Shown: positions 1 to 64,000 of the stretch, in pieces
Position numbering within the stretch: the stretch's first letter is position 1
How the letters are laid out: the number at the start of each line of letters is the position of its first letter
NCBI GenBank assembly: GCA_963575745.1
Contig: CAUYUJ010000181.1
Coordinates: 248,001 to 312,000, forward strand
From: Prorocentrum cordatum
Lineage: Eukaryota
DNA length: 64,000 bases
Direction of reading: 5' to 3'
Program-made: the position numbers and the translations under genes
Notes under the pieces: generated by a model
The model's database searches: none
What the model was told of the DNA's origin: nothing
What the model saw: the letters and a program-made list of their open reading frames with translations, nothing else

Positions 1-1239
1 ACACGCTGTCGGCCCCGTGCTGGAGCCGACCATGTTGCTCGAGATTGATCGTCGCACAATTTGATATGATGCATGCGCCAATAAAGGTGTTGAAGGCATA
101 AGACCCCACGATGCCCGCGCACTTCCGCCGAAACGCTTGCCAGCAACTCGCCGGACCCTCGCCAGGCTCTCCCGCTTCGCTCTCGAGCTCCCAGGACTCG
201 TAGCTGTCGAAGGGGGCCGGCCAGCTGCTGCTGAGGTCAGAACTGCAAACCGACGGCCTCGCCGGGCAAGAGAGAAGGCACAACTCCCCCACGCGGCCGA
301 GAGGAAGGCGGGGCAGGGCAGGGCGGTGGGGCTCCCAGCGAAGACCAGGGCAGGGCGGGGCGGGCCGCGCGAGGACCGGGCAGCCCCCCCCCCCCCGGGC
401 AGAGCCCGCTGGCCCCCACAGGCCCCCCGAGCAGTCCCGGCTGGCAGCGGCAGGCCCCCGAGCAGTCCGGGGCGGTCTCAACGCCTCGGTCCTGGGGCGC
501 GGAGCGGCCCTGCAGGGGCGCCGCCAGAGGCGGCGCCGAGGAGTTGAGACCCGGACTGCCTGAGGAGGCCATCTGTTCGCAGCCCGCAGCCTTGCCCATC
601 GGTCGGAAGCAGCAGGCAGAAACATGAAGCAGGAAAGCGCCAAAAGCAGATGGGGTTCCGTCCGCCCCCCAAGGCGGATGGAAAAAGCGGAGCCACTCGA
701 TCATTGAAGTAGGAAGGCGCTTGAAGTAGATCGGAATCTGGGAGCGAGCGCGTTTCACGGGCGCTTGCCTTGGGAACATTCGGCGGCGCGTTTCGAACAG
801 AGCCCCCCCCTCCCAACATTCGGCGCCGTCGATCAGAACCAGGGGAACTCCCCTCCCCCCTAACCCAGGCTGGGGTCCCCCCCCCCGACCCCCTCGGGAA
901 AGGAGAGTGGGGGATTCTAACTCCTCGCCCAACCTTCTCTCTTCCGGCTCCTCCCCGGGGGGGCTCGAACCCTCCCCCCTCAACCTCCCCAGGCGCCGCC
1001 GCAAGCGCAGGCGCCGGCCCCGGCGGGCAGCGCCGACGGCGGGGACGCAGCGACGATGACCAGAGAGGGCCCAGAGGCCGCAGCGGCTCTTAGGAAGGTC
1101 CAGGAGACGCCCAAGAGGCGCCCAGAAAGGCTCACACATGCTCCTCGACGCCCCCGAGACCCCTCTGACGAGACCCCAAAAGGCATCCATTAGAACTCTG
1201 ACCCAAAACCAAGGCACGGCGGCGTGAAGACCCGAAGGC

Positions 1240-1770
1240 CACACCATCACCACCACCACAAACCACCACCACACCATGCCACCACCTCCACCACCACCAC
1301 CACAACCCACCACCACCAGAACCACCACAACCATTACAAACCACTACACCAACACCAACGCCACAACCACCACCACCACAACTCACCACAACACAAAACA
1401 ACCACCACCACCACCACCACAAACCAACTCACCACCACCATCACCACCACCACCACCACCACCACGGGCACCAAAACGCACCACCACCACAACCCACCAC
1501 CACCACAGCAAACCACCACCACACCACCACCACCAACCACCACCGCCACCGCCACCAGCACCACCCGCCACCCACCACCACAACCAGCACCACCAGCAGC
1601 AGCACCAGCAGCAGCAGCAGCACCACCACCACAAACCACCACGCCACCACCACACCACCACCACCACCACCACCACCATCGCCACCACCACTACCACCAC
1701 CATCACCACCACCACAACCACCACCACCACAAACCACCACACAACGACCACCACCACAGCCACCACCTCC
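1240..1770. repeat. Degenerate (CAC)n microsatellite
   Basis: Visible directly. Confidence 0.95.
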
Positions 1771-4476
1771 TCGTCGATGCTCTCCGCCAGCGCCGCCAGC
1801 CGCCGCCGACGCTGGGTATCCAAAGACACCTACTTTCAACGACCGATAAGTACCTGGGAGGGGTCGGGAGCTTTCGTTACACCCCATCCTGTCCGAGCTT
1901 CCCCGGGTCTCGCGCAGCGACCTGAGGCTGAGGCTCCGCAGCGGAGAGGCTGGGATCATCGCGAGGATCGCCTTGCAGGCTGGAGCGATCTCTAGCCCAG
2001 ACTGCTGCGGAGGGAAGAAGAGGAGGAGAGTGAGAGGAGGACCACTGTCCGACGCAAGCGTGGAAGGGGTTGGCCGACCCGACCCAGACCCCAACCTGAT
2101 ATCCCTCCTGTCCGTGCCTCCCGCCTCCTCCTCCTCCTCCTCCTCCTTTTCCTCCTTCTCCTCCGCTATCGGCTTCTCCTCCTCCTCCTCCTCTTCCTCC
2201 TTCTCCTCCTCCTCCTTCTCCTCCTCCTCCTCCTCCTCCTCCTGGTTCTAAGGGATACCGCCGATCCGCCGCACGTCTGGACCTCGGCGCCGACGCACGG
2301 AGGCCGTGCTCCCTTGCAGGAGCAGCTGGAGGAGATCGACGAGGCGCTGGGGAAAGGGGCCCAAGCGCGCCGACCAGGCTCGCACGCATCCTCCTAGTCC
2401 TCCTCCTCCTCCTCCTCCTCCTCCTAGTCCTCCTGATCCTCTCCCTCCTCCTCCTCCTCCTTCTCCTGATCCTCCTCCTCCTCCTCCTCCTCCTCCTCCT
2501 CCTCCTCGCCCAAGCGCGCAGACCCGGCTCGCAAGTGTCTTTTGTTTGTCGGGTGCTTGCGCTCCTGCGCGCAAGGCAAGACGCAGGCGCAGTGGTGGAA
2601 CTGTGGCACGGCGCCCAGGTGCACCAGGTGGCGCAAATCGAAGGAAGCGCACTACAGGGCAGACGCTGTGGACACCAAGTCGCCGTCGGCCTCGGTGCAT
2701 TGCGCGCCTGATCCAAAGGGGCCTCTCGGAAATGACTTGGAAACCTACACTGAAACGAGAAGGAGGAGGAGGAGGAGGAGGAGGAGGAGGAGGAGGAGGC
2801 GGAGGCGAAGGAGGAGGTGAAGGAGGAGAAGGATGTGAAGGAGGAGGAGGAAAAGGAAACTTCGTCGCTCAGAAGGCCCGTCCGGAGTCCGAGAAGATGA
2901 CTTACGCGAGGGCACGGCCAGACTAATCGAAATGAACCTGAGGCGTCGGTGACTCGAGATGGGTGCGAGCTGAAGCGGCGTAGGGTGCGGTCTTGACGGG
3001 GGAAGTGTAGCAAGGAAAGGATATACGCACGTCGCGTGGCGGATCCTGGGCTACCGTGTGATGAGTGCATGCGCTAGAGGCGGAAAGGGGATGGAAGGAA
3101 GAAGGAGGATGGAGGAGGGAGGAGGGAGGAGGGAGGAAGGAGGGAGGAGGAAAGAGGAGGAAGGAGGAGGAAGGAGGAAGGAGGGAGGAGGAGAGAGGAG
3201 GAAGGAGGAAGGAGGGAGGAGGAAAGAGGAGGAGGAGGAAGGAGGGGGGGAGGAGGACGCGGGAGCGCCCGTGCCAAGGGCTCGCCTGCAGCGTGCACTG
3301 CAGCAGCGGCGTCTCCTGCGCCCCGGCCCGCGCCCCGCGCCGCGCCTCCCACGCCTCCCCACGCTTCTTTTCGCCGGGGGAAAATACGACGCGAGGTTAT
3401 TGGCACGTCTCGGCCTCACCGGGCCCCAGGCCCGTCAACAACATGCCTCGCGACGTACCCGACTCGCCGTGAACTAAACATGTGGCGACCATGCCCAGGA
3501 CCGCTCAGTACGGATGCGCGCGTTGAAAAACCCGCAGTGCGCAGGAACACCCCCCCCGCGAGCAGGGAACCGCGTGGTCTCGGCTGGGCCTGCGTACAAC
3601 TCCACTCCGCAGACCTCCCAGGAGCCCAGAGAGGCGGCGACAATTACGCACTTCGCAGCCCACCCCAAGCGACCGCTGGAGGGAGGAAGGGAAGGAAGGA
3701 AGGAAGGAATGAAGGAAGGAAGGAAGGAAGAAAGGAAGGAGGGAAGAAAGGGAGGAGGAGGAAGAGGAGGAGGGAGGAGGATCAGGATGACAATGATGAT
3801 GACGATGATGGTGATGATGCTGCTGATGATGAGGAGGAGGGTAAGGATGATGATGCGGATTATATTTTTTCACTGAGCGCCGTGGGCCCCTATGTGTGTC
3901 TTATATTTGTAAGGTGCTCCTGCGAAGCATCTGCCGAGGAATCGTGATTCGTCGCTCTGATATACACTGACATCGGGAAGAGGCGGCGTGCGGTGACTTC
4001 GACCGAGACGACCAGCGAAGAACGCAGGGCGAGGGGGCCGCACCTAAGGCCGACGTGGCCCACGGTTAGCCCCGCCGGCCGACTCGAGAGCTGCGGCCGA
4101 CTGGAGGAAACGAATTAGTGCCTCGTGCGTTTCAACATCGAGCGCAACCTTTCGCTACCCATTAAAGTGTTCCAGCGAGCGCTGCCCCGCTCAATCCCGA
4201 GAGAAATCAAAAGAGCCTCAGGATTCGTGGGTTCCCTGGGGGCCTCCGCAACTGTCGCGGTGAGCTCAGGACCCCCCTGGGTTCCCAACGCATTCGAGGA
4301 AGAAGGGAACGAGGCGAGGACCGAGGAGCCACAGCGGGACTCGGCACGACCCAGGTCAGAGGAAGTCCCAGGCAGCACCGAGGTCAGAGGAGGAGCAGGG
4401 AAAGAACAATTCTCAGACGAAACACTCAGCGCTGCGGCGGGGCTGCCGACAGGCAAAGCAACCGCAAGATCGCCGC

Positions 4477-4610
4477 AGCAGGCTCACGTAGCAGCTCAGG
4501 TACATCAGCAGGCTCACGGGCCCGCGCAGGTACATCAGCAGGCTCCCGTACCAGCGCAGGTACACTAGCAGCAGGCTCACGTACGCTCTCAGGTACATCA
4601 GCAGGCTCAC
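4477..4610. repeat. ~30-bp tandem repeat (about 4.5 copies, core caggtacatcagcaggctcac)
   Basis: Visible directly, just 3' of the 4632 stop codon. Confidence 0.85.
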
Positions 4611-4631
4611 AATCGCGAGCTCGTCGAACTC

Positions 4632-5284
4632 TCAGCTCACCAGCTGCGCGACGTACTCCTGAAGCTCCCGCTCCATGAACGACGCTGGAGCCTTCCCCTG
4701 CTTGCGCTCCACCCCCGCCTGAACGCAGCGCGCGATCACCGTCTGGCGCCAACGTTCGTCTCGCAGCACGAAGCTGATCCGCTTCTTCCCTTTGTCGTGC
4801 GTCTTGTCCAGACGGCACATCCGCATCGTCTCCATCTTGTCTTCCCCCGCGCCATGCGCGTCGAGTCACTCCATCATGTCCTGAAGCGCCTTCGCGTTCT
4901 GGCCCCCCCGCTGCTTCTCCGCGTTCTCGAAGTCCCGCCAGTAGCCCCGCGAACGCCCATATGTAGGGTGCTCCGTGAGGGTGACCTTTTCCCGTCGCGC
5001 TTCACCGCCTCCGCGTAGTTGTAGGTCTGCTCCGCCATCTTCAACGCTTCCGCCCCGTCCGCGGGGCAAAGAAAAGCGTCGAATAGGCATCCTCCGAGTT
5101 CTCGCATCCCTTGCGCCACCCTCAGGAGCTGCTTGACCATCGCGAGAAGGAGCCGACGTAGCCCTTGGTCGCTGGCGCCTTTGAGCTTATTGTCCTTCTC
5201 GCCGTCCGCGCGAGCCTTGACGCGGCGCGGGTCGGCGCCCCCATCCTTCCTGTCGCCCGCGGCGGCCTGCAGCAGCGCGGGCAT
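4632..5284 (-). pseudogene. ~215 aa unknown ORF directly downstream of the LINE RT ORF (2 frameshifts, 1 stop)
   Basis: ORF pieces 4874-5284, 4866-5090 and 4632-4835 join by -1 shifts at homopolymers: ...AEQTYNYAEAVKRDGK-GHPHGAPYIWAFAGLL...QNAKALQDMME*...KQGKAPASFMERELQEYVAQLVS. Confidence 0.55.
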
Positions 5285-5401
5285 GGCGAAGCGGATGTCG
5301 CTCCACGAGGCGCGGGGCAGGCCGAGGCAAATGTTCTTCGCGAGCGAGTGTAGTATTCAGGTCAATAGACGAACTCGAGCCCACATATTTTACAGATAAT
5401 C

Positions 5402-8400
5402 TCAGGGGGAACCTGCAGCTCCCATGCTTGGTGGCCCCCGTCGAGGCCGACGCCTCCCAAGACCCCGAGACGCTTGTGCATGTTGTTTTGCGTTGTCTTT
5501 TGGGGCAAACAAGCCGCCGCAGTTCAGGCGCTGGTTCGCATACGCGCGGCATCTAAGCGGGCGCAGGACGCCGTGAGACCCACCGCGGGCCTTCGTCATA
5601 TGCGCCACCAGCTTCTTCAAGGGGTCAAAGCACAGGCCGCAAACAGCGCCCTGCGAGTCCGTCAGGTCGCACACGACCCCCCCCCCCCCCCCTCAGGTCC
5701 CTCCGTCTCCTTGGCTCTGGGGGGCCAGCTTCTCCCGCAGCCGATCCTCCATCATGAGTGGCACCTCCAGCAACTTCGCATCAACTTTCAGAAAGGCCTT
5801 GTTAACCTGGTCGCAACTCCACAACTCTTGCCAAGCCCTGCCAACCAGCGCCCACTCTTCGAAGAAGTCTTCCATGCCGCTGGTACCCTCCAACAGCATA
5901 AGGTCGCGAGTGAACTGCCTGGCCAACGGGCTAGTGCTCACCGTCAGCTTTTCCTTCGGCGTCGATCGGCGAGGGCTCGCCCTCCAAGCGTCCCCAAAGA
6001 GCTGCAATAACCTGTTGATGAGCCAGAGGGTGCCGCACCATGTCCTGTAGCCGGCGTATCAATTGCATTGCCAGAGCCGCCGTCGCAGGAACACCTCCCC
6101 ATCGTCGCATTAGTTGCTTATTAGTGAGAACCTTGACGTGCGTGTCGTGTGCCACCTGCGCTCCACCTTCCCACGCTCGTAACTTCTTGCAGATCTGAAC
6201 ATCAAGACGATGAAGCTCAAACTCGCTGAGTATGTAGCTGCACATGCCAGAAAGAGCGGCCCCCACAACCTTGCCCAAGAAGAGCTGTCGTCGTTATGTG
6301 TGAGGACCTTTGGCGAACCAGAACCTGCCCATGTCAGCCCATCCATTCTTTAGAGCGTCGACGCGGTAGCCGACCTCGACGTTCGCGTTATCGTTCCACA
6401 CATAGCGTCCCCAAAGGTGCCGTGCACGTGGTAGTATCCTCCCAGACCCAGGCTTGAAATGTGCTTTGAATTTTAGATTCTCCGTCGGCTTAAAAGTTCA
6501 GTGACCATCTCGCGCTTCTTCATATTCTGCTTGAAGCCCCCCTTCTCAAAGTCCGCGATTAGCAACGTCTGGCTCTCTTCGATGATCGCGTGTGCGTCAG
6601 TGGCAAGACCCGACAGGATGTCGCGCCGCTTCTTCAGATCGTCGGCGCACTGAACCACAGCGCACGGAACAGGGAGCTCCAGTATAGGTGTCTTGAATAG
6701 GAGTAGGTTGTCCTGAGCAGCACACTCTTCACGCCATCGTTGCACGGGTCGTTTGAATGCAACAGCGAACTCCTTGGGCGCCTCACAAGTCCCCATGAGA
6801 CCTCCACGACCGATGGCGAAGTGCAACGCCTCGCCACGCGCCTCAACCTCCACGATATGATGATGAATCCTGCCGTGAAGCAGAGCCCAGTCCACCGGGT
6901 CCGCCAACTCCTCTACGGCCTCCCCCAGCCACTCCAGCGGCGTGCAAGCAAAAGCGTTCGACATATCCAGCAATTCCGAGACGCTGCGAAGGCCTTTCTG
7001 TCTGAGTGCGTATCCCACGCACCGCGTGACCATCATTGCGCCCTCTCGCACGCGGCGCGCAAAGTAGCCGCGACAGGTCGGGTCGAAGTTCAACTCGCAC
7101 TCACGACAACTCGGCTTCCGAAGGAGACCACCGAAGTAAAACTTCCAGAAAATGCAGACCAGGTGAATGAGCCTCTTGCCGTCCAGACCTCTGAGTCCGC
7201 TATGTTTGTCCAGGGCGAAGCCAAAATACCAGTGCGCAGCTGCAGGAGCGCAATCAGCTCGGCGCACACGAAGTAAAACCTCCTGCACTTCCAACCGACA
7301 GCTGCGACAAGACTGAGCGACTTCTTCGATCGGTGGTTGTCCCAGTCCCCGCGGTGGTCTCCTCGCTGCAGTGCAATGTCCAGGTTCGATGCGGCAAAGA
7401 AGAAGCTCGGCTGGAACACTCCGCAGCACTGATCCCCTGCGCTTCCCGCTCTTTCGCATTGCCCAGATCGTGCGACGTAGATCGCGTTCAGCATGTTCTT
7501 CAAGGTAAGCACTCTTTTCTGTGAGACACGCGGCCGTAGTACCACGACGGGTGAGAAGCTCAGCTCGATCAACGCGCACTGCTGACATGCCTCCCTCCGC
7601 ACTCGGCTTCGCCATGTACGCCGCAACTGCCGCAGCCGACGGTCGCGACTCAGGCGTCGTGAGATACTGCCTCCGTTTGGTACCCTGAGCTCGTTCAGCC
7701 AACAAGTGTGCAATGCGATGTATCTCGCAAGTGTGCCCCAACTTCTCCGCCTCGACGAGGTCCGTCTCCAGTGGCACACGTCCCTCAGCTCGTCGCCTAC
7801 GTGCCCATTGTCTGGGCTGCTTGGTGAGCCGCTTGATGGGTTCCACCTGCTCGTCGTCGCCAGTGGAGTCGGACCCTCGCGAGCCCACCTCAGCCACTCG
7901 TACTCGTTCCTCCGCTCGAAGCGCCGCTAGCCGTCGCCTCTCAACGTGCAAGCGTGCCTCTGCGGTACTATGTCTATCTGGCGGGTGCTTTCGAAAGTGT
8001 GCCTGGCCAGCTTCCTGCACAAGTTGCAACACCAGGCTCCAGTGCTCGTCGACTCGCCTATCTTCTCTGAGGGATATGAACTCATTCTCGTGCTGGGTGA
8101 ACAGGTCCTCCAATTGCAGTAAGAACGAATCGCGACCTTTGCCCGTTTGAAGTGCTTCCGATAGCATCTGAAGGTCCCATGTCATGAGCTTTTTTTCGGC
8201 GGAGTTAGAGGCTCCATCTCGCATTTCCAGAATATAATCGAGAACGAGCAAAAGCGGTAGATGATCACGTGGGCGCCGATCAGGTATGAGTTGAAGCCGT
8301 CTCCCATGGTAGTAGCTCACCTTACAATCGAGGACGTTCCCCATCGCAGACTCTGGGATGAACCAGTGGTCTATCGTAGAGCTCGCCCCGTTGGCACCGA

Positions 8401-8960
8401 AGAAAGTGGGCCCACCCTCAGGATACCAAGTACTAGGTGAACACGACTTACTTACGAGTCTGGCACAGCTGCTCCGCAAGGTCGCCCGACATGTTCTGCT
8501 TTGCTCTGTTATATTATCCAGCATGTTCCTCTGCCACAGGAACCCCATCACTTCGTTCTTCAAAGCCACTGTTCACATCCATGCCCACAGCAAGAAGAGA
8601 GCGGGCGCGCGTGCCCTCCACGATATGATCCACCCACTGGTGCGTCGCCTTCACCGCCGCTTCGTACACGGCGATCTTCCTGCCCGTGGCGCCTGTAGGT
8701 GGTGGATATCCGACGACCAGCGTCACGTCGAACTTGCCACTCTTCACCCGCACCGCCCCAGCTCTGCCTTGGATTGCTTTCGGCGGCGTGAAGATGTCCA
8801 CCACGCTTTTGATCCTAAACTGTCTGCCCAAGATAATTGTGCAACCTGCTGACCGGTTCGTCCACGCTGCAGCAGCCCATCCGGAGTGAATCGCAAGGTA
8901 CCCGCCGCCCAGCTTCTCCACCTGATACTGACGGCCAGCCCAACTTCGAATGCGCCGAGG
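5402..8960 (-). mobile_element. Degenerate non-LTR retrotransposon (LINE): APE endonuclease + reverse transcriptase + C-terminal C2H2-like zinc fingers
   Basis: APE motifs VVGYPP, GMDVNS, SSTIDHWF, RDHLPL. RT motifs KRLIHL, LLDMSNAF, GGLMGT, QCADDL (YADD-like), QNMKK. CGLCF..LVAHM....H at 5600-5650. Several frameshifts. Confidence 0.85.
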
Positions 8961-9047
8961 GAGAGGGTTGCGCCCGAAAAGGAAAGTCGGACGAGCGCTG
9001 CCCTGTCGCGCTGCTGGGATGCGGTCTGAGCCCAGGTGCGCTTGCGG

Positions 9048-9472
9048 ATTATGATGCTGATGCTGATAATGATTATGATGTTGACGAAGTTGATACTGAT
9101 GACAGTGCTGCTGCTGGTGATGATGATAAGGATGTTGTTAATGAGGATGATGATGATGATGATGATGTTGATGCCGATGATGGTGATGCTGAATATGATG
9201 ATGATAGCGATGATGATGATGGTAATAATGATGATGCTGAAGACGATTATGTAGATAATGATGACGATGATGATGATGATCATCAACATGATCCTGATCA
9301 TGATGATGATCATGCTGATGGTGGTGATAATGCAGATGATGCTAATGATGGCGATGATGCTGCTGCTGGTGATGATGGTGATAATGAGGCGGATGAGGAG
9401 GAGGAGGAGGAGGAGGAGGAGGAGCGGATGGCGAGAAGGACAAGGAGGACGAGGAGGAGGACGAGGAGGAGG
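9048..9472. repeat. (GAT)n then (GAG)n microsatellite
   Basis: Visible directly. Confidence 0.95.
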
Positions 9473-11321
9473 AATACAGACCAAAATGTGCTATGCAAAA
9501 CAAGCAGCCAACACGTAAGGGTAGGATACAACTCAGGATGAGAAGTCTGCGCCGAGAAAGTGGTCGAGATCTCCAGAGCTTCAGAGGTGGACGTTCTGAA
9601 ACAATCACGCATTCGGAGGTCTGGGCTTCTCGGGTCCTCCTCTCCCTGCCGGCTGCACGCAGTAACAGGCCCTGGGCACGGGTAGCCTTTTTTGCGCGCG
9701 GCCTGCAAGTCGTTGCGCGCGATGCGGCAGCGGTGGCCTGCGTGCCTGGGCTTGGCCCCCAACCCGCGCCCCCCGAACGGCGCACGCCAAAAAGCCGCTC
9801 CGCTGCTGCTCGCCCTGTGCCAACGCCTGGCTTCCTCCTTCATTATCCGCCGTCCCGCCGCCATTCCTCAAGCGCCATCCCGACCCGGCCTGCGCGTTGC
9901 TCCACCGTTATCGGGCTCCCTCTTCTAGCCGATCGCATCATCCAGCCCCCCTGTAACATCCCCCGCCACCCTGCGATGACCATCCTGGTCCATCCTGCCC
10001 GATCCTGATCCTTGCATCCTCCTTGACTACGACCGTCCTCTCCTTCTATTCATCCTACTCCCCTGGCCTCAAACCAACATCTGGTTCAGCGCGGCTGAGT
10101 CTCCTGGCTGCGCCATCTGTGCAATGTACCTGCCTGCGTCTGTGCGGGAGGTGAGTCCTGCGAGTATTGAACGAGAGGGCCCTGACAATTCTGAGACAGC
10201 TCCCAGCCCTAGGATCCATAATGACAATTCTGCCTCAACCACGCAAACACATGGAGAATTCGACGTGCCGGAGAGCTTCGTGGCCAACGAGGCGTTGAAC
10301 ACAGGGCAGAGTTTCGAAACCGCGTGGCGAGCCCTGGCGAGCGGCACCATCAACTGAAAGGCACTGGTCGTCCATGCCTCTTCCCTCTTGCCTCCCGCTC
10401 CTGACATGTTTCGTTCTGGGTCCGGAGATTCGTGTCGAAGTGTAGTTTCACATTCTGGCTTGAAGTGTCCAGATGCTACAAGTACAGACGCACGCATTCA
10501 CCTGGGACCAGCCGTCTGCAAACTGTACGATGCACCGTTTGGACAAGAGTGTCTCATGGAGTCACTTCATAGCCTGATTTCCCGATGGTGATATCAGACC
10601 GACGGCAATGCAGGTTGACCATCGGTGCAAATCCACGCCGTCTACCTAGCCACGGCAGTGGGCATAGTACGAATCAGACAGCCGCCAGGCAGACCCAAAA
10701 CGCAACCGAGGCTGACCTGCAATAGAAGCAACCCGTGCAGAAAACCGTGGCCTGGGAGAGAACAGCGGAGCACCACCGTCTCAACTCTGGTCCGGAAGCC
10801 GTTCTGGAGCGCTCACGGAGCACGGCCCAGGGATACTCGATGCCCGTGCGGAGAGCCAGGGATGGGCGACCACATGTGAACCCTACCCCTGGCCCCCCAC
10901 GACTTCCAAGGGGAGGGGGGGGGGGTCACTTCGCTCGGGAGCTCCCGAACAAAGTGACCCCCCGTCCCCCCTTAGAAGCCGCGGGGGGGGGGGGGGGTAG
11001 GGCCGAGCTGGGCCTTCTGGCGGGAGCGGCCCGGCCCCCTGCGGCGGCTCCGCAGCACGAGCCCCGCCGGGGCCCTCTCGGCAGCGCGGCCGGGCACTCC
11101 CGGGCAGCGCGCCGCGGCGGCGGCCCCGGCGGCGCGCCGTGCCCGGCGAGCCGCGAGCGTGCCGCTCTGCTCTGGGGCGGGGGGCCTCGCGAGAGGCTCG
11201 GAGCGTGGGCGCCCGGGGGCCGGCAGGCGCGGCCAGTCGTGCAGACTGGTGGTGCGGGCGGTTGCCACTGCTGCTGGGGGGCCGCGCCGCGCCCCACGGG
11301 ACGTGGTCGCGGGGCTGAGTT

Positions 11322-11518
11322 AAGGGGAGCAAGCAGTGGCATGAACATAAAAACTCGGAGGTCCGCGCGGATTTCTCGGATCGGCGCTGGGGCCCCCCGG
11401 CGACGCCTCCGGCGCCGCCCCCGGCGCGCTCCGCGCGCCAGGGAGGGGGCCCCAGCGCCGATCCGAGAAATCCGCGCGGACCTCAAAGTTTTTATGTTCA
11501 TGTCACTGTTTGCCCCCT
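11322..11518. mobile_element. MITE-like palindrome, family A copy 1
   Basis: ~75-bp inverted arms (cagtggcatgaacataaaaactcggaggtccgcgcggatttctcggatcggcgctggggcccc and its near-perfect reverse complement) around a GC-rich core. Confidence 0.8.
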
Positions 11519-13334
11519 ATGAAATTCGCAGCGCGGTGGGTCAGAGCCGGACGGACGCCACGCCGCGCAAGCCGAAGCATCCCGACCGCGGATGGCTGCG
11601 GAGGGCGTCCGCCCTTCCGTCCCCCATCTGTCCTTCAGCGGTTGTGTGTGTGTGGGGGGGCCTCCCCTTGCCCCACGTCGCGGTACTCTCGCTCCCCCCC
11701 ACGCCGCGGCGCCATTCTCGGCACGCCGGCGGCGCCCGCCCGCTCCGTTTTCGCTTCCGCCGTTCGACCACGGCCACCCCGACATTTCGTCGTCCGCCTG
11801 GCCCTCCTCATTCCATGCTCCGCCCTTCGCTCCCTCCTCCTCCTCCTCCTCCTCCTCCTCCTCCTCCTCCTCCTCCTCCTCTTCCCTAGTCGTTCCTTCT
11901 TCCCCACTCTGCTCCCTCCTCCTTCGCCTGCTGCTGCTCCTCCTCCTCCTCCTCCTCCTCCTCTTCAGCTTCCTCTCTGCTCCCTCCATCTCTTTGACTG
12001 TTTCCTCTGGCTCCCACTCCTCCTCCTCCTCCTCCTCCTCCTCCTCCTCCTCCTCATCCTCTTTCCATCCAATTTGCTCCTCCCTCCTCTTCGTGTCCTC
12101 CATTGTTCCGTCTCCGCCAACTCCCCTCTGCTCCCACATTCGATTCCTCAGCATCCTCTCTCCCGTCGTCGTCCTCAATCCCCTCATCCTCATCATCCTC
12201 CTCTTCCTATTCCTCCTCGTCTTCCTCCTCCTCCTCCTCCTGCTCCTTCCAACTATTTCTCCTTCACAGCATCTGATATATTTCCTCCATCTTGACTTGT
12301 TCGTTAGCCTCCTCATGAACCTCGGACGCGGAGAGGCGGGGAGGGAGGGGAGAGGACAGGGGAGAACAGAACACTGGCACGCGGGGGAGGCAGGGGGAGG
12401 GGAGGGATGGAGTGTGCGGAAGAAGGAGGATGAACATGTGGATATGAGGAGGGATAGGGAGGTGAGGAATGTGAGAAAAAAGGGAAGGAGAAGGGTTGGG
12501 GGAGGGAGGGAAGGGAGGGGAAAGGGAAAGGAGGACTGGGAGAGGAGGGGTGAGGGAGGAGGTGAGGGGAAAGGATGAGGACGGAGGGAGGAGGGGACAG
12601 GACGAGGGATGAGGAAAAAGAGGAAAAGAAGGGGGAGGACGAGGAGGAGGAGGGAAGAGGGGAGGGAGGCAGGTAGGGGCAGGAGGGGAGAAAGGGAGGA
12701 CGAGGAGGGGGGGAGTGGAGGGATGGGCTGGGACGGCACCCGGGGACAGTCCGAGGCGGAAGGGCATCACACCCGCCGATCGAACCAAAGAGCTACGACC
12801 AATGGGGGGAGAATTCTACGAGGGCAAGTCGCATTTCATATTGGGAATGGTGAAAAGGGATGCGTACCTGTTCAGTGCTAGTGACCACCTCGCCTCTATA
12901 AAGCACAGGTGTGTCCGGAACCTCTGATCTAAAGTCTGTAAAGATCCGATGCAATCGGTCGGGTATGTAGACTTAACAACTTTATTCCGAGCTCTTGGGG
13001 GAGGAGGAGCGCGCCCGGCCCTGGACGGCGTCCCTGGAAGTCCAGACCCTTTCCCTGGGGCCAGTTTTTCGTCCTGAGTTGTTTTTTGACGGTCCCGAGG
13101 CCCGGCGAGGGCCCCCCGGGACCGAAAACAACCAAAAACCTCCCGTCCTGATTTTTTCACGACGCGATCATGTCTGGGGGGGGAGGAGGAGCGCGCCCAG
13201 CTGCCTGCGCCGCCCGCCTCTCCAGCCCGACCCCTCCCGCCTCCCTGCCGCGCAGCCCCCTGTCCCTCTGCACGAGGGGGGGCGACGGGCGGCCTCTCGG
13301 CCCCCGAGGCCGCCGCGGGGAGCTGCCCTGGCCC

Positions 13335-13957
13335 GTTCTCCTCCTCCTTCTCCTCCTCCTCCTCCTCGTCCTCCTCCTCCTCCTCCTCCTCCTCCTCCTC
13401 CTCCTCCTCTCCTCCTCCTCCTCCTCCTCCTCCTCCTCCTCCTCCTCCTCCCGTCCACCCTCCCCCTCCTCCTCCTCCTCCTCCTCCTCCTCCTCCTCCT
13501 GCTCCTCCTCCTCCTCCTCCTCCTCCTCCTCCTCTCCCTCCCTTCTCCCCCCCCTGCTCCTCCTCCTCCTCCCCCTCCCCCTCCTCCCGCCTTCCTCCTC
13601 CTCCTCCTCCTCCTCCTCCTCCTCCTCCTCCTCCTCCTCCTCCTCCTCCTCCTCCTCCTCCTCCTCCTCCTCCTCCCCCCCTCCTCCTCCCCTCCTCCTC
13701 CTCCTCCTCCTCCTCCTCCTCCTCCTCCTCCTCCTCCTCCTCCTCCTCCTCCTCCTCCTCCTCCCCCTCCTCCTCCTCCTCCTCCTCCTCCTCCTCCTCC
13801 TCCTCCTCCTCCTCCTCCTCCTCCTCCTCCTCCTCCTCCTCCTCTCCTCCTCCTCCTCCTCCTCCTCCTCCTCCTCCTCCTCCTCCTCCTCCTCCTCCTC
13901 CTCCTCCTCCTCCATCCTCCTCCTCTCCTCCTCCTCCTCCTCCTCCCTCCAGCACAG

Positions 13958-14017
<60 letters not shown>

Positions 14018-14182
14018 GATCATCATCATCATTCATCAGCATCATCATCAGCATCATCATCAGTATCAGTATCAGTATCAGTATCAGTATCAGTAGTATC
14101 AGTATCAGTCAGTATCAGTAGTATCAGTACCAGTACCAGTATCAGTATCAGTATCAGTATCAGTATCAGTATCATTATCAGT

Positions 14183-14222
<40 letters not shown>

Positions 14223-14310
14223 GCATCATCCCCCTCCTCCTCCGCCTCCTCCCTTCTCCTTCTCCTCCTCCTCCTCCTCCCTCCTCCTCCCTCCTCCTCC
14301 TCCCGCTTCC
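13335..14310. repeat. Compound microsatellite (CCT)n-(CAT)n-(CAGTAT)n-(CCT)n
   Basis: Visible directly. Confidence 0.95.
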
Positions 14311-14425
14311 CCCCCCTTTTCTCGCGTCCAGAAAAACCGCTGGGCGAGGGCGCTTCCTCGGCGGCCCGCGAGCGGGAACGGCGCACGAAAAGCACGGATA
14401 CCCTCCAGGCTCTGGGAGTTGAGCA

Positions 14426-14575
14426 GTAGGTCGGGCATGTCCTCCTGCAGGCGGATCTGGGACGAAGAATCAAAAATTGCCAGAAAGTCTTAGAATAGGC
14501 AGAAAACCGTCCCCATAGTAATCAGGTTTAGCTATTTTTGAATATCCCTCCTGTAGAGGGGCACGCCCGACTGAA
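14426..14575. mobile_element. Non-autonomous TIR element, family B (short copy), 8-bp TSD
   Basis: Ends gtcgggcatgtcctcctgcagg / cctgtagaggggcacgcccgac. Flanks gttgagca (14418-25) and gctgagca (14576-83). Confidence 0.7.
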
Positions 14576-14685
14576 GCTGAGCAGGGGCCGACCGTCCCGG
14601 CATCCATATAGGCTTGCCACGGCAGTTGTTTAGAACCCAAGCCTGTCCGCAGAGGAAAGTCATGTTCTAGAAGAAGATCAAGCTA

Positions 14686-14853
14686 CATAAACATAAACTT
14701 TTCGCGCTCCGAGCGGCTTTCTTGGATCTGCGCTGGACATCGCCCCCTGGGGCGCGGAGCGCGCCAGGGGCGGCGCCGGAGGCGCCGCGGGGGGGGGGGG
14801 GCCAGGCGCGGATCCAAGAAATCCGCGCGGAGCACCAAAAGTTTATGTTCATG
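14686..14853. mobile_element. MITE-like palindrome, family A copy 2 (opposite orientation)
   Basis: cataaacataaacttt...aaagtttatgttcatg arms; the core closely matches the reverse complement of the core at about 11398-11447. Confidence 0.75.
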
Positions 14854-15415
14854 GCGTTTGTTTCTTTTCCGATGTTCTCAAAACAAATGCACGATGTGTC
14901 AAAACAAGGCAGCCCCGGCCAGAAGCGTTCTGAAAACGTTGCGTGCAGACCACGACAGGCTTCTGAGAACATCCTTTGGTGGGCATGTCGGCAAGCCGGG
15001 ACACCCAGCCACTGCTTGACTAGAGACGAATTCTCGGACGGTGGAGGCTTTCGGGCACAGGAGCGGAGCACTCGCACGGCGGGCTCGCGACGCGATGATC
15101 TCGGCGCTGGCTTCCGACACTTCGCTGGTCGTGACCACCCTGGCCGATCGGCGCTCTCCGACGGTGGGGCTCGTTCAGTACCGGCCGAGCTCGGGCAGCT
15201 GGTGGAGCCCAACCTTGAGCACCCGCGCCAGCTTCGCCGCCGCGTCGACGCAGCGAGAGCCTACCGTAGTGGTCATGTGGCGCACCCGACCTAGAAGTCG
15301 AGAGAAGTCGAATCAGCTACCCCAAACGGCAAGAGCAGGCCCCGAAGTCAAGACAGCGCGGATGTGGTCGATCTGCTCCAGAAGACTAGGTGACGCACAT
15401 GATGTTCTCTAGTAG

Positions 15416-15446
<31 letters not shown>

Positions 15447-16214
15447 TCTCTCTCCGTCTATCGATACAGCTACTTGTAGTGTTGGCTGGCTACCGCTTAG
15501 CCGCAACACATTGTCCTTCAATAATGGGCAATATGCTGTGGCGAAGCAGGAGCCGGCCCAGGCCGACCGACAACATTTTCCTGACTTGGGGCGACAAAAC
15601 GGTGAACTCCGAGCCAAACATTCTCTCTCCCTCCCGTAAGGAGTTTCCCCTCCTACGACTCTTCCACCTCCTCCTCTTAGGACTCTTGCTGCTCCTACTC
15701 CTCCTCCTCGTCCTCCTCCTCCTCCTCCTCCTTCTCCTCCTCCTCCTCCTCCGCCTCCTCCTCCTCCTCCTCATTCTCCCTCTTCCTCGTGTATCTCGTC
15801 GGTATGCGCCGAGTGTTCCTCTGGAAGCTCCTTGGCGCCACTTTCGGCCATCGTGGGCTATCCGGGACTTTCGTGGGATCGTCCTGCTCCACAATTGAGA
15901 AAAGCCTCAGGATCCGTTTCCCTCAGGACCCACTTGCGCCATGGCGAGAAAGAATGGCCGGCGTCCGTTCCGGGCCTGTGCTGCCTGGCCAGACAGAGGG
16001 AGGGAGGATCAAGCCGACGGCGACGAGCGCGCAGGCGAGAGGCCCGGGCTGGCAGGACGAGGCGGGCAGGCGGGCAGGCGGGAAGGGACAGAGGGATCGG
16101 GGGGGAAGGGCGAACCGTAGAACCTCGTGGACACCCACGACAGGAGGAGCCATATACCCTTTCGGCCTGCGGCATTTCTCAAGCTGGATCGATCGTTCCG
16201 ATCCCCGGAACCCC

Positions 16215-16715
16215 TCATCCTCTTCCACTTCCCCCCCCTCCTCCTCCACCTCATCCTCCCCCTCCTCCTCCTCCCGCCTTCCCCTCCTCCTCCTCCTCCT
16301 CCTCCTCCTCCTTCTCCTCCTTCTCCTCCTCCTCCCTCTCCTCCTCCTCCTCCTCCTCCTCCTCCTCCTCCTCCTCTTCTTCTTCTTCTTCTTCTTCTTA
16401 TTCTTCCTCCTCCTCCTCTCCTCCTCTCCTGCTCCTGCTCCTCCTCCTCCTCCTCCTCCTCCTCCTCCTCCTCCCCTCCTCCTTTCTCCTCCTCCTCCTC
16501 CTCCTCCTCCTCCTCCTCCTCCTCCTCCTCCTCCCTCCTCCTCCTCCTCCTCCTCCTCCTCTCCTCCCTCCTCCTCCTCCTCCTCCTCCTCCTCCTCCTC
16601 CTCCTCCTCCTCCTCTCCTCCTCCTCCCTCCTCCTCCCTCCTCCTCCTCCTCCTCCTCCTCCTCCTCCTCCTCCTCCTCCTCCTCCTCCTCCTCCTCCTC
16701 CTCCTCCTCCTCTTC
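16215..16715. repeat. (CCT)n microsatellite
   Basis: Visible directly. Confidence 0.95.
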
Positions 16716-19318
16716 ATACGGGGGAAGAGGCGGGAAGAGGGGAAGGCATCCGCAGGCAGACGGCCTGAGTCTGCTCGCCTGTCCGCTGCTGGACGTTCAG
16801 AACGCGCCTGGCCGAGGCCGCGGCCCCGCGTGCCAGTGCGACCGTATCCTCGCAAGGCACTCGTGTGCCCGCGGGGTCTTGGGCAGGCCTCGCCCGCAGA
16901 TTGCAAGCGCACGCTACATCTCCGCATATTGCCACATCGCTGGAAGGTGGAGGAGGAGGAGGAGGAGGAGGAGGAGCAGGAGCAGGAGCAGGAGGAGGAG
17001 GAGGAGGGGTTCAAACTTGGTGGCTGGAAAAGAGGCGGCCTCGAAACGCCAACGCCGAACACAAACACCCCTGTAGGCTGGCGCGCGTAACGCAAAGCCG
17101 AAACGACAGGCATAAGCAAGGATGCTCCTGCCAGGTCCAGCTGAGAGGCGGCACGCATGACAGGGGCTGCCAGCCACGGCTAATCCCGTAGCTCTGGAAT
17201 CACCTGCGCGCCGTCAGAAAAAACGGCGGCGCAAATCGCAGTCCGAGGATGAGAGCGTCTTCGCGCCCGTGTCCTCGGTTCCGCCCAAAGAAAAGGCTCC
17301 GCCAGACGCCTCGGCGGCAGCATCGGAATTAACGCACAGATCAGCTGGAGGGCGACCTCGCTAGGAGGCTCAGCCGAAAGTGAACTGGCATCAATATTCA
17401 AATCGCTTCCCTCCCAGAGCGCCTCAACCGATGGAGGCTGCTCCAAAGCAACATCACACCCGCTGTGATGCTGCGCCGAAGCGGCCAAAGGCGCCTCAAC
17501 CGAAGGAGGCCGCTCAAAAGCTCCATCAGCGTCAACACACGTGCAAGAACAATGCGCTTCGGACGAACCCGCCTCTCCATCAGGAGGCGTCTCCAAAAGG
17601 GTCTGGGCGCAAAGGGCGCTGCCAGAACGAGCAGAGTGAGTCAAAACATCGTCGCAGCGAGCCTCAGAAGAAGGCTCAGCCAAATCAGATACCGAACAAT
17701 GCAAGTCAAATCCAAAGCGAGCCTCGACATATGGAGGCTCAGCCAAACACGCATCAGAAGAATGTGTTGTGAAGCCGTCAACAAGGCACAGAGGCGGCTC
17801 AGCCGAAACAAGCTCCTCCTCCTCCTCATCATCAGGTGGCTTTTCGGGCAAGTTGTTCTTCTTCTTCTTCTTCGGCTTCCGCTTCCGCCGTGCCCGAGCG
17901 CCAATGAAGAAACTAGCCACGGCTGTATCGGCCCCATGAACCCGATCAGCTGTGGTAGAATTCACCGGCTCGTGCACCTCGGCGGCCTCATCCAGCATCA
18001 GCGCCTCCTGGGATTGTTACCCCCACTTGTCATATGGTGGTTCCAGGGATGCAGAGGAAGAAAAAGCAACCGAAACTTCGGGATCATTCAGCTGACATTA
18101 CATAGTTTGCAGACGTGGCACGGCAGAGGTAGAGTTTGTCTGACGGCCCTATCGTATGAGACCCACAAGTGGCATCAGGATATTTGCATGCGGCTGCACT
18201 GAATGAGCACAGGGTGAGGGTGGAGGTCGAGGGATTGGGCTTGTCAGAAAGGGCAAGCGTGATAGTAGCATGGGAACTCGGGCATCGACCATAGCTAAAG
18301 ACAGCGTCAGACTTTGGAGGGGATTGATCTCAGGACATATGAAGCACGGGGGCCTGGAGCAATGTGGACGCACAGCGCCAGATAAACTAGCAACGTCGGC
18401 GACGAGCAGTGGGAGGCTGGAGCAATGGAGGGTCAAATGGGTAACGGAGGGGAGACGGAGGGATTGGCGAAGCATGGTGGTGAGCAAGAGCACGTTTGGG
18501 GTGGAGGGAATGGAGACGGAGAGAGAGGACAGGAGAGACGACGACACGTGAAAGGTCGGACGGACTACGAGGCGGCCACGGGAGGAGAGGCAAGGACCGA
18601 AGACAGAACAGTGGAGAGCGAATGAGCAGGATATGGAGAAAGGGAGGGGCACAGAAGAAGAGAAAGGAGGGAGCTTCAATCGACAACATCAACACCGGCA
18701 GCTGCAAGCCGCGAGCCTTCGGAGTGAAGACCTTCTCGAAATAAGCAGGGGGTTGGGGCGGGGCCGCAGACCCGCCGTTCGCGCGCCGTGCTGTCCCTCT
18801 CTCGCTCACGTTCGTTTCCTCTGACTCTCTCTCTCCCCCTCCCTCCCTACTGTGCCCCTCCAAGCCCATCCCCCCAAACGTCCTCGAGGATCACGCTTCC
18901 CTTTCACCCTCTCACCGTCAGGCCCCTCGAACTCATTCAGTCGAACCACCCCCTCGAAGATCTCAGCCAGCAGCCAGCGCAAGGGACGGACAGGATAGGA
19001 CGAGCAACGCGTGGGGGGTGCGTCTGATGAAAAGGCCGCCGACTATGAGCAAGACAGGTTTGGATGAGAAGGAGGCGGACGACGCCGACGACGATGGATG
19101 GAACTGAAACTGAGGATGGGTGCATGATGCTCGGGGGGTTGTGTTGCAAAGCGGCCTGGCCCCACCTGGCCACTGGTGTAACTCTGCCACTACGCTGCAA
19201 CGAGTGGCAGCATCACGCACTAAAGCAAGAGTTCGACGTGTTACCCCTTGGCCTCATCCCTTCATCCTCCTATATCCCTCCTGAGCCACCGCGCGTTGCG
19301 CGACCGACCCTGTCTGAC

Positions 19319-22300
19319 CTATTTGTTGGTGAGCGCCGACTTGGCCCACTTCTTCTTGCCGCTCCCCGACGGTGCCGTAGAAACGCTCGCAATGCTCACA
19401 ACATCCGTCGGAGGCTTGTTGACGGGGGCGCCAGCGAGTAGGTTCTTGAACTCGCCGAGGTGGCGGTTGAGGTTCTGCGGGAGGTTCTCGAGCTGCACGT
19501 TCAAGTTCACCTTCGCCCACTTCGTCGTCTGGTCGTAGTCGGCCAAGGTAGGCTTCCCACCAGTGGTCGTGACGAGGTGAACGAGTGCGATGGAAGCCGC
19601 CAACACCGCGCTCTTCTCCAAGATATCCTTGCGGTGGCTGATCATTGCCTGGAGCTCCTCGATCTCCTGCCTCTTGACGAGGTTGTGCCAATCAGCGCTC
19701 TTCACAACTGTGCCGATGATCTTCTCATTCGTGGGGAACTGGGCCACGGCGTTCGCGATCTGCTGCCCGAGCTGCTTCACCTTGGGGTCCGCGCCGCCAT
19801 TGAGCAAAGCCACGCCCGTGAAGTCCCACTTCTCGATGGCCACGTTGAGGTCGTTGGAGTAGTTGGCGACCCAATCGCCCTGCAAGCTTGAAATGAATGC
19901 CATCGCAGTCTTCTGCTGTGCAACGAGCGCATCCCACTCCTTGAGGCCCTGCTGGTAGACACGGTCGAACACTGCGTGCTTCTCGCAAGCAGATACAAAC
20001 TGAGTCAAAGCCCAGGACATGGAACTCAGCAAGTCGTTGACGTCAATGAGGCTAACGGAACGGCCCGCCTTCTGGCGCTCGTCTGCGCTTAAAACCCTAT
20101 CGAAGATCACCGCCAACTTCAAAACGTCAGCAGCTCCAGGAGGTAGGATGTCTTTCTTGATGGTCAGCAAGTTAGTGAGCGTTTTCATCCCTTGAGCGGG
20201 TGCCTTGTTCATGTACTCTACGAGCGTATCCCTGAAGCGGTCGCGCATGCTTCGCTCTGCCAGAATGTTCAAAAACAATAAAGCTGAAGGGGACTGTTGG
20301 AACGCGTATGGAAGAGGCCTCGAATGTAGAGCCAAGTTCTTCGCGTTCTCAGACTGTAAAGCCTCCGTCCATTTGTTGATCATCTCAGTGGGATCGGGCA
20401 GGATCTCCTTGTCTCTGGCCTCCGCAAGCTTGATCGTGACAGCGGGGTGGTTCGTGAGATGGAAGAGGACGCATGCTTCCTCAGCCGGCGGGCTGAAGCG
20501 CTCCAGGATCTTGAAGATGTGGTAGAACACGTTGGCCATGTCCCACTGGTCTGGCACTTCATCCTCGGGGGGCTGTTGCCTATCTGGTAGCTCTGGTGAG
20601 TAACCGCTCCCACTGTAGATGCCCTCCACAAGGTCCTTGAACGAGTCGGTGAGGTCGACGACCTCGCTGAACACCTTTAGCGACATCTCGATGAACTTCA
20701 CGCCCAGGCCAAACATATCTCGACCCTCCTGCGAATCAATAGTAGGCCCTCCCTGGCAGAAGACGTCGCCGAACTGCTTTGCCTCAGAAACACCGTCAGA
20801 GCATATCTCCACCAGTACCTCGTACGCCTCCTCGAGCCTGCCACCATCACCCCTCTGGATCATCTCCTCGACCCTCCCCGCGAACCTATTATGAGACATG
20901 TTCTCGCACTGCTTGGCATGCATCTCGCTCAAGTTCGCCATCGTGTCCCAGGCCTGCTTGCCATGCGTAGCATGAGATCCACCGAGAGATTTGAAATTCA
21001 CCTTCATTCTGGGGGAGGGCTTCGACGAATTCTTGAGTAATGCCATGGCCGCAAGTCGGGTAGAGTGCTGGATCGGCACGGACTCGCCTTGGAGGTCGAC
21101 GTTCCTCCTGGCGTCAACGACCTGGCCGACGATCGCCACGGCGCCCAAATCCACGGCTGCTTGGGGCGTCAGGCCACACACGAGCTGATCGCCCCAAGCG
21201 TCCACGTCAGCGATGTCCTCGATCAGCTTCGGGCAACGTTCTGAAATCGCCTTGGCGATGGCACCAATCGACGATTCGTCCGACAGCTTGAACACAACGT
21301 TCCATAAGGCCAAGACAATGGACACCTGAAGCTTCCCAGCCATCTCCCTCGCCCTGCTGGCCTCGCAAGACAAGCCCAACATGGACACGTTCAAGTGATT
21401 CTCCCCCAGCGCCGCCTCGTCGAACTGGGGCACATTCAAGATGCTGTTGATGTAATCCTTGTGGGCCCCGACCTTCTCCACCAACGCATGCAAGTTCATC
21501 GAGAGAGTCGTAGACATCAGGTCGTTGGGCGCAGACTTCAGCATGTCGAATAGTTTCGTCTCGATGGGCGAGGCGACAAACGAGGCAAACTCCTGTGGCT
21601 TACCGCCCACCTTGTCAAGTAGCTCCTGTCTGCACTCCAACTTGTCAGCCTCTGTGAAGATCCTGGCGGAGAGGTCAGTCGCCGAGTCGTTCCCAGCCGA
21701 ACCCCCCAGCTGCTTTACAAGCACGACGCAACTTAGATAAGAAAGATTGGAAATCCTTCTCGCGGTTGCGGTTCTCCCAGTGGTTCTCCCAAGCATATTT
21801 CTCTTCCACTTGTCGTAGCGCGAGCTCGCCTTTGTCGACCGTGGCCATGGCCCCCGTCCGCCTCGGCTTCTTAGATGCATCCGTTGGAGCGTCCACGCCA
21901 CCAGGTACATTGGCAGGCCTCTTCGCAGCCGCAGGCGTGGTAGGTGGCAGCGAGGCTGGCTTGGCAGCAAGGTCTGCCCCTGATCGACATGATGATCTGG
22001 CCGTCGAAACAACATCATCACATTCGTCGTCTTCAACTGTCGCCGTGAGGCGAGAAGCAAACCTGGCGCCCGAAGGCGCGGGGGCTCCAGCCTTGGCAGC
22101 TTCCTCGTCGGCCTTGCCAGTGATGCGCCTGCGGCCGAGGCCCATCTTCGTCGCGACGATGCCGTGTCTCTCATCAGCGCCCTCCTTCGACTCGTGCTTC
22201 TCCGTCTTCGACTTCTGGCTGGCCCTCTCCCTGCCGCGCTTGAATCGGCAAGCCCCGGACTCGGCGCCTGACACGTCGGACACCTCGATACCAAGCGCGC

Positions 22301-22972
22301 CGTCGTCGTCCTCGATCACCTTCTTACCCTTAGACTCGATCTGCTGAATCAGGTCGTCCTCATCCGAGTACTTCAGATTCCAGATCCTATGGGGAGCCCT
22401 CCTCCTCCTCCTCCTCCTCCTCCTCCTCCCCACCCTCCTTCCCTTGCTCCTTACCTCCTGCTCCTCCTCCTCATCGTCCACCTTCTCCTCCTCCTCCTCC
22501 TCCTTTCCCTCCTCCTCGTCCCCCATCGCGTCCTGGCAATGTAGTCTATCGGCTGGAAGACGCCAGAGTCGTAGTCCTGGTCGAACTGCTTGTCATTCTT
22601 CTGTGTCGTGCGCTCCACGTTCATGGTGTAGTTTCTCTCGTTGTGGCCTTCGCCAGAGACCACAGACCTACGACAGGTAGCAAACTTCTCAGCCATATCC
22701 TTGTCCTGCTTACGTAGCTCTCTCGCCTCGGCTAAAGTGACCTTCGTACCGTGGACCCTCCTGCGGGTCTTATGGCAATCGTAGCACTCGTCCCCCGCCA
22801 AAGAGGCCCCCTTTTTTGCATTGTTCCGTTTGTGCCACTCGAGGAATTTTCCATCGCCGTCGCGATCGGCATCGTGCGTCCACTGCTCACAGTCCACGCA
22901 GAACCTATTGTCGAACTCGAGCAGGGGATTCGTGTTCTTCCCCTTCTTGGCCTTGGACTTCTTAGGAGGCAT
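19319..22972 (-). CDS. Large (~1150 aa) unknown protein with N-terminal CxxC...CxxC zinc-binding motif; one 146-bp intron and one frameshift; possibly more 3' exons
   Basis: MPPKKSK...CVDC...CYDC (22533-22972). Removing GA..AG intron 22387-22532 joins it in frame to IWNLKYSDEDD... An extra G in the G6 run near 21705 links it to the ~790 aa complex ORF ending at 19319. Confidence 0.7.
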
Positions 22973-23486
22973 GATGCCGTCAAGAGTCTCTGCAGGCCGG
23001 AGTCAACATCAGCTTCGGTTGGAGGTTGACCCTCGAATCCTTTGGGCCAAAGCGGCAGCGGAGGGGAGGACGGTGGAGCGATGGGTGCAGTTGGCGTGAA
23101 AATGGAAGATGCGTTGTTGTTGCGTGACGTGCTACTCTGCTGATGCTTGGGCGTCGCGCTCTTGCTGCGCGATGCCTGGCACTTATGCTGCTTCCGACGT
23201 GCACGGAAAAAACGATCCGAATGACGACGACGACGAAGACGGCGATCTTCCTCCTCCTCCTCCTCCTCTCCCTTCCTTCCTCCTCCTTCTCCTCCTCTCT
23301 CTCCTTTCTCAGCTTAGCCCCCCCCCCCCCCCCCCCCCCCCCCCCGACAACGCCCGCAACAAAATGGCATGTGTTGCGGGTCCCCCTCCTTCCCTTCGTC
23401 TTCAGCCTTTTCCTCTTCCTCGTTCTCCTCCGTGTCCTCTCCTCCTCCTCCTCTTCTTCATCCTCCTCCTGCTCCTCCTCATCCCC

Positions 23487-23533
<47 letters not shown>

Positions 23534-24002
23534 TCCTCCTCTTCCTCCTCCTCCTCTTTCGTTTATGTGCCGTGTGTTGGTGTTCCGACTGATCAATGTT
23601 GCGTGTTGTTGTCGGTTGTTGTTGTGTTTTGCTGTAGTATCATGCTTGATGGCTCCTCTGATCCAAATCGTGATTGCGGCTTCTGCTGATGCGCTCCTGC
23701 GCGCTGCTGCGCACTGCTGCGCTGGCACGGCCTGGGGGCAAGTATGCGACGAGGAGGGGTGGACCATGAGAGAGATACCCTCTTCGGACCTGCCGACCGT
23801 TCACCTCGACTCTGATCGAGTGGCTGGACTTTCTCGCTCACGCGCGCCGCAGCCCTTGCTCCGACTCAGTCCTGGGGCCCTTAGGTCCAGCCCGCCCCCC
23901 GCAGACCAGGCCGCGCAGGGCGTGCCCAACGCGCGGGCACATCAACTCGCCTGCCCCCCCCCCCCCCCCCCCCCCATGCCGAAATCGAATCCCAGAGAGG
24001 CC

Positions 24003-24192
24003 CCAGGAAAGTTAAGAACACATTCCCAGAATCTAAGAACATAGTTAAAAACACATTCCGTTCTTAAATTTCGGCCCTGAAGTGTGCGAGGGGTGCCAAA
24101 AACAACAGCCCCAGGGAATTTAAGAACACATTCTGTTATTAAAAGTGTTCTTAAATGTGTTCTTAGATTTCGAATGTGTTCTTAGATCCTGG
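24003..24192. mobile_element. AT-rich MITE-like element built of direct and inverted taagaacacat motifs
   Basis: ccagga..taagaacacattc at the left end and gaatgtgttcttagatcctgg at the right end; about 7-8 motif copies in both orientations. Confidence 0.65.
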
Positions 24193-24332
24193 CGGCAGAG
24201 GCGCGGCCCTCCCAGAGTTTCCCCCGAAACTAGCATACCCCTCAGCGTGGGAATCCCGAAACGCCCTCAGATGGGCATTGATGTTTTCATCTTCGGGAGG
24301 GGGCCAGGCCTCTCAAAAGATCAAGTCAGAAA

Positions 24333-27300
24333 CTAACATAAGCCGATCTCTTCGGCAACCCTAACAAGAACAGGCCGCGCCTCAGGCGTCGACTCTATCA
24401 GCTCAGCAAGCACAGCCCGATCGCGTTCTCTATTTTCTTTAAGTGCTTTCACGAGGCACTGGGAGTGAATGTAACGTTCTGCATTGATCTTGGTACCTGG
24501 TAACCAGCGGTACCTGAATCGCCGGACGCCTTTGGGGATCTTCTCGTCGCACCATGGACACACGGAACGATTCGACAATGAGATGTGGCATTCGACTAGC
24601 CCGACGATGTCTTGATGATGCGGTGGAGGTTCTGGCGCCTTCACCTCCTCTGGCCCCTTGGGCCCCACTGGCCCCTAGAAGCGACGGAGACCGGGGTTGG
24701 GGGGGGGGGGGGGGCGACGGGCATGGGAATGAAGAGCGTTAGAGAAGGATAAGGGAGCGTGAGGGTAGACAATAACAAGAGAAATGAAAGCATGGGCAAC
24801 GAAAACGGATATAATACTGATGGCCCTCGTCTTTGTCCACTTGGTCCTGGTCTAAATCTTCAATTCCTGGAGATTCCTCCGAAGCCGCCTCGCCCTCTGA
24901 CTCCTCCTCGCCCCTCTATTTTAAGACCGCCTCCTCATCATCGGATACATCGCTGCCGATGTTGTCGTCGTATCGTGCTTTCTCTGGGGCTGGACGTTCT
25001 TTCGTCGGCTTCAGGGGGGCCCCAAAAAACGGAACTTTGAATGAAAGGTTGGGCATGCTTTTCTTGATTGGCTTCACAACGCTGATAAGGGGCACCGCTT
25101 GTTCGAAATTCGGCGTGACGTTCACAACGTATTCGCTCACGTCGCTCCTTCCAGAATGATTGTAGAATTGAACGTCCACGGACCCGATCTCACGAAGCGA
25201 AACCCCTCTCACGGCAGCAGCAGCAATCAAATATTTACGAATGGCCCCAAACGCAAGGATTGGACGCATCGGCTTAACGATGCCGACCATGTCAGACCCA
25301 TCGTACTCGTCTGTAAAGCATGCTGGAACGAGAGTGATCGACTCCCCCCTGTTGAAGACCTTTGCCAAAAAAAGAATCTCTCTGACATGCCTTCGATTGA
25401 AAGGCGGATGACGATGGGATACTTAATCAATTCTTTCTTGCCAGCCTGCCTCACTAGAAGCCTGCTCCTGTTTGCAGACATCAGATTGTACACGTTCTTA
25501 CAGAAGTTGATGCCTGGCTGCAGGAGGGGGTCTGCCCGACAAACCCCACCAAAACGAACGCAGCAGCACGTGAAGCAGGTCCTGGTCTCAGCTGGGTTGG
25601 GGGTTGGCGCCTCGTCCGTGGCGACGGCGGCGTTGGCCCGCCTCTCCATCTCGCCCTGGTTCCCCTCCAGTACCATGGCTTCCCTCAAGCCCGTGTCGAA
25701 GCAGTGGAGCTTCGAGCCACCTCCACTCCCTCTCTTGGGCGGGGGCTCATGTGGGCCCCTCCTGCCCCTTCCCCCTCCTCCCCTTCCCTCGCGTTCTCCT
25801 CATTCATCCTTCCCTCGCATCTTCCTCATCTTCCGCTCCTCTTCTCTTCTCCCTCGCCTCCTTCCGACTCCCTCCCTCTCCTCCCGCTCCTCCGCTCCGT
25901 CGTCGTCATCCACCCTCTCATCTCCTCCTCCTCCAGCTCATCTTCAACTCCCCCGTCCTCCTTCTCCTCATCCTTCTCTTCGGCCTCCTTGTTCTCCTCC
26001 TCATCCTCCTCCTTCCCTCCTCCTTGCCCTTAGCAGGAGGCCAGCTCAAAGCATGGACAGTAGTAAGAAGCAGCAGCACCGATGACGGAGGCGCAGGCGA
26101 GGATGAGGAATCAAAGGGCAGAGGGCGAGAAAGCTGAAGAAGAAACGGATGCAACAAAGAGCATCTCCAACAATCCAAAAACGAGTGAGCTGAACTTCTG
26201 GCAAGCGCGCACTCTCATTGCTATAGCAATATACCCACTCATGACGGCATGACCCCCCCACAAAACCAAAATATTGCCGGCCAGGGCGCGTCTTTCAATA
26301 GGCGATTGGTTTGAACCATGCTAGTTTTTCCGCCTTGCAAGCATGCCCCACGTCAAAGCCACGCATCATTCGCAACATTGCTGCGCAAACACATCATGGC
26401 TGCAACGTCGCACTCCCTCCAAATGCCCCCTCCCACCGTCCCAAGAATAATGATTCAATCTCTGAGAACTTCTGCCTCGCCCTTCGCATGCGATCAGTAT
26501 GCCTCCTCTGCCTCCCTGCAGCAAGTGGCGCGCCTCCCTGGGCAGCAGCGTCAATGCCGAGAGCCCTCTCCTCGTAACCTCGACGATCCTCGAGAGATAG
26601 CGCTCTCCAATCTGCCAGCACCCTCTGACGGCGCTCGCGGAAAGGCAATGCTGATGAATGTGTCCCGAACTTGTCTTTCACGAACAAGTCATAGGCTCGG
26701 GTCTTCCTGGGGCGTGACCTCGCAGCTGAGCCAGGATCTATGCTGGCCATCTGGTTGGCCTTGCGCTTCGAAGCCTTCCTGAAAGCGAACATCGGCAATG
26801 ACCTGAAGAACTCTGCCCGTGCAGCAGCGCCTCCAATCGCATCGGACAGCACTCGTTTCTGCAAGGCAAAATGGGATATCCTGACAGATCTGCAAAATGC
26901 ATGTTTAGACAACTGCCGTTTTGAAAATGCCCTGCCCCGCTTCCCTTTTGCTGGTCTGAACTGCTGGCCAATCACATGCTTCCGTTCGGCTTTCGTCGCG
27001 CCCACTGGCAATGCGCTGAGGATGTCTTTCGAATCAGAATGAGCTTGCTTCGCAACTGGCAGGGGGCCCTCCAACTTCGCCAACCATATCTTGGTAAAGT
27101 ATGGGTCCAAGCACTCTTCGCAATCTGTTGCAGCGTCCATCTCTCTCAAGCTCTGCGTTGTCCGTCTAACGATGTCCGCATTGAACTCCCACGACGTACA
27201 CGCATTGAATATCAATAGGTGGGGTCACACGTCGGCACCACAAGTCTGTAATACGCATCAGCAGCAGCACAGATCATCGCATCGCACACCTGTTGGCACA

Positions 27301-29060
27301 TATTGGCCTCCCCCAGCGTGTTCTCGCCAATCCAACCAGCGCTATCAAGATCGTGCAACATGTTACCCATTGAGTCAATTACCTTCCATGCCCTCGTGCC
27401 GTCAAGTATCTCCAGGTTCAACTGCGCGGTCCTCTTTCGGATCACCTCCAACTCAAGAATGCGATCGATGGGCACGCCAGCTGCACCTTGTGGAAGTGGT
27501 TTGGCCATGTCGATGTGCTTGTTCAGTGTCTTCTCAGCCGTGAAGCAGTGGTTCAACAATATCTGAAGTGGCCTCGACAGTATCTCTGCAATCTCAAACT
27601 GGTATCGGCAATCAGGCAAGTCGAAAAATTTGATTACCTTGTCAACCTTGACGCCTGCCTTGCCGCCGCCGTCACGATCGGCATCATCACCATCTTCGTC
27701 GCGCTCACCCTGACTTCTAAAGGCTCGTTTGAAAGATCGAGGTCCCAGCCCATGTTGAACCAATCCTCGAAGAGCCCAGGCAGACGCCTCATCGAAACCT
27801 TTCCATCTGTATTTCAATGGCTCCGTGATCCTGGTGTCGAGGCCGATTTTGATGCGCTCCGTAACAATCTGCAACGATACGTTCGCATCGCCATTGCAAC
27901 CCAAGGGGCATCCGTCCAGAACGCAATAGTGGTAAATGTGTTCATCGGCCCAGTGCCCATTGTCAGCTTCCACAATTGCTTGGGTGGCCGACTCGTCGAC
28001 GTCGCGAGCGGGCATGGTAGTTCGAAGCTGCGAGCGGGCAGCATCCTGCCACTCTTGCATCTGCGGGGTGAGCTCAAAGACTTGCCTGTGTCTGAACGTC
28101 TTCTTGATTTCAGCTTCTAGGGCTTGCAAATATCGATCCATACATCGTCCACCCATCAACTTGTGAGCCAGCGTGCACAAAACTGCAGGGACGTCGTACT
28201 TCAACGATTCGAAGATGGGCTTCTGACAGAGAGCTGCCGAATGGCACATGCATGTTATGTGCAATTGGCTGTTCTTCTCCTGGCCAGGCGGAATATTGTT
28301 GTTATAATCATTAAGTGCAGCCTCCTCCATCCCAATGCTATTTTTTATTCACAATGTGCCCATCCTTGATAAGAACACTGACCTTCCGCACTCTGTCAAA
28401 CTTTCTCTTGATGTCGCCGTCGGGATCCAACCTTGAACCAACATGCGTTGCTGAAGCCGCCGTCCATCGTCGCCAATTACTCCTGACCGCCATCGAATTC
28501 GCTTTGGGTTAATGGCTGCAGCGGCGAGAAAACCTCGGCGGCGAAGAGGGAACTCTCAGGAGCAGGCTGGCCTGAATTATTCGAACAAGACGCTGCACTT
28601 TGACGGGCAAATATGCATTCGCACGAATTCAAAACTGCTTCATGCTTGTTCTTACCCCTCTGCTGTAGTTTTTTTTTTTTTTTTTTTTCTGCACGCGTCT
28701 GTTCACATGCCGTTGTGACTGCGCACTGTCTCTCATCCACATCGAGGCGTCGTCGAACATAGAAGTACATATCGCCAGAGCAGTGTCAATACAGTGATCG
28801 AGCAATGAGGCCAATCCTCTGCTCTGCTGACACACTGCTGAAGCAAGGCCTCTGTCAAGATTGCGTCGGGCAGCCTTGTCGTCCTTCTCCTGCTTACCCA
28901 TTGGACGTGGGCCTCCATCGATCCAGTGCTCTCGACCAAGACGCCCGCCAGGACCAAACATCGAAGACGAAACTTCTTGCGGCCTCGAAACCAGTGTCCT
29001 CTGAATCATCGAAGCCGGTGTTTTCAATTTATGTTGCAGCACGCCTCGTGAAATTCGCAT
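24333..29060 (-). mobile_element. hAT-like DDE transposase gene fused to an HMG box and a PARP-type zinc finger (~1300 aa; 2 introns, 5 frameshifts, 1 stop; start uncertain)
   Basis: Ordered motifs: MFDDASMW (~28750), IKDGHIVN (~28360), CMCH (~28245), PLKYRW (~27810), PVGATKAERKH (~26990). HMG-like RKTRAYDLFV...WRALSLEDRRGYEERA (26560-26710). SNRSVCPWCDEKIPKG..R...YIHSQC (24455-24585). Confidence 0.75.
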
Positions 29061-31418
29061 GCGGGTCTCGGCGCTAAGAACTGCGCCTCGACGATGCCCG
29101 CGGCGACCATGGCGTCCTCCCGAGGCTCTCAGTGATTCACGCCCAAAGAGCCCAAGACAATTTCAGGAATGCTCGAGATTGCCCTTGTATGTTTCACACC
29201 ATGTGTTGTTGCCCCCCCTTCCAATAAATGCCCCCACAGAGTCCCCCCCCAAAAGGCCCACGAGGGAACGCGTGGCCCGCGGGGTGCAGTCGAGGGCAGG
29301 GGGTGAGCCTTCCAGGGTTCTCTCTAAGCCCTTGCAAGGCCCTCTTAGGCAATGCTTGTAGAGAAGCCCCAAAAATATTGGAGGCCGCGTTGGGGCCTTA
29401 GCAAAATCTCAAAGAATCTTTTGAGCCAGCGCTCAAGCCCTGAAGGGTCCAAAGGGGCTCTTCCAGGAATTGCTAACAACGCACCCTGTAAAACAATCAA
29501 AGGTTTGAACTGGAGTTAGCCGCTTTACTTCCGCAGGCCTTTGCCGCCCTGCCCGAATGGAGAGGCGGAAAAAGGCAAGGGGGAGGGAGTAAGAGAGAAG
29601 TCCTCCTGGTCCAGGTGGGGCTGCTGGTGGTGGGGCTGCTGGTGGGGCTGCTGGTGGCGGCGCTGCAGGCGGGTCTGCCTGCGGCGATGGGTCGAAGAAC
29701 CCTCTGTACATGGGCCACAAACGTGGTTTCAGCCAAAATGGCTATGGGCAACGCTTTCGTGCTCTCACCTGCTCGCGCTTGTTCTTCTCACGCCGTGCCC
29801 TCCATTCGTCTCTGCTCCCTCTGCCCGTTCCGTGACCTCCTCCTCCTCCTCCTCCCTTCCCTTTCGCGGCTCACCCCCCCTTACCTGCCTCGCTCTCTCA
29901 CCATCCTTTCCGTCAGGGGGGGCAGCATCTGGGAGAAACCACATCCAAGGCCTTCTAGAATCAACGGTGCTGCCTTGCGGCATCGAAAATTAACAGAGCT
30001 GCATGCAGATATTGTTTTGCAAAACCATATGCCCATCTGAAGTACTTAATTTGGGATCACCAACGTGCCCCCGAAAATTCCACTGCCCAAGCCCCAGTAA
30101 ACCGTTATATGGCACCTGGGGGGTACAATCCTGGGAGGAGTGCGCGGGATGCGCCGGACAGGCGGCGGAGGCGGTGGCGCCGAGGTCGCTGGGGATGAAG
30201 ATGGCGGCGCCGGCCCGGAGCTCGAAGCAGTCACTGACGACGGTGGTTGGAGGGGCCATTCCTTCAAATCCTTCTTGGCCTCCACGGACCTGGCATCCTT
30301 AGGCTTGTGCTTCCGCCGGCGCGGACGCCGCACCTTCGGCCGCTCGCCCTCCAGGATCCCCTTGTCCTCCTCGGTCGTCGACTTGACCTCCGCCTGCGCA
30401 GCCGGCAAACTCCCTGGCGGCACCGGAAGCGCCAGGACGTAGAGTACCTGCTGCGGCGGCGGTGGCGGCGGCTGGATGGGCCGCACGATCACTTTCACAT
30501 GGTCCTTGGACTCCGCCGCGGGCGGTAGGGGAGCCCGCGGAACCGCTGGCGAGGGCTCCAGAGCCTGGCTGTGCAAATGCGGGTTCCTCGAGCGCTCCTT
30601 CGCCGCGCGACTCCACCTCCGCAGATTCGTCACTGGACGGCCTTGACTCGCTGGGGGCGCCTCCGACACCGGGCGTCTCTGCAGGCGAGCAATCTCCGCG
30701 TCCACCACGCAGAAAGGGCTCACCACCTCGCTCCAGTTGCCAGGCGGGGGCTCCATGGCAGATCACGAAATTCGCCTGCCCTACATCAAACGCTGAACAG
30801 AAACGCGAGAGACGAGTGCCCAGCTCCTCACCGATCAAGTCGTCGGGAACGAAGAAGCGCGCGTGAATGGGCCCCGCGTTCAAGTCTGAAGCCGTACCTG
30901 GGGAGCGCACCGCACCGGAAACGATGCGGCCAGGCGGAAAGGTAGCAGTGAAAACGAAAGCCGAGGAGGCGGCCGCGGGGGGCCTGCTCGAGCCCCATCT
31001 CCCAGAGCTTGACCTGGGAGGCAGTGCTGCGCGACCACGGCCCCCAGAGGCCGCAGTCTTGAGCCAAAATGGCTACGGACGGGATGGGGAGCAGGGGGAG
31101 GAGGGGGAGGAGGAGGAGGAGGAGGAGGAGGAGGAGGAGGAGGAGGAGGAGGAGGAGGAGGAGGAGGAGGAGGAGACAGGCTCGTAGAAGGGGAGAAGGA
31201 GGAGGAGGAGGAGGAGGAGGAGGAGGAAGAGGAGGATGGGGAGGAAGAGGAACAATAAGAAAGCGCGGAGGAGTCGGACGGCCAGACGACCACGATACGA
31301 AGACGAGGGGAGGAGGTCGCGGAGGAGAAGGAGGGAGAAGGAGACGGAAGGATGAGGTGGAGGGTCGGGAGGAGAACGAGGAAGAGGGAGGAGGGAGAAG
31401 ATGGGATCGCCGCGGAAC

Positions 31419-31517
31419 TCACACCCTGTCTTGGACGACGCCCGTCTCTCGCGCAACCAGGGCCAAGTTGCCGGTTCGCCTCTCCACGAACACGTCGCCG
31501 CGAGTGACCGGGGCCAC
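31419..31517 (-). CDS. O-fucosyltransferase-like gene, probable last exon (VAPVTRGDVFVERRTGNL...)
   Basis: ttccacag acceptor, phase 0 with the previous exon, in-frame stop at 31419. Confidence 0.5.
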   Translation of the reverse strand: MAPVTRGDVFVERRTGNLALVARETGVVQDRV

Positions 31518-31979
31518 CTGTGGAACGGATCGCGGCGGGAGGGAGCGCGGGGGCGAAGGGAGACAGACTCCTGTTCCTCCTGTCCTCCTCCTCCTCCTCC
31601 TCTTCCTCCTCCTTCTCCTCCTCCTTCTCCTCCTCCTCCTCCTCCTCCTCGGGGGAATGGGACGAAGGAGCCGGGCCTCTGGGGTCCCTCGCCTGGCCCC
31701 GGGGCCGTCAGAAAGCAACTCCCGGACGAGACGCCGGTCCCGGGAAGGGGACCAGACCCCCGGGGGTCCAGGAAACGGAGGAGGGGAGGGGGGAGAAGCA
31801 AGAGGAATTGAAATGTAGGAAACGGTGTTTCGTGATGTTATACATTCTGTTGTGCTTGAGCTCGGTGTCACAACAAACAATATCCTGGCGAAGGACCCAA
31901 CCATATGCAGTTGTGAACACCGCAACTGCAGAGCTCCCTATGGGGCCAGGGTGTGCCAAAATGGGGCTACGAGCGCGAC

Positions 31980-32127
<148 letters not shown>

Positions 32128-32939
32128 AGTCGGGGTGCAAAAAAGGAAGAGGGCAGGAGCAGAAATAGCGGGGGGTAGGAGGGGAAAAATGGAGGGTAGA
32201 CAAGCGAATGGAATGGAAACGTGATCGCTGACGAACTCGGGCAAATCACACATACAAGGGTTTGGGCCGCCAGACCCTACGAAACCTGTCCAACAACTCT
32301 TTGCGATTCGTTTGGATGAAGTGCAGGGTGCAGGATTGCCCAATCCCCTGAACTGGGCGCTCCGAAGCATCCAGCACAAAGAATCTTCCCGAAACAGAAG
32401 CGTCTGAGACCAGCGTGCCCAGCCCTCCGAAACATGGCCCCTGAGTCCGGTTGGTGGCTTGAACCTCCGCCCCGCTACACGGCCTCGGGCTCCTCGCGCG
32501 AGGGGCCCGGCCAGTCCGTCCTTCGAGCAGCCGAAACGCGGCATCTGCACATGCGGCACCGCTGTCCTGCGTCGTCCAGGGCGAGCTGCGAGGTCAGAGC
32601 TGCAGCAGCTCTCAGGTTGGGCGGGGGCGGGGGGGGAAAAGGGGGCAGCGTCGTTGGCAGACGAGGGCACGCCGCGATTTCGAGACTCGCAGGCCGCTGG
32701 ATGGACTGTTGGGCCTTCACGGCGGACAACGTTGCTCTCAACATTCGTTTGCGCACCAGCCTTGCCTCGCCTCTGAATCATGAGCCCGAAATCGAGCAGC
32801 CTCGGGTAATATTGCTTCTGCCGCAGCCACGTCCGCAAAAGTATCTGCAGCTGCGCCCTCTTCAAAAACCCAGTTCGCAAGCGTGCCCCAACCGATATCA
32901 CAAGCCTCGACGCGTGAGACAACTCTCACCAGTGTGATC

Positions 32940-34030
32940 ATGCGCCCTCGGCCATGAACGAACCGCGCGCGCGAACGCCAAACATCAGCCACCTCGCCTG
33001 GGGGTAGCGATATCTCTGGCCGAACCGTTCTCGCACGAATTCTTTCTGATCAAAACTGAACGCCAAGTAGCCCAAGAAATGATTGAAACCCGCTTCCCAA
33101 ACCCTCAGCCCCCCGCGGTGGGCCGACTGGTCCAGACCCGCCAGGGGCCCGTAAAAGGCCGAACCGAAGCTGCAAGGAGTCCTGGCGCCGGCAGCCATCT
33201 TAGCCACAGCGAATCCCACTCTTCTCAAGCTGCCGCCCCAACTGTCTGGCCCTCCAGACGCGTCGCCGAATGCCTGCATGGGGGTCTGGCACCGCGCCTC
33301 CTCCTGGCACGCCCTCCTCAAACGTCTCGGCGCGCAAACTACCGGTCTCCCAGCTGTCGCTTTCAGGAGGCGGAGGAACTGGGGCCGGGCAGACGGGGCA
33401 ACCTTTCCAAACCAGAAGCAACCGAACGCGTCACTCTGATGAGCAACTACATCTGGTAACAGATTGCCTGATTGTGCGTACCCCTGATGCCTGGAGTTCT
33501 CTGGGTAAGCCCAGCAGCGGTGAACGGGAGACTCCGCAGCGGGCGGATGTCCCGCCGATGCGCAGCGTGGGCACAGATTGCTGTCGATAGGCTCACACCG
33601 TTGTTTACGCTCCTCCATCCAACTCCCCCCGACCGCAACGCGAACCTTGATATCTACCAGTTGCCTGTCTTGTGCTCCTAGCCGACACAAAGTGCAAGGC
33701 TAGCTGCCGAAAGGGTGCGTTGACTGCGCTTCTGTCGATGCCCGACCGCAGTGCAGCCGATCTGCCTGCTGGCGATCTGCAACATGGCCAGGAAACGCGG
33801 CATCTCATCCAACAAACGCGTCGCCTGATCAGCGGGCGCGGTTCCTTTGATGTGCTCGCGTCGCTTGCTGACGGGGATGCCCCCGAGAGCCTGCGCAGAG
33901 GGGGCCAAGACGCGCTTGGCCCTCGCCCGAACAGGAGGAAGCCGAACCAAGAGTCGAGCCACCTGCTAATCACATCCATCGGCATGGTGAAACCTGGGCC
34001 ACGACACGGATCTCGCCCGAATGTCAAGTA
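32940..34030 (-). mobile_element. Degenerate LINE 3' fragment with zinc knuckle and RNase H
   Basis: CPRC...ESPVHRCW knuckle; RNase H-like FGDASGG and GPLAGLDQSAHRGGL (cf. YTDGS and QTxxRAEL). Confidence 0.65.
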
Positions 34031-34790
34031 CTGATACGAAGCCACGTTTGTTCGGCCCGAGGCCCGTGGAGGGCCCCGGGGAAGCCACGCACGGCGAAAA
34101 TCCTCAGGACCCCTTTCCCTTAAGGACCCGCTGCCTTCAGCCGGCCACGCGCAGGAGTGACCCCGGGCAAGAGCGACCCTTGGTGCGCGGCCCGAGGGGG
34201 GGGGCCCTTTGGTGACAACGCCAGGCGCGCAGGCCGCTGCTATCGTATCGCATTCAGCGCTCGGGGGGCCCGTCGCGCCGCGATCCACGTCGAAACCGTG
34301 TTAACTCCGTGTCGAATCTGGGTCGAATCCGTGTCGAATCCGCGTCGAAGCCGCGTCGGAGTTCAAGAAAAGACGGCCACTTACAGGACAGGAAAGGCCC
34401 CCCGAAGAGGCACGGTGACCTCGAGGGTCCCACCTTCGGCGAGGTTCGTCGAGCCCGCATCGAGGCCAATCGTGCTGCAGCCCGCGCCCTCGTGCGGTCC
34501 CGAGCGCCACCCGCCCGGCCAGTGTCCCCTCCGAGCAACGCACCCTGCGAAGCCGCGCCGCGCGCCGCAGCATCCGCCTCCAGCCCCCCCCCCCCCTTCC
34601 CCCCGGCAGATCTTGATCCTGCCTGCGGTAATGACGCCGAGCGTGTTGGTTCCTATGGCCTGGGCAAAAAAAAACTGCACACGTACGTCGATTACCCCGC
34701 CGGCGTTGTCGACCCAGACGGCCTACCCATCTGAGCCCTCGGAGCCGGCCACATGCCCCAGGCGGTGCCCCCCCCCATCGGCGGGCCCGC

Positions 34791-34853
34791 CTCCCACGGC
34801 CTCCGCTGCCACTCCTCGATCTGCGCCCCGATCTGCTCGAGCGGCACCCGCAC
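34791..34853 (-). CDS. O-fucosyltransferase-like gene, probable exon (VRVPLEQIGAQIEEWQRRPWE)
   Basis: AG acceptor, GC donor, 21 codons; the junction to the upstream exon is not fully resolved. Confidence 0.5.
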
Positions 34854-37112
34854 CTCGGCCCCGAGGGCCGTGCGGTGGGGGGAGGAGGCCGCGGGCGCGC
34901 GGGTGGGGCTCCTGCGACCCCCTCCCCCGCGCGCGGCGGCCCTGCTCGGAGGCATCGCTCTTGGATGGCTCGGCGGCAACTCACGGTTGGCTCATGGGAG
35001 TCTCCTCCTCCTCCTCCTCCTCCTCCTCCTCTCCTCCTCCTCTCCTCCTCCTCCTCCTCTTCCTCTTCTTCCTCCTCCTCTCCTCCTCCTCCTCCCCTCC
35101 CCCTCCTCCTCCTCCCCTCCTCCTCCTCCTCTCCGTCCTCCTCCTCTCCGTCCTCCCCCTCCTCCTCACCCTCCTCCTCCTCCTCCTCCTCCTCCTCCTC
35201 CTCCTCCTCCTCCTCCTTCTCCTCCTCCTCCTCCTCCTCCTCCTCTCCTCCGTCGTGTGCGGACTGGGCAGTTCCCTCGGATGCCCAGGGGGTATATCGA
35301 GACCCCCTGGGGCCCGGCGGCCGCGCGGCATGCAGGGCGTGCGCGGCGGGTCGGGAGCTCATTGCTCCAGAGCTGGCAGCTCCAGCTTGTCGGGTGGGGA
35401 AGGACGCGCCGCCGCGGGGAGCCCCATTCAGCACGTCACCGTTGAATGATCACCAGGCCCCAAGGGCAGAAGCGAGGGCGGAACGCGCTGACGGGCACCA
35501 GGCGGCAGCGTGTCATTGACGCTCCTCCTGCTCCCAACCCACGGACAGGGCGACAAGCGAGCCATGGACGAAGGGGGACAAGACAGGACAAGACGTGGGT
35601 GTTTCGGGGGGGGGGGGGACGAAAGGGATAGCGGGAGGCGCCTATGTATCAAGGAATGGTCCTGGCGGTGGGGCCGAAACCAGCTGCATGCAACAGATTT
35701 CGTAAGCCCCACTGTCCCTATCCTACTCTTTCGTCCGGCCCAAGCGTTGCTCAACGGGGGGCGACAAGTGGAGGGGGGGGGGGGGGAAGAAAGGGGCACC
35801 ATTTGTCCCCTCAAGGGGCCCTCCGGGGCCCAAATAAAGAGCAGGACAGATGCACGTCTCTCCCCCCCGAGTAATCGCCCCCCCCCCCCCCCCCAAGATG
35901 CAACGCCCAAAAGACACTCGCGTCGGGGTCCCTGGGAGGGAGTCGACCTCGGAACACCGGAGAACTCAGCACGCCGAACAAAAACAGCTCGGGCCAACTC
36001 GCAGACCACCCGCGGGGCCCGTCCTGTGAGCAAGGCGGCCCCTCACCTTGGCGCGAGCATGAGGCGCAGAAGGCGGCAGGAGGGAGGGGACGGGCCGGAC
36101 GGGGAATGGGAAGGATCGAGGAGAGATGAGATAAGTGCAGGCCATGGCGACAAGGGAAGAGCAACGGTATTGGTAATTTGTCCTCTTCTGGCCTACCGCA
36201 GAGTCCTCGCAACACTCACGCTGAGCTGACCCCACCCCCCGCAGATTACCGCGTGGAAAATGATCGATCTCAAAATTTGGGACCCGTAGGCAGAACCCGA
36301 CGCCACGGTCGCAGTGAACATGGGGCGTGCGCAGCCTCCTGGAGCCTCGGGAACCTCGCGTGTGGCTGCGGAGCGCTCCCGTGGCGGGTCACGAGAGGCG
36401 AACAGGTCCTCATCCGCGCCCTCGCGGTCCGAAGTCCGGGGCACGATTCCGTGGATACGCGGTCGCACGGATACGAGTCGCGCAAGGCATCCGCGAAAAC
36501 GCGCCCGCATCCCTGGGGTCGCGGCCGTGGCTATGGATCCGTTCCCGCCCACGAGCTGGGCGGCTTTGTATGCCTGCGCACTGTCTTCACGGCCCGGAAG
36601 GCATGAGGATGTTGGCCAGAGTGGGCCCCCAAGCTGTGCGTTGGCGCACTGTGGAAGTGAAGGTGGTGCGGCATAGACTGTGCGGTGAACACCGTGTCGC
36701 GCAAGCTGTGTGGTGCGAACTGTGGAGGTGCTGCGACGTGAGCCGCGTCGTGCAGGCAGCGTCGTGCAAGCTGGGTTGAGCCAGATCTGCGATGGAGACA
36801 CGTGGTGCACACCATGCGGTGAGAGCCGTGTCACGCAAAAGGAGGAGGAGGAGGAGGAGGAGGAGGAGGAGGAGGAGGAGGAGGAGGAGGGAGGAGGAGG
36901 GAGGAGAGGGAGGAGGAGGAGGAGGAGGAGGAGGAGGAGGAGGAGGAGGAGGAGGAAACTCAGAACCTTGGGGCGCCCACGCGGCGGCCACGGGTGGCAG
37001 CGTGGCGCCACCTCGGCATACGTACCCCCAGGCGCCCCAAAGCGCACGGGGCGCCCACGGAGCGCCCACGAGACGGCGCGGGCCGCAGCGTGGGCGCGGC
37101 CTCGGCATACCC

Positions 37113-37463
37113 TCAAGTCGGGCCTGTCCCCCTACAGGGGGATTTTGGGCGAAAAACAACGGATGCCGAAAACACACACCCAAACAATCAGAAAAACAAT
37201 ACGGCAGGTTCGTGTCGTGCCGACCCCAGCGTTGGTTTTTGACACCGCAGGGATCGTTCAACCTTGAACGATCGGCCGCTGCCGCAACGTCCGATCGTTC
37301 AACATCGATCGATTCCGGGTCGCCGGCGGCGTTCAACCTTGAACGCCCGCGCTGGGGTCGCCGCCGGTTGACACGACACGAACCTACCGTAAAGAAATAG
37401 TCCCCAGACCATCTTTTGACTATTGTCGAGTTTTCCTCCCGTAAAGGGGCAGGCCCGACTCGA
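37113..37463. mobile_element. Non-autonomous TIR element, family B, perfect 8-bp TSD
   Basis: tcaagtcgggcctgtccccctacagg...cccgtaaaggggcaggcccgactcga; gcataccc at 37105-12 and 37464-71; internal inverted repeats. Confidence 0.85.
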
Positions 37464-37911
37464 GCATACCCCCCCCAAACACGGGGCGTCGACGAGGCGC
37501 CCTCGAGGCGGCACGGGCGGCAGCGAGGCACCGCCTCGGCATGCCCCCCGAGCGTGGGGCGCCCACGAGGTCGCACGGGCGGCAACGTGGCGAACACCCA
37601 GCACACCCAACGAATTACACGTCGGTCAGAAGAGGTAGGTAGGAGCATGAAGTGGGAAGGCGGATTGAGTTGATTGGGTCCAGGCCCCCCCGGAGAGTAA
37701 CAAAACACAGCGAAAGCGTGTCGATTCTTGAAGTGGGAAGGCGCTTGAAGTAGATTGGGATCTGGGAATCCAGAAATACCCACTTTCAACGACCGGCGTG
37801 TATTTGATGTATAACGAAGAAAGAACCCCGGAGTGCAAGCTCGAGATCCCCGCGAGACCCCCGGGTTCGCGCCTCCCGCGACTGCCCCGCGCGCTTGTAG
37901 GGACTCCCGTC

Positions 37912-38007
37912 CGTGTGGACCAAGTGCATCTTGACCGGAGCATCGGCGTGTAAGCGCATGCGCTCGATATGGCCGGTGAAGCTGGACCGGTCGGTGCCGA
38001 TGAATAC
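37912..38007 (-). CDS. O-fucosyltransferase-like exon (VFIGTDRSSFTGHIERMRLHADAPVKMHLVHT)
   Basis: Matches the FxGTxxSxF motif of POFUT/O-FucT enzymes; gccag acceptor in phase with the YSK exon. Confidence 0.85.
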
Positions 38008-39978
38008 CTGGCGGCCTCTCTCTCGCATGGCTGCGCAACTGCAAACGAGACATCGGCGGGTTTGAGTATTTTGCTCTGGCGATCGATTCCACATGGCAAC
38101 GCATAGCCCAATAGACACTGTCCTGCGATGTCATCCTGACTATGATCGTTGTCATTTTGTTCCTGAATCTTCTGCGGAAGCGCTCTCTTGCGTTCTCACT
38201 GCGAGTGCATGGTCGACAAAGGTGGGAATTGGGAGCAGTGGAGGACAATAGTGGCACGGAGGAGAAGCAGGTCGGAAGGAAGATCAGCAGCAGGAGGCGG
38301 GGGGGCGAGGAGAAGGGGAGGAGAAGGACGATGACCAGGACAAAGAGTATCATTATCCTCCTCAGATGGGGGCGGGGACGGGATTTCAAGGAAAGCGGGA
38401 CAGGGAGGAGGAGCGCAAGTAGCATGAGATGCAGCAGGTGCCAATCTCATTTACATGCTGCTGGTAGCTTGAGCTGTGCGCAGTAAGTGAACACATGAAG
38501 AGGAGGATTTGGGTGGGGATGCAGCACGAAGCACTGCATCATGATCGTGAAGTGGCAGCACGGTGTATTCATGAGCGTGCTCTTGCTCGAACCAGGAAGT
38601 GTGCAATGGTGGGAGCCGGCTCGGAGGGGAGAGGGGAGCGGACGAGTGACATGAAGCCAAGGAGATGAAGGTAACTGAGGTAGTGGGGAGCGTATCGAGA
38701 CAATGATGGCATCCACAAAACCAAGTGGCCAATGTCTGGATCTTGACTCTGTAGGTTGGCGTCCACCCGCCCACAATGGTCTTTGCTGGATCTCCCATTT
38801 TCCGACCCGCCTCCGCAAGAGGCTGGGCATGCAGCCGTGGTGGAGAGAGAGGTGGCGGGGAACGAGGCGAAGGAGCAGAAGGTGGGCATGAGGAGGTGGC
38901 GGAGAAGGAGAGGTGCAGCCTCCGGGGACATGCTCGGCTCTGCTCGGCGGCAGCAGCAGCAGCGCATCCTTGGATCGCACCCCGACCTGCCTCGGCATGC
39001 CATGGCGTGCTGCCGGCTGCCTCGGCCCACCGCTGCACACGATGGCCTGCGGGCCCTTCCGGGCTGGTCCTCGGGCCACCCGCCGCGGAGAGCCGGGACA
39101 GCTTCACGAGAGCGCTCCGCCCTGGCCTTCCAGCTGCTCCACCCACGGCTCCCCTGCCTGCGCCGTGCCACCCGTGCGCCGCAGGTGGGCCGCGCTCCAG
39201 GGAGCGGGGGCCCGCGGACCCTGGCGCTCCCCAGGGGCCCAGGCCACACCAGGCATGAAATGAGGAGGGCCATCGAGCGAGCTTCGGAGGGATGCGCAAG
39301 ATTCGATGCAATGCGCACGGCCCAGCAGTGCGCATAGGCTGTCTCGGCCAGACCTGAAGCCCCGGAGGGGCACCAGACACTCGCATTTACCGCTCTCGCC
39401 CCTGCGCGCAGCGCGGGCGTCGAGACTTTAGGCCCGCGCGCAGATGGAGTTCCGCCAGCAGCTCCGCGGCCTCGAACACGGGGCGCACGCTCCCAGGGCG
39501 CTCGATTCCGCTTCGGCATGGCCCCGACGTCGTCCGAGCGTGCTCCGGCGTCGCCCTTACGCTGGCGAACGCTGGGCTGATCTGAACCTTCCTGGGGGCC
39601 TCTGAGGACCTCTGCGGCCTTATCATGAGAACGATTTCGTTCGACCGCCCCTCCTCACCATGCCGTCCATTCGTCCAGATTTCGTCCAGATTTGGTCCAG
39701 ATTTCGTCCAGATTTCGTCCAGATGTCTTCCAGTTGCCGACCAAATCCGACGAAATCCGCACGATCCCCCCAAGACCGCAAGACATTTTGGGACCCTCTG
39801 AAGCTCCCATGAAGGACCACACAACGAGGATCTCACCCTGCAGGCTCCGCAAAGCAAGGGCCACCGCCAGCGCCCACCAGAGTTCCCGACAACGGGCAAC
39901 CTTGGGCGACGCCACCTGTCGACCAGAAGACGGGCACGTGCATGTGCTCAATGTGGCTGAAGACCAGGCCTGCTTCAT

Positions 39979-40155
39979 TGACTACCTACCAGACCACCCC
40001 AACCCAACCCGAAGACCCGAATTTGACCCGAATTTCGGGTGGGGTCGGGTATGGGTTCCATGTGTTTTTTCAATGTTCCCCGAACCCCCCCCCACTAGAA
40101 ATTGAGTGCAAATGGAGGCCTTCGGGTTGGGTTGGGGTGGTTTGGTGGGTGGTGA
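39979..40155. mobile_element. MITE-like element with ~35-bp TIRs and 5-bp TSD
   Basis: accagaccaccccaacccaacccgaag vs cttcgggttgggttggggtggtttggt; ttcat at 39974-78 and 40156-60. Confidence 0.75.
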
Positions 40156-40897
40156 TTCATAGAGCGGCATGATCGCCTTGATGTACCCGTCGGACAATGC
40201 AGAGAGGGCTTGCCGCAGCCGCCGCCGCGCCAGCGATGGGGACAACCGCACTCAACGATGTCGAAGTGGACGGAGCATGGCTGGACCGCGGCGGCGTCCA
40301 ACTGGCTCGAGGCGATGCCCGACTGGACGTCCAGCCGTGCAATACAGTCGGGGCGTTGACCTAAGGAACCCTAAATAAGGAACGAGGCCCCTTTTTTCCA
40401 TACGTTGAACTTCGATTTCCTATCGAAAACATAAGGAAAACCTGAGACAAGCTGTGAAACACTAAGGAACGCGGAGCCCCTCCCCAACGAAAAGGGTTCC
40501 TTCTTCAGGGCTCCGACTGTATGCTGGATGAGCTGGCACTGCGGGATGAAGCCCTGCTGGACGACGTGGACTTCCTGCCGCGCCACGGTCTTGAACTTGT
40601 GATGTCTCGTGGCCGTTAAAATAATTAGGTCTGTCGCTTTTCTTCAGCAGGAGTGATCGGAGCGCCTCTGGATGTCGAAATATTTCCACGCAGTCCTCGA
40701 GCTCGTCGCCTTTGAGCATCAGAAGCAGATGGCCATACTTGAAGCCAGGCGCCACCAGGTGGCTGGCAAACATGTGCAGCAACATGGAGGACGAGGACGA
40801 GGAGGAAGAGGACGAGGAGAACGAGGAAGAGGAAGAGGACGACGACGAGGAGGCGGACACGGACCCTCCTCATGCATCCTGGCCAAAAGCGTTCGAC

Positions 40898-41002
40898 CTT
40901 GGAATACGTGCAGATCAGCTCCTCGACCAGGCCGGTGAGCTTGTACCACCTCTCCGGGCTGAACCGCTTCTTTACCTCCACGAGCACTCCGCCCGTATCC
41001 TC
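40898..41002 (-). CDS. O-fucosyltransferase-like exon (EDTGG...LTGLVEELICTYSK)
   Basis: 35 codons, AG/GT boundaries; VEELIC resembles the O-FucT xEQxIC motif. Confidence 0.85.
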
Positions 41003-41204
41003 CTTGAAGGGGGGGAGGAGGAAGGAGGAGGAAGGAGGAGGAAGTGTTACAGGGCTCTGGAAGGCTCTTGTGAGCGCTAGGGCGGCGCAGTGGAGCGACG
41101 GGGGGGGGGCCGGTCTGGAGTGGCCCAGGAGGCACCCAAGATTACCCTGGGGTCTCCAGAGGGGCCCTGGGCATCCGCCAAGGGTCCGGCCCACCCGTGG
41201 TCTC

Positions 41205-41270
41205 CTTGAACAGGTCCGGCCACATGACGAGCTTCACGTTGTGCCGCTCTGCGAACCCAGCGAAGCGCTC
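41205..41270 (-). CDS. O-fucosyltransferase-like exon (ERFAGFAERHNVKLVMWPDLFK)
   Basis: 22 codons, AG acceptor, GA donor, phase 0 on both sides. Confidence 0.8.
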
Positions 41271-41600
41271 CTGGAAGGAACAAGAAGACACAGATACAGC
41301 TACTGTTTCGCTGCCAAGGCATGGGCGGGATGACTATGGCGTCGATAAAAGGCCTTCGCGATCAAACAAAACGGACAACATGTCGGAGCGCAACACACGA
41401 TCGACCTGGGGCCCATGTACCGAGCCCGCGAGGGTTGGCAACGAGCGCGCCCTGGAAGGGAGACCGGAAGCGAGGAGGACCTCTCCTGCGGCGCGAACCG
41501 ACCAAGACCCCTCCGAAAACTGATCCGGGTAGCGCGGCGGATCCAGCCGTGGCGACGGGGGGTCGGCAGCGGTGTCGGCATCTTTTCGCCCTCGGGGCTC

Positions 41601-41759
41601 CTGGCGGTCGGTTGCCACGTAGGTGGCAGTGGCGTTATCCATCAGGACCTTCCAGTTGTTGTAGATGTCGTCCGCGGAGCGCTCCGCCTGCTTCTCGGCG
41701 AAGTCGCCGTAGCGGGCGTGGGCGGCCACGTACTCGAAGAGGCCGAGGTAGCGGACAAC
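41601..41759 (-). CDS. O-fucosyltransferase-like exon (VVRYLGLFEYVAAHARYGDF...TYVATDRQ)
   Basis: HxRxGDF and YVATD are the GDP-fucose-binding motifs of the O-FucT (GT65/GT68-like) family; 53 codons. Confidence 0.9.
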
Positions 41760-41927
41760 CTTAAAGGGAAATTAGGACACACACATAAATATACACAAAT
41801 AAAAATAGAACCCATATTTTGCCATATTTTCTGGGTTTTTGTCTTCCCCCCCAATTCCCATATTTTCCCATATTTTCCTGGGAGTCGACAGTTAATTGTG
41901 TCTGTGTGTTTCTTTCCCTCCTGAAAC

Positions 41928-41973
41928 CTTAGAGGCGATCTCGAAGGCGTCGCTGTGCCAGACGAAGCCGTGC
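41928..41973 (-). CDS. O-fucosyltransferase-like exon (R|HGFVWHSDAFEIASK)
   Basis: AG acceptor, GT donor, in frame with its neighbours; alternative acceptor at 41986. Confidence 0.85.
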
Positions 41974-42054
41974 CTCAAGAGGGCGACTCGGCGGCGCGCC
42001 GAGGGGGGAGCGAGAGGGGGCAGGCCCTCAGCGGGCCCTGGGAACGACTGGGCA

Positions 42055-42097
<43 letters not shown>

Positions 42098-43840
42098 CTT
42101 GTTTGAATGTTTGCTGCCGTTGGCGGCGTCGTTTTTGTTTACGTTCCTGGCGCCGATGTGGTACGGTTGCGGTTCCTCCTGGTTGGGGCCTGGTTGTGAT
42201 CAGACTTGTTGGTTGTCTGCGAGATCCGAACCGTTGTCGGACTGGTTCCGGCGTTTCTTCGGATCCCCTGGCTGCCCAGGCGACTTCGGAGAACCTCTCT
42301 TTGCGGTGTCCGTGAACCGCCTTTTCTATGTATTGTGTTGTTTTTGTCTTCTAAAAAACAAAAACAAGTACTTCTGAACAACGGCCCGGGCACTCTCAGA
42401 AGGCGGCGGGGCTTCTCCGAAAGCCTCCGTCCTTCCGAGCAGCTCTCTGTCGATTTGGAGGAGGCTCAGATAGCTTCTCGGGAAGGCCCGAGGCTCTCTG
42501 ATCCTTCCGAGTAGGCCAGCCCCTCTGCCTTCCCCCCTGGGGTCGGGGCTGAACCTAAACGGTGTTTGTCGTTTTTCGTATTGTTTTCGTTTTGTTTTCG
42601 TTTTCCCTCGTTTTGTCGCCAATCCGCCTTGAACGCAAAACGGAATCGAAACGAAAACGGCCCACGACATCGCCAAAACACCTTCTAGGTCCACCTCTGC
42701 CCTGGGTATGCCGCGGGAAGAAGCTCATGCAGCGGAGTGTCCGTGCACGGGAGCTCGCGCCCATGAAAGACGCTATGGCCGCGGAAGGGGAAGAGGGCGC
42801 ACGTTTGCCGGAAAGGCCGGGCACGCGGTGGCAGGGCGGCGAGCGAAGAACGAGCGGCACACAGCAAACTTCAGGCGTTCTGCGCGGGCAACGGGGAGTT
42901 CGCGTTCACGCCGCTGTTCTTCGGAAGGGGGGGGGCAGGGGCGGGGGGGAAGGGGAAGGAAGGCACGAAGGGGAGGGCAGGAACGGGGGGGGAGGGGCGA
43001 GGCGAGGAGAAACGAACGCGCGAAACATCTCCGGGGGGACGGGCCGATTGGCGGCCGGAGGGAAAGGGCCGTAGCCCTCAAGTTACGTCGATGTTCTTGC
43101 CGCCATCTATTTCCTCGTTGACGTGCTTGCTCATTTTCCGCTCGTCCGTTTTCTGGCCGACGCTCTGCAATAATTGTTCGTTGGTGCAACCGTGACATCG
43201 TTCAGCTCGTAAGCGGGCTGCTTCACGCAACTTGCCGCTTCTCACCAGGGTTTCGACGATGCCGCCACGGCGGGTCGTCGTCCATGGACGGCCCAAGAGG
43301 CCCCACGATCGCTCCAAGACGGCCGAAAACAAAAAACAAAAAAAAATGCCAAAATGGCCCCCACATGGTCCAAGATAGCCCTGAGACGGCCCAAAGAGCC
43401 TCCAACATGGCACCAGGATGGCCCCAAGAGGGGGCCCAGAAGGGGAACCCGAACGGAAATTTCGAGCTCTCGGTCCGAAGAGGCGCTCAGGAAGCTCCCA
43501 GAGACCCCCAAAAACTCCCCAAGAGGCTCCAGGAAACCCGCAAGAGGCCCAAAGAGACGCCACTGATCCCACCAGGACCCCAAGAAACCCCAAGAGGTTC
43601 CAAGAAGCCACCAAGAGGCTCCCCAGGAGCCTCAAAACTGCCTCCCAAAAGGCTCCCGAAAGCCTTCCGAAGAGACCCGAAAAGCACCCATCAGTACTCT
43701 GACCCACAAGCCGGATGCGTCTCGAAACTGCTGGAGACCTCTCGAGCCATCCCGGCGCCCTCTGGGACAGTCTACCGGCTCTCCTCGACAGGGTGGGAAC
43801 CACATCCACAAACATCTCCTCGAGATCATTCCTGCCGGCC

Positions 43841-44578
43841 CTACCGTTCACCCAGGGCACGAGCACACCGTGCCACCACGGAGCCACGCCTTGCCAAACG
43901 GGCCGGCGACATGAGCGAAACGATTAAATGATTTCTTCCGGGTGCAACCGTGACGTCGTTCAGCTCGCGGGCAGGCCGCCTCGCGCAACTGCCGCTTCTC
44001 AGCAGGGTCTCGACGATGCCGCGGCGGCGGGTTGTCGCCCATCTCCACTGCGGCGTCCTCCTTGTCAATATTATCCTGCTCGTCCTCTTCCTCATACACC
44101 TCGGCGTCGCCATCGAGGTCGTCGCAATCGTCAGTCTCCTTTGTGTGACCTCATTTCTCATATTTTGGCCCGCGATATCATCCTCGGCGAAGCCGTACAA
44201 ATCGATGCACTTCTTGAAGATGGCGAACGGTTTGCCGCCCGTTCCGGTTTTCAGCGGCGGCGCTCCCACATCGGATTGCGCGGCGAGTGGCCGACCGGGC
44301 ATCAGCTGTGAGATCTCCGCACCGGGCTCCGCAAAGTCTTCCAGCGAGACGCAACAGTTCGATGCTTCGACGTTGTCAACTCTCTGCGTGATGCTTGCGT
44401 CACACGAGCAAAAGTCAGAGATGACGATCTTGTCTTTCACTATCTTTGCAACGTTTTCGATGGCCATGACCTGGAACGTAGACGTTTTCAGCTTCTCCAA
44501 TATTGCGAGTAGGCGGTCGTGAATGCTAGCCTCGCTCCGTCTCCTTCTCGATGCCGTCGCAGTCTCTGGCTCGTCCAT
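43841..44578 (-). pseudogene. Intronic coding-like remnant of unknown origin
   Basis: 245 aa ORF with normal complexity in its first ~150 aa; no motif recognised. Confidence 0.3.
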
Positions 44579-45840
44579 CGGTTCGCTTTCCGCCGCGGGC
44601 GGGACACGGGCAGGAAACTTCTGCCTCGGGCACCTTGGACCTAAATGGGCGCGGGGGGGGGGGAAGAAAGGGGGGGTGCATGAGACTGCGAGACTAACTC
44701 GAGGTCAAGCCTCGCTCGGCACGACGGGCGCAAAACCAGCAGCTAATCCCCCGCGTCAGAAAACCGGAGATCATGCCACTCTGCCTCGAGACGGACGCGC
44801 CTCTGCGCGCTGAGATTCGCCATGTCGAACGCGGCGGCAAGGTGCGACCGCGCCCCCCCCCCCGCCGCCGAACACTCTCCGCCCCCGACCTCGGCGCCGT
44901 CGAACGACGGCAGCACGTCCGACCAATTGTCGATCAGCGAAGGCGCGCGGACCTGGCCGAGGCGGGCGCTGCGCCTGCCAGGACACTGCAACTTCTTGCG
45001 GCGCGCTCTCCGGTTCCTGAGACCCGGGCCCTGGCTGCAGAGACACTGGGCGTCGAGACACACGCCCAAGGAGTGACCATTGTTTCTCCGGGGCGCCCCC
45101 CGAACTCGGTGAGATCGGGCGCGCGGGGCCGACGGAGGCGGCGGCGGCACGGCTGGCGGCGGCGGCGGACTCAGCGGGGGGGGGCGAAGGGGGCGAGCGG
45201 CGACCTGCCCCTCTCCTGAAGGGCCCGACCTCTTCCCAGGCGCGCGCCCGCAGAATGTGCTCGCCGAGGGGGTCTGCGCGGCCGCCAGTCTCAAACGGCG
45301 CGCCCGAGGTGTCGGACAGATTTTCAGGGCGAACAGATTCGGCTGCCCCGAAGGCAGCCCGTGCGCGCGCGCGCCAGCCGCGGGCCGCCAAAGCCAGGGT
45401 CTCGATCCCCCTGTTGGGGGGGAACGGCTGCACGGTTTCCCCCGGGGCCGTAGGCGACCCGAGGAGTATGAGGAGGAGGAGGAGGCGGAGGAGGTAGAGG
45501 AGGGGGAGGAGGAGGAGGAGGAGGAGGAGGAGGGGGAGGGGGAGGAGCAGGAGGAGGAGGAGGAGGAGGAGGAGGAGGAGCAGGAGGAGGAGGAGGAGGA
45601 GGAGGAGGGGGAGGGGGAGGAGCAGGAGGAGGAGGAGGAGGGAGGACGGGTCGCCTAAGCCCTCCGGAGAAACCCTCCAGGAACGGCCTGCTTCGCGCCC
45701 TTCCTCGCCCCCCGCGCCAGCCGGGCGACCGCCCCTCAGACGCCGGGCAGAGTCGCCCGGCGCCGACTGCAAGGCAGCAGGGGCTCCGATCTCGTGGGCG
45801 AGGGCGCGCCCCCCGATGCGCCATCGCCAATGTCCTTGGG

Positions 45841-46060
45841 CGCCCGAGTTATCCGGGGTAACTCGGGTCCGGGGCAACTCGGGTTTGGATTCCCGGAAAG
45901 GAACCCGAGAAAGCCCTGGCCCGAGTTACCCCTGATGATTCGGGGCTCCGGACGCCCGAGTTATCCGGGGTAACTCGGGCCCGGGGTAACTCGGGATTGG
46001 ATTCCCGAAAAAGGAACCCGAATTATCCCTGACCCGAGTTACCCCTGATGATTCGGGGCT
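45841..46060. repeat. Two ~111-bp tandem units with internal hairpins (cccgagttatccggggtaactcggg)
   Basis: Visible directly. Confidence 0.85.
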
Positions 46061-47599
46061 CTGAGGTCCCCCGAGAAGCTTCCGGCGGCGGGCGGGGCCC
46101 GGGGCGCTCGCAAGAGCCAGCGCGGCAATGCTAGAGCCAAGACAATCCGAGTAAACCACGAGGTGGCCCTCCGAAGTCCATTCCGAGAGACCTGGGGAAC
46201 GCCGCCCCGCGCCGTCTGCGCGGGGGCCGGGCGAGGGGAAACAAGTCCGCAGACAGCTCCTTGAAGCTTCGCCTCGAACCAGCCCGCTCGACTGAGGCCT
46301 GTAGGCACTGGCAATGCTGATCGTGTCCCTGATGTCCGAAGCATCTGCGTCTCTAGATCGCCCATTATCCGAAAAGCTTCGCCTTCCTCCTAATGGGATC
46401 AATATGGGGGGCGCGGCGCGCGCCCCGCCCACCAAAGGCAGCCTCTTGAAACAGACGGGGGAACACTCCAGCCCGCCGCCGCCCCCGCCAATCTCCGAAC
46501 ATGCCGGGGCCGGGGCGCGGCCCCGGGGAAGGAGCGAGAGGGGGCCAGGGAAGAGGCAGCGACAGAACTGCTCCGCGCGCAACTGTCCGCGCGCGCCCCT
46601 GAGTCTGGCGGCGGCCTCCTGAAGGAACGCTGGGGGCTCTTCCCTTCTGAGCCCGGCCAGGCAGAGGAACTCGTGGAGTCGGTGAAGCAGCGCCCTGCTG
46701 GCCCATCCACAAGAGGCAGCGCGTGTTGTCCATGTTCCTACCGCGATCGAACAAACGTGCTCGGGGCCAGTTACCGACACCGGCCAGGGGCCTCGACGCA
46801 TTTTCGCGGCGGGGCGCACAGGTGCCCCGGGGGGGCCCTGCCAAGATGCTCGCGCAAGGGGTCCCAACGCAGGGGGGGGGCGCCCAGGCGCCGGACATGC
46901 GACTCACTGCGCGCAGATCAGAGGCGCCCAGGGAGGCACCCCGAACGCGCTCGCAACCACGCCATGAGTCAATTCAAGGACGGAGTACTTTTCCTCCTGC
47001 ACCACAACTGAGAAGGCCGTCGGCGCGACGACGCCGAGAAGGGCCATGCGCAAAAACATGGCATCTGCAGGGTCGACGCACAGGGCCCAGGGGCGGGGCC
47101 AAGAAAGGGGCCGACCGGCGCCCCAGCGGGCCCCCGCGTGCCCCCGCCAAGGGGGGGGCCGAGATGGCCGCGAGAACGCAGTGCTTCATGGCCCCGCCGA
47201 ACGAACCGCAAACGGATCCCTAAGGGCCCCTTCCATGGCGCTGCGCGGAATGTCGGGCCGACAAAAACGCCAGCAGGGCGGGGCGATTTTCGGATCCGAG
47301 GACAAACGCTCGCGGGCTCGCAAGCCATGCCGCTTCTGGCCCGACCCCTGTCGCGGCCGAGCCCCGAATCGCCGCGGCCGCGGGGGGGGGGGGGCCTCGC
47401 GATGGCGCTGCCCTGCGCCCCAGCCTCTCTGCTGGGATACCTTGCCGGCAGCGCAGAGATCTTTCTCGGGGCGCTCGCCCCCCCCCCCCCGACCGCCGAG
47501 CGGGCCCGCCATTCGAGTCCGAGCCTGGATCGCGCGCCCCTACCAGGCGCCCCCCCTTCTCAAGGCCCCATATTGACGAGAAACAAGATGCGAGCTCCC

Positions 47600-49050
47600 T
47601 GCTTCTAAGCAAGAACCCAGTCTTGCCCCAATTGACATTGCGACGCTTTGCTCGCAGGCCCCGGGCCATCGCCGTCGCGGCGCCAGGAGACTGAGCGGCC
47701 GCGAGGGCCCTGGATCCCACGATCTGGAATGAACACATCAGCCACGAGATTCTGAAACCGAACGAAATGAGGGCGCCTCTGAAGCTCCGCGAGTAGCGCA
47801 TGCACAAGCAACTCGGCAAACGCCAAATCACAGCTGCAGCCCGCTGCCACGGCCCCGTCGGCAGCAATCGGCAGCGAGACGGCCCCCCCCCAGACTGCGC
47901 GCGCGCCGCGGAAGCCTATGCGCCACGCAGAGACGCAGCGTCGGAGCCCGAGGATACCCCAGCATCCTGCTTGAGCCCCCCGCGCGACGCGCATTCGTTG
48001 TATTTACTGGGGCCCAGCGCGCCACCGGCGGCATTGAGGACTTTCGAGCGCGCAGCGCTGCTATTGATTGCGAACGTGCCCTGGTCTATCATAAGTGAAC
48101 CCTCGGCCCCCCCCCAACGGGCCTGGGTCGGCAAGCGAACGCCCCGGCCGACGCGCTTGACCTCCAGCGGCTCGGCCGCCGTCTGGAAGCCCGCGCCGCG
48201 GCCTCGCCAGCGACTCGGACTCCGCCCGGCAAGATGATAAAACTCCACCAGGTAGGCTTCCGCGCCCCGAAACAACTCAGCACGCGCCTCGCCGAGATCC
48301 GACGGGGGCGCCTCTCCGACCGCCCGCGACCGCGACGGGGCTTCCCGAGGGGGCGGGCCTCTAGGGCGGAGGCGTCTCAATGGGGGACAGTGCACATCGG
48401 GAACTGAGGCATGCGGCTTGAAGCCTTCATTCCTAAGCCCCTGAACTTCGCGACGAGGGCGCCGCGCGTCTGCGCAGGAGCGGCGGATGGCAGATTGACC
48501 GGACCGACGCACCCGCTGAGCACAGAGCTGCAGACCCCGAAATCAACCCCCGCGCTCCGCAGGCGGGCAGCCAGGATCCGAGCGCCCTGCCTCCGGCCAT
48601 TCGACGCCAGACGGCGACGTGTTCCAGTCACCCAGCGCCGCCCACGGGCCTCTGAGTGCACCGCGATGCGCGACGAGGGAGCCGAGGATGTCGACATCGG
48701 CCTTGGTCAGGCCGATGGATGCGGCGAGGCGAAGCGAGAGAACGCGCGGAGGCGTCGGCGGCCCGGCGATGACCCTGGCAGCGACAACCAGACAGCTGGC
48801 GACGGAGACCAGACAGAGACGCCCCCCGCAGAGTTGAAGACACCTTCCCCTATGCTGAGCGCCTTGCCACCGTTCATGCGCACCCCCCGTTGCAAGGCCC
48901 AGCGACGAGCCGAGCTCCACAGACCATCCCGCGTGATCCTGTGCTCCTGAACGCACAAGCAATGCGACAACTGAGCTCCTTGGTGGCCGTCGTGCTTCAT
49001 CCGCTCCAACAGAGACTGGCACGGATGCCATTGCGACACATTCGGCGAGA
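47600..49050 (-). mobile_element. Heavily deleted LINE (APE + RT remnants)
   Basis: LCVQEHRI, PWAALGDWN, VDFGVCS, KPHASV (APE); GAVAAGCS, NLVADV, NVNWGKT (RT-like). Confidence 0.65.
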
Positions 49051-50779
49051 TGAGGAGAAACTGCTGCAAAAAAACACTGCCGATTGACTGCCTTGAGCCG
49101 GCTACCGCCATCCATTGCCGCCAGCTTTTGCGCCGCGGCTGACCCGCCGCGCGCAGTTTCATCCCTCCCGACTCCCCGCGGGACTTGCCTTGCCGCGTGC
49201 CTCGCGGGCTCCGGCCGCGAGGCAGGGGGGGGCCTGAGTTGAAGGGCCCAAGGGCGCCACTGGGTTGCCGCCGCCACGCGCGCCCCTGCCAGCCCCAGGC
49301 TGCATGTGGTCACCCTCGCCGTAGCCGTTTGGCTGTGGCTCCAAGGATGTCGAAGAAACAGATGAGCAAATCCCTGTCCTCGGGCGCTGCGACACCTGCT
49401 GCGGTGGAAGCCGCCGCCGTTCCCTGGTCGTCGGCGTCGGATTCTATCTCTGTGCCCGCTGGGTCGACGTTGGTGCCGTCAGCACTTTCTGGGGGACAGC
49501 CCCCGCTGTCTGCGGACCAAAAAACCAAAAGACCCACCAGCCGCGCCAGCAGCACCAGAAAGGACAGGGCAAACAGGAGGCCTGTTGGTGGCCAGCACCA
49601 TGGCCTTGCGCTCAACCAAGTTGGCGCTGCCCGCAGAAGTCTGCACAAAAAAATCGAGCCCGAACCTGGAGGCCGCCTTGCCCAGGAGCGTCGAGAGATC
49701 CCTCGAGGCTGGCAGAGGATGTAGCGGGGTCATCTTCACCTCCTTGCGTGACCTCAGGCACGATGGCTTTGGCTTGAACAACCCCTGATGGCAACATCGG
49801 TCCTGGCGAGGGCGTCGCAATGGTCGGAGATAAGCTTTCGCGCCTGCTCGAAGTGCTTCTGAACCTCGAGGAAAGCCAACCCAGCTGCGAGACCACGGTC
49901 TTCAGCTGGCTCAAGCTGCTTCTCCTCCCGCGAGCGCCGCTGGAGGAGGTCCTGAGGGCTTTTGGAGGAAAGGTCCACCGGTTGAGGGGGCTGCGTCTTC
50001 AGCGGCTTGCGAATCCACAAACTGCAGTACCACCGACACATCCTTCCCAGAGCTTTTGGCCAAACCCACGAAGGGCGCGCACCACCAACTCCTTTTCGTG
50101 CCACAAGCGAGCTGCCTGCATCCTTGTCCTTGGCATGAGAGGTCCATTGCCCCATCGCTCGAAGGGGGCAGCAGGCCAGGGGACACGATTATCGTGGTAG
50201 CGCAACTGCCTGAGCACACATTGAAGCGGCCGCTGGTTGCAATCACGACATCGGTTCCGCCACGTGAAAACCCTTGCTAAAGCAGACCCAAATCTTTTTC
50301 TGCCAGGAGGCGCAATGTGAGTTCATGGGCGAGGGTTGACGGATGGCTCGGGCCAGCTGCTCCACTTCCAAATGATCTGGCCCAAAGGTTAGCAATCGGC
50401 TCGAAACCTGGACCTGGCTTAGGGGGGAGGGCAGGAGGAGGAAGATGAAGAGGAGGAGGAGGAGGAGGAGGAGGAGGGGGAGGGGGAGGAGGAGGAATGA
50501 TGATGGGGGAGAAAAAAAGGAAGGGAGATAGGAGAGGGGGAAGAGGAGGAGGGATGACGCACACACGCCACTCATCTAGAATCGCCCCAATCATTACCTT
50601 CACCCGAGGCCGAGATTCCCAAAACATCGCTCGCACTCCTTTATGGTCGCAGATAAAAAAGGCTCTGACCAATCGGACTTTGGTACGTCGTCGTCAGCTC
50701 TCGCCCCGCTCTAGCTGGGACCTTGTCGTAGGACCCGATCGTTTGGGTGCCACGCGATGGCGCCACACAAGATAACTTC

Positions 50780-51590
50780 CTTCACGATCTGGTCCTACAT
50801 GACAGGGTCCCACACGGCAAGGTCCCGCGCCGTAGGGTACCACATCATATGAGTCTCACACAATATGGGGCCCTCACGCACAAGTCCCACGCGAGAAGGC
50901 GCCACACGGTAAGGTCCCACACAATAGGGTCCTACTCAACAAGGCTCCACAAGAAAAGGTCCCATCACACCCCAGACGTAGGCTGGGATCCGTAAACTTT
51001 GCACAGGCCGTTGGTGCGTGTTCACGCCAGGATCACCTGCTTGGAGGATCGATATCCCGAGCTGACGGGGCCAGCGGCGATGGCCGGCAATGCGGGATGG
51101 TGCCGGGCGTCAAGGCCACCCCTTGCCTCCTCCCAACTTGGATCTACCCGGTGCCAACTCTCTACGGCGGTGCGCGTCGGTACGGTCCCCATCTCGGTTC
51201 TCCTCTGGGTCCCACGCGCACGATCCCGCACAACAAGAACCCACGCGATGTCGCGCCGCAAGATATGGCCCCACACAAGAGAAGTCCCGGTCAACAGGGT
51301 TCCTCCCAGAAGGGTCTCACAGGGCAGGGTCCCGCACGACAGGGCCCCATGCAGGAGCCCCACTCGACAAGGTCTCACACGATAGGGTCCTACACACATG
51401 GGTCCCATGCGAGATGGTCCCACGCAAGATGGGCCAATACGATAGGGCCCGACACGATAGGATCCTGCACAGCAAGGTCCCACACGACAGGGTCCAACAA
51501 GATAGGGTTCCACAAGAAAGGGTCCCGATCCAGAAGGTTTCACTCCATAGGATCGCCTGGGGTCAATCCCTACAAAGGTTCCATCCCATT
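50780..51590. repeat. Degenerate ~15-bp tandem repeat (cacgacagggtccca), interrupted at about 51000-51180
   Basis: Visible directly. Confidence 0.8.
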
Positions 51591-52462
51591 GGGTGGCAAC
51601 CCAATGATTGCACCTTGTAGTTCGCGCCCCACGTATTGCACATGGGCGCTGTGGGGTCCACGCAGGTATCTATGCAACCCCGCTGATATCTATAGTCTCC
51701 TGACCCTCTCACGCGTAATGGGTTTGGAAGCTAGCGAGAGCTCGGACCACAAAACAACCTGGCGGCACAGAGAAGGAATCCTCCGGGGCCTGCAGCCTCC
51801 TGAGCGCATTCCTGAACCAACGCCCCCACCGCAGTACAGAGAGCGCTGTACTGCACTGCGCATACTGGGATCCACACTGGAGAACATACTGGAACACCTA
51901 CGGGAAAAGATACGGGAGGGCGCAAGCGGGAGGGCACATACTTACGACAGGCCACACGGGAGAGACCAGACGGGAGGCCGACGGCAGACCAACGGGGGAG
52001 ACCCACGGCAGCCTGCACGGGGAGACCCCACGAGAGACCACAAGGGGAGAACGTACGGGAGACCCTCGGCATCACGGGGCGTTTGTTTCGAGCAGGTGGG
52101 ATCCATTCCCCAGAGGCCGCACTGCTGCAAACAGCCGCACTTCAGCAGAGTTCCAAAGCCATACCCCCCCCTCCCCCCTCCCCTTCCGCCCCATGTCGAA
52201 ACGCCAAGTAAGAAAACGTTGACCCGTCGGTTGTTGGAGGCACAGCATCACACTGGGAACCACACGGGAGACCACGAGCCACCGATTTTCTGGACCTGGA
52301 CAGGCTCGCACCCGGCCAGGAAGGAACCCTACGGACGAGCTGCCTAGGGGGAAATCGGGAACCGAGCTGCATGCCTCCTCCTCCTCCTCCTCCTCCTCCT
52401 CCTCCTCCTCCTCCTCCTCCTCCTCCTCCTCCCTCCTTCATTCTTGTCGCTTACCGAAGTGC

Positions 52463-52531
52463 CTCAGCAACGCCCAGTCGGCGGTGGTCATGTCCCGTCG
52501 GAGCTCCCAACGAGGGCCGCCGCGCGAGAAC
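52463..52531 (-). CDS. O-fucosyltransferase-like exon (W|FSRGGPRWELRRDMTTADWALL|R)
   Basis: cccag acceptor, GC donor, phase 2/2 consistent with both neighbours. Confidence 0.8.
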
Positions 52532-53976
52532 CTGGGCAGGCCACCCGCCAACGGATGAGCAATTGACGACTCGAACCCTCTCCCTCCCAAAGGAGGGGGA
52601 GGGAATTGAGGAAAGGAGCAGGTGGAGGAGCCTGCTCACAAATGATTCAACGAATCACTCTCCCCCACTTGGCGCTGGAAGCCGGACAGCGCGGCATGGG
52701 CGCGGCGCCAGACAATGACGTCGTGTTGTTGGGCATGTTTTGGCTCAACGTCGCACGTCGCACCCCGCACGCCGCCAGGGCGAGGGCGAGCAGCAGCGGC
52801 GGAACACCGTTGCCACGTTGCCACAAGCAGCGGGGAGGTTACTCTGACGCAACTTCGCGTGCGCGTCACGAAACGCAAAGTACAGACATTATGTACAAAC
52901 AATATGTCGCACCCCGACTGCAACTCCTGCAAGAGACGTTGGCTCCTCCAGTCGCTCCTTCTGCTGCTATCTTATGTCACCATCGTAAAACAAACCGCTG
53001 GGGCGGGATCCTTCATTGGCTGCCAGCACCGGCCAAAAGAGAAATCTGCGCTGACCACCAACAGCTGATGCTTGTGCTAGTCTGTTTTTCCGACAGCATC
53101 CTGATCATCGCTCCACACCTTCTCCTCCTCCTCCTCCTCCTCGTCCTCCTCTTCTTCTTCTCCTGCCCTTGAAGCCCTGACAGGCTGGAAGAATACAATA
53201 CTTCACAAGTGCACCACCAATATTCCAACATACCACCCGAGATACTGTCAGGAACGTTTGGATAGCGTGTCGCGGCAGCTGCCCTGGCGACACGCTATGC
53301 CCTGCGAGCCTGCGAGCGGATTGCGTGTCGCTCCGCTCCGCGGGGCGGGAGGCTGGGAAAACTTCGGCACGTGGACGCCAGGGGATCGCGAGGTGGATAG
53401 CGTGTCGCGCCGAAACGTGGTGTGCCAGAACCGGCGGAGCGACGCGCCATCCCAAAGTCCCCGACCGTATTCCCACAGAGGACGCCCGATACCCCCAGCA
53501 CTTCTGGAATGTAGCCGCCCTTGCAGCCCTGACGGGCTTGGAGATTACAATACATCACAGATGCACCACTACTTCATCTGGCTGCTGAAATACGGAGCCC
53601 CGAGCAAGGAGCGAAGTCCCTCTTTGACCCCGGAGGCGCCTGCGCGGGCGAAGAGCGCTGGAGAAACAGCCGTAAACGACCCGAAGAACATGGAGCCCCA
53701 TCCGAACCCAAGCTACTCATGACTCAAGCATCTGGGAGGCCTTCCCACACAGCACGCCACTGTCTTGGACGCGGGTCAGGGCCCAAGCGCCACTTCCCGG
53801 GCAGCGACAGGAAGCCCTGCGGCAGCCGTTAAGACCGCGGCACACGGCACGCCATCTGCTCCCCTTTGGCACTCCTGGAAGGCCATCGCCCGTGCTCGCA
53901 CTTTTTTTGTCCGTCGGCGGCGAGGCAGAGTGGCTGCACCAGCGCTAGAGCTAAACGGAGGCACCCTCCGCCTCCT

Positions 53977-54007
<31 letters not shown>

Positions 54008-54145
54008 CGCCGCCGCCTCCTCCGCCTCCTCCTCCTCCTCCTCGATCCGAATTGGGCCACCCGTCCACGCACGCGCTGCTCTCGCAGAGCCCACGTCGAC
54101 TCCCAGGCCCCCCGGCCGCCTCGGCATGTGCAGGGACGGCCTGCG

Positions 54146-54176
<31 letters not shown>

Positions 54177-54779
54177 TCCGTCCTCTATCCATCCTCGTCC
54201 TCCTCATCCTGCTCCTCCTCTTGCTCGTCCCTCTCCTCCTCCTCTCCCCTCCATCTCCTCCTCCTCCTCCTCCTCCTCATCCTCCTCCTTCTCCTGCTCC
54301 CCTCATCCTCCTCCTGGTCTTCCTCTTCCTTCCGTTCTCCCTCCTCCTCCTCCTCCTCCTCCTCCTCCTCCTCCTCCTGCTCACCCTCATCCTCCTCCTG
54401 GTCTTCCTCTTCCTTCCGTTCTCCCCTCCTCTCCTCCCCTCCTCCTCCTCCTCCTCCCCTCCTCCTCCTCCTCCTCCTCCTCTCCTCTTGCTCCTCTTCC
54501 TCCTCCCCGCCCTTCCTCTATCTCCACCTCCTCCTCCTCCTCTCCTCCTCCTCCTCCTCCTCCTACTCCTCCTCCTCCTTCTCCTCCTCCTCCTCCTCTC
54601 CTCCTGCTCCTCCTCGCCCATCTAGTGTGGGGTTCGTTGGAGCCGCTTTGGGTACTGGTATCGGTCTGGGCATTGGCCCGAATGTGGGTTGTTTGCTCTC
54701 TCAGCTCGCCCTCCCGCGAACACCCCGCGAAGCGAGGGTAAACGAAAAGGTCTCTTCCCCCCCCCCGTCATCCTCCAGC

Positions 54780-55240
54780 GAATGGCAACACATGGGCGGG
54801 GATTTGGGCGTCGCCGACGTCGTGGAGCTGCCGCGGGTGCAGACGTCGTGTGAGGGACGGGCTGCCCTGCGATTCTTAAATCGGGGTCTCGCGTTCTACG
54901 TTGTCGCTCTACGTGCCACTCGTCGTGGTGCAGGAGATGTGCGGCACCGGGTCGCCTCGGCTGAACGCGCTTGGGATGGCATCCGCGTTGGCATGGAGGG
55001 AGGTGTTCTTGACGCTGGCCCACGTCCCTGCCGTCAGGATCGACCGCGTCAGCAAGCTGATGCTCTTGGAGCTTGTGCGCGTGTGCGGGGATGAGAGTCA
55101 GCCTGAGACGCTTCAGAGGCGCAGATGTTGCCACGGGCATGCATGCTGTGAAACCTGTGTCGACTCTAGGGCATGTCGAAGTAGTGGCGTCAGCCCATCT
55201 CGGAGTGCGTTGGTGTCGTCGGGTGTAGCGCAGCACTTAT
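54780..55240 (+). mobile_element. Possible LINE 3'-end remnant
   Basis: VCGDESQPETLQ resembles a decayed CxxCG...ETxxH knuckle; weak. Confidence 0.3.
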
Positions 55241-56181
55241 AGCTATTCCAAAGGCGCTCCCACCGCTAGATCTTCTTGGGCCTCTTTTTCTTGAACCCTC
55301 CGTCCCCCTGCTCCTCCCCCTCAACCCTCCTCCCTGTGTCGTCTCCCTCAGCCCTTCCCTCAACCCTTCTTGCGCGATGTAGGTTTGTCTTCCCGGCGTC
55401 CTACCCGTGGCTGTCCTCCTGGCGTCCTACCCGTGCGTCTCTGCTTGTTGGCTGTCCTCTTGGCGTCCTGCCCGTGCGTGTTGCTCTGTCACTTTCACCG
55501 TAGGGTGGCTGCAGCCTCCAGTACGTCGTGAGATGAGCCCGTCAATAAGCCAGTGACATCGTGAGCATTCGGAACACTTGCCTCTTGAAGCTACTCGCTA
55601 TGGTGCGTGTACGTGTTCCCTCGGCGCCTCGGACACCCCTGCTGCCCAAGCCTGCCTTTCAGTCAGGGGCCTGTCCCGCCTGATTCCCCCTTGGGTCCCC
55701 CCTCGCCATCGAATCGACGCTGGGCTTGTGACAATGCTACCTGCGATCAGTCAGTCTTCACTGTGGCGAAGCTCCTCTTTGGGGCTCGTGCCCACTTCCA
55801 GTGGCTCAGTGCTGACTGTCTACTCTTGCATTTCAACGTTGGATTTCTGGGACGCCCTTTACGTGGGCATCCGACACGCAAGTAGCCTGTGGCATCTTTG
55901 TGGTGCCGCGGGCCTCTTTGTTTCTGGTGCGGTCGTTTCTCCCTTCCCTGGTCCCTTCCTCCCGACCGGGTCGGCGCAAGCCTTCTGGGCCCACCTCCTA
56001 CCGGGTGTGGTCTCATGCCTGGGTCAGGGGCTCGCGCACGCAGGCTCTTTTTTTTTCTTGCACTTACGATACGCATCGTGCGTTTCGTGTTGTGCACTGC
56101 GACAGGCTGACAATGAGTCTCACATGGATCAAATGCTATCCCAGTGCGACCCTACCTAGGAGTTGGAGCATTTAGGAAAGC

Positions 56182-56895
56182 AACATCTACATCTACATCT
56201 ACAGCGGCAGCTACATTTACATCTACACCTGCATCTACATCTACATCAACATCGACAGCGAGACTCACATCTACATCTACATCTACACCTACATCTACAC
56301 CTACATCTACACCTACATCCACATCTACACCTACATCCACATCTACACCTACATCTACACATACATCTACACTTTCGCATTGGTTTTGTTGTTGCGTTGC
56401 ATTGCCTTTGCTGTTGCTCGTACCGTTGCTTTTGCCTTGCTATGCTATGCTATGCTATGCTATGCTATGTTATGGTATGCTATGCTATGATATGCTATGC
56501 TATGCTGCGCGATGCTATGCAATGCTATGCTATGTTATGCTATGCTGTGCTATGCTACGATATGATATGATGCGCTGTGCTATGATAAGCACTGCTATGA
56601 TGTGTTATGCGATGATATGCTGCGCTATGCTGTGCTATGATATGCTATGATATGCTGAGCAATGCTATGCTAGGCTATGCTATGCTATGCTATGCTTGGC
56701 CATGCTATGCTATGCTATGCTATGCTATGCTCTGCTGTGCTAATGCTGCGGTAAGCTAAGCTAAGATGATATAAGCTATGCTAAGTTCAGCTAAGCTAAG
56801 CTAGGCCAGGCAAAGCTAAGCTAAGCTAAGCTACAGCTACGCGAAGCTAAGATGAAGCTAAGCTAAGCTAAGCTAAGCTAAGATGAGATAAGCAA
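56182..56895. repeat. Compound satellite (ACATCT)n, (TATGC)n, (CTAAG)n
   Basis: Visible directly. Confidence 0.95.
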
Positions 56896-57330
56896 CGCGA
56901 AACTAAATGAACGTCACTGGGGGAACCGCGGGGCGGATGCCAAGAAAACCGCCCGGGGCGTGCCCCACTGCCCGGCCCTTTAAGCAAACAGAGTAAGAAC
57001 CCTTCTAGGCAGAGCCTCGGTAGGGAATAAACTTCTTCCTTCCTCCGATATCTCACCCCACTCATTCCGCCTCCATCCTCCCCTCTCCCTGCCCCGTTCA
57101 TCCCCTTCCCGGTTTCTTCCTCCATTCCCCCATTATGTCCCGGCTTCCACTTCCTCCCATTCCTACCTGCTCGCACCTTTTGACTCCCTCCCTGTTTCCT
57201 CTTTCTCATCCACTACGCCTCCGGATAGCCCACCTCCCACTCCTGTCTCCTCTCCTCTTATCGTGCTCTGTCCTTCTATTTCTGTGTGGCCTCACGGCGC
57301 GCAACTTTTGGTGGCCATCAGCATAGGAAC

Positions 57331-57368
57331 CATTCCCCGCAGTCGAAGGGCTCGCGCTTGAACCCATC
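57331..57368 (-). CDS. O-fucosyltransferase-like micro-exon (DGFKREPFDCGE|W)
   Basis: ctgcag acceptor, GT donor, 38 nt; phases fit. Confidence 0.75.
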
Positions 57369-57607
57369 CTGCAGGAAACATACACGTCATAAGCATTCGA
57401 CCACGTAGACAAGCAAACCGTATATGAACGAAAGGGAGGCAACACGAGGAGGTGCCAAACACACAGTTTCACTATATCATGATATGTACAAATGCTCACG
57501 TTGACATCGTCACGTCTGTTGACATAGTCGTTTACGTTGATGCTGGCATCGTCAATTGCGTTGAAACGCGGACATCCCGCAGTGTCATTGCAATCGTGGT
57601 TTATCGC

Positions 57608-57694
57608 CCTGTCGTCCATGTACAAGAACTGATGGGTCACGTTCTCCCAATCGCCGAAATGACATACTGTTGAATCTGGTCCGCGCTTTCCAAC
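57608..57694 (-). CDS. O-fucosyltransferase-like exon (VGKRGPDSTVCHFGDWENVTHQFLYMDDR)
   Basis: 29 codons, AG acceptor, GC donor. Confidence 0.75.
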
Positions 57695-59159
57695 CTTGGT
57701 GCCAGGGGTCGCCGGAAGAAGTAGGGGGCGGGCAGAGGGCAAGGGAGGACCCATGGGTGCAGGGAGGACGATGAGGAACAAGACAAACAGGAGCAGAAGC
57801 AGGAACCAGACATTAGCAGGACGACAGGAAACGTAATCTGTGAAATGACAGGAGGGATCCTCGATGAGGAAGATCATGAAAAGGAGAAACAGGCGGCAGA
57901 GGAACAGGAAGAGGAGGAGGATGAAAGCCCCACTTCGCCCGCCCACTTGGCCAAGGTCGTGCCAGAAATTATGGTGGAAGGCTCGCCCACTGGGCTTGGC
58001 TGGTCTAAAGAAATCGTTCTGCTCACCACCTCGTTCCCCTTCGGGATGAGGTTTCCCTCTCCCCCTACCTCCTCCCTCAGGATTCCTGGTTGGTTCCTGG
58101 TGGTTCCTGGAATGTCCCAGACAGTCCGGTATGGCCACACAAATCGCCCAAGATGGCCCACGCTGAGCCAAGACAGCCGCCCACATGTCTCTAAGAGCCG
58201 CCAAGATCGCCCCAGGACGGCCCCGAGTGCCCTCCGAGCCTCCCGAGGAGGCCTCCAAGAGGCTCGTCTCGTGTTGGAACCCTCGACACCTTCGAGGGGG
58301 TCCTCATCTCATCAATGCCGCCGAGACCAGAACGCCCGTAGACACAACGAACCCTGGAAACGCCTTCGTTTCTCCAGGCCCAACCCCGTTTTCGCCCCTC
58401 CACCCTATGACCGTCCCTTTTTTCTTATACGCAGCAGCTACATCATCATGCAAAGCGGGCGCTTAAATCACACGCGCTTGCCAAAATTCTGTGAATCCAA
58501 TGTTTTGGAAGAGCTCTCGACCACCCAAGGTCTTCAATTTTAGGGGCGTGACCGTTGATCGGGCGAACGAACGCCCGCCAAAAACAACGAACCCAATGAA
58601 CGCAATCGTTGCTCCAGACCCCTGTCCAGCCTTCGACCCCCCCCTTTTTTCCGAGACGCGACGACTTCATAGTGATGCAAGACGAGCGCCTGGGACACGC
58701 GCGCCAGCCGTAATATTCACCCCCCCCCTTTCCCAAGAACTCTCGGCCACCCAGGGCGGTAGCCGTTGATCACGCGAACGCTACGCCAAAGAACAGACCA
58801 TCTGTCGGCGCAGCGAGCGAGCGCCCGTGAGCGCAGGCGGGCGGCGGCAGGCGAACGGCGGCGGCGACGGGGGCTCGGCCGAAGCGCGCGGGAGCAGGCA
58901 CGGAACGTGCACGCGTCAGCGGGGGGCAGCGACAAGGAGGGATACAGTCGAAACCGGTGGTCTGGATCGGTCGCCGTCCCAAGGGTACCGCTGCATCCGT
59001 GCCTCGTCCGTCCGTCCTTGACCACTCTCGATGGTCGGCCCCGCGCGAAGAGCCTCGGCATGGGTGCCCAAAGGGGGTCGGCATCCTTGTCGCACAGCTT
59101 TCCTACCCGTTTCGCCCGCTCACGCAGGGACTCATCCACCCACCATCGCCCTGTTTTCG

Positions 59160-61184
59160 TTAGCTCGGGCCTGTCCCCCTACAGGGATATTTTGCACGAA
59201 GAATAAAGAAGATACGCAGACAATTGCAAAACATACTGAAAATCATCCAAACATCGTCCCCTGATTTTTTCCCAACCCTCCTGCGTTGGGTTCTCGATTA
59301 TTTGAATAGAGCACTGCTCGCGCGTCGCCTTCCTTACTTCCTTCCTTCCTTCCCGCCCCCTCCCGCCCCTCTCTTCCCCCTTGCCTTTCGCCTCGCTCGT
59401 CGCTGCGTGCCAGCTGGGGGGCTGCGATCTGTAAAACTGTCGCCACTTTCGAGGCCTGCTGGGGGGCCCAGCACACTGGGTAGTCACGGCAGACTCGAAT
59501 GGGACCTCGCCATCCCTGGGGGGCTGCGATCTGTGAAACTGTCGCCACTTTCGAGGCCTGCTGGGGGGCCCAGCACAGTGGGCACTCACGGCAGACTCAA
59601 ATGGGACCTCGCCATCCCTGGGGGGCTGTGATCTGTGAAACTCTCGCCACTTTCGAGGCCCGCTGGGGGGCCCAGCACAGTGGGTACTCACGGCAAACTC
59701 ACATGGGACCTCGCCATCCCTGGGAGTCTGCGATCTGTAAAACTGTCGCCACTTTCGAGGCCTGCTGGGGGGCCCAGCACGGTGGGTACTCACGGCAGAC
59801 TCAAATGGGATCTCGCCAGCCCTGGGGGGCTGTGATCTGTGAAACTGTCGCCACTTTCGAGGCCTGCTGGGGGGCCCAGCACAGTGGGTACTCACGGCAG
59901 ACTCAAATGGGACCTCGCCATCCCTGGGGGGCTGCGACTGTGAAACTGTCGCCACTTTCGAGGCCTGCTAGGGGGGCCCAGCGCAGTGGGCACTCACGGC
60001 AGACTCAAATGGGACCTCGCCATCCCTGGGGGGCTGCGATCTGTGAAACTGTCGCCACTTTCTAGGCCTGTTGGGGGGCCCAGCACAGTGGGTACTCACC
60101 GCAGACTCAAACTGGACCTCGCCATCCCTGGGGGGCTGCGATCTGTGAAACTGTCGTCACTTTCTAGGCCTGCTGGGGGGCCCAGCACAGTGGGTACTCA
60201 CGGCAGACTCAAATAGGACCGCGCCATCCCTGGGGGGCTGCGATCTGTGAAACTGTCGCCACTTTCGAGGCCTGCTGGGGGGGCCAGCACAGTGGGTACT
60301 CACGGCAGACTCAAATGAGACCTCGCCATCCCTGGGGGGCTGCGATCTGTGAAACTGTCGCCACTTTCGAGGCCTGCTAAGGGGGCCCAGCACAGTGGGT
60401 ACTCACCGCACACTCAAATTGGACTTCGCCATCCCTGGGGGGCTGCGATCTGTGAAACTGTCTCCACTTTCGAGGCCTGCTGGGGGGCCCAACACACTGA
60501 CGCCACACGCAGATTCACCCAGCACAGTGGGTACTCACGGCAGACTCAAATGGGACCTCGCCATCCCTGGGGGGCTGCGATCTGTGAAACTGACGCCACT
60601 TTCGAGGGCTGCTGAGGGGCACAGCACAGTGGGTACTCACCGCGGACTCAAATTTGACATCGCCATCCCTGGGGGGCTGCGATCTGTGAAGCTGTCGCCA
60701 CTTTCGAGGCCTGCTGGGGGGCCCAGCACAGTGGGTACTCACCGCAGACTCAAATGGGACCTCGCCATCCCTGGGGGGCTGCGATCTGTGAAACTGTCGC
60801 CACTTTCGAGGCCTGCTGAAGGGGCCCAGCACAGTGGGTACCCACACGCAGATTCAAATTAGACCTCTCCTTGGGGGGCTGCGATCTGTGAAACTGTCGC
60901 CACTTTCGAGGCCTGCTGGGGGGCCCAGCACAGTGACGCCACACGCACATTCTAATTAGACCTCGCCATCCCTGGGGGGCTGCGATCTGTGAAACTGTCG
61001 CCACTTTCGAGGCCTGCTTGCGGGGCCCAGCACAGTGACGCCTCCCAAGTAGCTTACACATCAAGTCGATTGTCCATAAAAGTTTCGGCCAACTCTGATA
61101 CAAATGGGTTGGGTACGTCACAGGGTAATTTTTTAAAAAAATATGTGTGAATATTTCCCCTGTAGAGGGACAGGCCCGACTCAG
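59160..61184. mobile_element. Family B TIR element (2.0 kb) carrying a satellite array
   Basis: tcgggcctgtccccctacaggg at the left end and cccctgtagagggacaggcccgac at the right end; TSD tgttttcg (59152-59) / tgttctcg (61185-92). Confidence 0.8.
59414..61040. repeat. 102-bp tandem satellite, about 16 copies
   Basis: Unit ggggggctgcgatctgtgaaactgtcgccactttcgaggcctgctggggggcccagcacagtgggtactcacggcagactcaaatgggacctcgccatccct. Confidence 0.97.
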
Positions 61185-61275
61185 TGTTCTCGCCGACGCG
61201 CTTGATAGCCGCACCCCGCCCGGGAACGCTGGGATTTGCCATCGACGGGCCTCTCGCCGACCTGTCGGCATTGTA

Positions 61276-61457
61276 TGATGGGCCTGTTTTTCACCGCCAC
61301 CACCATAAGTTGGAGGGGGAAAGAAGGGGATGAGGAGGAAAAGGACGACGAGGAGGAGAACGAAGAGGAGGAGGAGGAGGAGGAGGAGGAGGAGGAGGAG
61401 GAAGAGGACCCCCCCTCCAACTTATGGTAGTGGTGGTGGTGGAAAACAGGCCCATCA
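61276..61457. mobile_element. MITE-like element: ~45-bp TIRs around a (GAG)n core
   Basis: tgatgggcctgtttttcaccgccaccaccataagttggaggggg vs ccccctccaacttatggtagtggtggtggtggaaaacaggcccatca. Confidence 0.8.
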
Positions 61458-63691
61458 GATCTGTCGGCGATGTATCGCCGATTCAGGGTCGATGGTTACC
61501 CCCTGGGAGCCGGTTCCCGGGGCGGGAGGCCTCCGGGTCACACTTCGGACCTCCGGCGGCCGTTCGGGGCGATGCAGGCCCTCCCCCCCCCGCGCATTCC
61601 TCCGCTTCTTCTTCCTCCCCCTCCTCCTTGTCATCCCCGTGCCAGCCCTGCTTTTTCTACTCCTCGCGCCGCCTCCTCCGCATCCCAGCCCCGCGCTGCC
61701 GTCTCCGCCCCCTGCCCTGGCGAATGCCCTAGCGCTGAGCGGCCCACAGCTCCGACACGACTCAGCCCAGAGACGCCTGCAAGGCGGCGATGAGCCCCGC
61801 CAGGCCCGCCGCGCGGCGCGATGCGGCACCGCCGTCGGCGGCATCCGGCTCCGCGCCGAGGCTGACGACACCGCCCTCGGCGCCGATGCGGGCGTCCTGC
61901 CCAGACTCCCCGCCCACGGCGGCGGCAGCCTGGGGACCCCCCAGGCTGCGGCCCGCCGCACCCGCCGACGGCGACCTCCAGCCCCACGTCGAAGCCGTCC
62001 CTCGCTCGGCGCGTGGCCGCCGCGGCCGCGGCCCCCACGGCAAGGCCGCCCTCCGCCGCGAAGGGCGCGAGGCCCGCGGGGCCGACCCCGCCGCCCACGA
62101 ACCCGTCCGCCCCTGGGCCAGGAGGGCGGTGGCCGGCAGCAGCAGCAGCACAGCTGTTCTCGTCGCAGCCGCCGTCGTCGGCGACGCCGAGCTCGGCGGG
62201 AGGCCGCCCGACGGCCGTCGGCGTATGCACCGCGGTGGCCGCAGCGAGCAGATCCTCGAGCTCGACGAGGCGGTCGGCGGCCGCATCGACCTCGGCGCGC
62301 TGCGCCTCAGACCCGTCTCCCAATCGACGGTCCCCCGATGCTACGATCGCGAGCGCCGCCGCATCCCTCCGCTACTTGGCGCCTCGGAGGAGGGCTTCCA
62401 ACTCCGCGGCACTCGTGCCCTGAGGGACTCTCGCGATCTCCTCGAGGGGCCCGGCGCTGTCGTCGTCGAGAACCGGCACCTCCGAGCCGTCGAAGGTCAG
62501 GCCGTCCTGGACGCCGAGAGCCGCGCAGCCGCATCGAAGGCGTCGTGCTCCAGCCGCTGCACGTCGGCGACCCGAAGGTCACCCGCACCCTGTTGCTCGA
62601 CGCCCCATGCCAGGCGCGCAGGAGGACGCTGGCACGACAGGGGCGGCATCTGGTGAGAGCCTGGTGCCCTCCACCGCCGAGCCCATCTCGGCCGGCACCC
62701 GCGCCTCCAGCCGCGGGCCCTTCGGAACCCGCCTCAGCGCGGCCTCCCCCGCCGTTGCCAGAGCCCGCGCCGTCGGCATCCGCGTGGAGGGCGACGTTCC
62801 TGCGGAGCGCCTCCAGCCAGGCCGGCGCCCGTCCAGCCAGGCTTCGTGCGCCGGGCGGGGAGCAGCGCCCGCAGCCGCTGGCCCACCTCGTCGCGCCTCG
62901 GCCACCGCCGTGAGCGCGTCCTCCGCCACCGCCCAGCGGCCTCTGCCGCGCGCGAGCAGCTCCTCCGAGAGCTGCCGCACGGCGCGGCCCGCGGAGCGCC
63001 GCGCCCACCCCCGAGCTGCGCGCCGCGCGTCGGCGGTGCGCCGTGGGCGGGCCGCGGCCCCGCCCTCCCGCAGCTCCGTCGCAGACCTCACGTCCACCGG
63101 CCGTCGCCGCCGCCATCTCCGGAAAGCGGCTCTGGAGACGTGGGGGACGGCTCGAGCCAAAGTGGCCACTGAACGGTGGGGGCGTTGGACGAGGAACCGT
63201 TGGATGAGGAATCCAGGGTCCAGACGCCCGGAAACTCCAACCGTGGATTGGCCATGGAAGCCTCCGCCGCCCGAATCATGTAAGGGATCCCCCAGGGTCT
63301 GAAGCCTCCTAGGCACATTCCTCAACCAATGTCCTACCGTAGTCGACGACATGGGACTCGTTACAGTTTCGCTCCGAACTTGGCGCAGCATCAACCCAGG
63401 CACGCCTCCTGTGCGCGAGGGCCACGTAAGGACAGGCGCGGTCAGCATCTAATCGATACTTCGGATCGAGTTGGGACGCATCGGAACGGACTCCGAATCG
63501 AATTGAGTCGCCCGCTCCTGGATGCACAGCAGCGTCATGCAGGCACCGCGCCGCATCGGATATTCTGACTATTGGACTCGAATCGGATCGGGCTGGCCGA
63601 AGCCGATTTTGAATCGGACCGACCAGCCAGGCATGTGCCATAAAAGGGCGTGTACCAGAGACGGAGCGGTCGGCGGTCCCGAGCGCCTGGC

Positions 63692-63770
63692 CTTGCTCTG
63701 CACCCTGGCCAGGTACCACGGCATGCCCGTCTCGGCCTCGAACTCCGCCGCCGTCAGCGTGGGCAGGACG
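63692..63770 (-). CDS. O-fucosyltransferase-like exon (S|VLPTLTAAEFEAETGMPWYLARVQSK)
   Basis: ctccag acceptor, GC donor; phase fits the upstream exon. Confidence 0.75.
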
Positions 63771-63936
63771 CTGGAGATGGAGGGGGACGACGAGGAGGAT
63801 GAGGGGGAGGACGTCGAGAACGACGAGGAGGTCGAGGAGGAGGAGGACGACGACGACAGCTACGAAGAGGAGGACAAAGACGAGGAGGCCGATAGCGAGG
63901 AACAGGGATAATAATGTCGAATACGACGACGGCGAC

Positions 63937-64000
63937 CTCTTCAGCTGCTTCAGGTTGATCAACTCCTCGAGGCGAGTTGTCTTCGTCCAGTTCCTGGTGT
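63937..64000 (-). CDS. O-fucosyltransferase-like exon, truncated by the window edge (TRNWTKTTRLEELINLKQLK|S)
   Basis: GT donor at 63936, in frame with the next exon. Confidence 0.7.

What the first reader, a model, noticed from the sequence alone, without database searches (positions are those of the whole stretch)
24333..29060. hAT-like transposase fused to an HMG box and a PARP-type zinc finger
Seen: six fragmentary ORFs join into one ~1300 aa protein with ordered D (FDDAS), D (KDGHIVN), CxxH (CMCH), RW and E (TKAERKH) motifs, then an HMG-box pattern, a Cys-rich segment (CFTCCCVRFGGVC), an acidic linker and a terminal CxxC...HxxC zf-PARP pattern. Known: DDE + CxxH + RW is the hAT (Hermes-type) signature; HMG boxes bend DNA; zf-PARP domains bind nicks and breaks. 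Canonical hAT enzymes instead carry an N-terminal BED finger. Inference: a transposase with its own DNA-bending and break-sensing modules, possibly suited to histone-poor dinoflagellate chromatin. I know no described family with this architecture.
Basis: partly seen in the sequence, partly recalled or inferred. Interest (0 to 1): 0.85.

Follow-up and report, generated by a model that had tools for sequence, protein, structure and literature searches.

The report
Dead copy of Hermes-like HMG/PARP-finger transposase
This stretch of a dinoflagellate genome is a broken copy of a gene from a large, apparently undescribed protein family that joins a Hermes-like (hAT-type) transposase core to a DNA-bending HMG box and a PARP-type DNA-break zinc finger.

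Summary
On the minus strand, 29711 to 24336, broken reading frames line up in order with a family of about 1300-1400 aa proteins (337 clusters at E<=1e-3).

- **Core fold:** a confident model of the closest homologue (pLDDT 88.6) matches Hermes hAT transposase best (Z 10.1-14.3). D, D, CxxH, RW and E are nearly invariant.
- **Accessory domains:** the HMG box and the PARP-type CCHC finger are supported by profile and by fold.
- **One gene:** the module order core, HMG, unassigned Cys domain, finger recurs in whole proteins and in 5 further DNA loci. One of these is an intact 1360-aa ORF.
- **The window copy is dead:** it has five in-frame stops and at least three frame shifts, and its drift from a related copy looks neutral.
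- **Origin of this copy:** a decayed dinoflagellate spliced leader lies 15 nt before its start codon, so it is probably a retroposed mRNA copy.
- **Not shown:** no terminal inverted repeats or target duplications were found, so mobility is unproven. No Pfam hAT or BED domain matched.

Verdict: a new variant of a known kind. The family is interesting; this copy is a relic.

The parts
29727..29747 (-). Decayed relict dinoflagellate spliced leader (3 mismatches in 21), 15 nt upstream of the gene's ATG
   Evidence: 2 matches in the window, 0 expected in 100 shuffles; sequence context; the start codon follows.
29436..29711 (-). N-terminal piece. ATG at 29709-29711, MYRGFF followed by an Ala/Pro-rich stretch, which is the family-typical start
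   Evidence: Twenty of 153 family proteins begin M-[FYLI]-x-x-[LFI]-[LWFIV] followed by an Ala/Pro- or acid-rich stretch.
29163..29435 (-). Stretch with no counterpart in the family. It holds three in-frame stops (29433-35, 29409-11, 29163-65)
28632..29162 (-). Piece A: RG-rich region, helix and beta-1 with the first catalytic Asp (FDDASMW, D at 28752-28754). Ends at in-frame TGA 28629-31
28512..28628 (-). Stretch between two in-frame stops, still homologous to the family (its GxNxxxPVxN block). TAA at 28509-11
   Evidence: HSP 28898-28347 reads through both stops..
28341..28508 (-). Piece B with the second catalytic Asp (KDGHIVN, D at 28362-28364). The frame is lost in an A6 run at 28341-28346
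   Evidence: the related copy in run X1 has one base fewer at 28341.
27215..28348 (-). Piece C: CxxH (28241-28252), helical insertion domain with an H/C/C/C cluster, and YRWKG (RW at 27803-27808)
26397..27224 (-). Piece D: end of the insertion domain, CxxC, the catalytic Glu helix (AERKH, E at 26985-26987), then the HMG box. Joined to C only by a frame shift at 27212-27224
26562..26708 (-). HMG box
   Evidence: HMG_box_2, E 2.4e-4, 22.2 bits against a cut-off of 22.4; family profile against TFAM, 1.1e-6. Z 8-9.3, rmsd 1.3-2.0 over about 60 residues in the homologue model.
25800..26396 (-). Interruption of about 600 nt, rich in GGA-type simple repeats and full of stops, absent from homologues. 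Either an insertion/expansion or an intron
   Evidence: length varies in run X1.
24919..25799 (-). Pieces E and F: conserved but unassigned alpha/beta domain with the Cys motif CFTCCCVRFGGVC (25539-25577), split by a frame shift at a T7 run (25367-25373). Ends in an acidic tail
   Evidence: X1 has one base more at 25366.
24336..24674 (-). Piece G: C-terminal PARP-type CCHC zinc finger (about 24417-24581; ligands at 24558-60, 24549-51, 24465-67, 24456-58) plus two helices. Stop at 24333-35
   Evidence: zf-PARP 1.2e-5. PARP1 3.6e-5; profile 1.4e-7; model pLDDT 83.9, and every listed row down to rank 28 is a PARP1 or DNA ligase III finger.

Best explanation
The locus (minus strand, 29747 to about 24333) is a dead, probably retroposed copy of a gene from a large dinoflagellate protein family.

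**Family architecture (shown).** The modules come in a fixed order:

- a short MFxxLW start with an Ala/Pro-rich and RG-rich N-terminus;
- a Hermes-like (hAT-type) RNase H-fold DDE core, interrupted by a big helical insertion domain and carrying CxxH and RW;
- an HMG box;
- a conserved Cys-bearing alpha/beta domain of unknown fold;
- an acidic linker;
- a C-terminal PARP-type CCHC zinc finger.

**Other points shown.** The fold, the conserved catalytic residues, the fixed module order within one ORF, and the broken state and relict spliced leader of the window copy.

**Mechanism of intact members (inferred).**

- They act as cut-and-paste nucleases of the hAT kind. The D, D and E residues hold the metal ions.
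- CxxH and RW help form the DNA hairpin on the flanking DNA.
- The built-in HMG box bends the bound DNA, the role that separate HMGB1 plays for RAG.
- The PARP-type finger grips a nick, a DNA end or a hairpin made during the reaction.

**History of this copy.** Copies also spread through reverse transcription of spliced-leader-capped mRNA, and that is how this copy arose. It then decayed.

**My odds.** Architecture as described, 0.9. Window copy non-functional, 0.8. Window copy is a retrocopy, 0.65. Family encodes transposases of mobile DNA elements rather than host nucleases, 0.55.
For: **Family and collinearity.**
- The search with piece C found 337 hits at E<=1e-3.
- The window pieces align in order with the full-length proteins.

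**Core fold.**
- The AF2 model has pLDDT 88.6 and pTM 0.87.
- The Asp residues lie on or just after beta strands (E42-59 and E183-190) and the Glu at the start of helix 643-653.
- Hermes fills Foldseek ranks 1-11 with probability 0.97 or higher.
- VIA-align gives Hermes Z 13.0 over 384 residues in the wide search and Z 10.1-14.3 in the second look.
- Next come retroviral integrase cores at about Z 8, P element transposase at 7.3 and RAG1 at 5.6 or lower.

**Conserved residues, P0001 numbering.**
- D52 in 61 of 61, D191 in 71 of 73, C226 in 76 of 76.
- H229 in 75 of 76, R373 in 85 of 85, W374 in 76 of 85, E646 in 52 of 54.

**HMG box.**
- Family profile against TFAM 1.1e-6 and NHP6A 2.6e-5.
- Z 8-9.3 at model residues 747-806.

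**Zinc finger.**
- Profile against PARP1 1.4e-7.
- C39, C42, R52 and C73 are invariant and H70 nearly so, in 11 sequences.
- The window piece models at pLDDT 83.9. Every listed row down to rank 28 of its Foldseek search is a PARP1 Zn1/Zn2 or ligase III finger.
- HMMER aligns invariant R52 with PARP1 residue 34.

**One gene.**
- All 38 proteins with an HMG hit are among the 57 that reach the Glu region. Most of the other 19 end within 75 residues of that region. Eight proteins hold all six modules.
- Five further DNA loci show the same order, and L003 is an open 1360-aa frame with every motif.

**Dead copy.**
- Five in-frame stops and three frame shifts.
- Of the 40 listed differences (of 85) to the roughly 97-99% alike copy in run X1, 34 lie in coding pieces. 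They give 25 nonsynonymous to 9 synonymous changes, and X1 has two further stops.

**Retrocopy.**
- A relict DinoSL lies 15 nt before the ATG.
- Locus L005 has a relict leader 62 nt before its MFDF start.
- The abstract of PMC6050394, seen in the listing, says DinoSL remnants identify dinoflagellate retrogenes.
Against: **Membership and fold.**
- No Pfam hAT family (Dimer_Tnp_hAT and the like) or zf-BED matched in any scanned protein.
- Neither the family profile nor piece C finds Hermes by sequence in the PDB.
- Foldseek E-values for Hermes (1.2e-3 and weaker) fall just short of that tool's 1e-3 line.
- The VIA notes warn that mostly helical models can reach Z of about 13-14 without kinship.
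- HMG and zf-PARP hits lie below Pfam's gathering scores: 22.2 against 22.4, and 26.4 against 39.3.

**Mobility.**
- No terminal inverted repeats or 8-bp duplications were found around the window copy.
- No inverted repeats more than 1.5 kb apart were found in any of the 8 loci.

**Pseudogene call.**
- Two of the three frame shifts sit in homopolymers and are absent from run X1, so they could be assembly errors.
- The reads of run X2 that confirm the TGA at 28629-31 may come from the window's own source.
- Only 40 of 85 differences were visible.

**Retrocopy.**
- No poly(A) remnant follows the stop.
- The 600-nt interruption could be an intron, which a retrocopy should lack.
- L001/L002 and L006 show intron-like gaps, as resident host genes would.
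Confidence: 0.65

Rival explanations
1. The family is not a mobile-element transposase. It is a host (domesticated) DDE nuclease family of dinoflagellates, for example for repair or recombination, that multiplied by gene duplication and mRNA retroposition. The window holds one dead retrocopy of it.
For: No TIR or TSD was found at the window copy or in 8 other loci. Relict spliced leaders lie before the start codon in the window and in L005, so at least some copies arose through mRNA. L001/L002 and L006 have intron-like gaps at different places. HMG boxes and PARP-type fingers are typical of chromatin and repair proteins. The copy lies in a run of same-strand ORFs.
Against: 337 clusters below 50% mutual identity is a lot for a host gene. 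Many copies are fragments or broken. Near-invariant catalytic residues across such a diverse family fit autonomous transposases well. The contigs were mostly too short to contain element ends, since the ORFs nearly fill them. The absence of TIRs is therefore weak evidence.
Confidence: 0.3
2. The window copy is a live gene. The frame breaks are introns or assembly errors, and the protein is made.
For: Two frame shifts lie in homopolymer runs (A6 at 28341-46 and T7 at 25367-73). The related copy in run X1 has the lengths that keep the frame. By my reading, the 25800-26396 gap can be removed in frame with GT..AG ends.
Against: There are five in-frame stops between the ATG and piece C, two of them inside conserved blocks. 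The C/D shift at 27212-27224 is not in a homopolymer and loses no residues, so it is not an intron. The ratio of 25 nonsynonymous to 9 synonymous differences to X1, and the extra stops in X1, point to neutral drift. Identical 151-nt records of run X2 cover the TGA at 28629-31.
Confidence: 0.08
3. The likeness to hAT is only a shared general fold. The core belongs to another superfamily, or to a new one, of RNase H-like DDE enzymes with an insertion domain (P, Kolobok, MULE, Transib-like).
For: Identity to Hermes is only 9-11%, with no sequence-level hit. No Pfam hAT domain matched. P element transposase also aligns over 273 residues at Z 7.3. No solved structures of Kolobok- or MULE-type eukaryotic enzymes came up for comparison.
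Against: Hermes stands 5-7 Z units above every other transposase. It aligns over about 380 of its 476-550 modelled residues, up to its C-terminus at residue 609. The D, D, CxxH, RW, E order and the S-x-x-x-E-R-x-H helix motif match the hAT pattern as I recall it.
Confidence: 0.15
4. The HMG box and the zinc finger belong to neighbouring genes and were joined to the transposase only by the reader's stitching or by gene-model errors.
For: In the window the parts are in different frames, separated by stops and by a 600-nt gap.
Against: L003 has one uninterrupted 1360-aa frame holding every module. Eight proteins carry all six modules, and the order never varies. P0002 and P0004 nearly fill contigs of 4358 and 4941 nt.
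Confidence: 0.02

Closest known systems
Hermes and the hAT superfamily of DNA transposases (Ac, hobo, Tam3; PDB 2BW3, 4D1Q, 6DWW, 8EDG)
   Same: Both have an RNase H-like DDE core split by a large helical insertion domain. Both show the order D, D, CxxH, RW, E. Hermes is the best structural match: Z 10.1-14.3, 362-384 residues aligned, model 1-686 against Hermes 135-609.
   Different: Identity is about 10%. No Pfam hAT dimerisation domain or BED finger was detected. The protein is twice as long, at 1300-1400 aa. It has an extra HMG box, a Cys-bearing alpha/beta domain and a PARP-type finger at the C-terminus. No TIRs or 8-bp duplications were found.
RAG1/RAG2 with HMGB1 (V(D)J recombinase) and its Transib relatives
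   Same: Both are hairpin-forming DDE enzymes that need an HMG-box protein to bend the DNA. The family's HMG profile also hits the HMGB1 chains of RAG complexes such as 5zdz_N.
   Different: In RAG the HMG box is a separate host protein; here it is part of the enzyme. RAG1 is a much weaker structural match, at Z 4.2-5.6.
PARP-type zinc fingers of PARP1 (Zn1, Zn2) and DNA ligase III alpha (Pfam PF00645)
   Same: Both have CCHC ligands and the same fold. Both have an invariant Arg ten residues after the second Cys, aligned with PARP1 residue 34. I recall that residue as a DNA-backbone contact.
   Different: Here it is a single finger at the C-terminus of a transposase-like protein. There is no PARP or ligase catalytic domain. 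Pfam scores lie below the gathering cut-off.
Domesticated hAT transposases (Kat1 of Kluyveromyces, DAYSLEEPER, ZBED genes)
   Same: They are hAT-derived proteins encoded without recognisable transposon ends. Kat1 keeps hairpin-forming activity (abstract of PMC4763223, in the listing).
   Different: Those are single or few-copy host genes with BED-type fingers. This is a very large and diverse family with other accessory domains.
Dinoflagellate retrogenes marked by relict DinoSL
   Same: A leader remnant lies just upstream of the start codon, on the coding strand. The abstracts of PMC6050394 and PMC12014239, seen in the listing, describe this signature.
   Different: The leader here is decayed (3 of 21 mismatches). 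The copy is broken and no poly(A) remnant was seen.

Membership tests
hAT superfamily transposase | DDE triad on an RNase H-like fold | tested here: met
   The model has D52 on strand 42-59, D191 after strand 183-190 and E646 on helix 643-653. Conservation is 61/61, 71/73 and 52/54. Integrase cores score about Z 8 and Hermes Z 13-14. The window keeps all three residues.
hAT superfamily transposase | Large all-helical insertion domain between beta-5 and the Glu helix, arranged as in Hermes | tested here: met
   Helices span residues 245-640. The alignment to Hermes covers chain 135-609 with 362-384 residues.
hAT superfamily transposase | CxxH and RW motifs (motif definition recalled) | tested here: met
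   C226 in 76/76, H229 in 75/76, R373 in 85/85, W374 in 76/85. The window has CMCH and YRWKG.
hAT superfamily transposase | C-terminal hAT dimerisation domain (Pfam PF05699) | tested here: inconclusive
   No Pfam hit in the scanned proteins. However, the structural alignment runs to Hermes residue 609, close to its C-terminus.
hAT superfamily transposase | N-terminal BED zinc finger (common, not universal) | tested here: not met
   No zf-BED hit. The N-termini are Ala/Pro-, acid- and RG-rich and show no Cys/His pattern.
hAT superfamily transposase | Short terminal inverted repeats and 8-bp target site duplication | tested here: inconclusive
   None were found around the window copy or in 8 loci. 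The window copy looks retroposed and the other contigs are short, so ends may simply be out of view.
HMG box (PF00505 / PF09011) | Three-helix L-shaped fold and sequence profile | tested here: met
   Z 8-9.3 with rmsd 1.3-2.0 over 59-60 residues. Family profile against TFAM 1.1e-6.
HMG box (PF00505 / PF09011) | Pfam gathering score | tested here: not met
   Window piece D scores 22.2 bits against a cut-off of 22.4. P0108 scores 22.7 against 25.4.
zf-PARP (PF00645) | CCHC zinc ligands and the PARP-finger fold | tested here: met
   C39, C42 and C73 are invariant and H70 nearly invariant. Every listed row down to rank 28 of the Foldseek search is a PARP1 or ligase III finger, probability 0.89-1.00. 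Profile against PARP1 gives 1.4e-7.
zf-PARP (PF00645) | Pfam gathering score | tested here: not met
   Best score is 26.4 bits against a cut-off of 39.3. Seven of 11 members match at E<=5.
zf-PARP (PF00645) | Binding to nicks, breaks or hairpin ends | not testable with these tools
   This needs a DNA-binding assay.
Dinoflagellate retrogene | Relict DinoSL just upstream of the start codon on the coding strand | tested here: met
   The leader is at 29727-29747 (-) and the ATG at 29709-29711. None is expected by chance (0 in 100 shuffles).
Dinoflagellate retrogene | No introns, and a poly(A) remnant at the 3' end | tested here: inconclusive
   No poly(A) follows the stop. The 600-nt interruption at 25800-26396 may be an insertion or an intron.

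The most novel reading that the evidence does not exclude
The family may be an undescribed, deep branch of hAT-like cut-and-paste elements that is widespread in dinoflagellates. In this branch the transposase has taken on board the helper functions that other DDE recombinases borrow from the host: an HMGB-like DNA bender, and a PARP-like sensor of nicks, ends or hairpins. This could be an adaptation to chromatin with few nucleosomes. Some members, such as the open frame in L003, would still be active.
Probability: 0.35. Interest if true: 0.8.

Novelty: new variant of a known kind. Interest (0 to 1): 0.62.

Why it matters
DDE recombinases such as RAG and Sleeping Beauty depend on host HMG-box proteins to bend DNA, and the host's break sensors deal with their products. 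A transposase family that carries both kinds of module in one chain would be a natural experiment on which helper functions transposition really needs. It could also explain how DNA elements work in dinoflagellate nuclei, whose chromatin is unlike that of other eukaryotes.

The family is large (337 clusters). Pfam names only its small accessory domains, and those only weakly. It is therefore probably a sizeable block of unannotated "hypothetical" genes in dinoflagellate genomes and plankton metagenomes.

The link to spliced-leader retroposition shows that copy number in these genomes cannot by itself be read as DNA transposition. An intact member might also be worth testing as a self-sufficient genome-engineering transposase.

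Tried and rejected
**Searches that gave nothing or could not be run.**

- Whole-genome search: no genome is held for this window.
- Earlier scan notes by place, sequence and words: nothing.
- NCBIfam on the pieces: only noise.
- PDB by sequence with piece C: 0 hits.
With P0004 it returned only unnamed clusters at 0.83 and 0.79. For the C-terminal domain of P0001 (860-1075) it gave no usable hit. That domain therefore stays unassigned.
- The listing of cluster members: the database is switched off. Names and taxa of the homologues could not be had that way.
- Word-indexed search with piece C for longer proteins: none. With profile A1: 13 proteins, no names.
- The search for related loci with A1 in viral contigs: no usable conserved stretch. 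With P0001 in metagenomes: none confirmed. With the narrower alignment A3: 8 loci.

**Repeats, ends and RNA.**

- The whole-window repeat scan was swamped by simple repeats.
- TIR and TSD searches were negative.
- No RNA holder was listed among the sequencing runs. Parts of the stretch without cover in runs X2-X4 say nothing.
- No poly(A) tail follows the stop.

**Ideas considered and rejected.**

- A short intron removing the TGA at 28629-31. The only GT..AG pair is 21 nt long and leaves the stop in place (my reading).
- That the exact leader at 31058-31078 is an SL RNA gene. It is not followed by GT.

**Other checks.**

- Pfam on other large ORFs of the window: nothing useful.
- Literature: searches, and term look-ups in PMC11453091 and PMC12014239, found no paper describing a transposase with an HMG box or a PARP-type finger. 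The library lacks most subscription journals and Repbase reports, so this is not proof that the family is unpublished.

Full report
**What is there**

On the minus strand between about 29750 and 24330 lies a string of stop-to-stop frames.
- Pfam gives only two weak matches on the pieces:
  - HMG_box_2 on piece D: E 2.4e-4, 22.2 bits against a cut-off of 22.4.
  - zf-PARP on piece G: E 1.2e-5, 26.4 bits against a cut-off of 39.3.
  - No family matches the supposed transposase pieces.
- The last piece also finds PARP1 fingers in the PDB by plain sequence search (best 3.6e-5).

**The family**

Piece C (378 aa) was searched against 1.84 billion representative proteins.
- It found 337 relatives at E<=1e-3, 187 at 1e-10 and 17 at 1e-30.
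- The best is P0001 (1142 aa, 35% identity).
- Seventeen of the 150 listed proteins have 1000 residues or more.
- The window pieces align in order with these long proteins, from the FDDASMW block to the C-terminal finger.
- tblastn finds only this one copy in the window.

**The core fold**

An alignment of 84 homologues plus three window pieces (A1) gave an AlphaFold2 model of P0001 with mean pLDDT 88.6 and pTM 0.87.
- Foldseek against the PDB puts Hermes transposase chains at ranks 1-11 (E 1.2e-3 to 4.9e-2, probability 0.97-1.00). Everything below has probability 0.15 or lower.
- An independent all-against-representatives search gives Hermes 8edg_A as the top hit: Z 13.0, rmsd 5.5 A, 384 residues, model 1-686 against chain 135-609. 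Below it come HMG boxes, retroviral integrase cores (about Z 8), P element transposase (Z 7.3) and ISCth4 (Z 6.5).
- The second look gives six Hermes entries at Z 10.1-14.3, RAG1 at 4.2-5.6 and Mos1 at 4.2.
- The near-invariant residues sit where a DDE enzyme needs them:
  - D52 (61/61) on the first long strand;
  - D191 (71/73) just after strand 183-190;
  - C226 and H229 (76/76 and 75/76) after strand 220-225;
  - R373 and W374 (85/85 and 76/85);
  - E646 (52/54) at the start of helix 643-653.
- From memory, Hermes has D180, D248, C265/H268, W319 and E572. The offsets from the ends of the aligned ranges agree with this, but I could not see the residue-level structural alignment.

Points against membership:
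- No Pfam hAT or BED domain matched in any protein scanned.
- The family profile does not find Hermes by sequence.
- The tool notes warn that helical models can reach a similar Z without kinship.

I take the core to be a very divergent hAT-like transposase fold (about 0.85).

**The accessory domains**

*HMG box.*
- The A1 profile hits only HMG-box proteins in the PDB, all at profile positions 752-865. Examples are TFAM 1.1e-6, NHP6A 2.6e-5 and HMGB1 1e-4.
- In the model, residues 747-806 superpose on many HMG boxes at Z 8-9.3 with rmsd 1.3-2.0 A.

*Zinc finger.*
- An HMM of the C-terminal finger finds it in 10 of the 150 listed proteins, plus one weak match.
- Aligned with window piece G (A2), C39, C42, R52 and C73 are invariant and H70 nearly so.
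- The A2 profile hits PARP1 at 1.4e-7.
- Pfam zf-PARP matches 7 of the 11 members at E<=5.
- Window piece G modelled with A2 has pLDDT 83.9. Every listed row down to rank 28 of its Foldseek search is a PARP1 Zn1/Zn2 or DNA ligase III finger.
- HMMER aligns the invariant Arg with PARP1 residue 34. I recall that residue as a DNA-backbone contact.

*Unassigned domain.* Between the HMG box and the finger lies a well-modelled alpha/beta domain (P0001 about 870-1071) with a C-x(3-6)-GG-x-C motif. I could not assign it.

**One gene, fixed order**

Domain HMMs were run over 153 family proteins.

| Module | Proteins with it |
|---|---|
| Insertion domain | 153 |
| N-terminal core | 112 |
| Glu region | 57 |
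| HMG box | 38 |
| C-terminal domain | 27 |
| Finger | 11 |

- All 38 proteins with an HMG hit also have the Glu region.
- Most of the 19 that have the Glu region but no HMG hit end within 75 residues of it.
- Eight proteins have all six modules, and the order never changes.

A scan of metagenome contigs with a narrower alignment gave 8 loci.
- L001, L002, L003, L004 and L008 show all six modules in order on one strand. L005-L007 are cut by contig ends.
- L003 holds one uninterrupted 1360-aa frame with every motif.
- L001/L002 and L006 have intron-like gaps.

**State and origin of the window copy**

*Start and stops.*
- The frame from ATG 29709-29711 carries stops at 29433-35, 29409-11, 29163-65, 28629-31 and 28509-11.
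- The last two lie inside sequence that is still homologous to the family.

*Frame shifts and interruption*.
- The frame shifts at an A6 run (28341-46), at 27212-27224 with no residues lost, and at or beside a T7 run (25367-73).
- About 600 nt of repeat-rich sequence interrupts the gene at 25800-26396.

*Comparison with sequencing runs*.
- One DNA run (X1) holds contigs about 97-99% alike over the whole stretch.
- X1 has one base fewer at 28341 and one more at 25366, which would keep the frame at both homopolymers. Those two shifts may therefore be assembly errors or recent changes.
- X1 also has its own one-base loss at 28510.
- Four identical 151-nt records of run X2 include one that covers the TGA at 28629-31. 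X2 may be the window's own source.

*Drift*.
- Of the 40 listed differences (of 85), 34 fall in coding pieces.
- They split 25 nonsynonymous to 9 synonymous, and two of them create further stops in X1. This looks like neutral drift.

*Relict spliced leaders.*
- The 21-base dinoflagellate spliced leader occurs exactly at 31058-31078 (-) and with 3 mismatches at 29727-29747 (-). None is expected by chance.
- Neither is followed by GT, so neither is an SL RNA gene.
- The decayed one lies 15 nt before the ATG of MYRGFF plus an Ala/Pro-rich stretch. This matches the family start (for example MFRGLW in P0007) that 20 of 153 proteins show.
- L005 likewise has a leader remnant 62 nt before its MFDF start.
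- Such remnants are the accepted mark of retroposed mRNAs in dinoflagellates (abstracts of PMC6050394 and PMC12014239, seen in the listing).

I conclude that this copy is a processed retrocopy that has since decayed (about 0.65). Against this, no poly(A) remnant follows the stop, and the 600-nt gap would have to be a later insertion.

**Is it a mobile element?**

- No inverted repeats or 8-bp duplications were found around the window copy or in the 8 loci.
- Most of those contigs are barely longer than the ORF.
- The size and depth of the family, and the near-invariant active site, fit autonomous transposases.
- The missing ends, the introns in some members and the spread by retroposition fit a host (domesticated) nuclease family.
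- I put the transposon reading at about 0.55 and the host-gene reading at about 0.3.

**Organism and neighbourhood**

- The exact DinoSL match points to a dinoflagellate.
- So does the neighbouring 998-aa ORF (19319-22315, -), which is 88% identical to a protein named by its source as from Prorocentrum cordatum.
- The neighbouring ORFs run on the same strand.

**Novelty**

Seven literature searches and two term look-ups found no description of a transposase with an HMG box or a PARP-type finger, in dinoflagellates or elsewhere. The library is incomplete and Repbase could not be searched.

I class the finding as a new variant of a known kind: a hAT-like DDE enzyme with a new accessory-domain architecture. 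The copy in this window is itself only a relic.

Noticed in passing
window 31058-31078 (-), with ORF 30046-30762 (-): An exact 21-base dinoflagellate spliced leader, preceded by T and not followed by GT, lies about 300 nt upstream of a 238-aa ORF that has no Pfam match. It is probably a younger retrogene sitting directly upstream of the transposase-like retrocopy, so two leader-tagged units stand in tandem on one strand.
   Followed up: partly
window 63151-63166 (-): A third spliced-leader-like 16-mer with 2 mismatches. About 0.05 such matches are expected by chance in the whole window.
   Followed up: no
window 19319-22315 (-) and 22451-23002 (-): A 998-aa open frame with no Pfam family is 88% identical to an unnamed Prorocentrum cordatum protein (784 aa, covering 79% of the query). 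Just upstream, a 183-aa Cys-rich ORF starts with MPPKKSKAKKGK. It may be the first exon of the same gene.
   Followed up: partly
window 24000-24190: Short repeats of a TAAGAACAC-like unit lie just downstream of the pseudogene's stop, partly as an inverted pair (24013-24057 against 24142-24184, 82%). A long G run follows at about 23960-23985. Their meaning is unknown.
   Followed up: no
window 59359-61037: A tandem array of a 102-nt unit, 12-16 copies at 66-100% identity.
   Followed up: no
whole window, e.g. 2078-2546, 11750-14260, 31028-31330, 45454-45650: Very many GGA/TCC-type trinucleotide tracts occur on both strands. They create long spurious ORFs and also interrupt the pseudogene at 25800-26100.
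   Followed up: no
L003 1255-5337 (+): An uninterrupted 1360-aa member of the family with all catalytic and finger motifs, on a 5.5-kb public contig. It is a candidate for an intact, testable enzyme.
   Followed up: partly
P0001 model residues 332-343 and 600-603 (window piece C, and piece D around 27100): Two further nearly invariant Cys/His clusters lie inside the insertion domain: H332, C334, C339, C343 and C600, C603. They may bind zinc. I do not know of these in Hermes.
   Followed up: no
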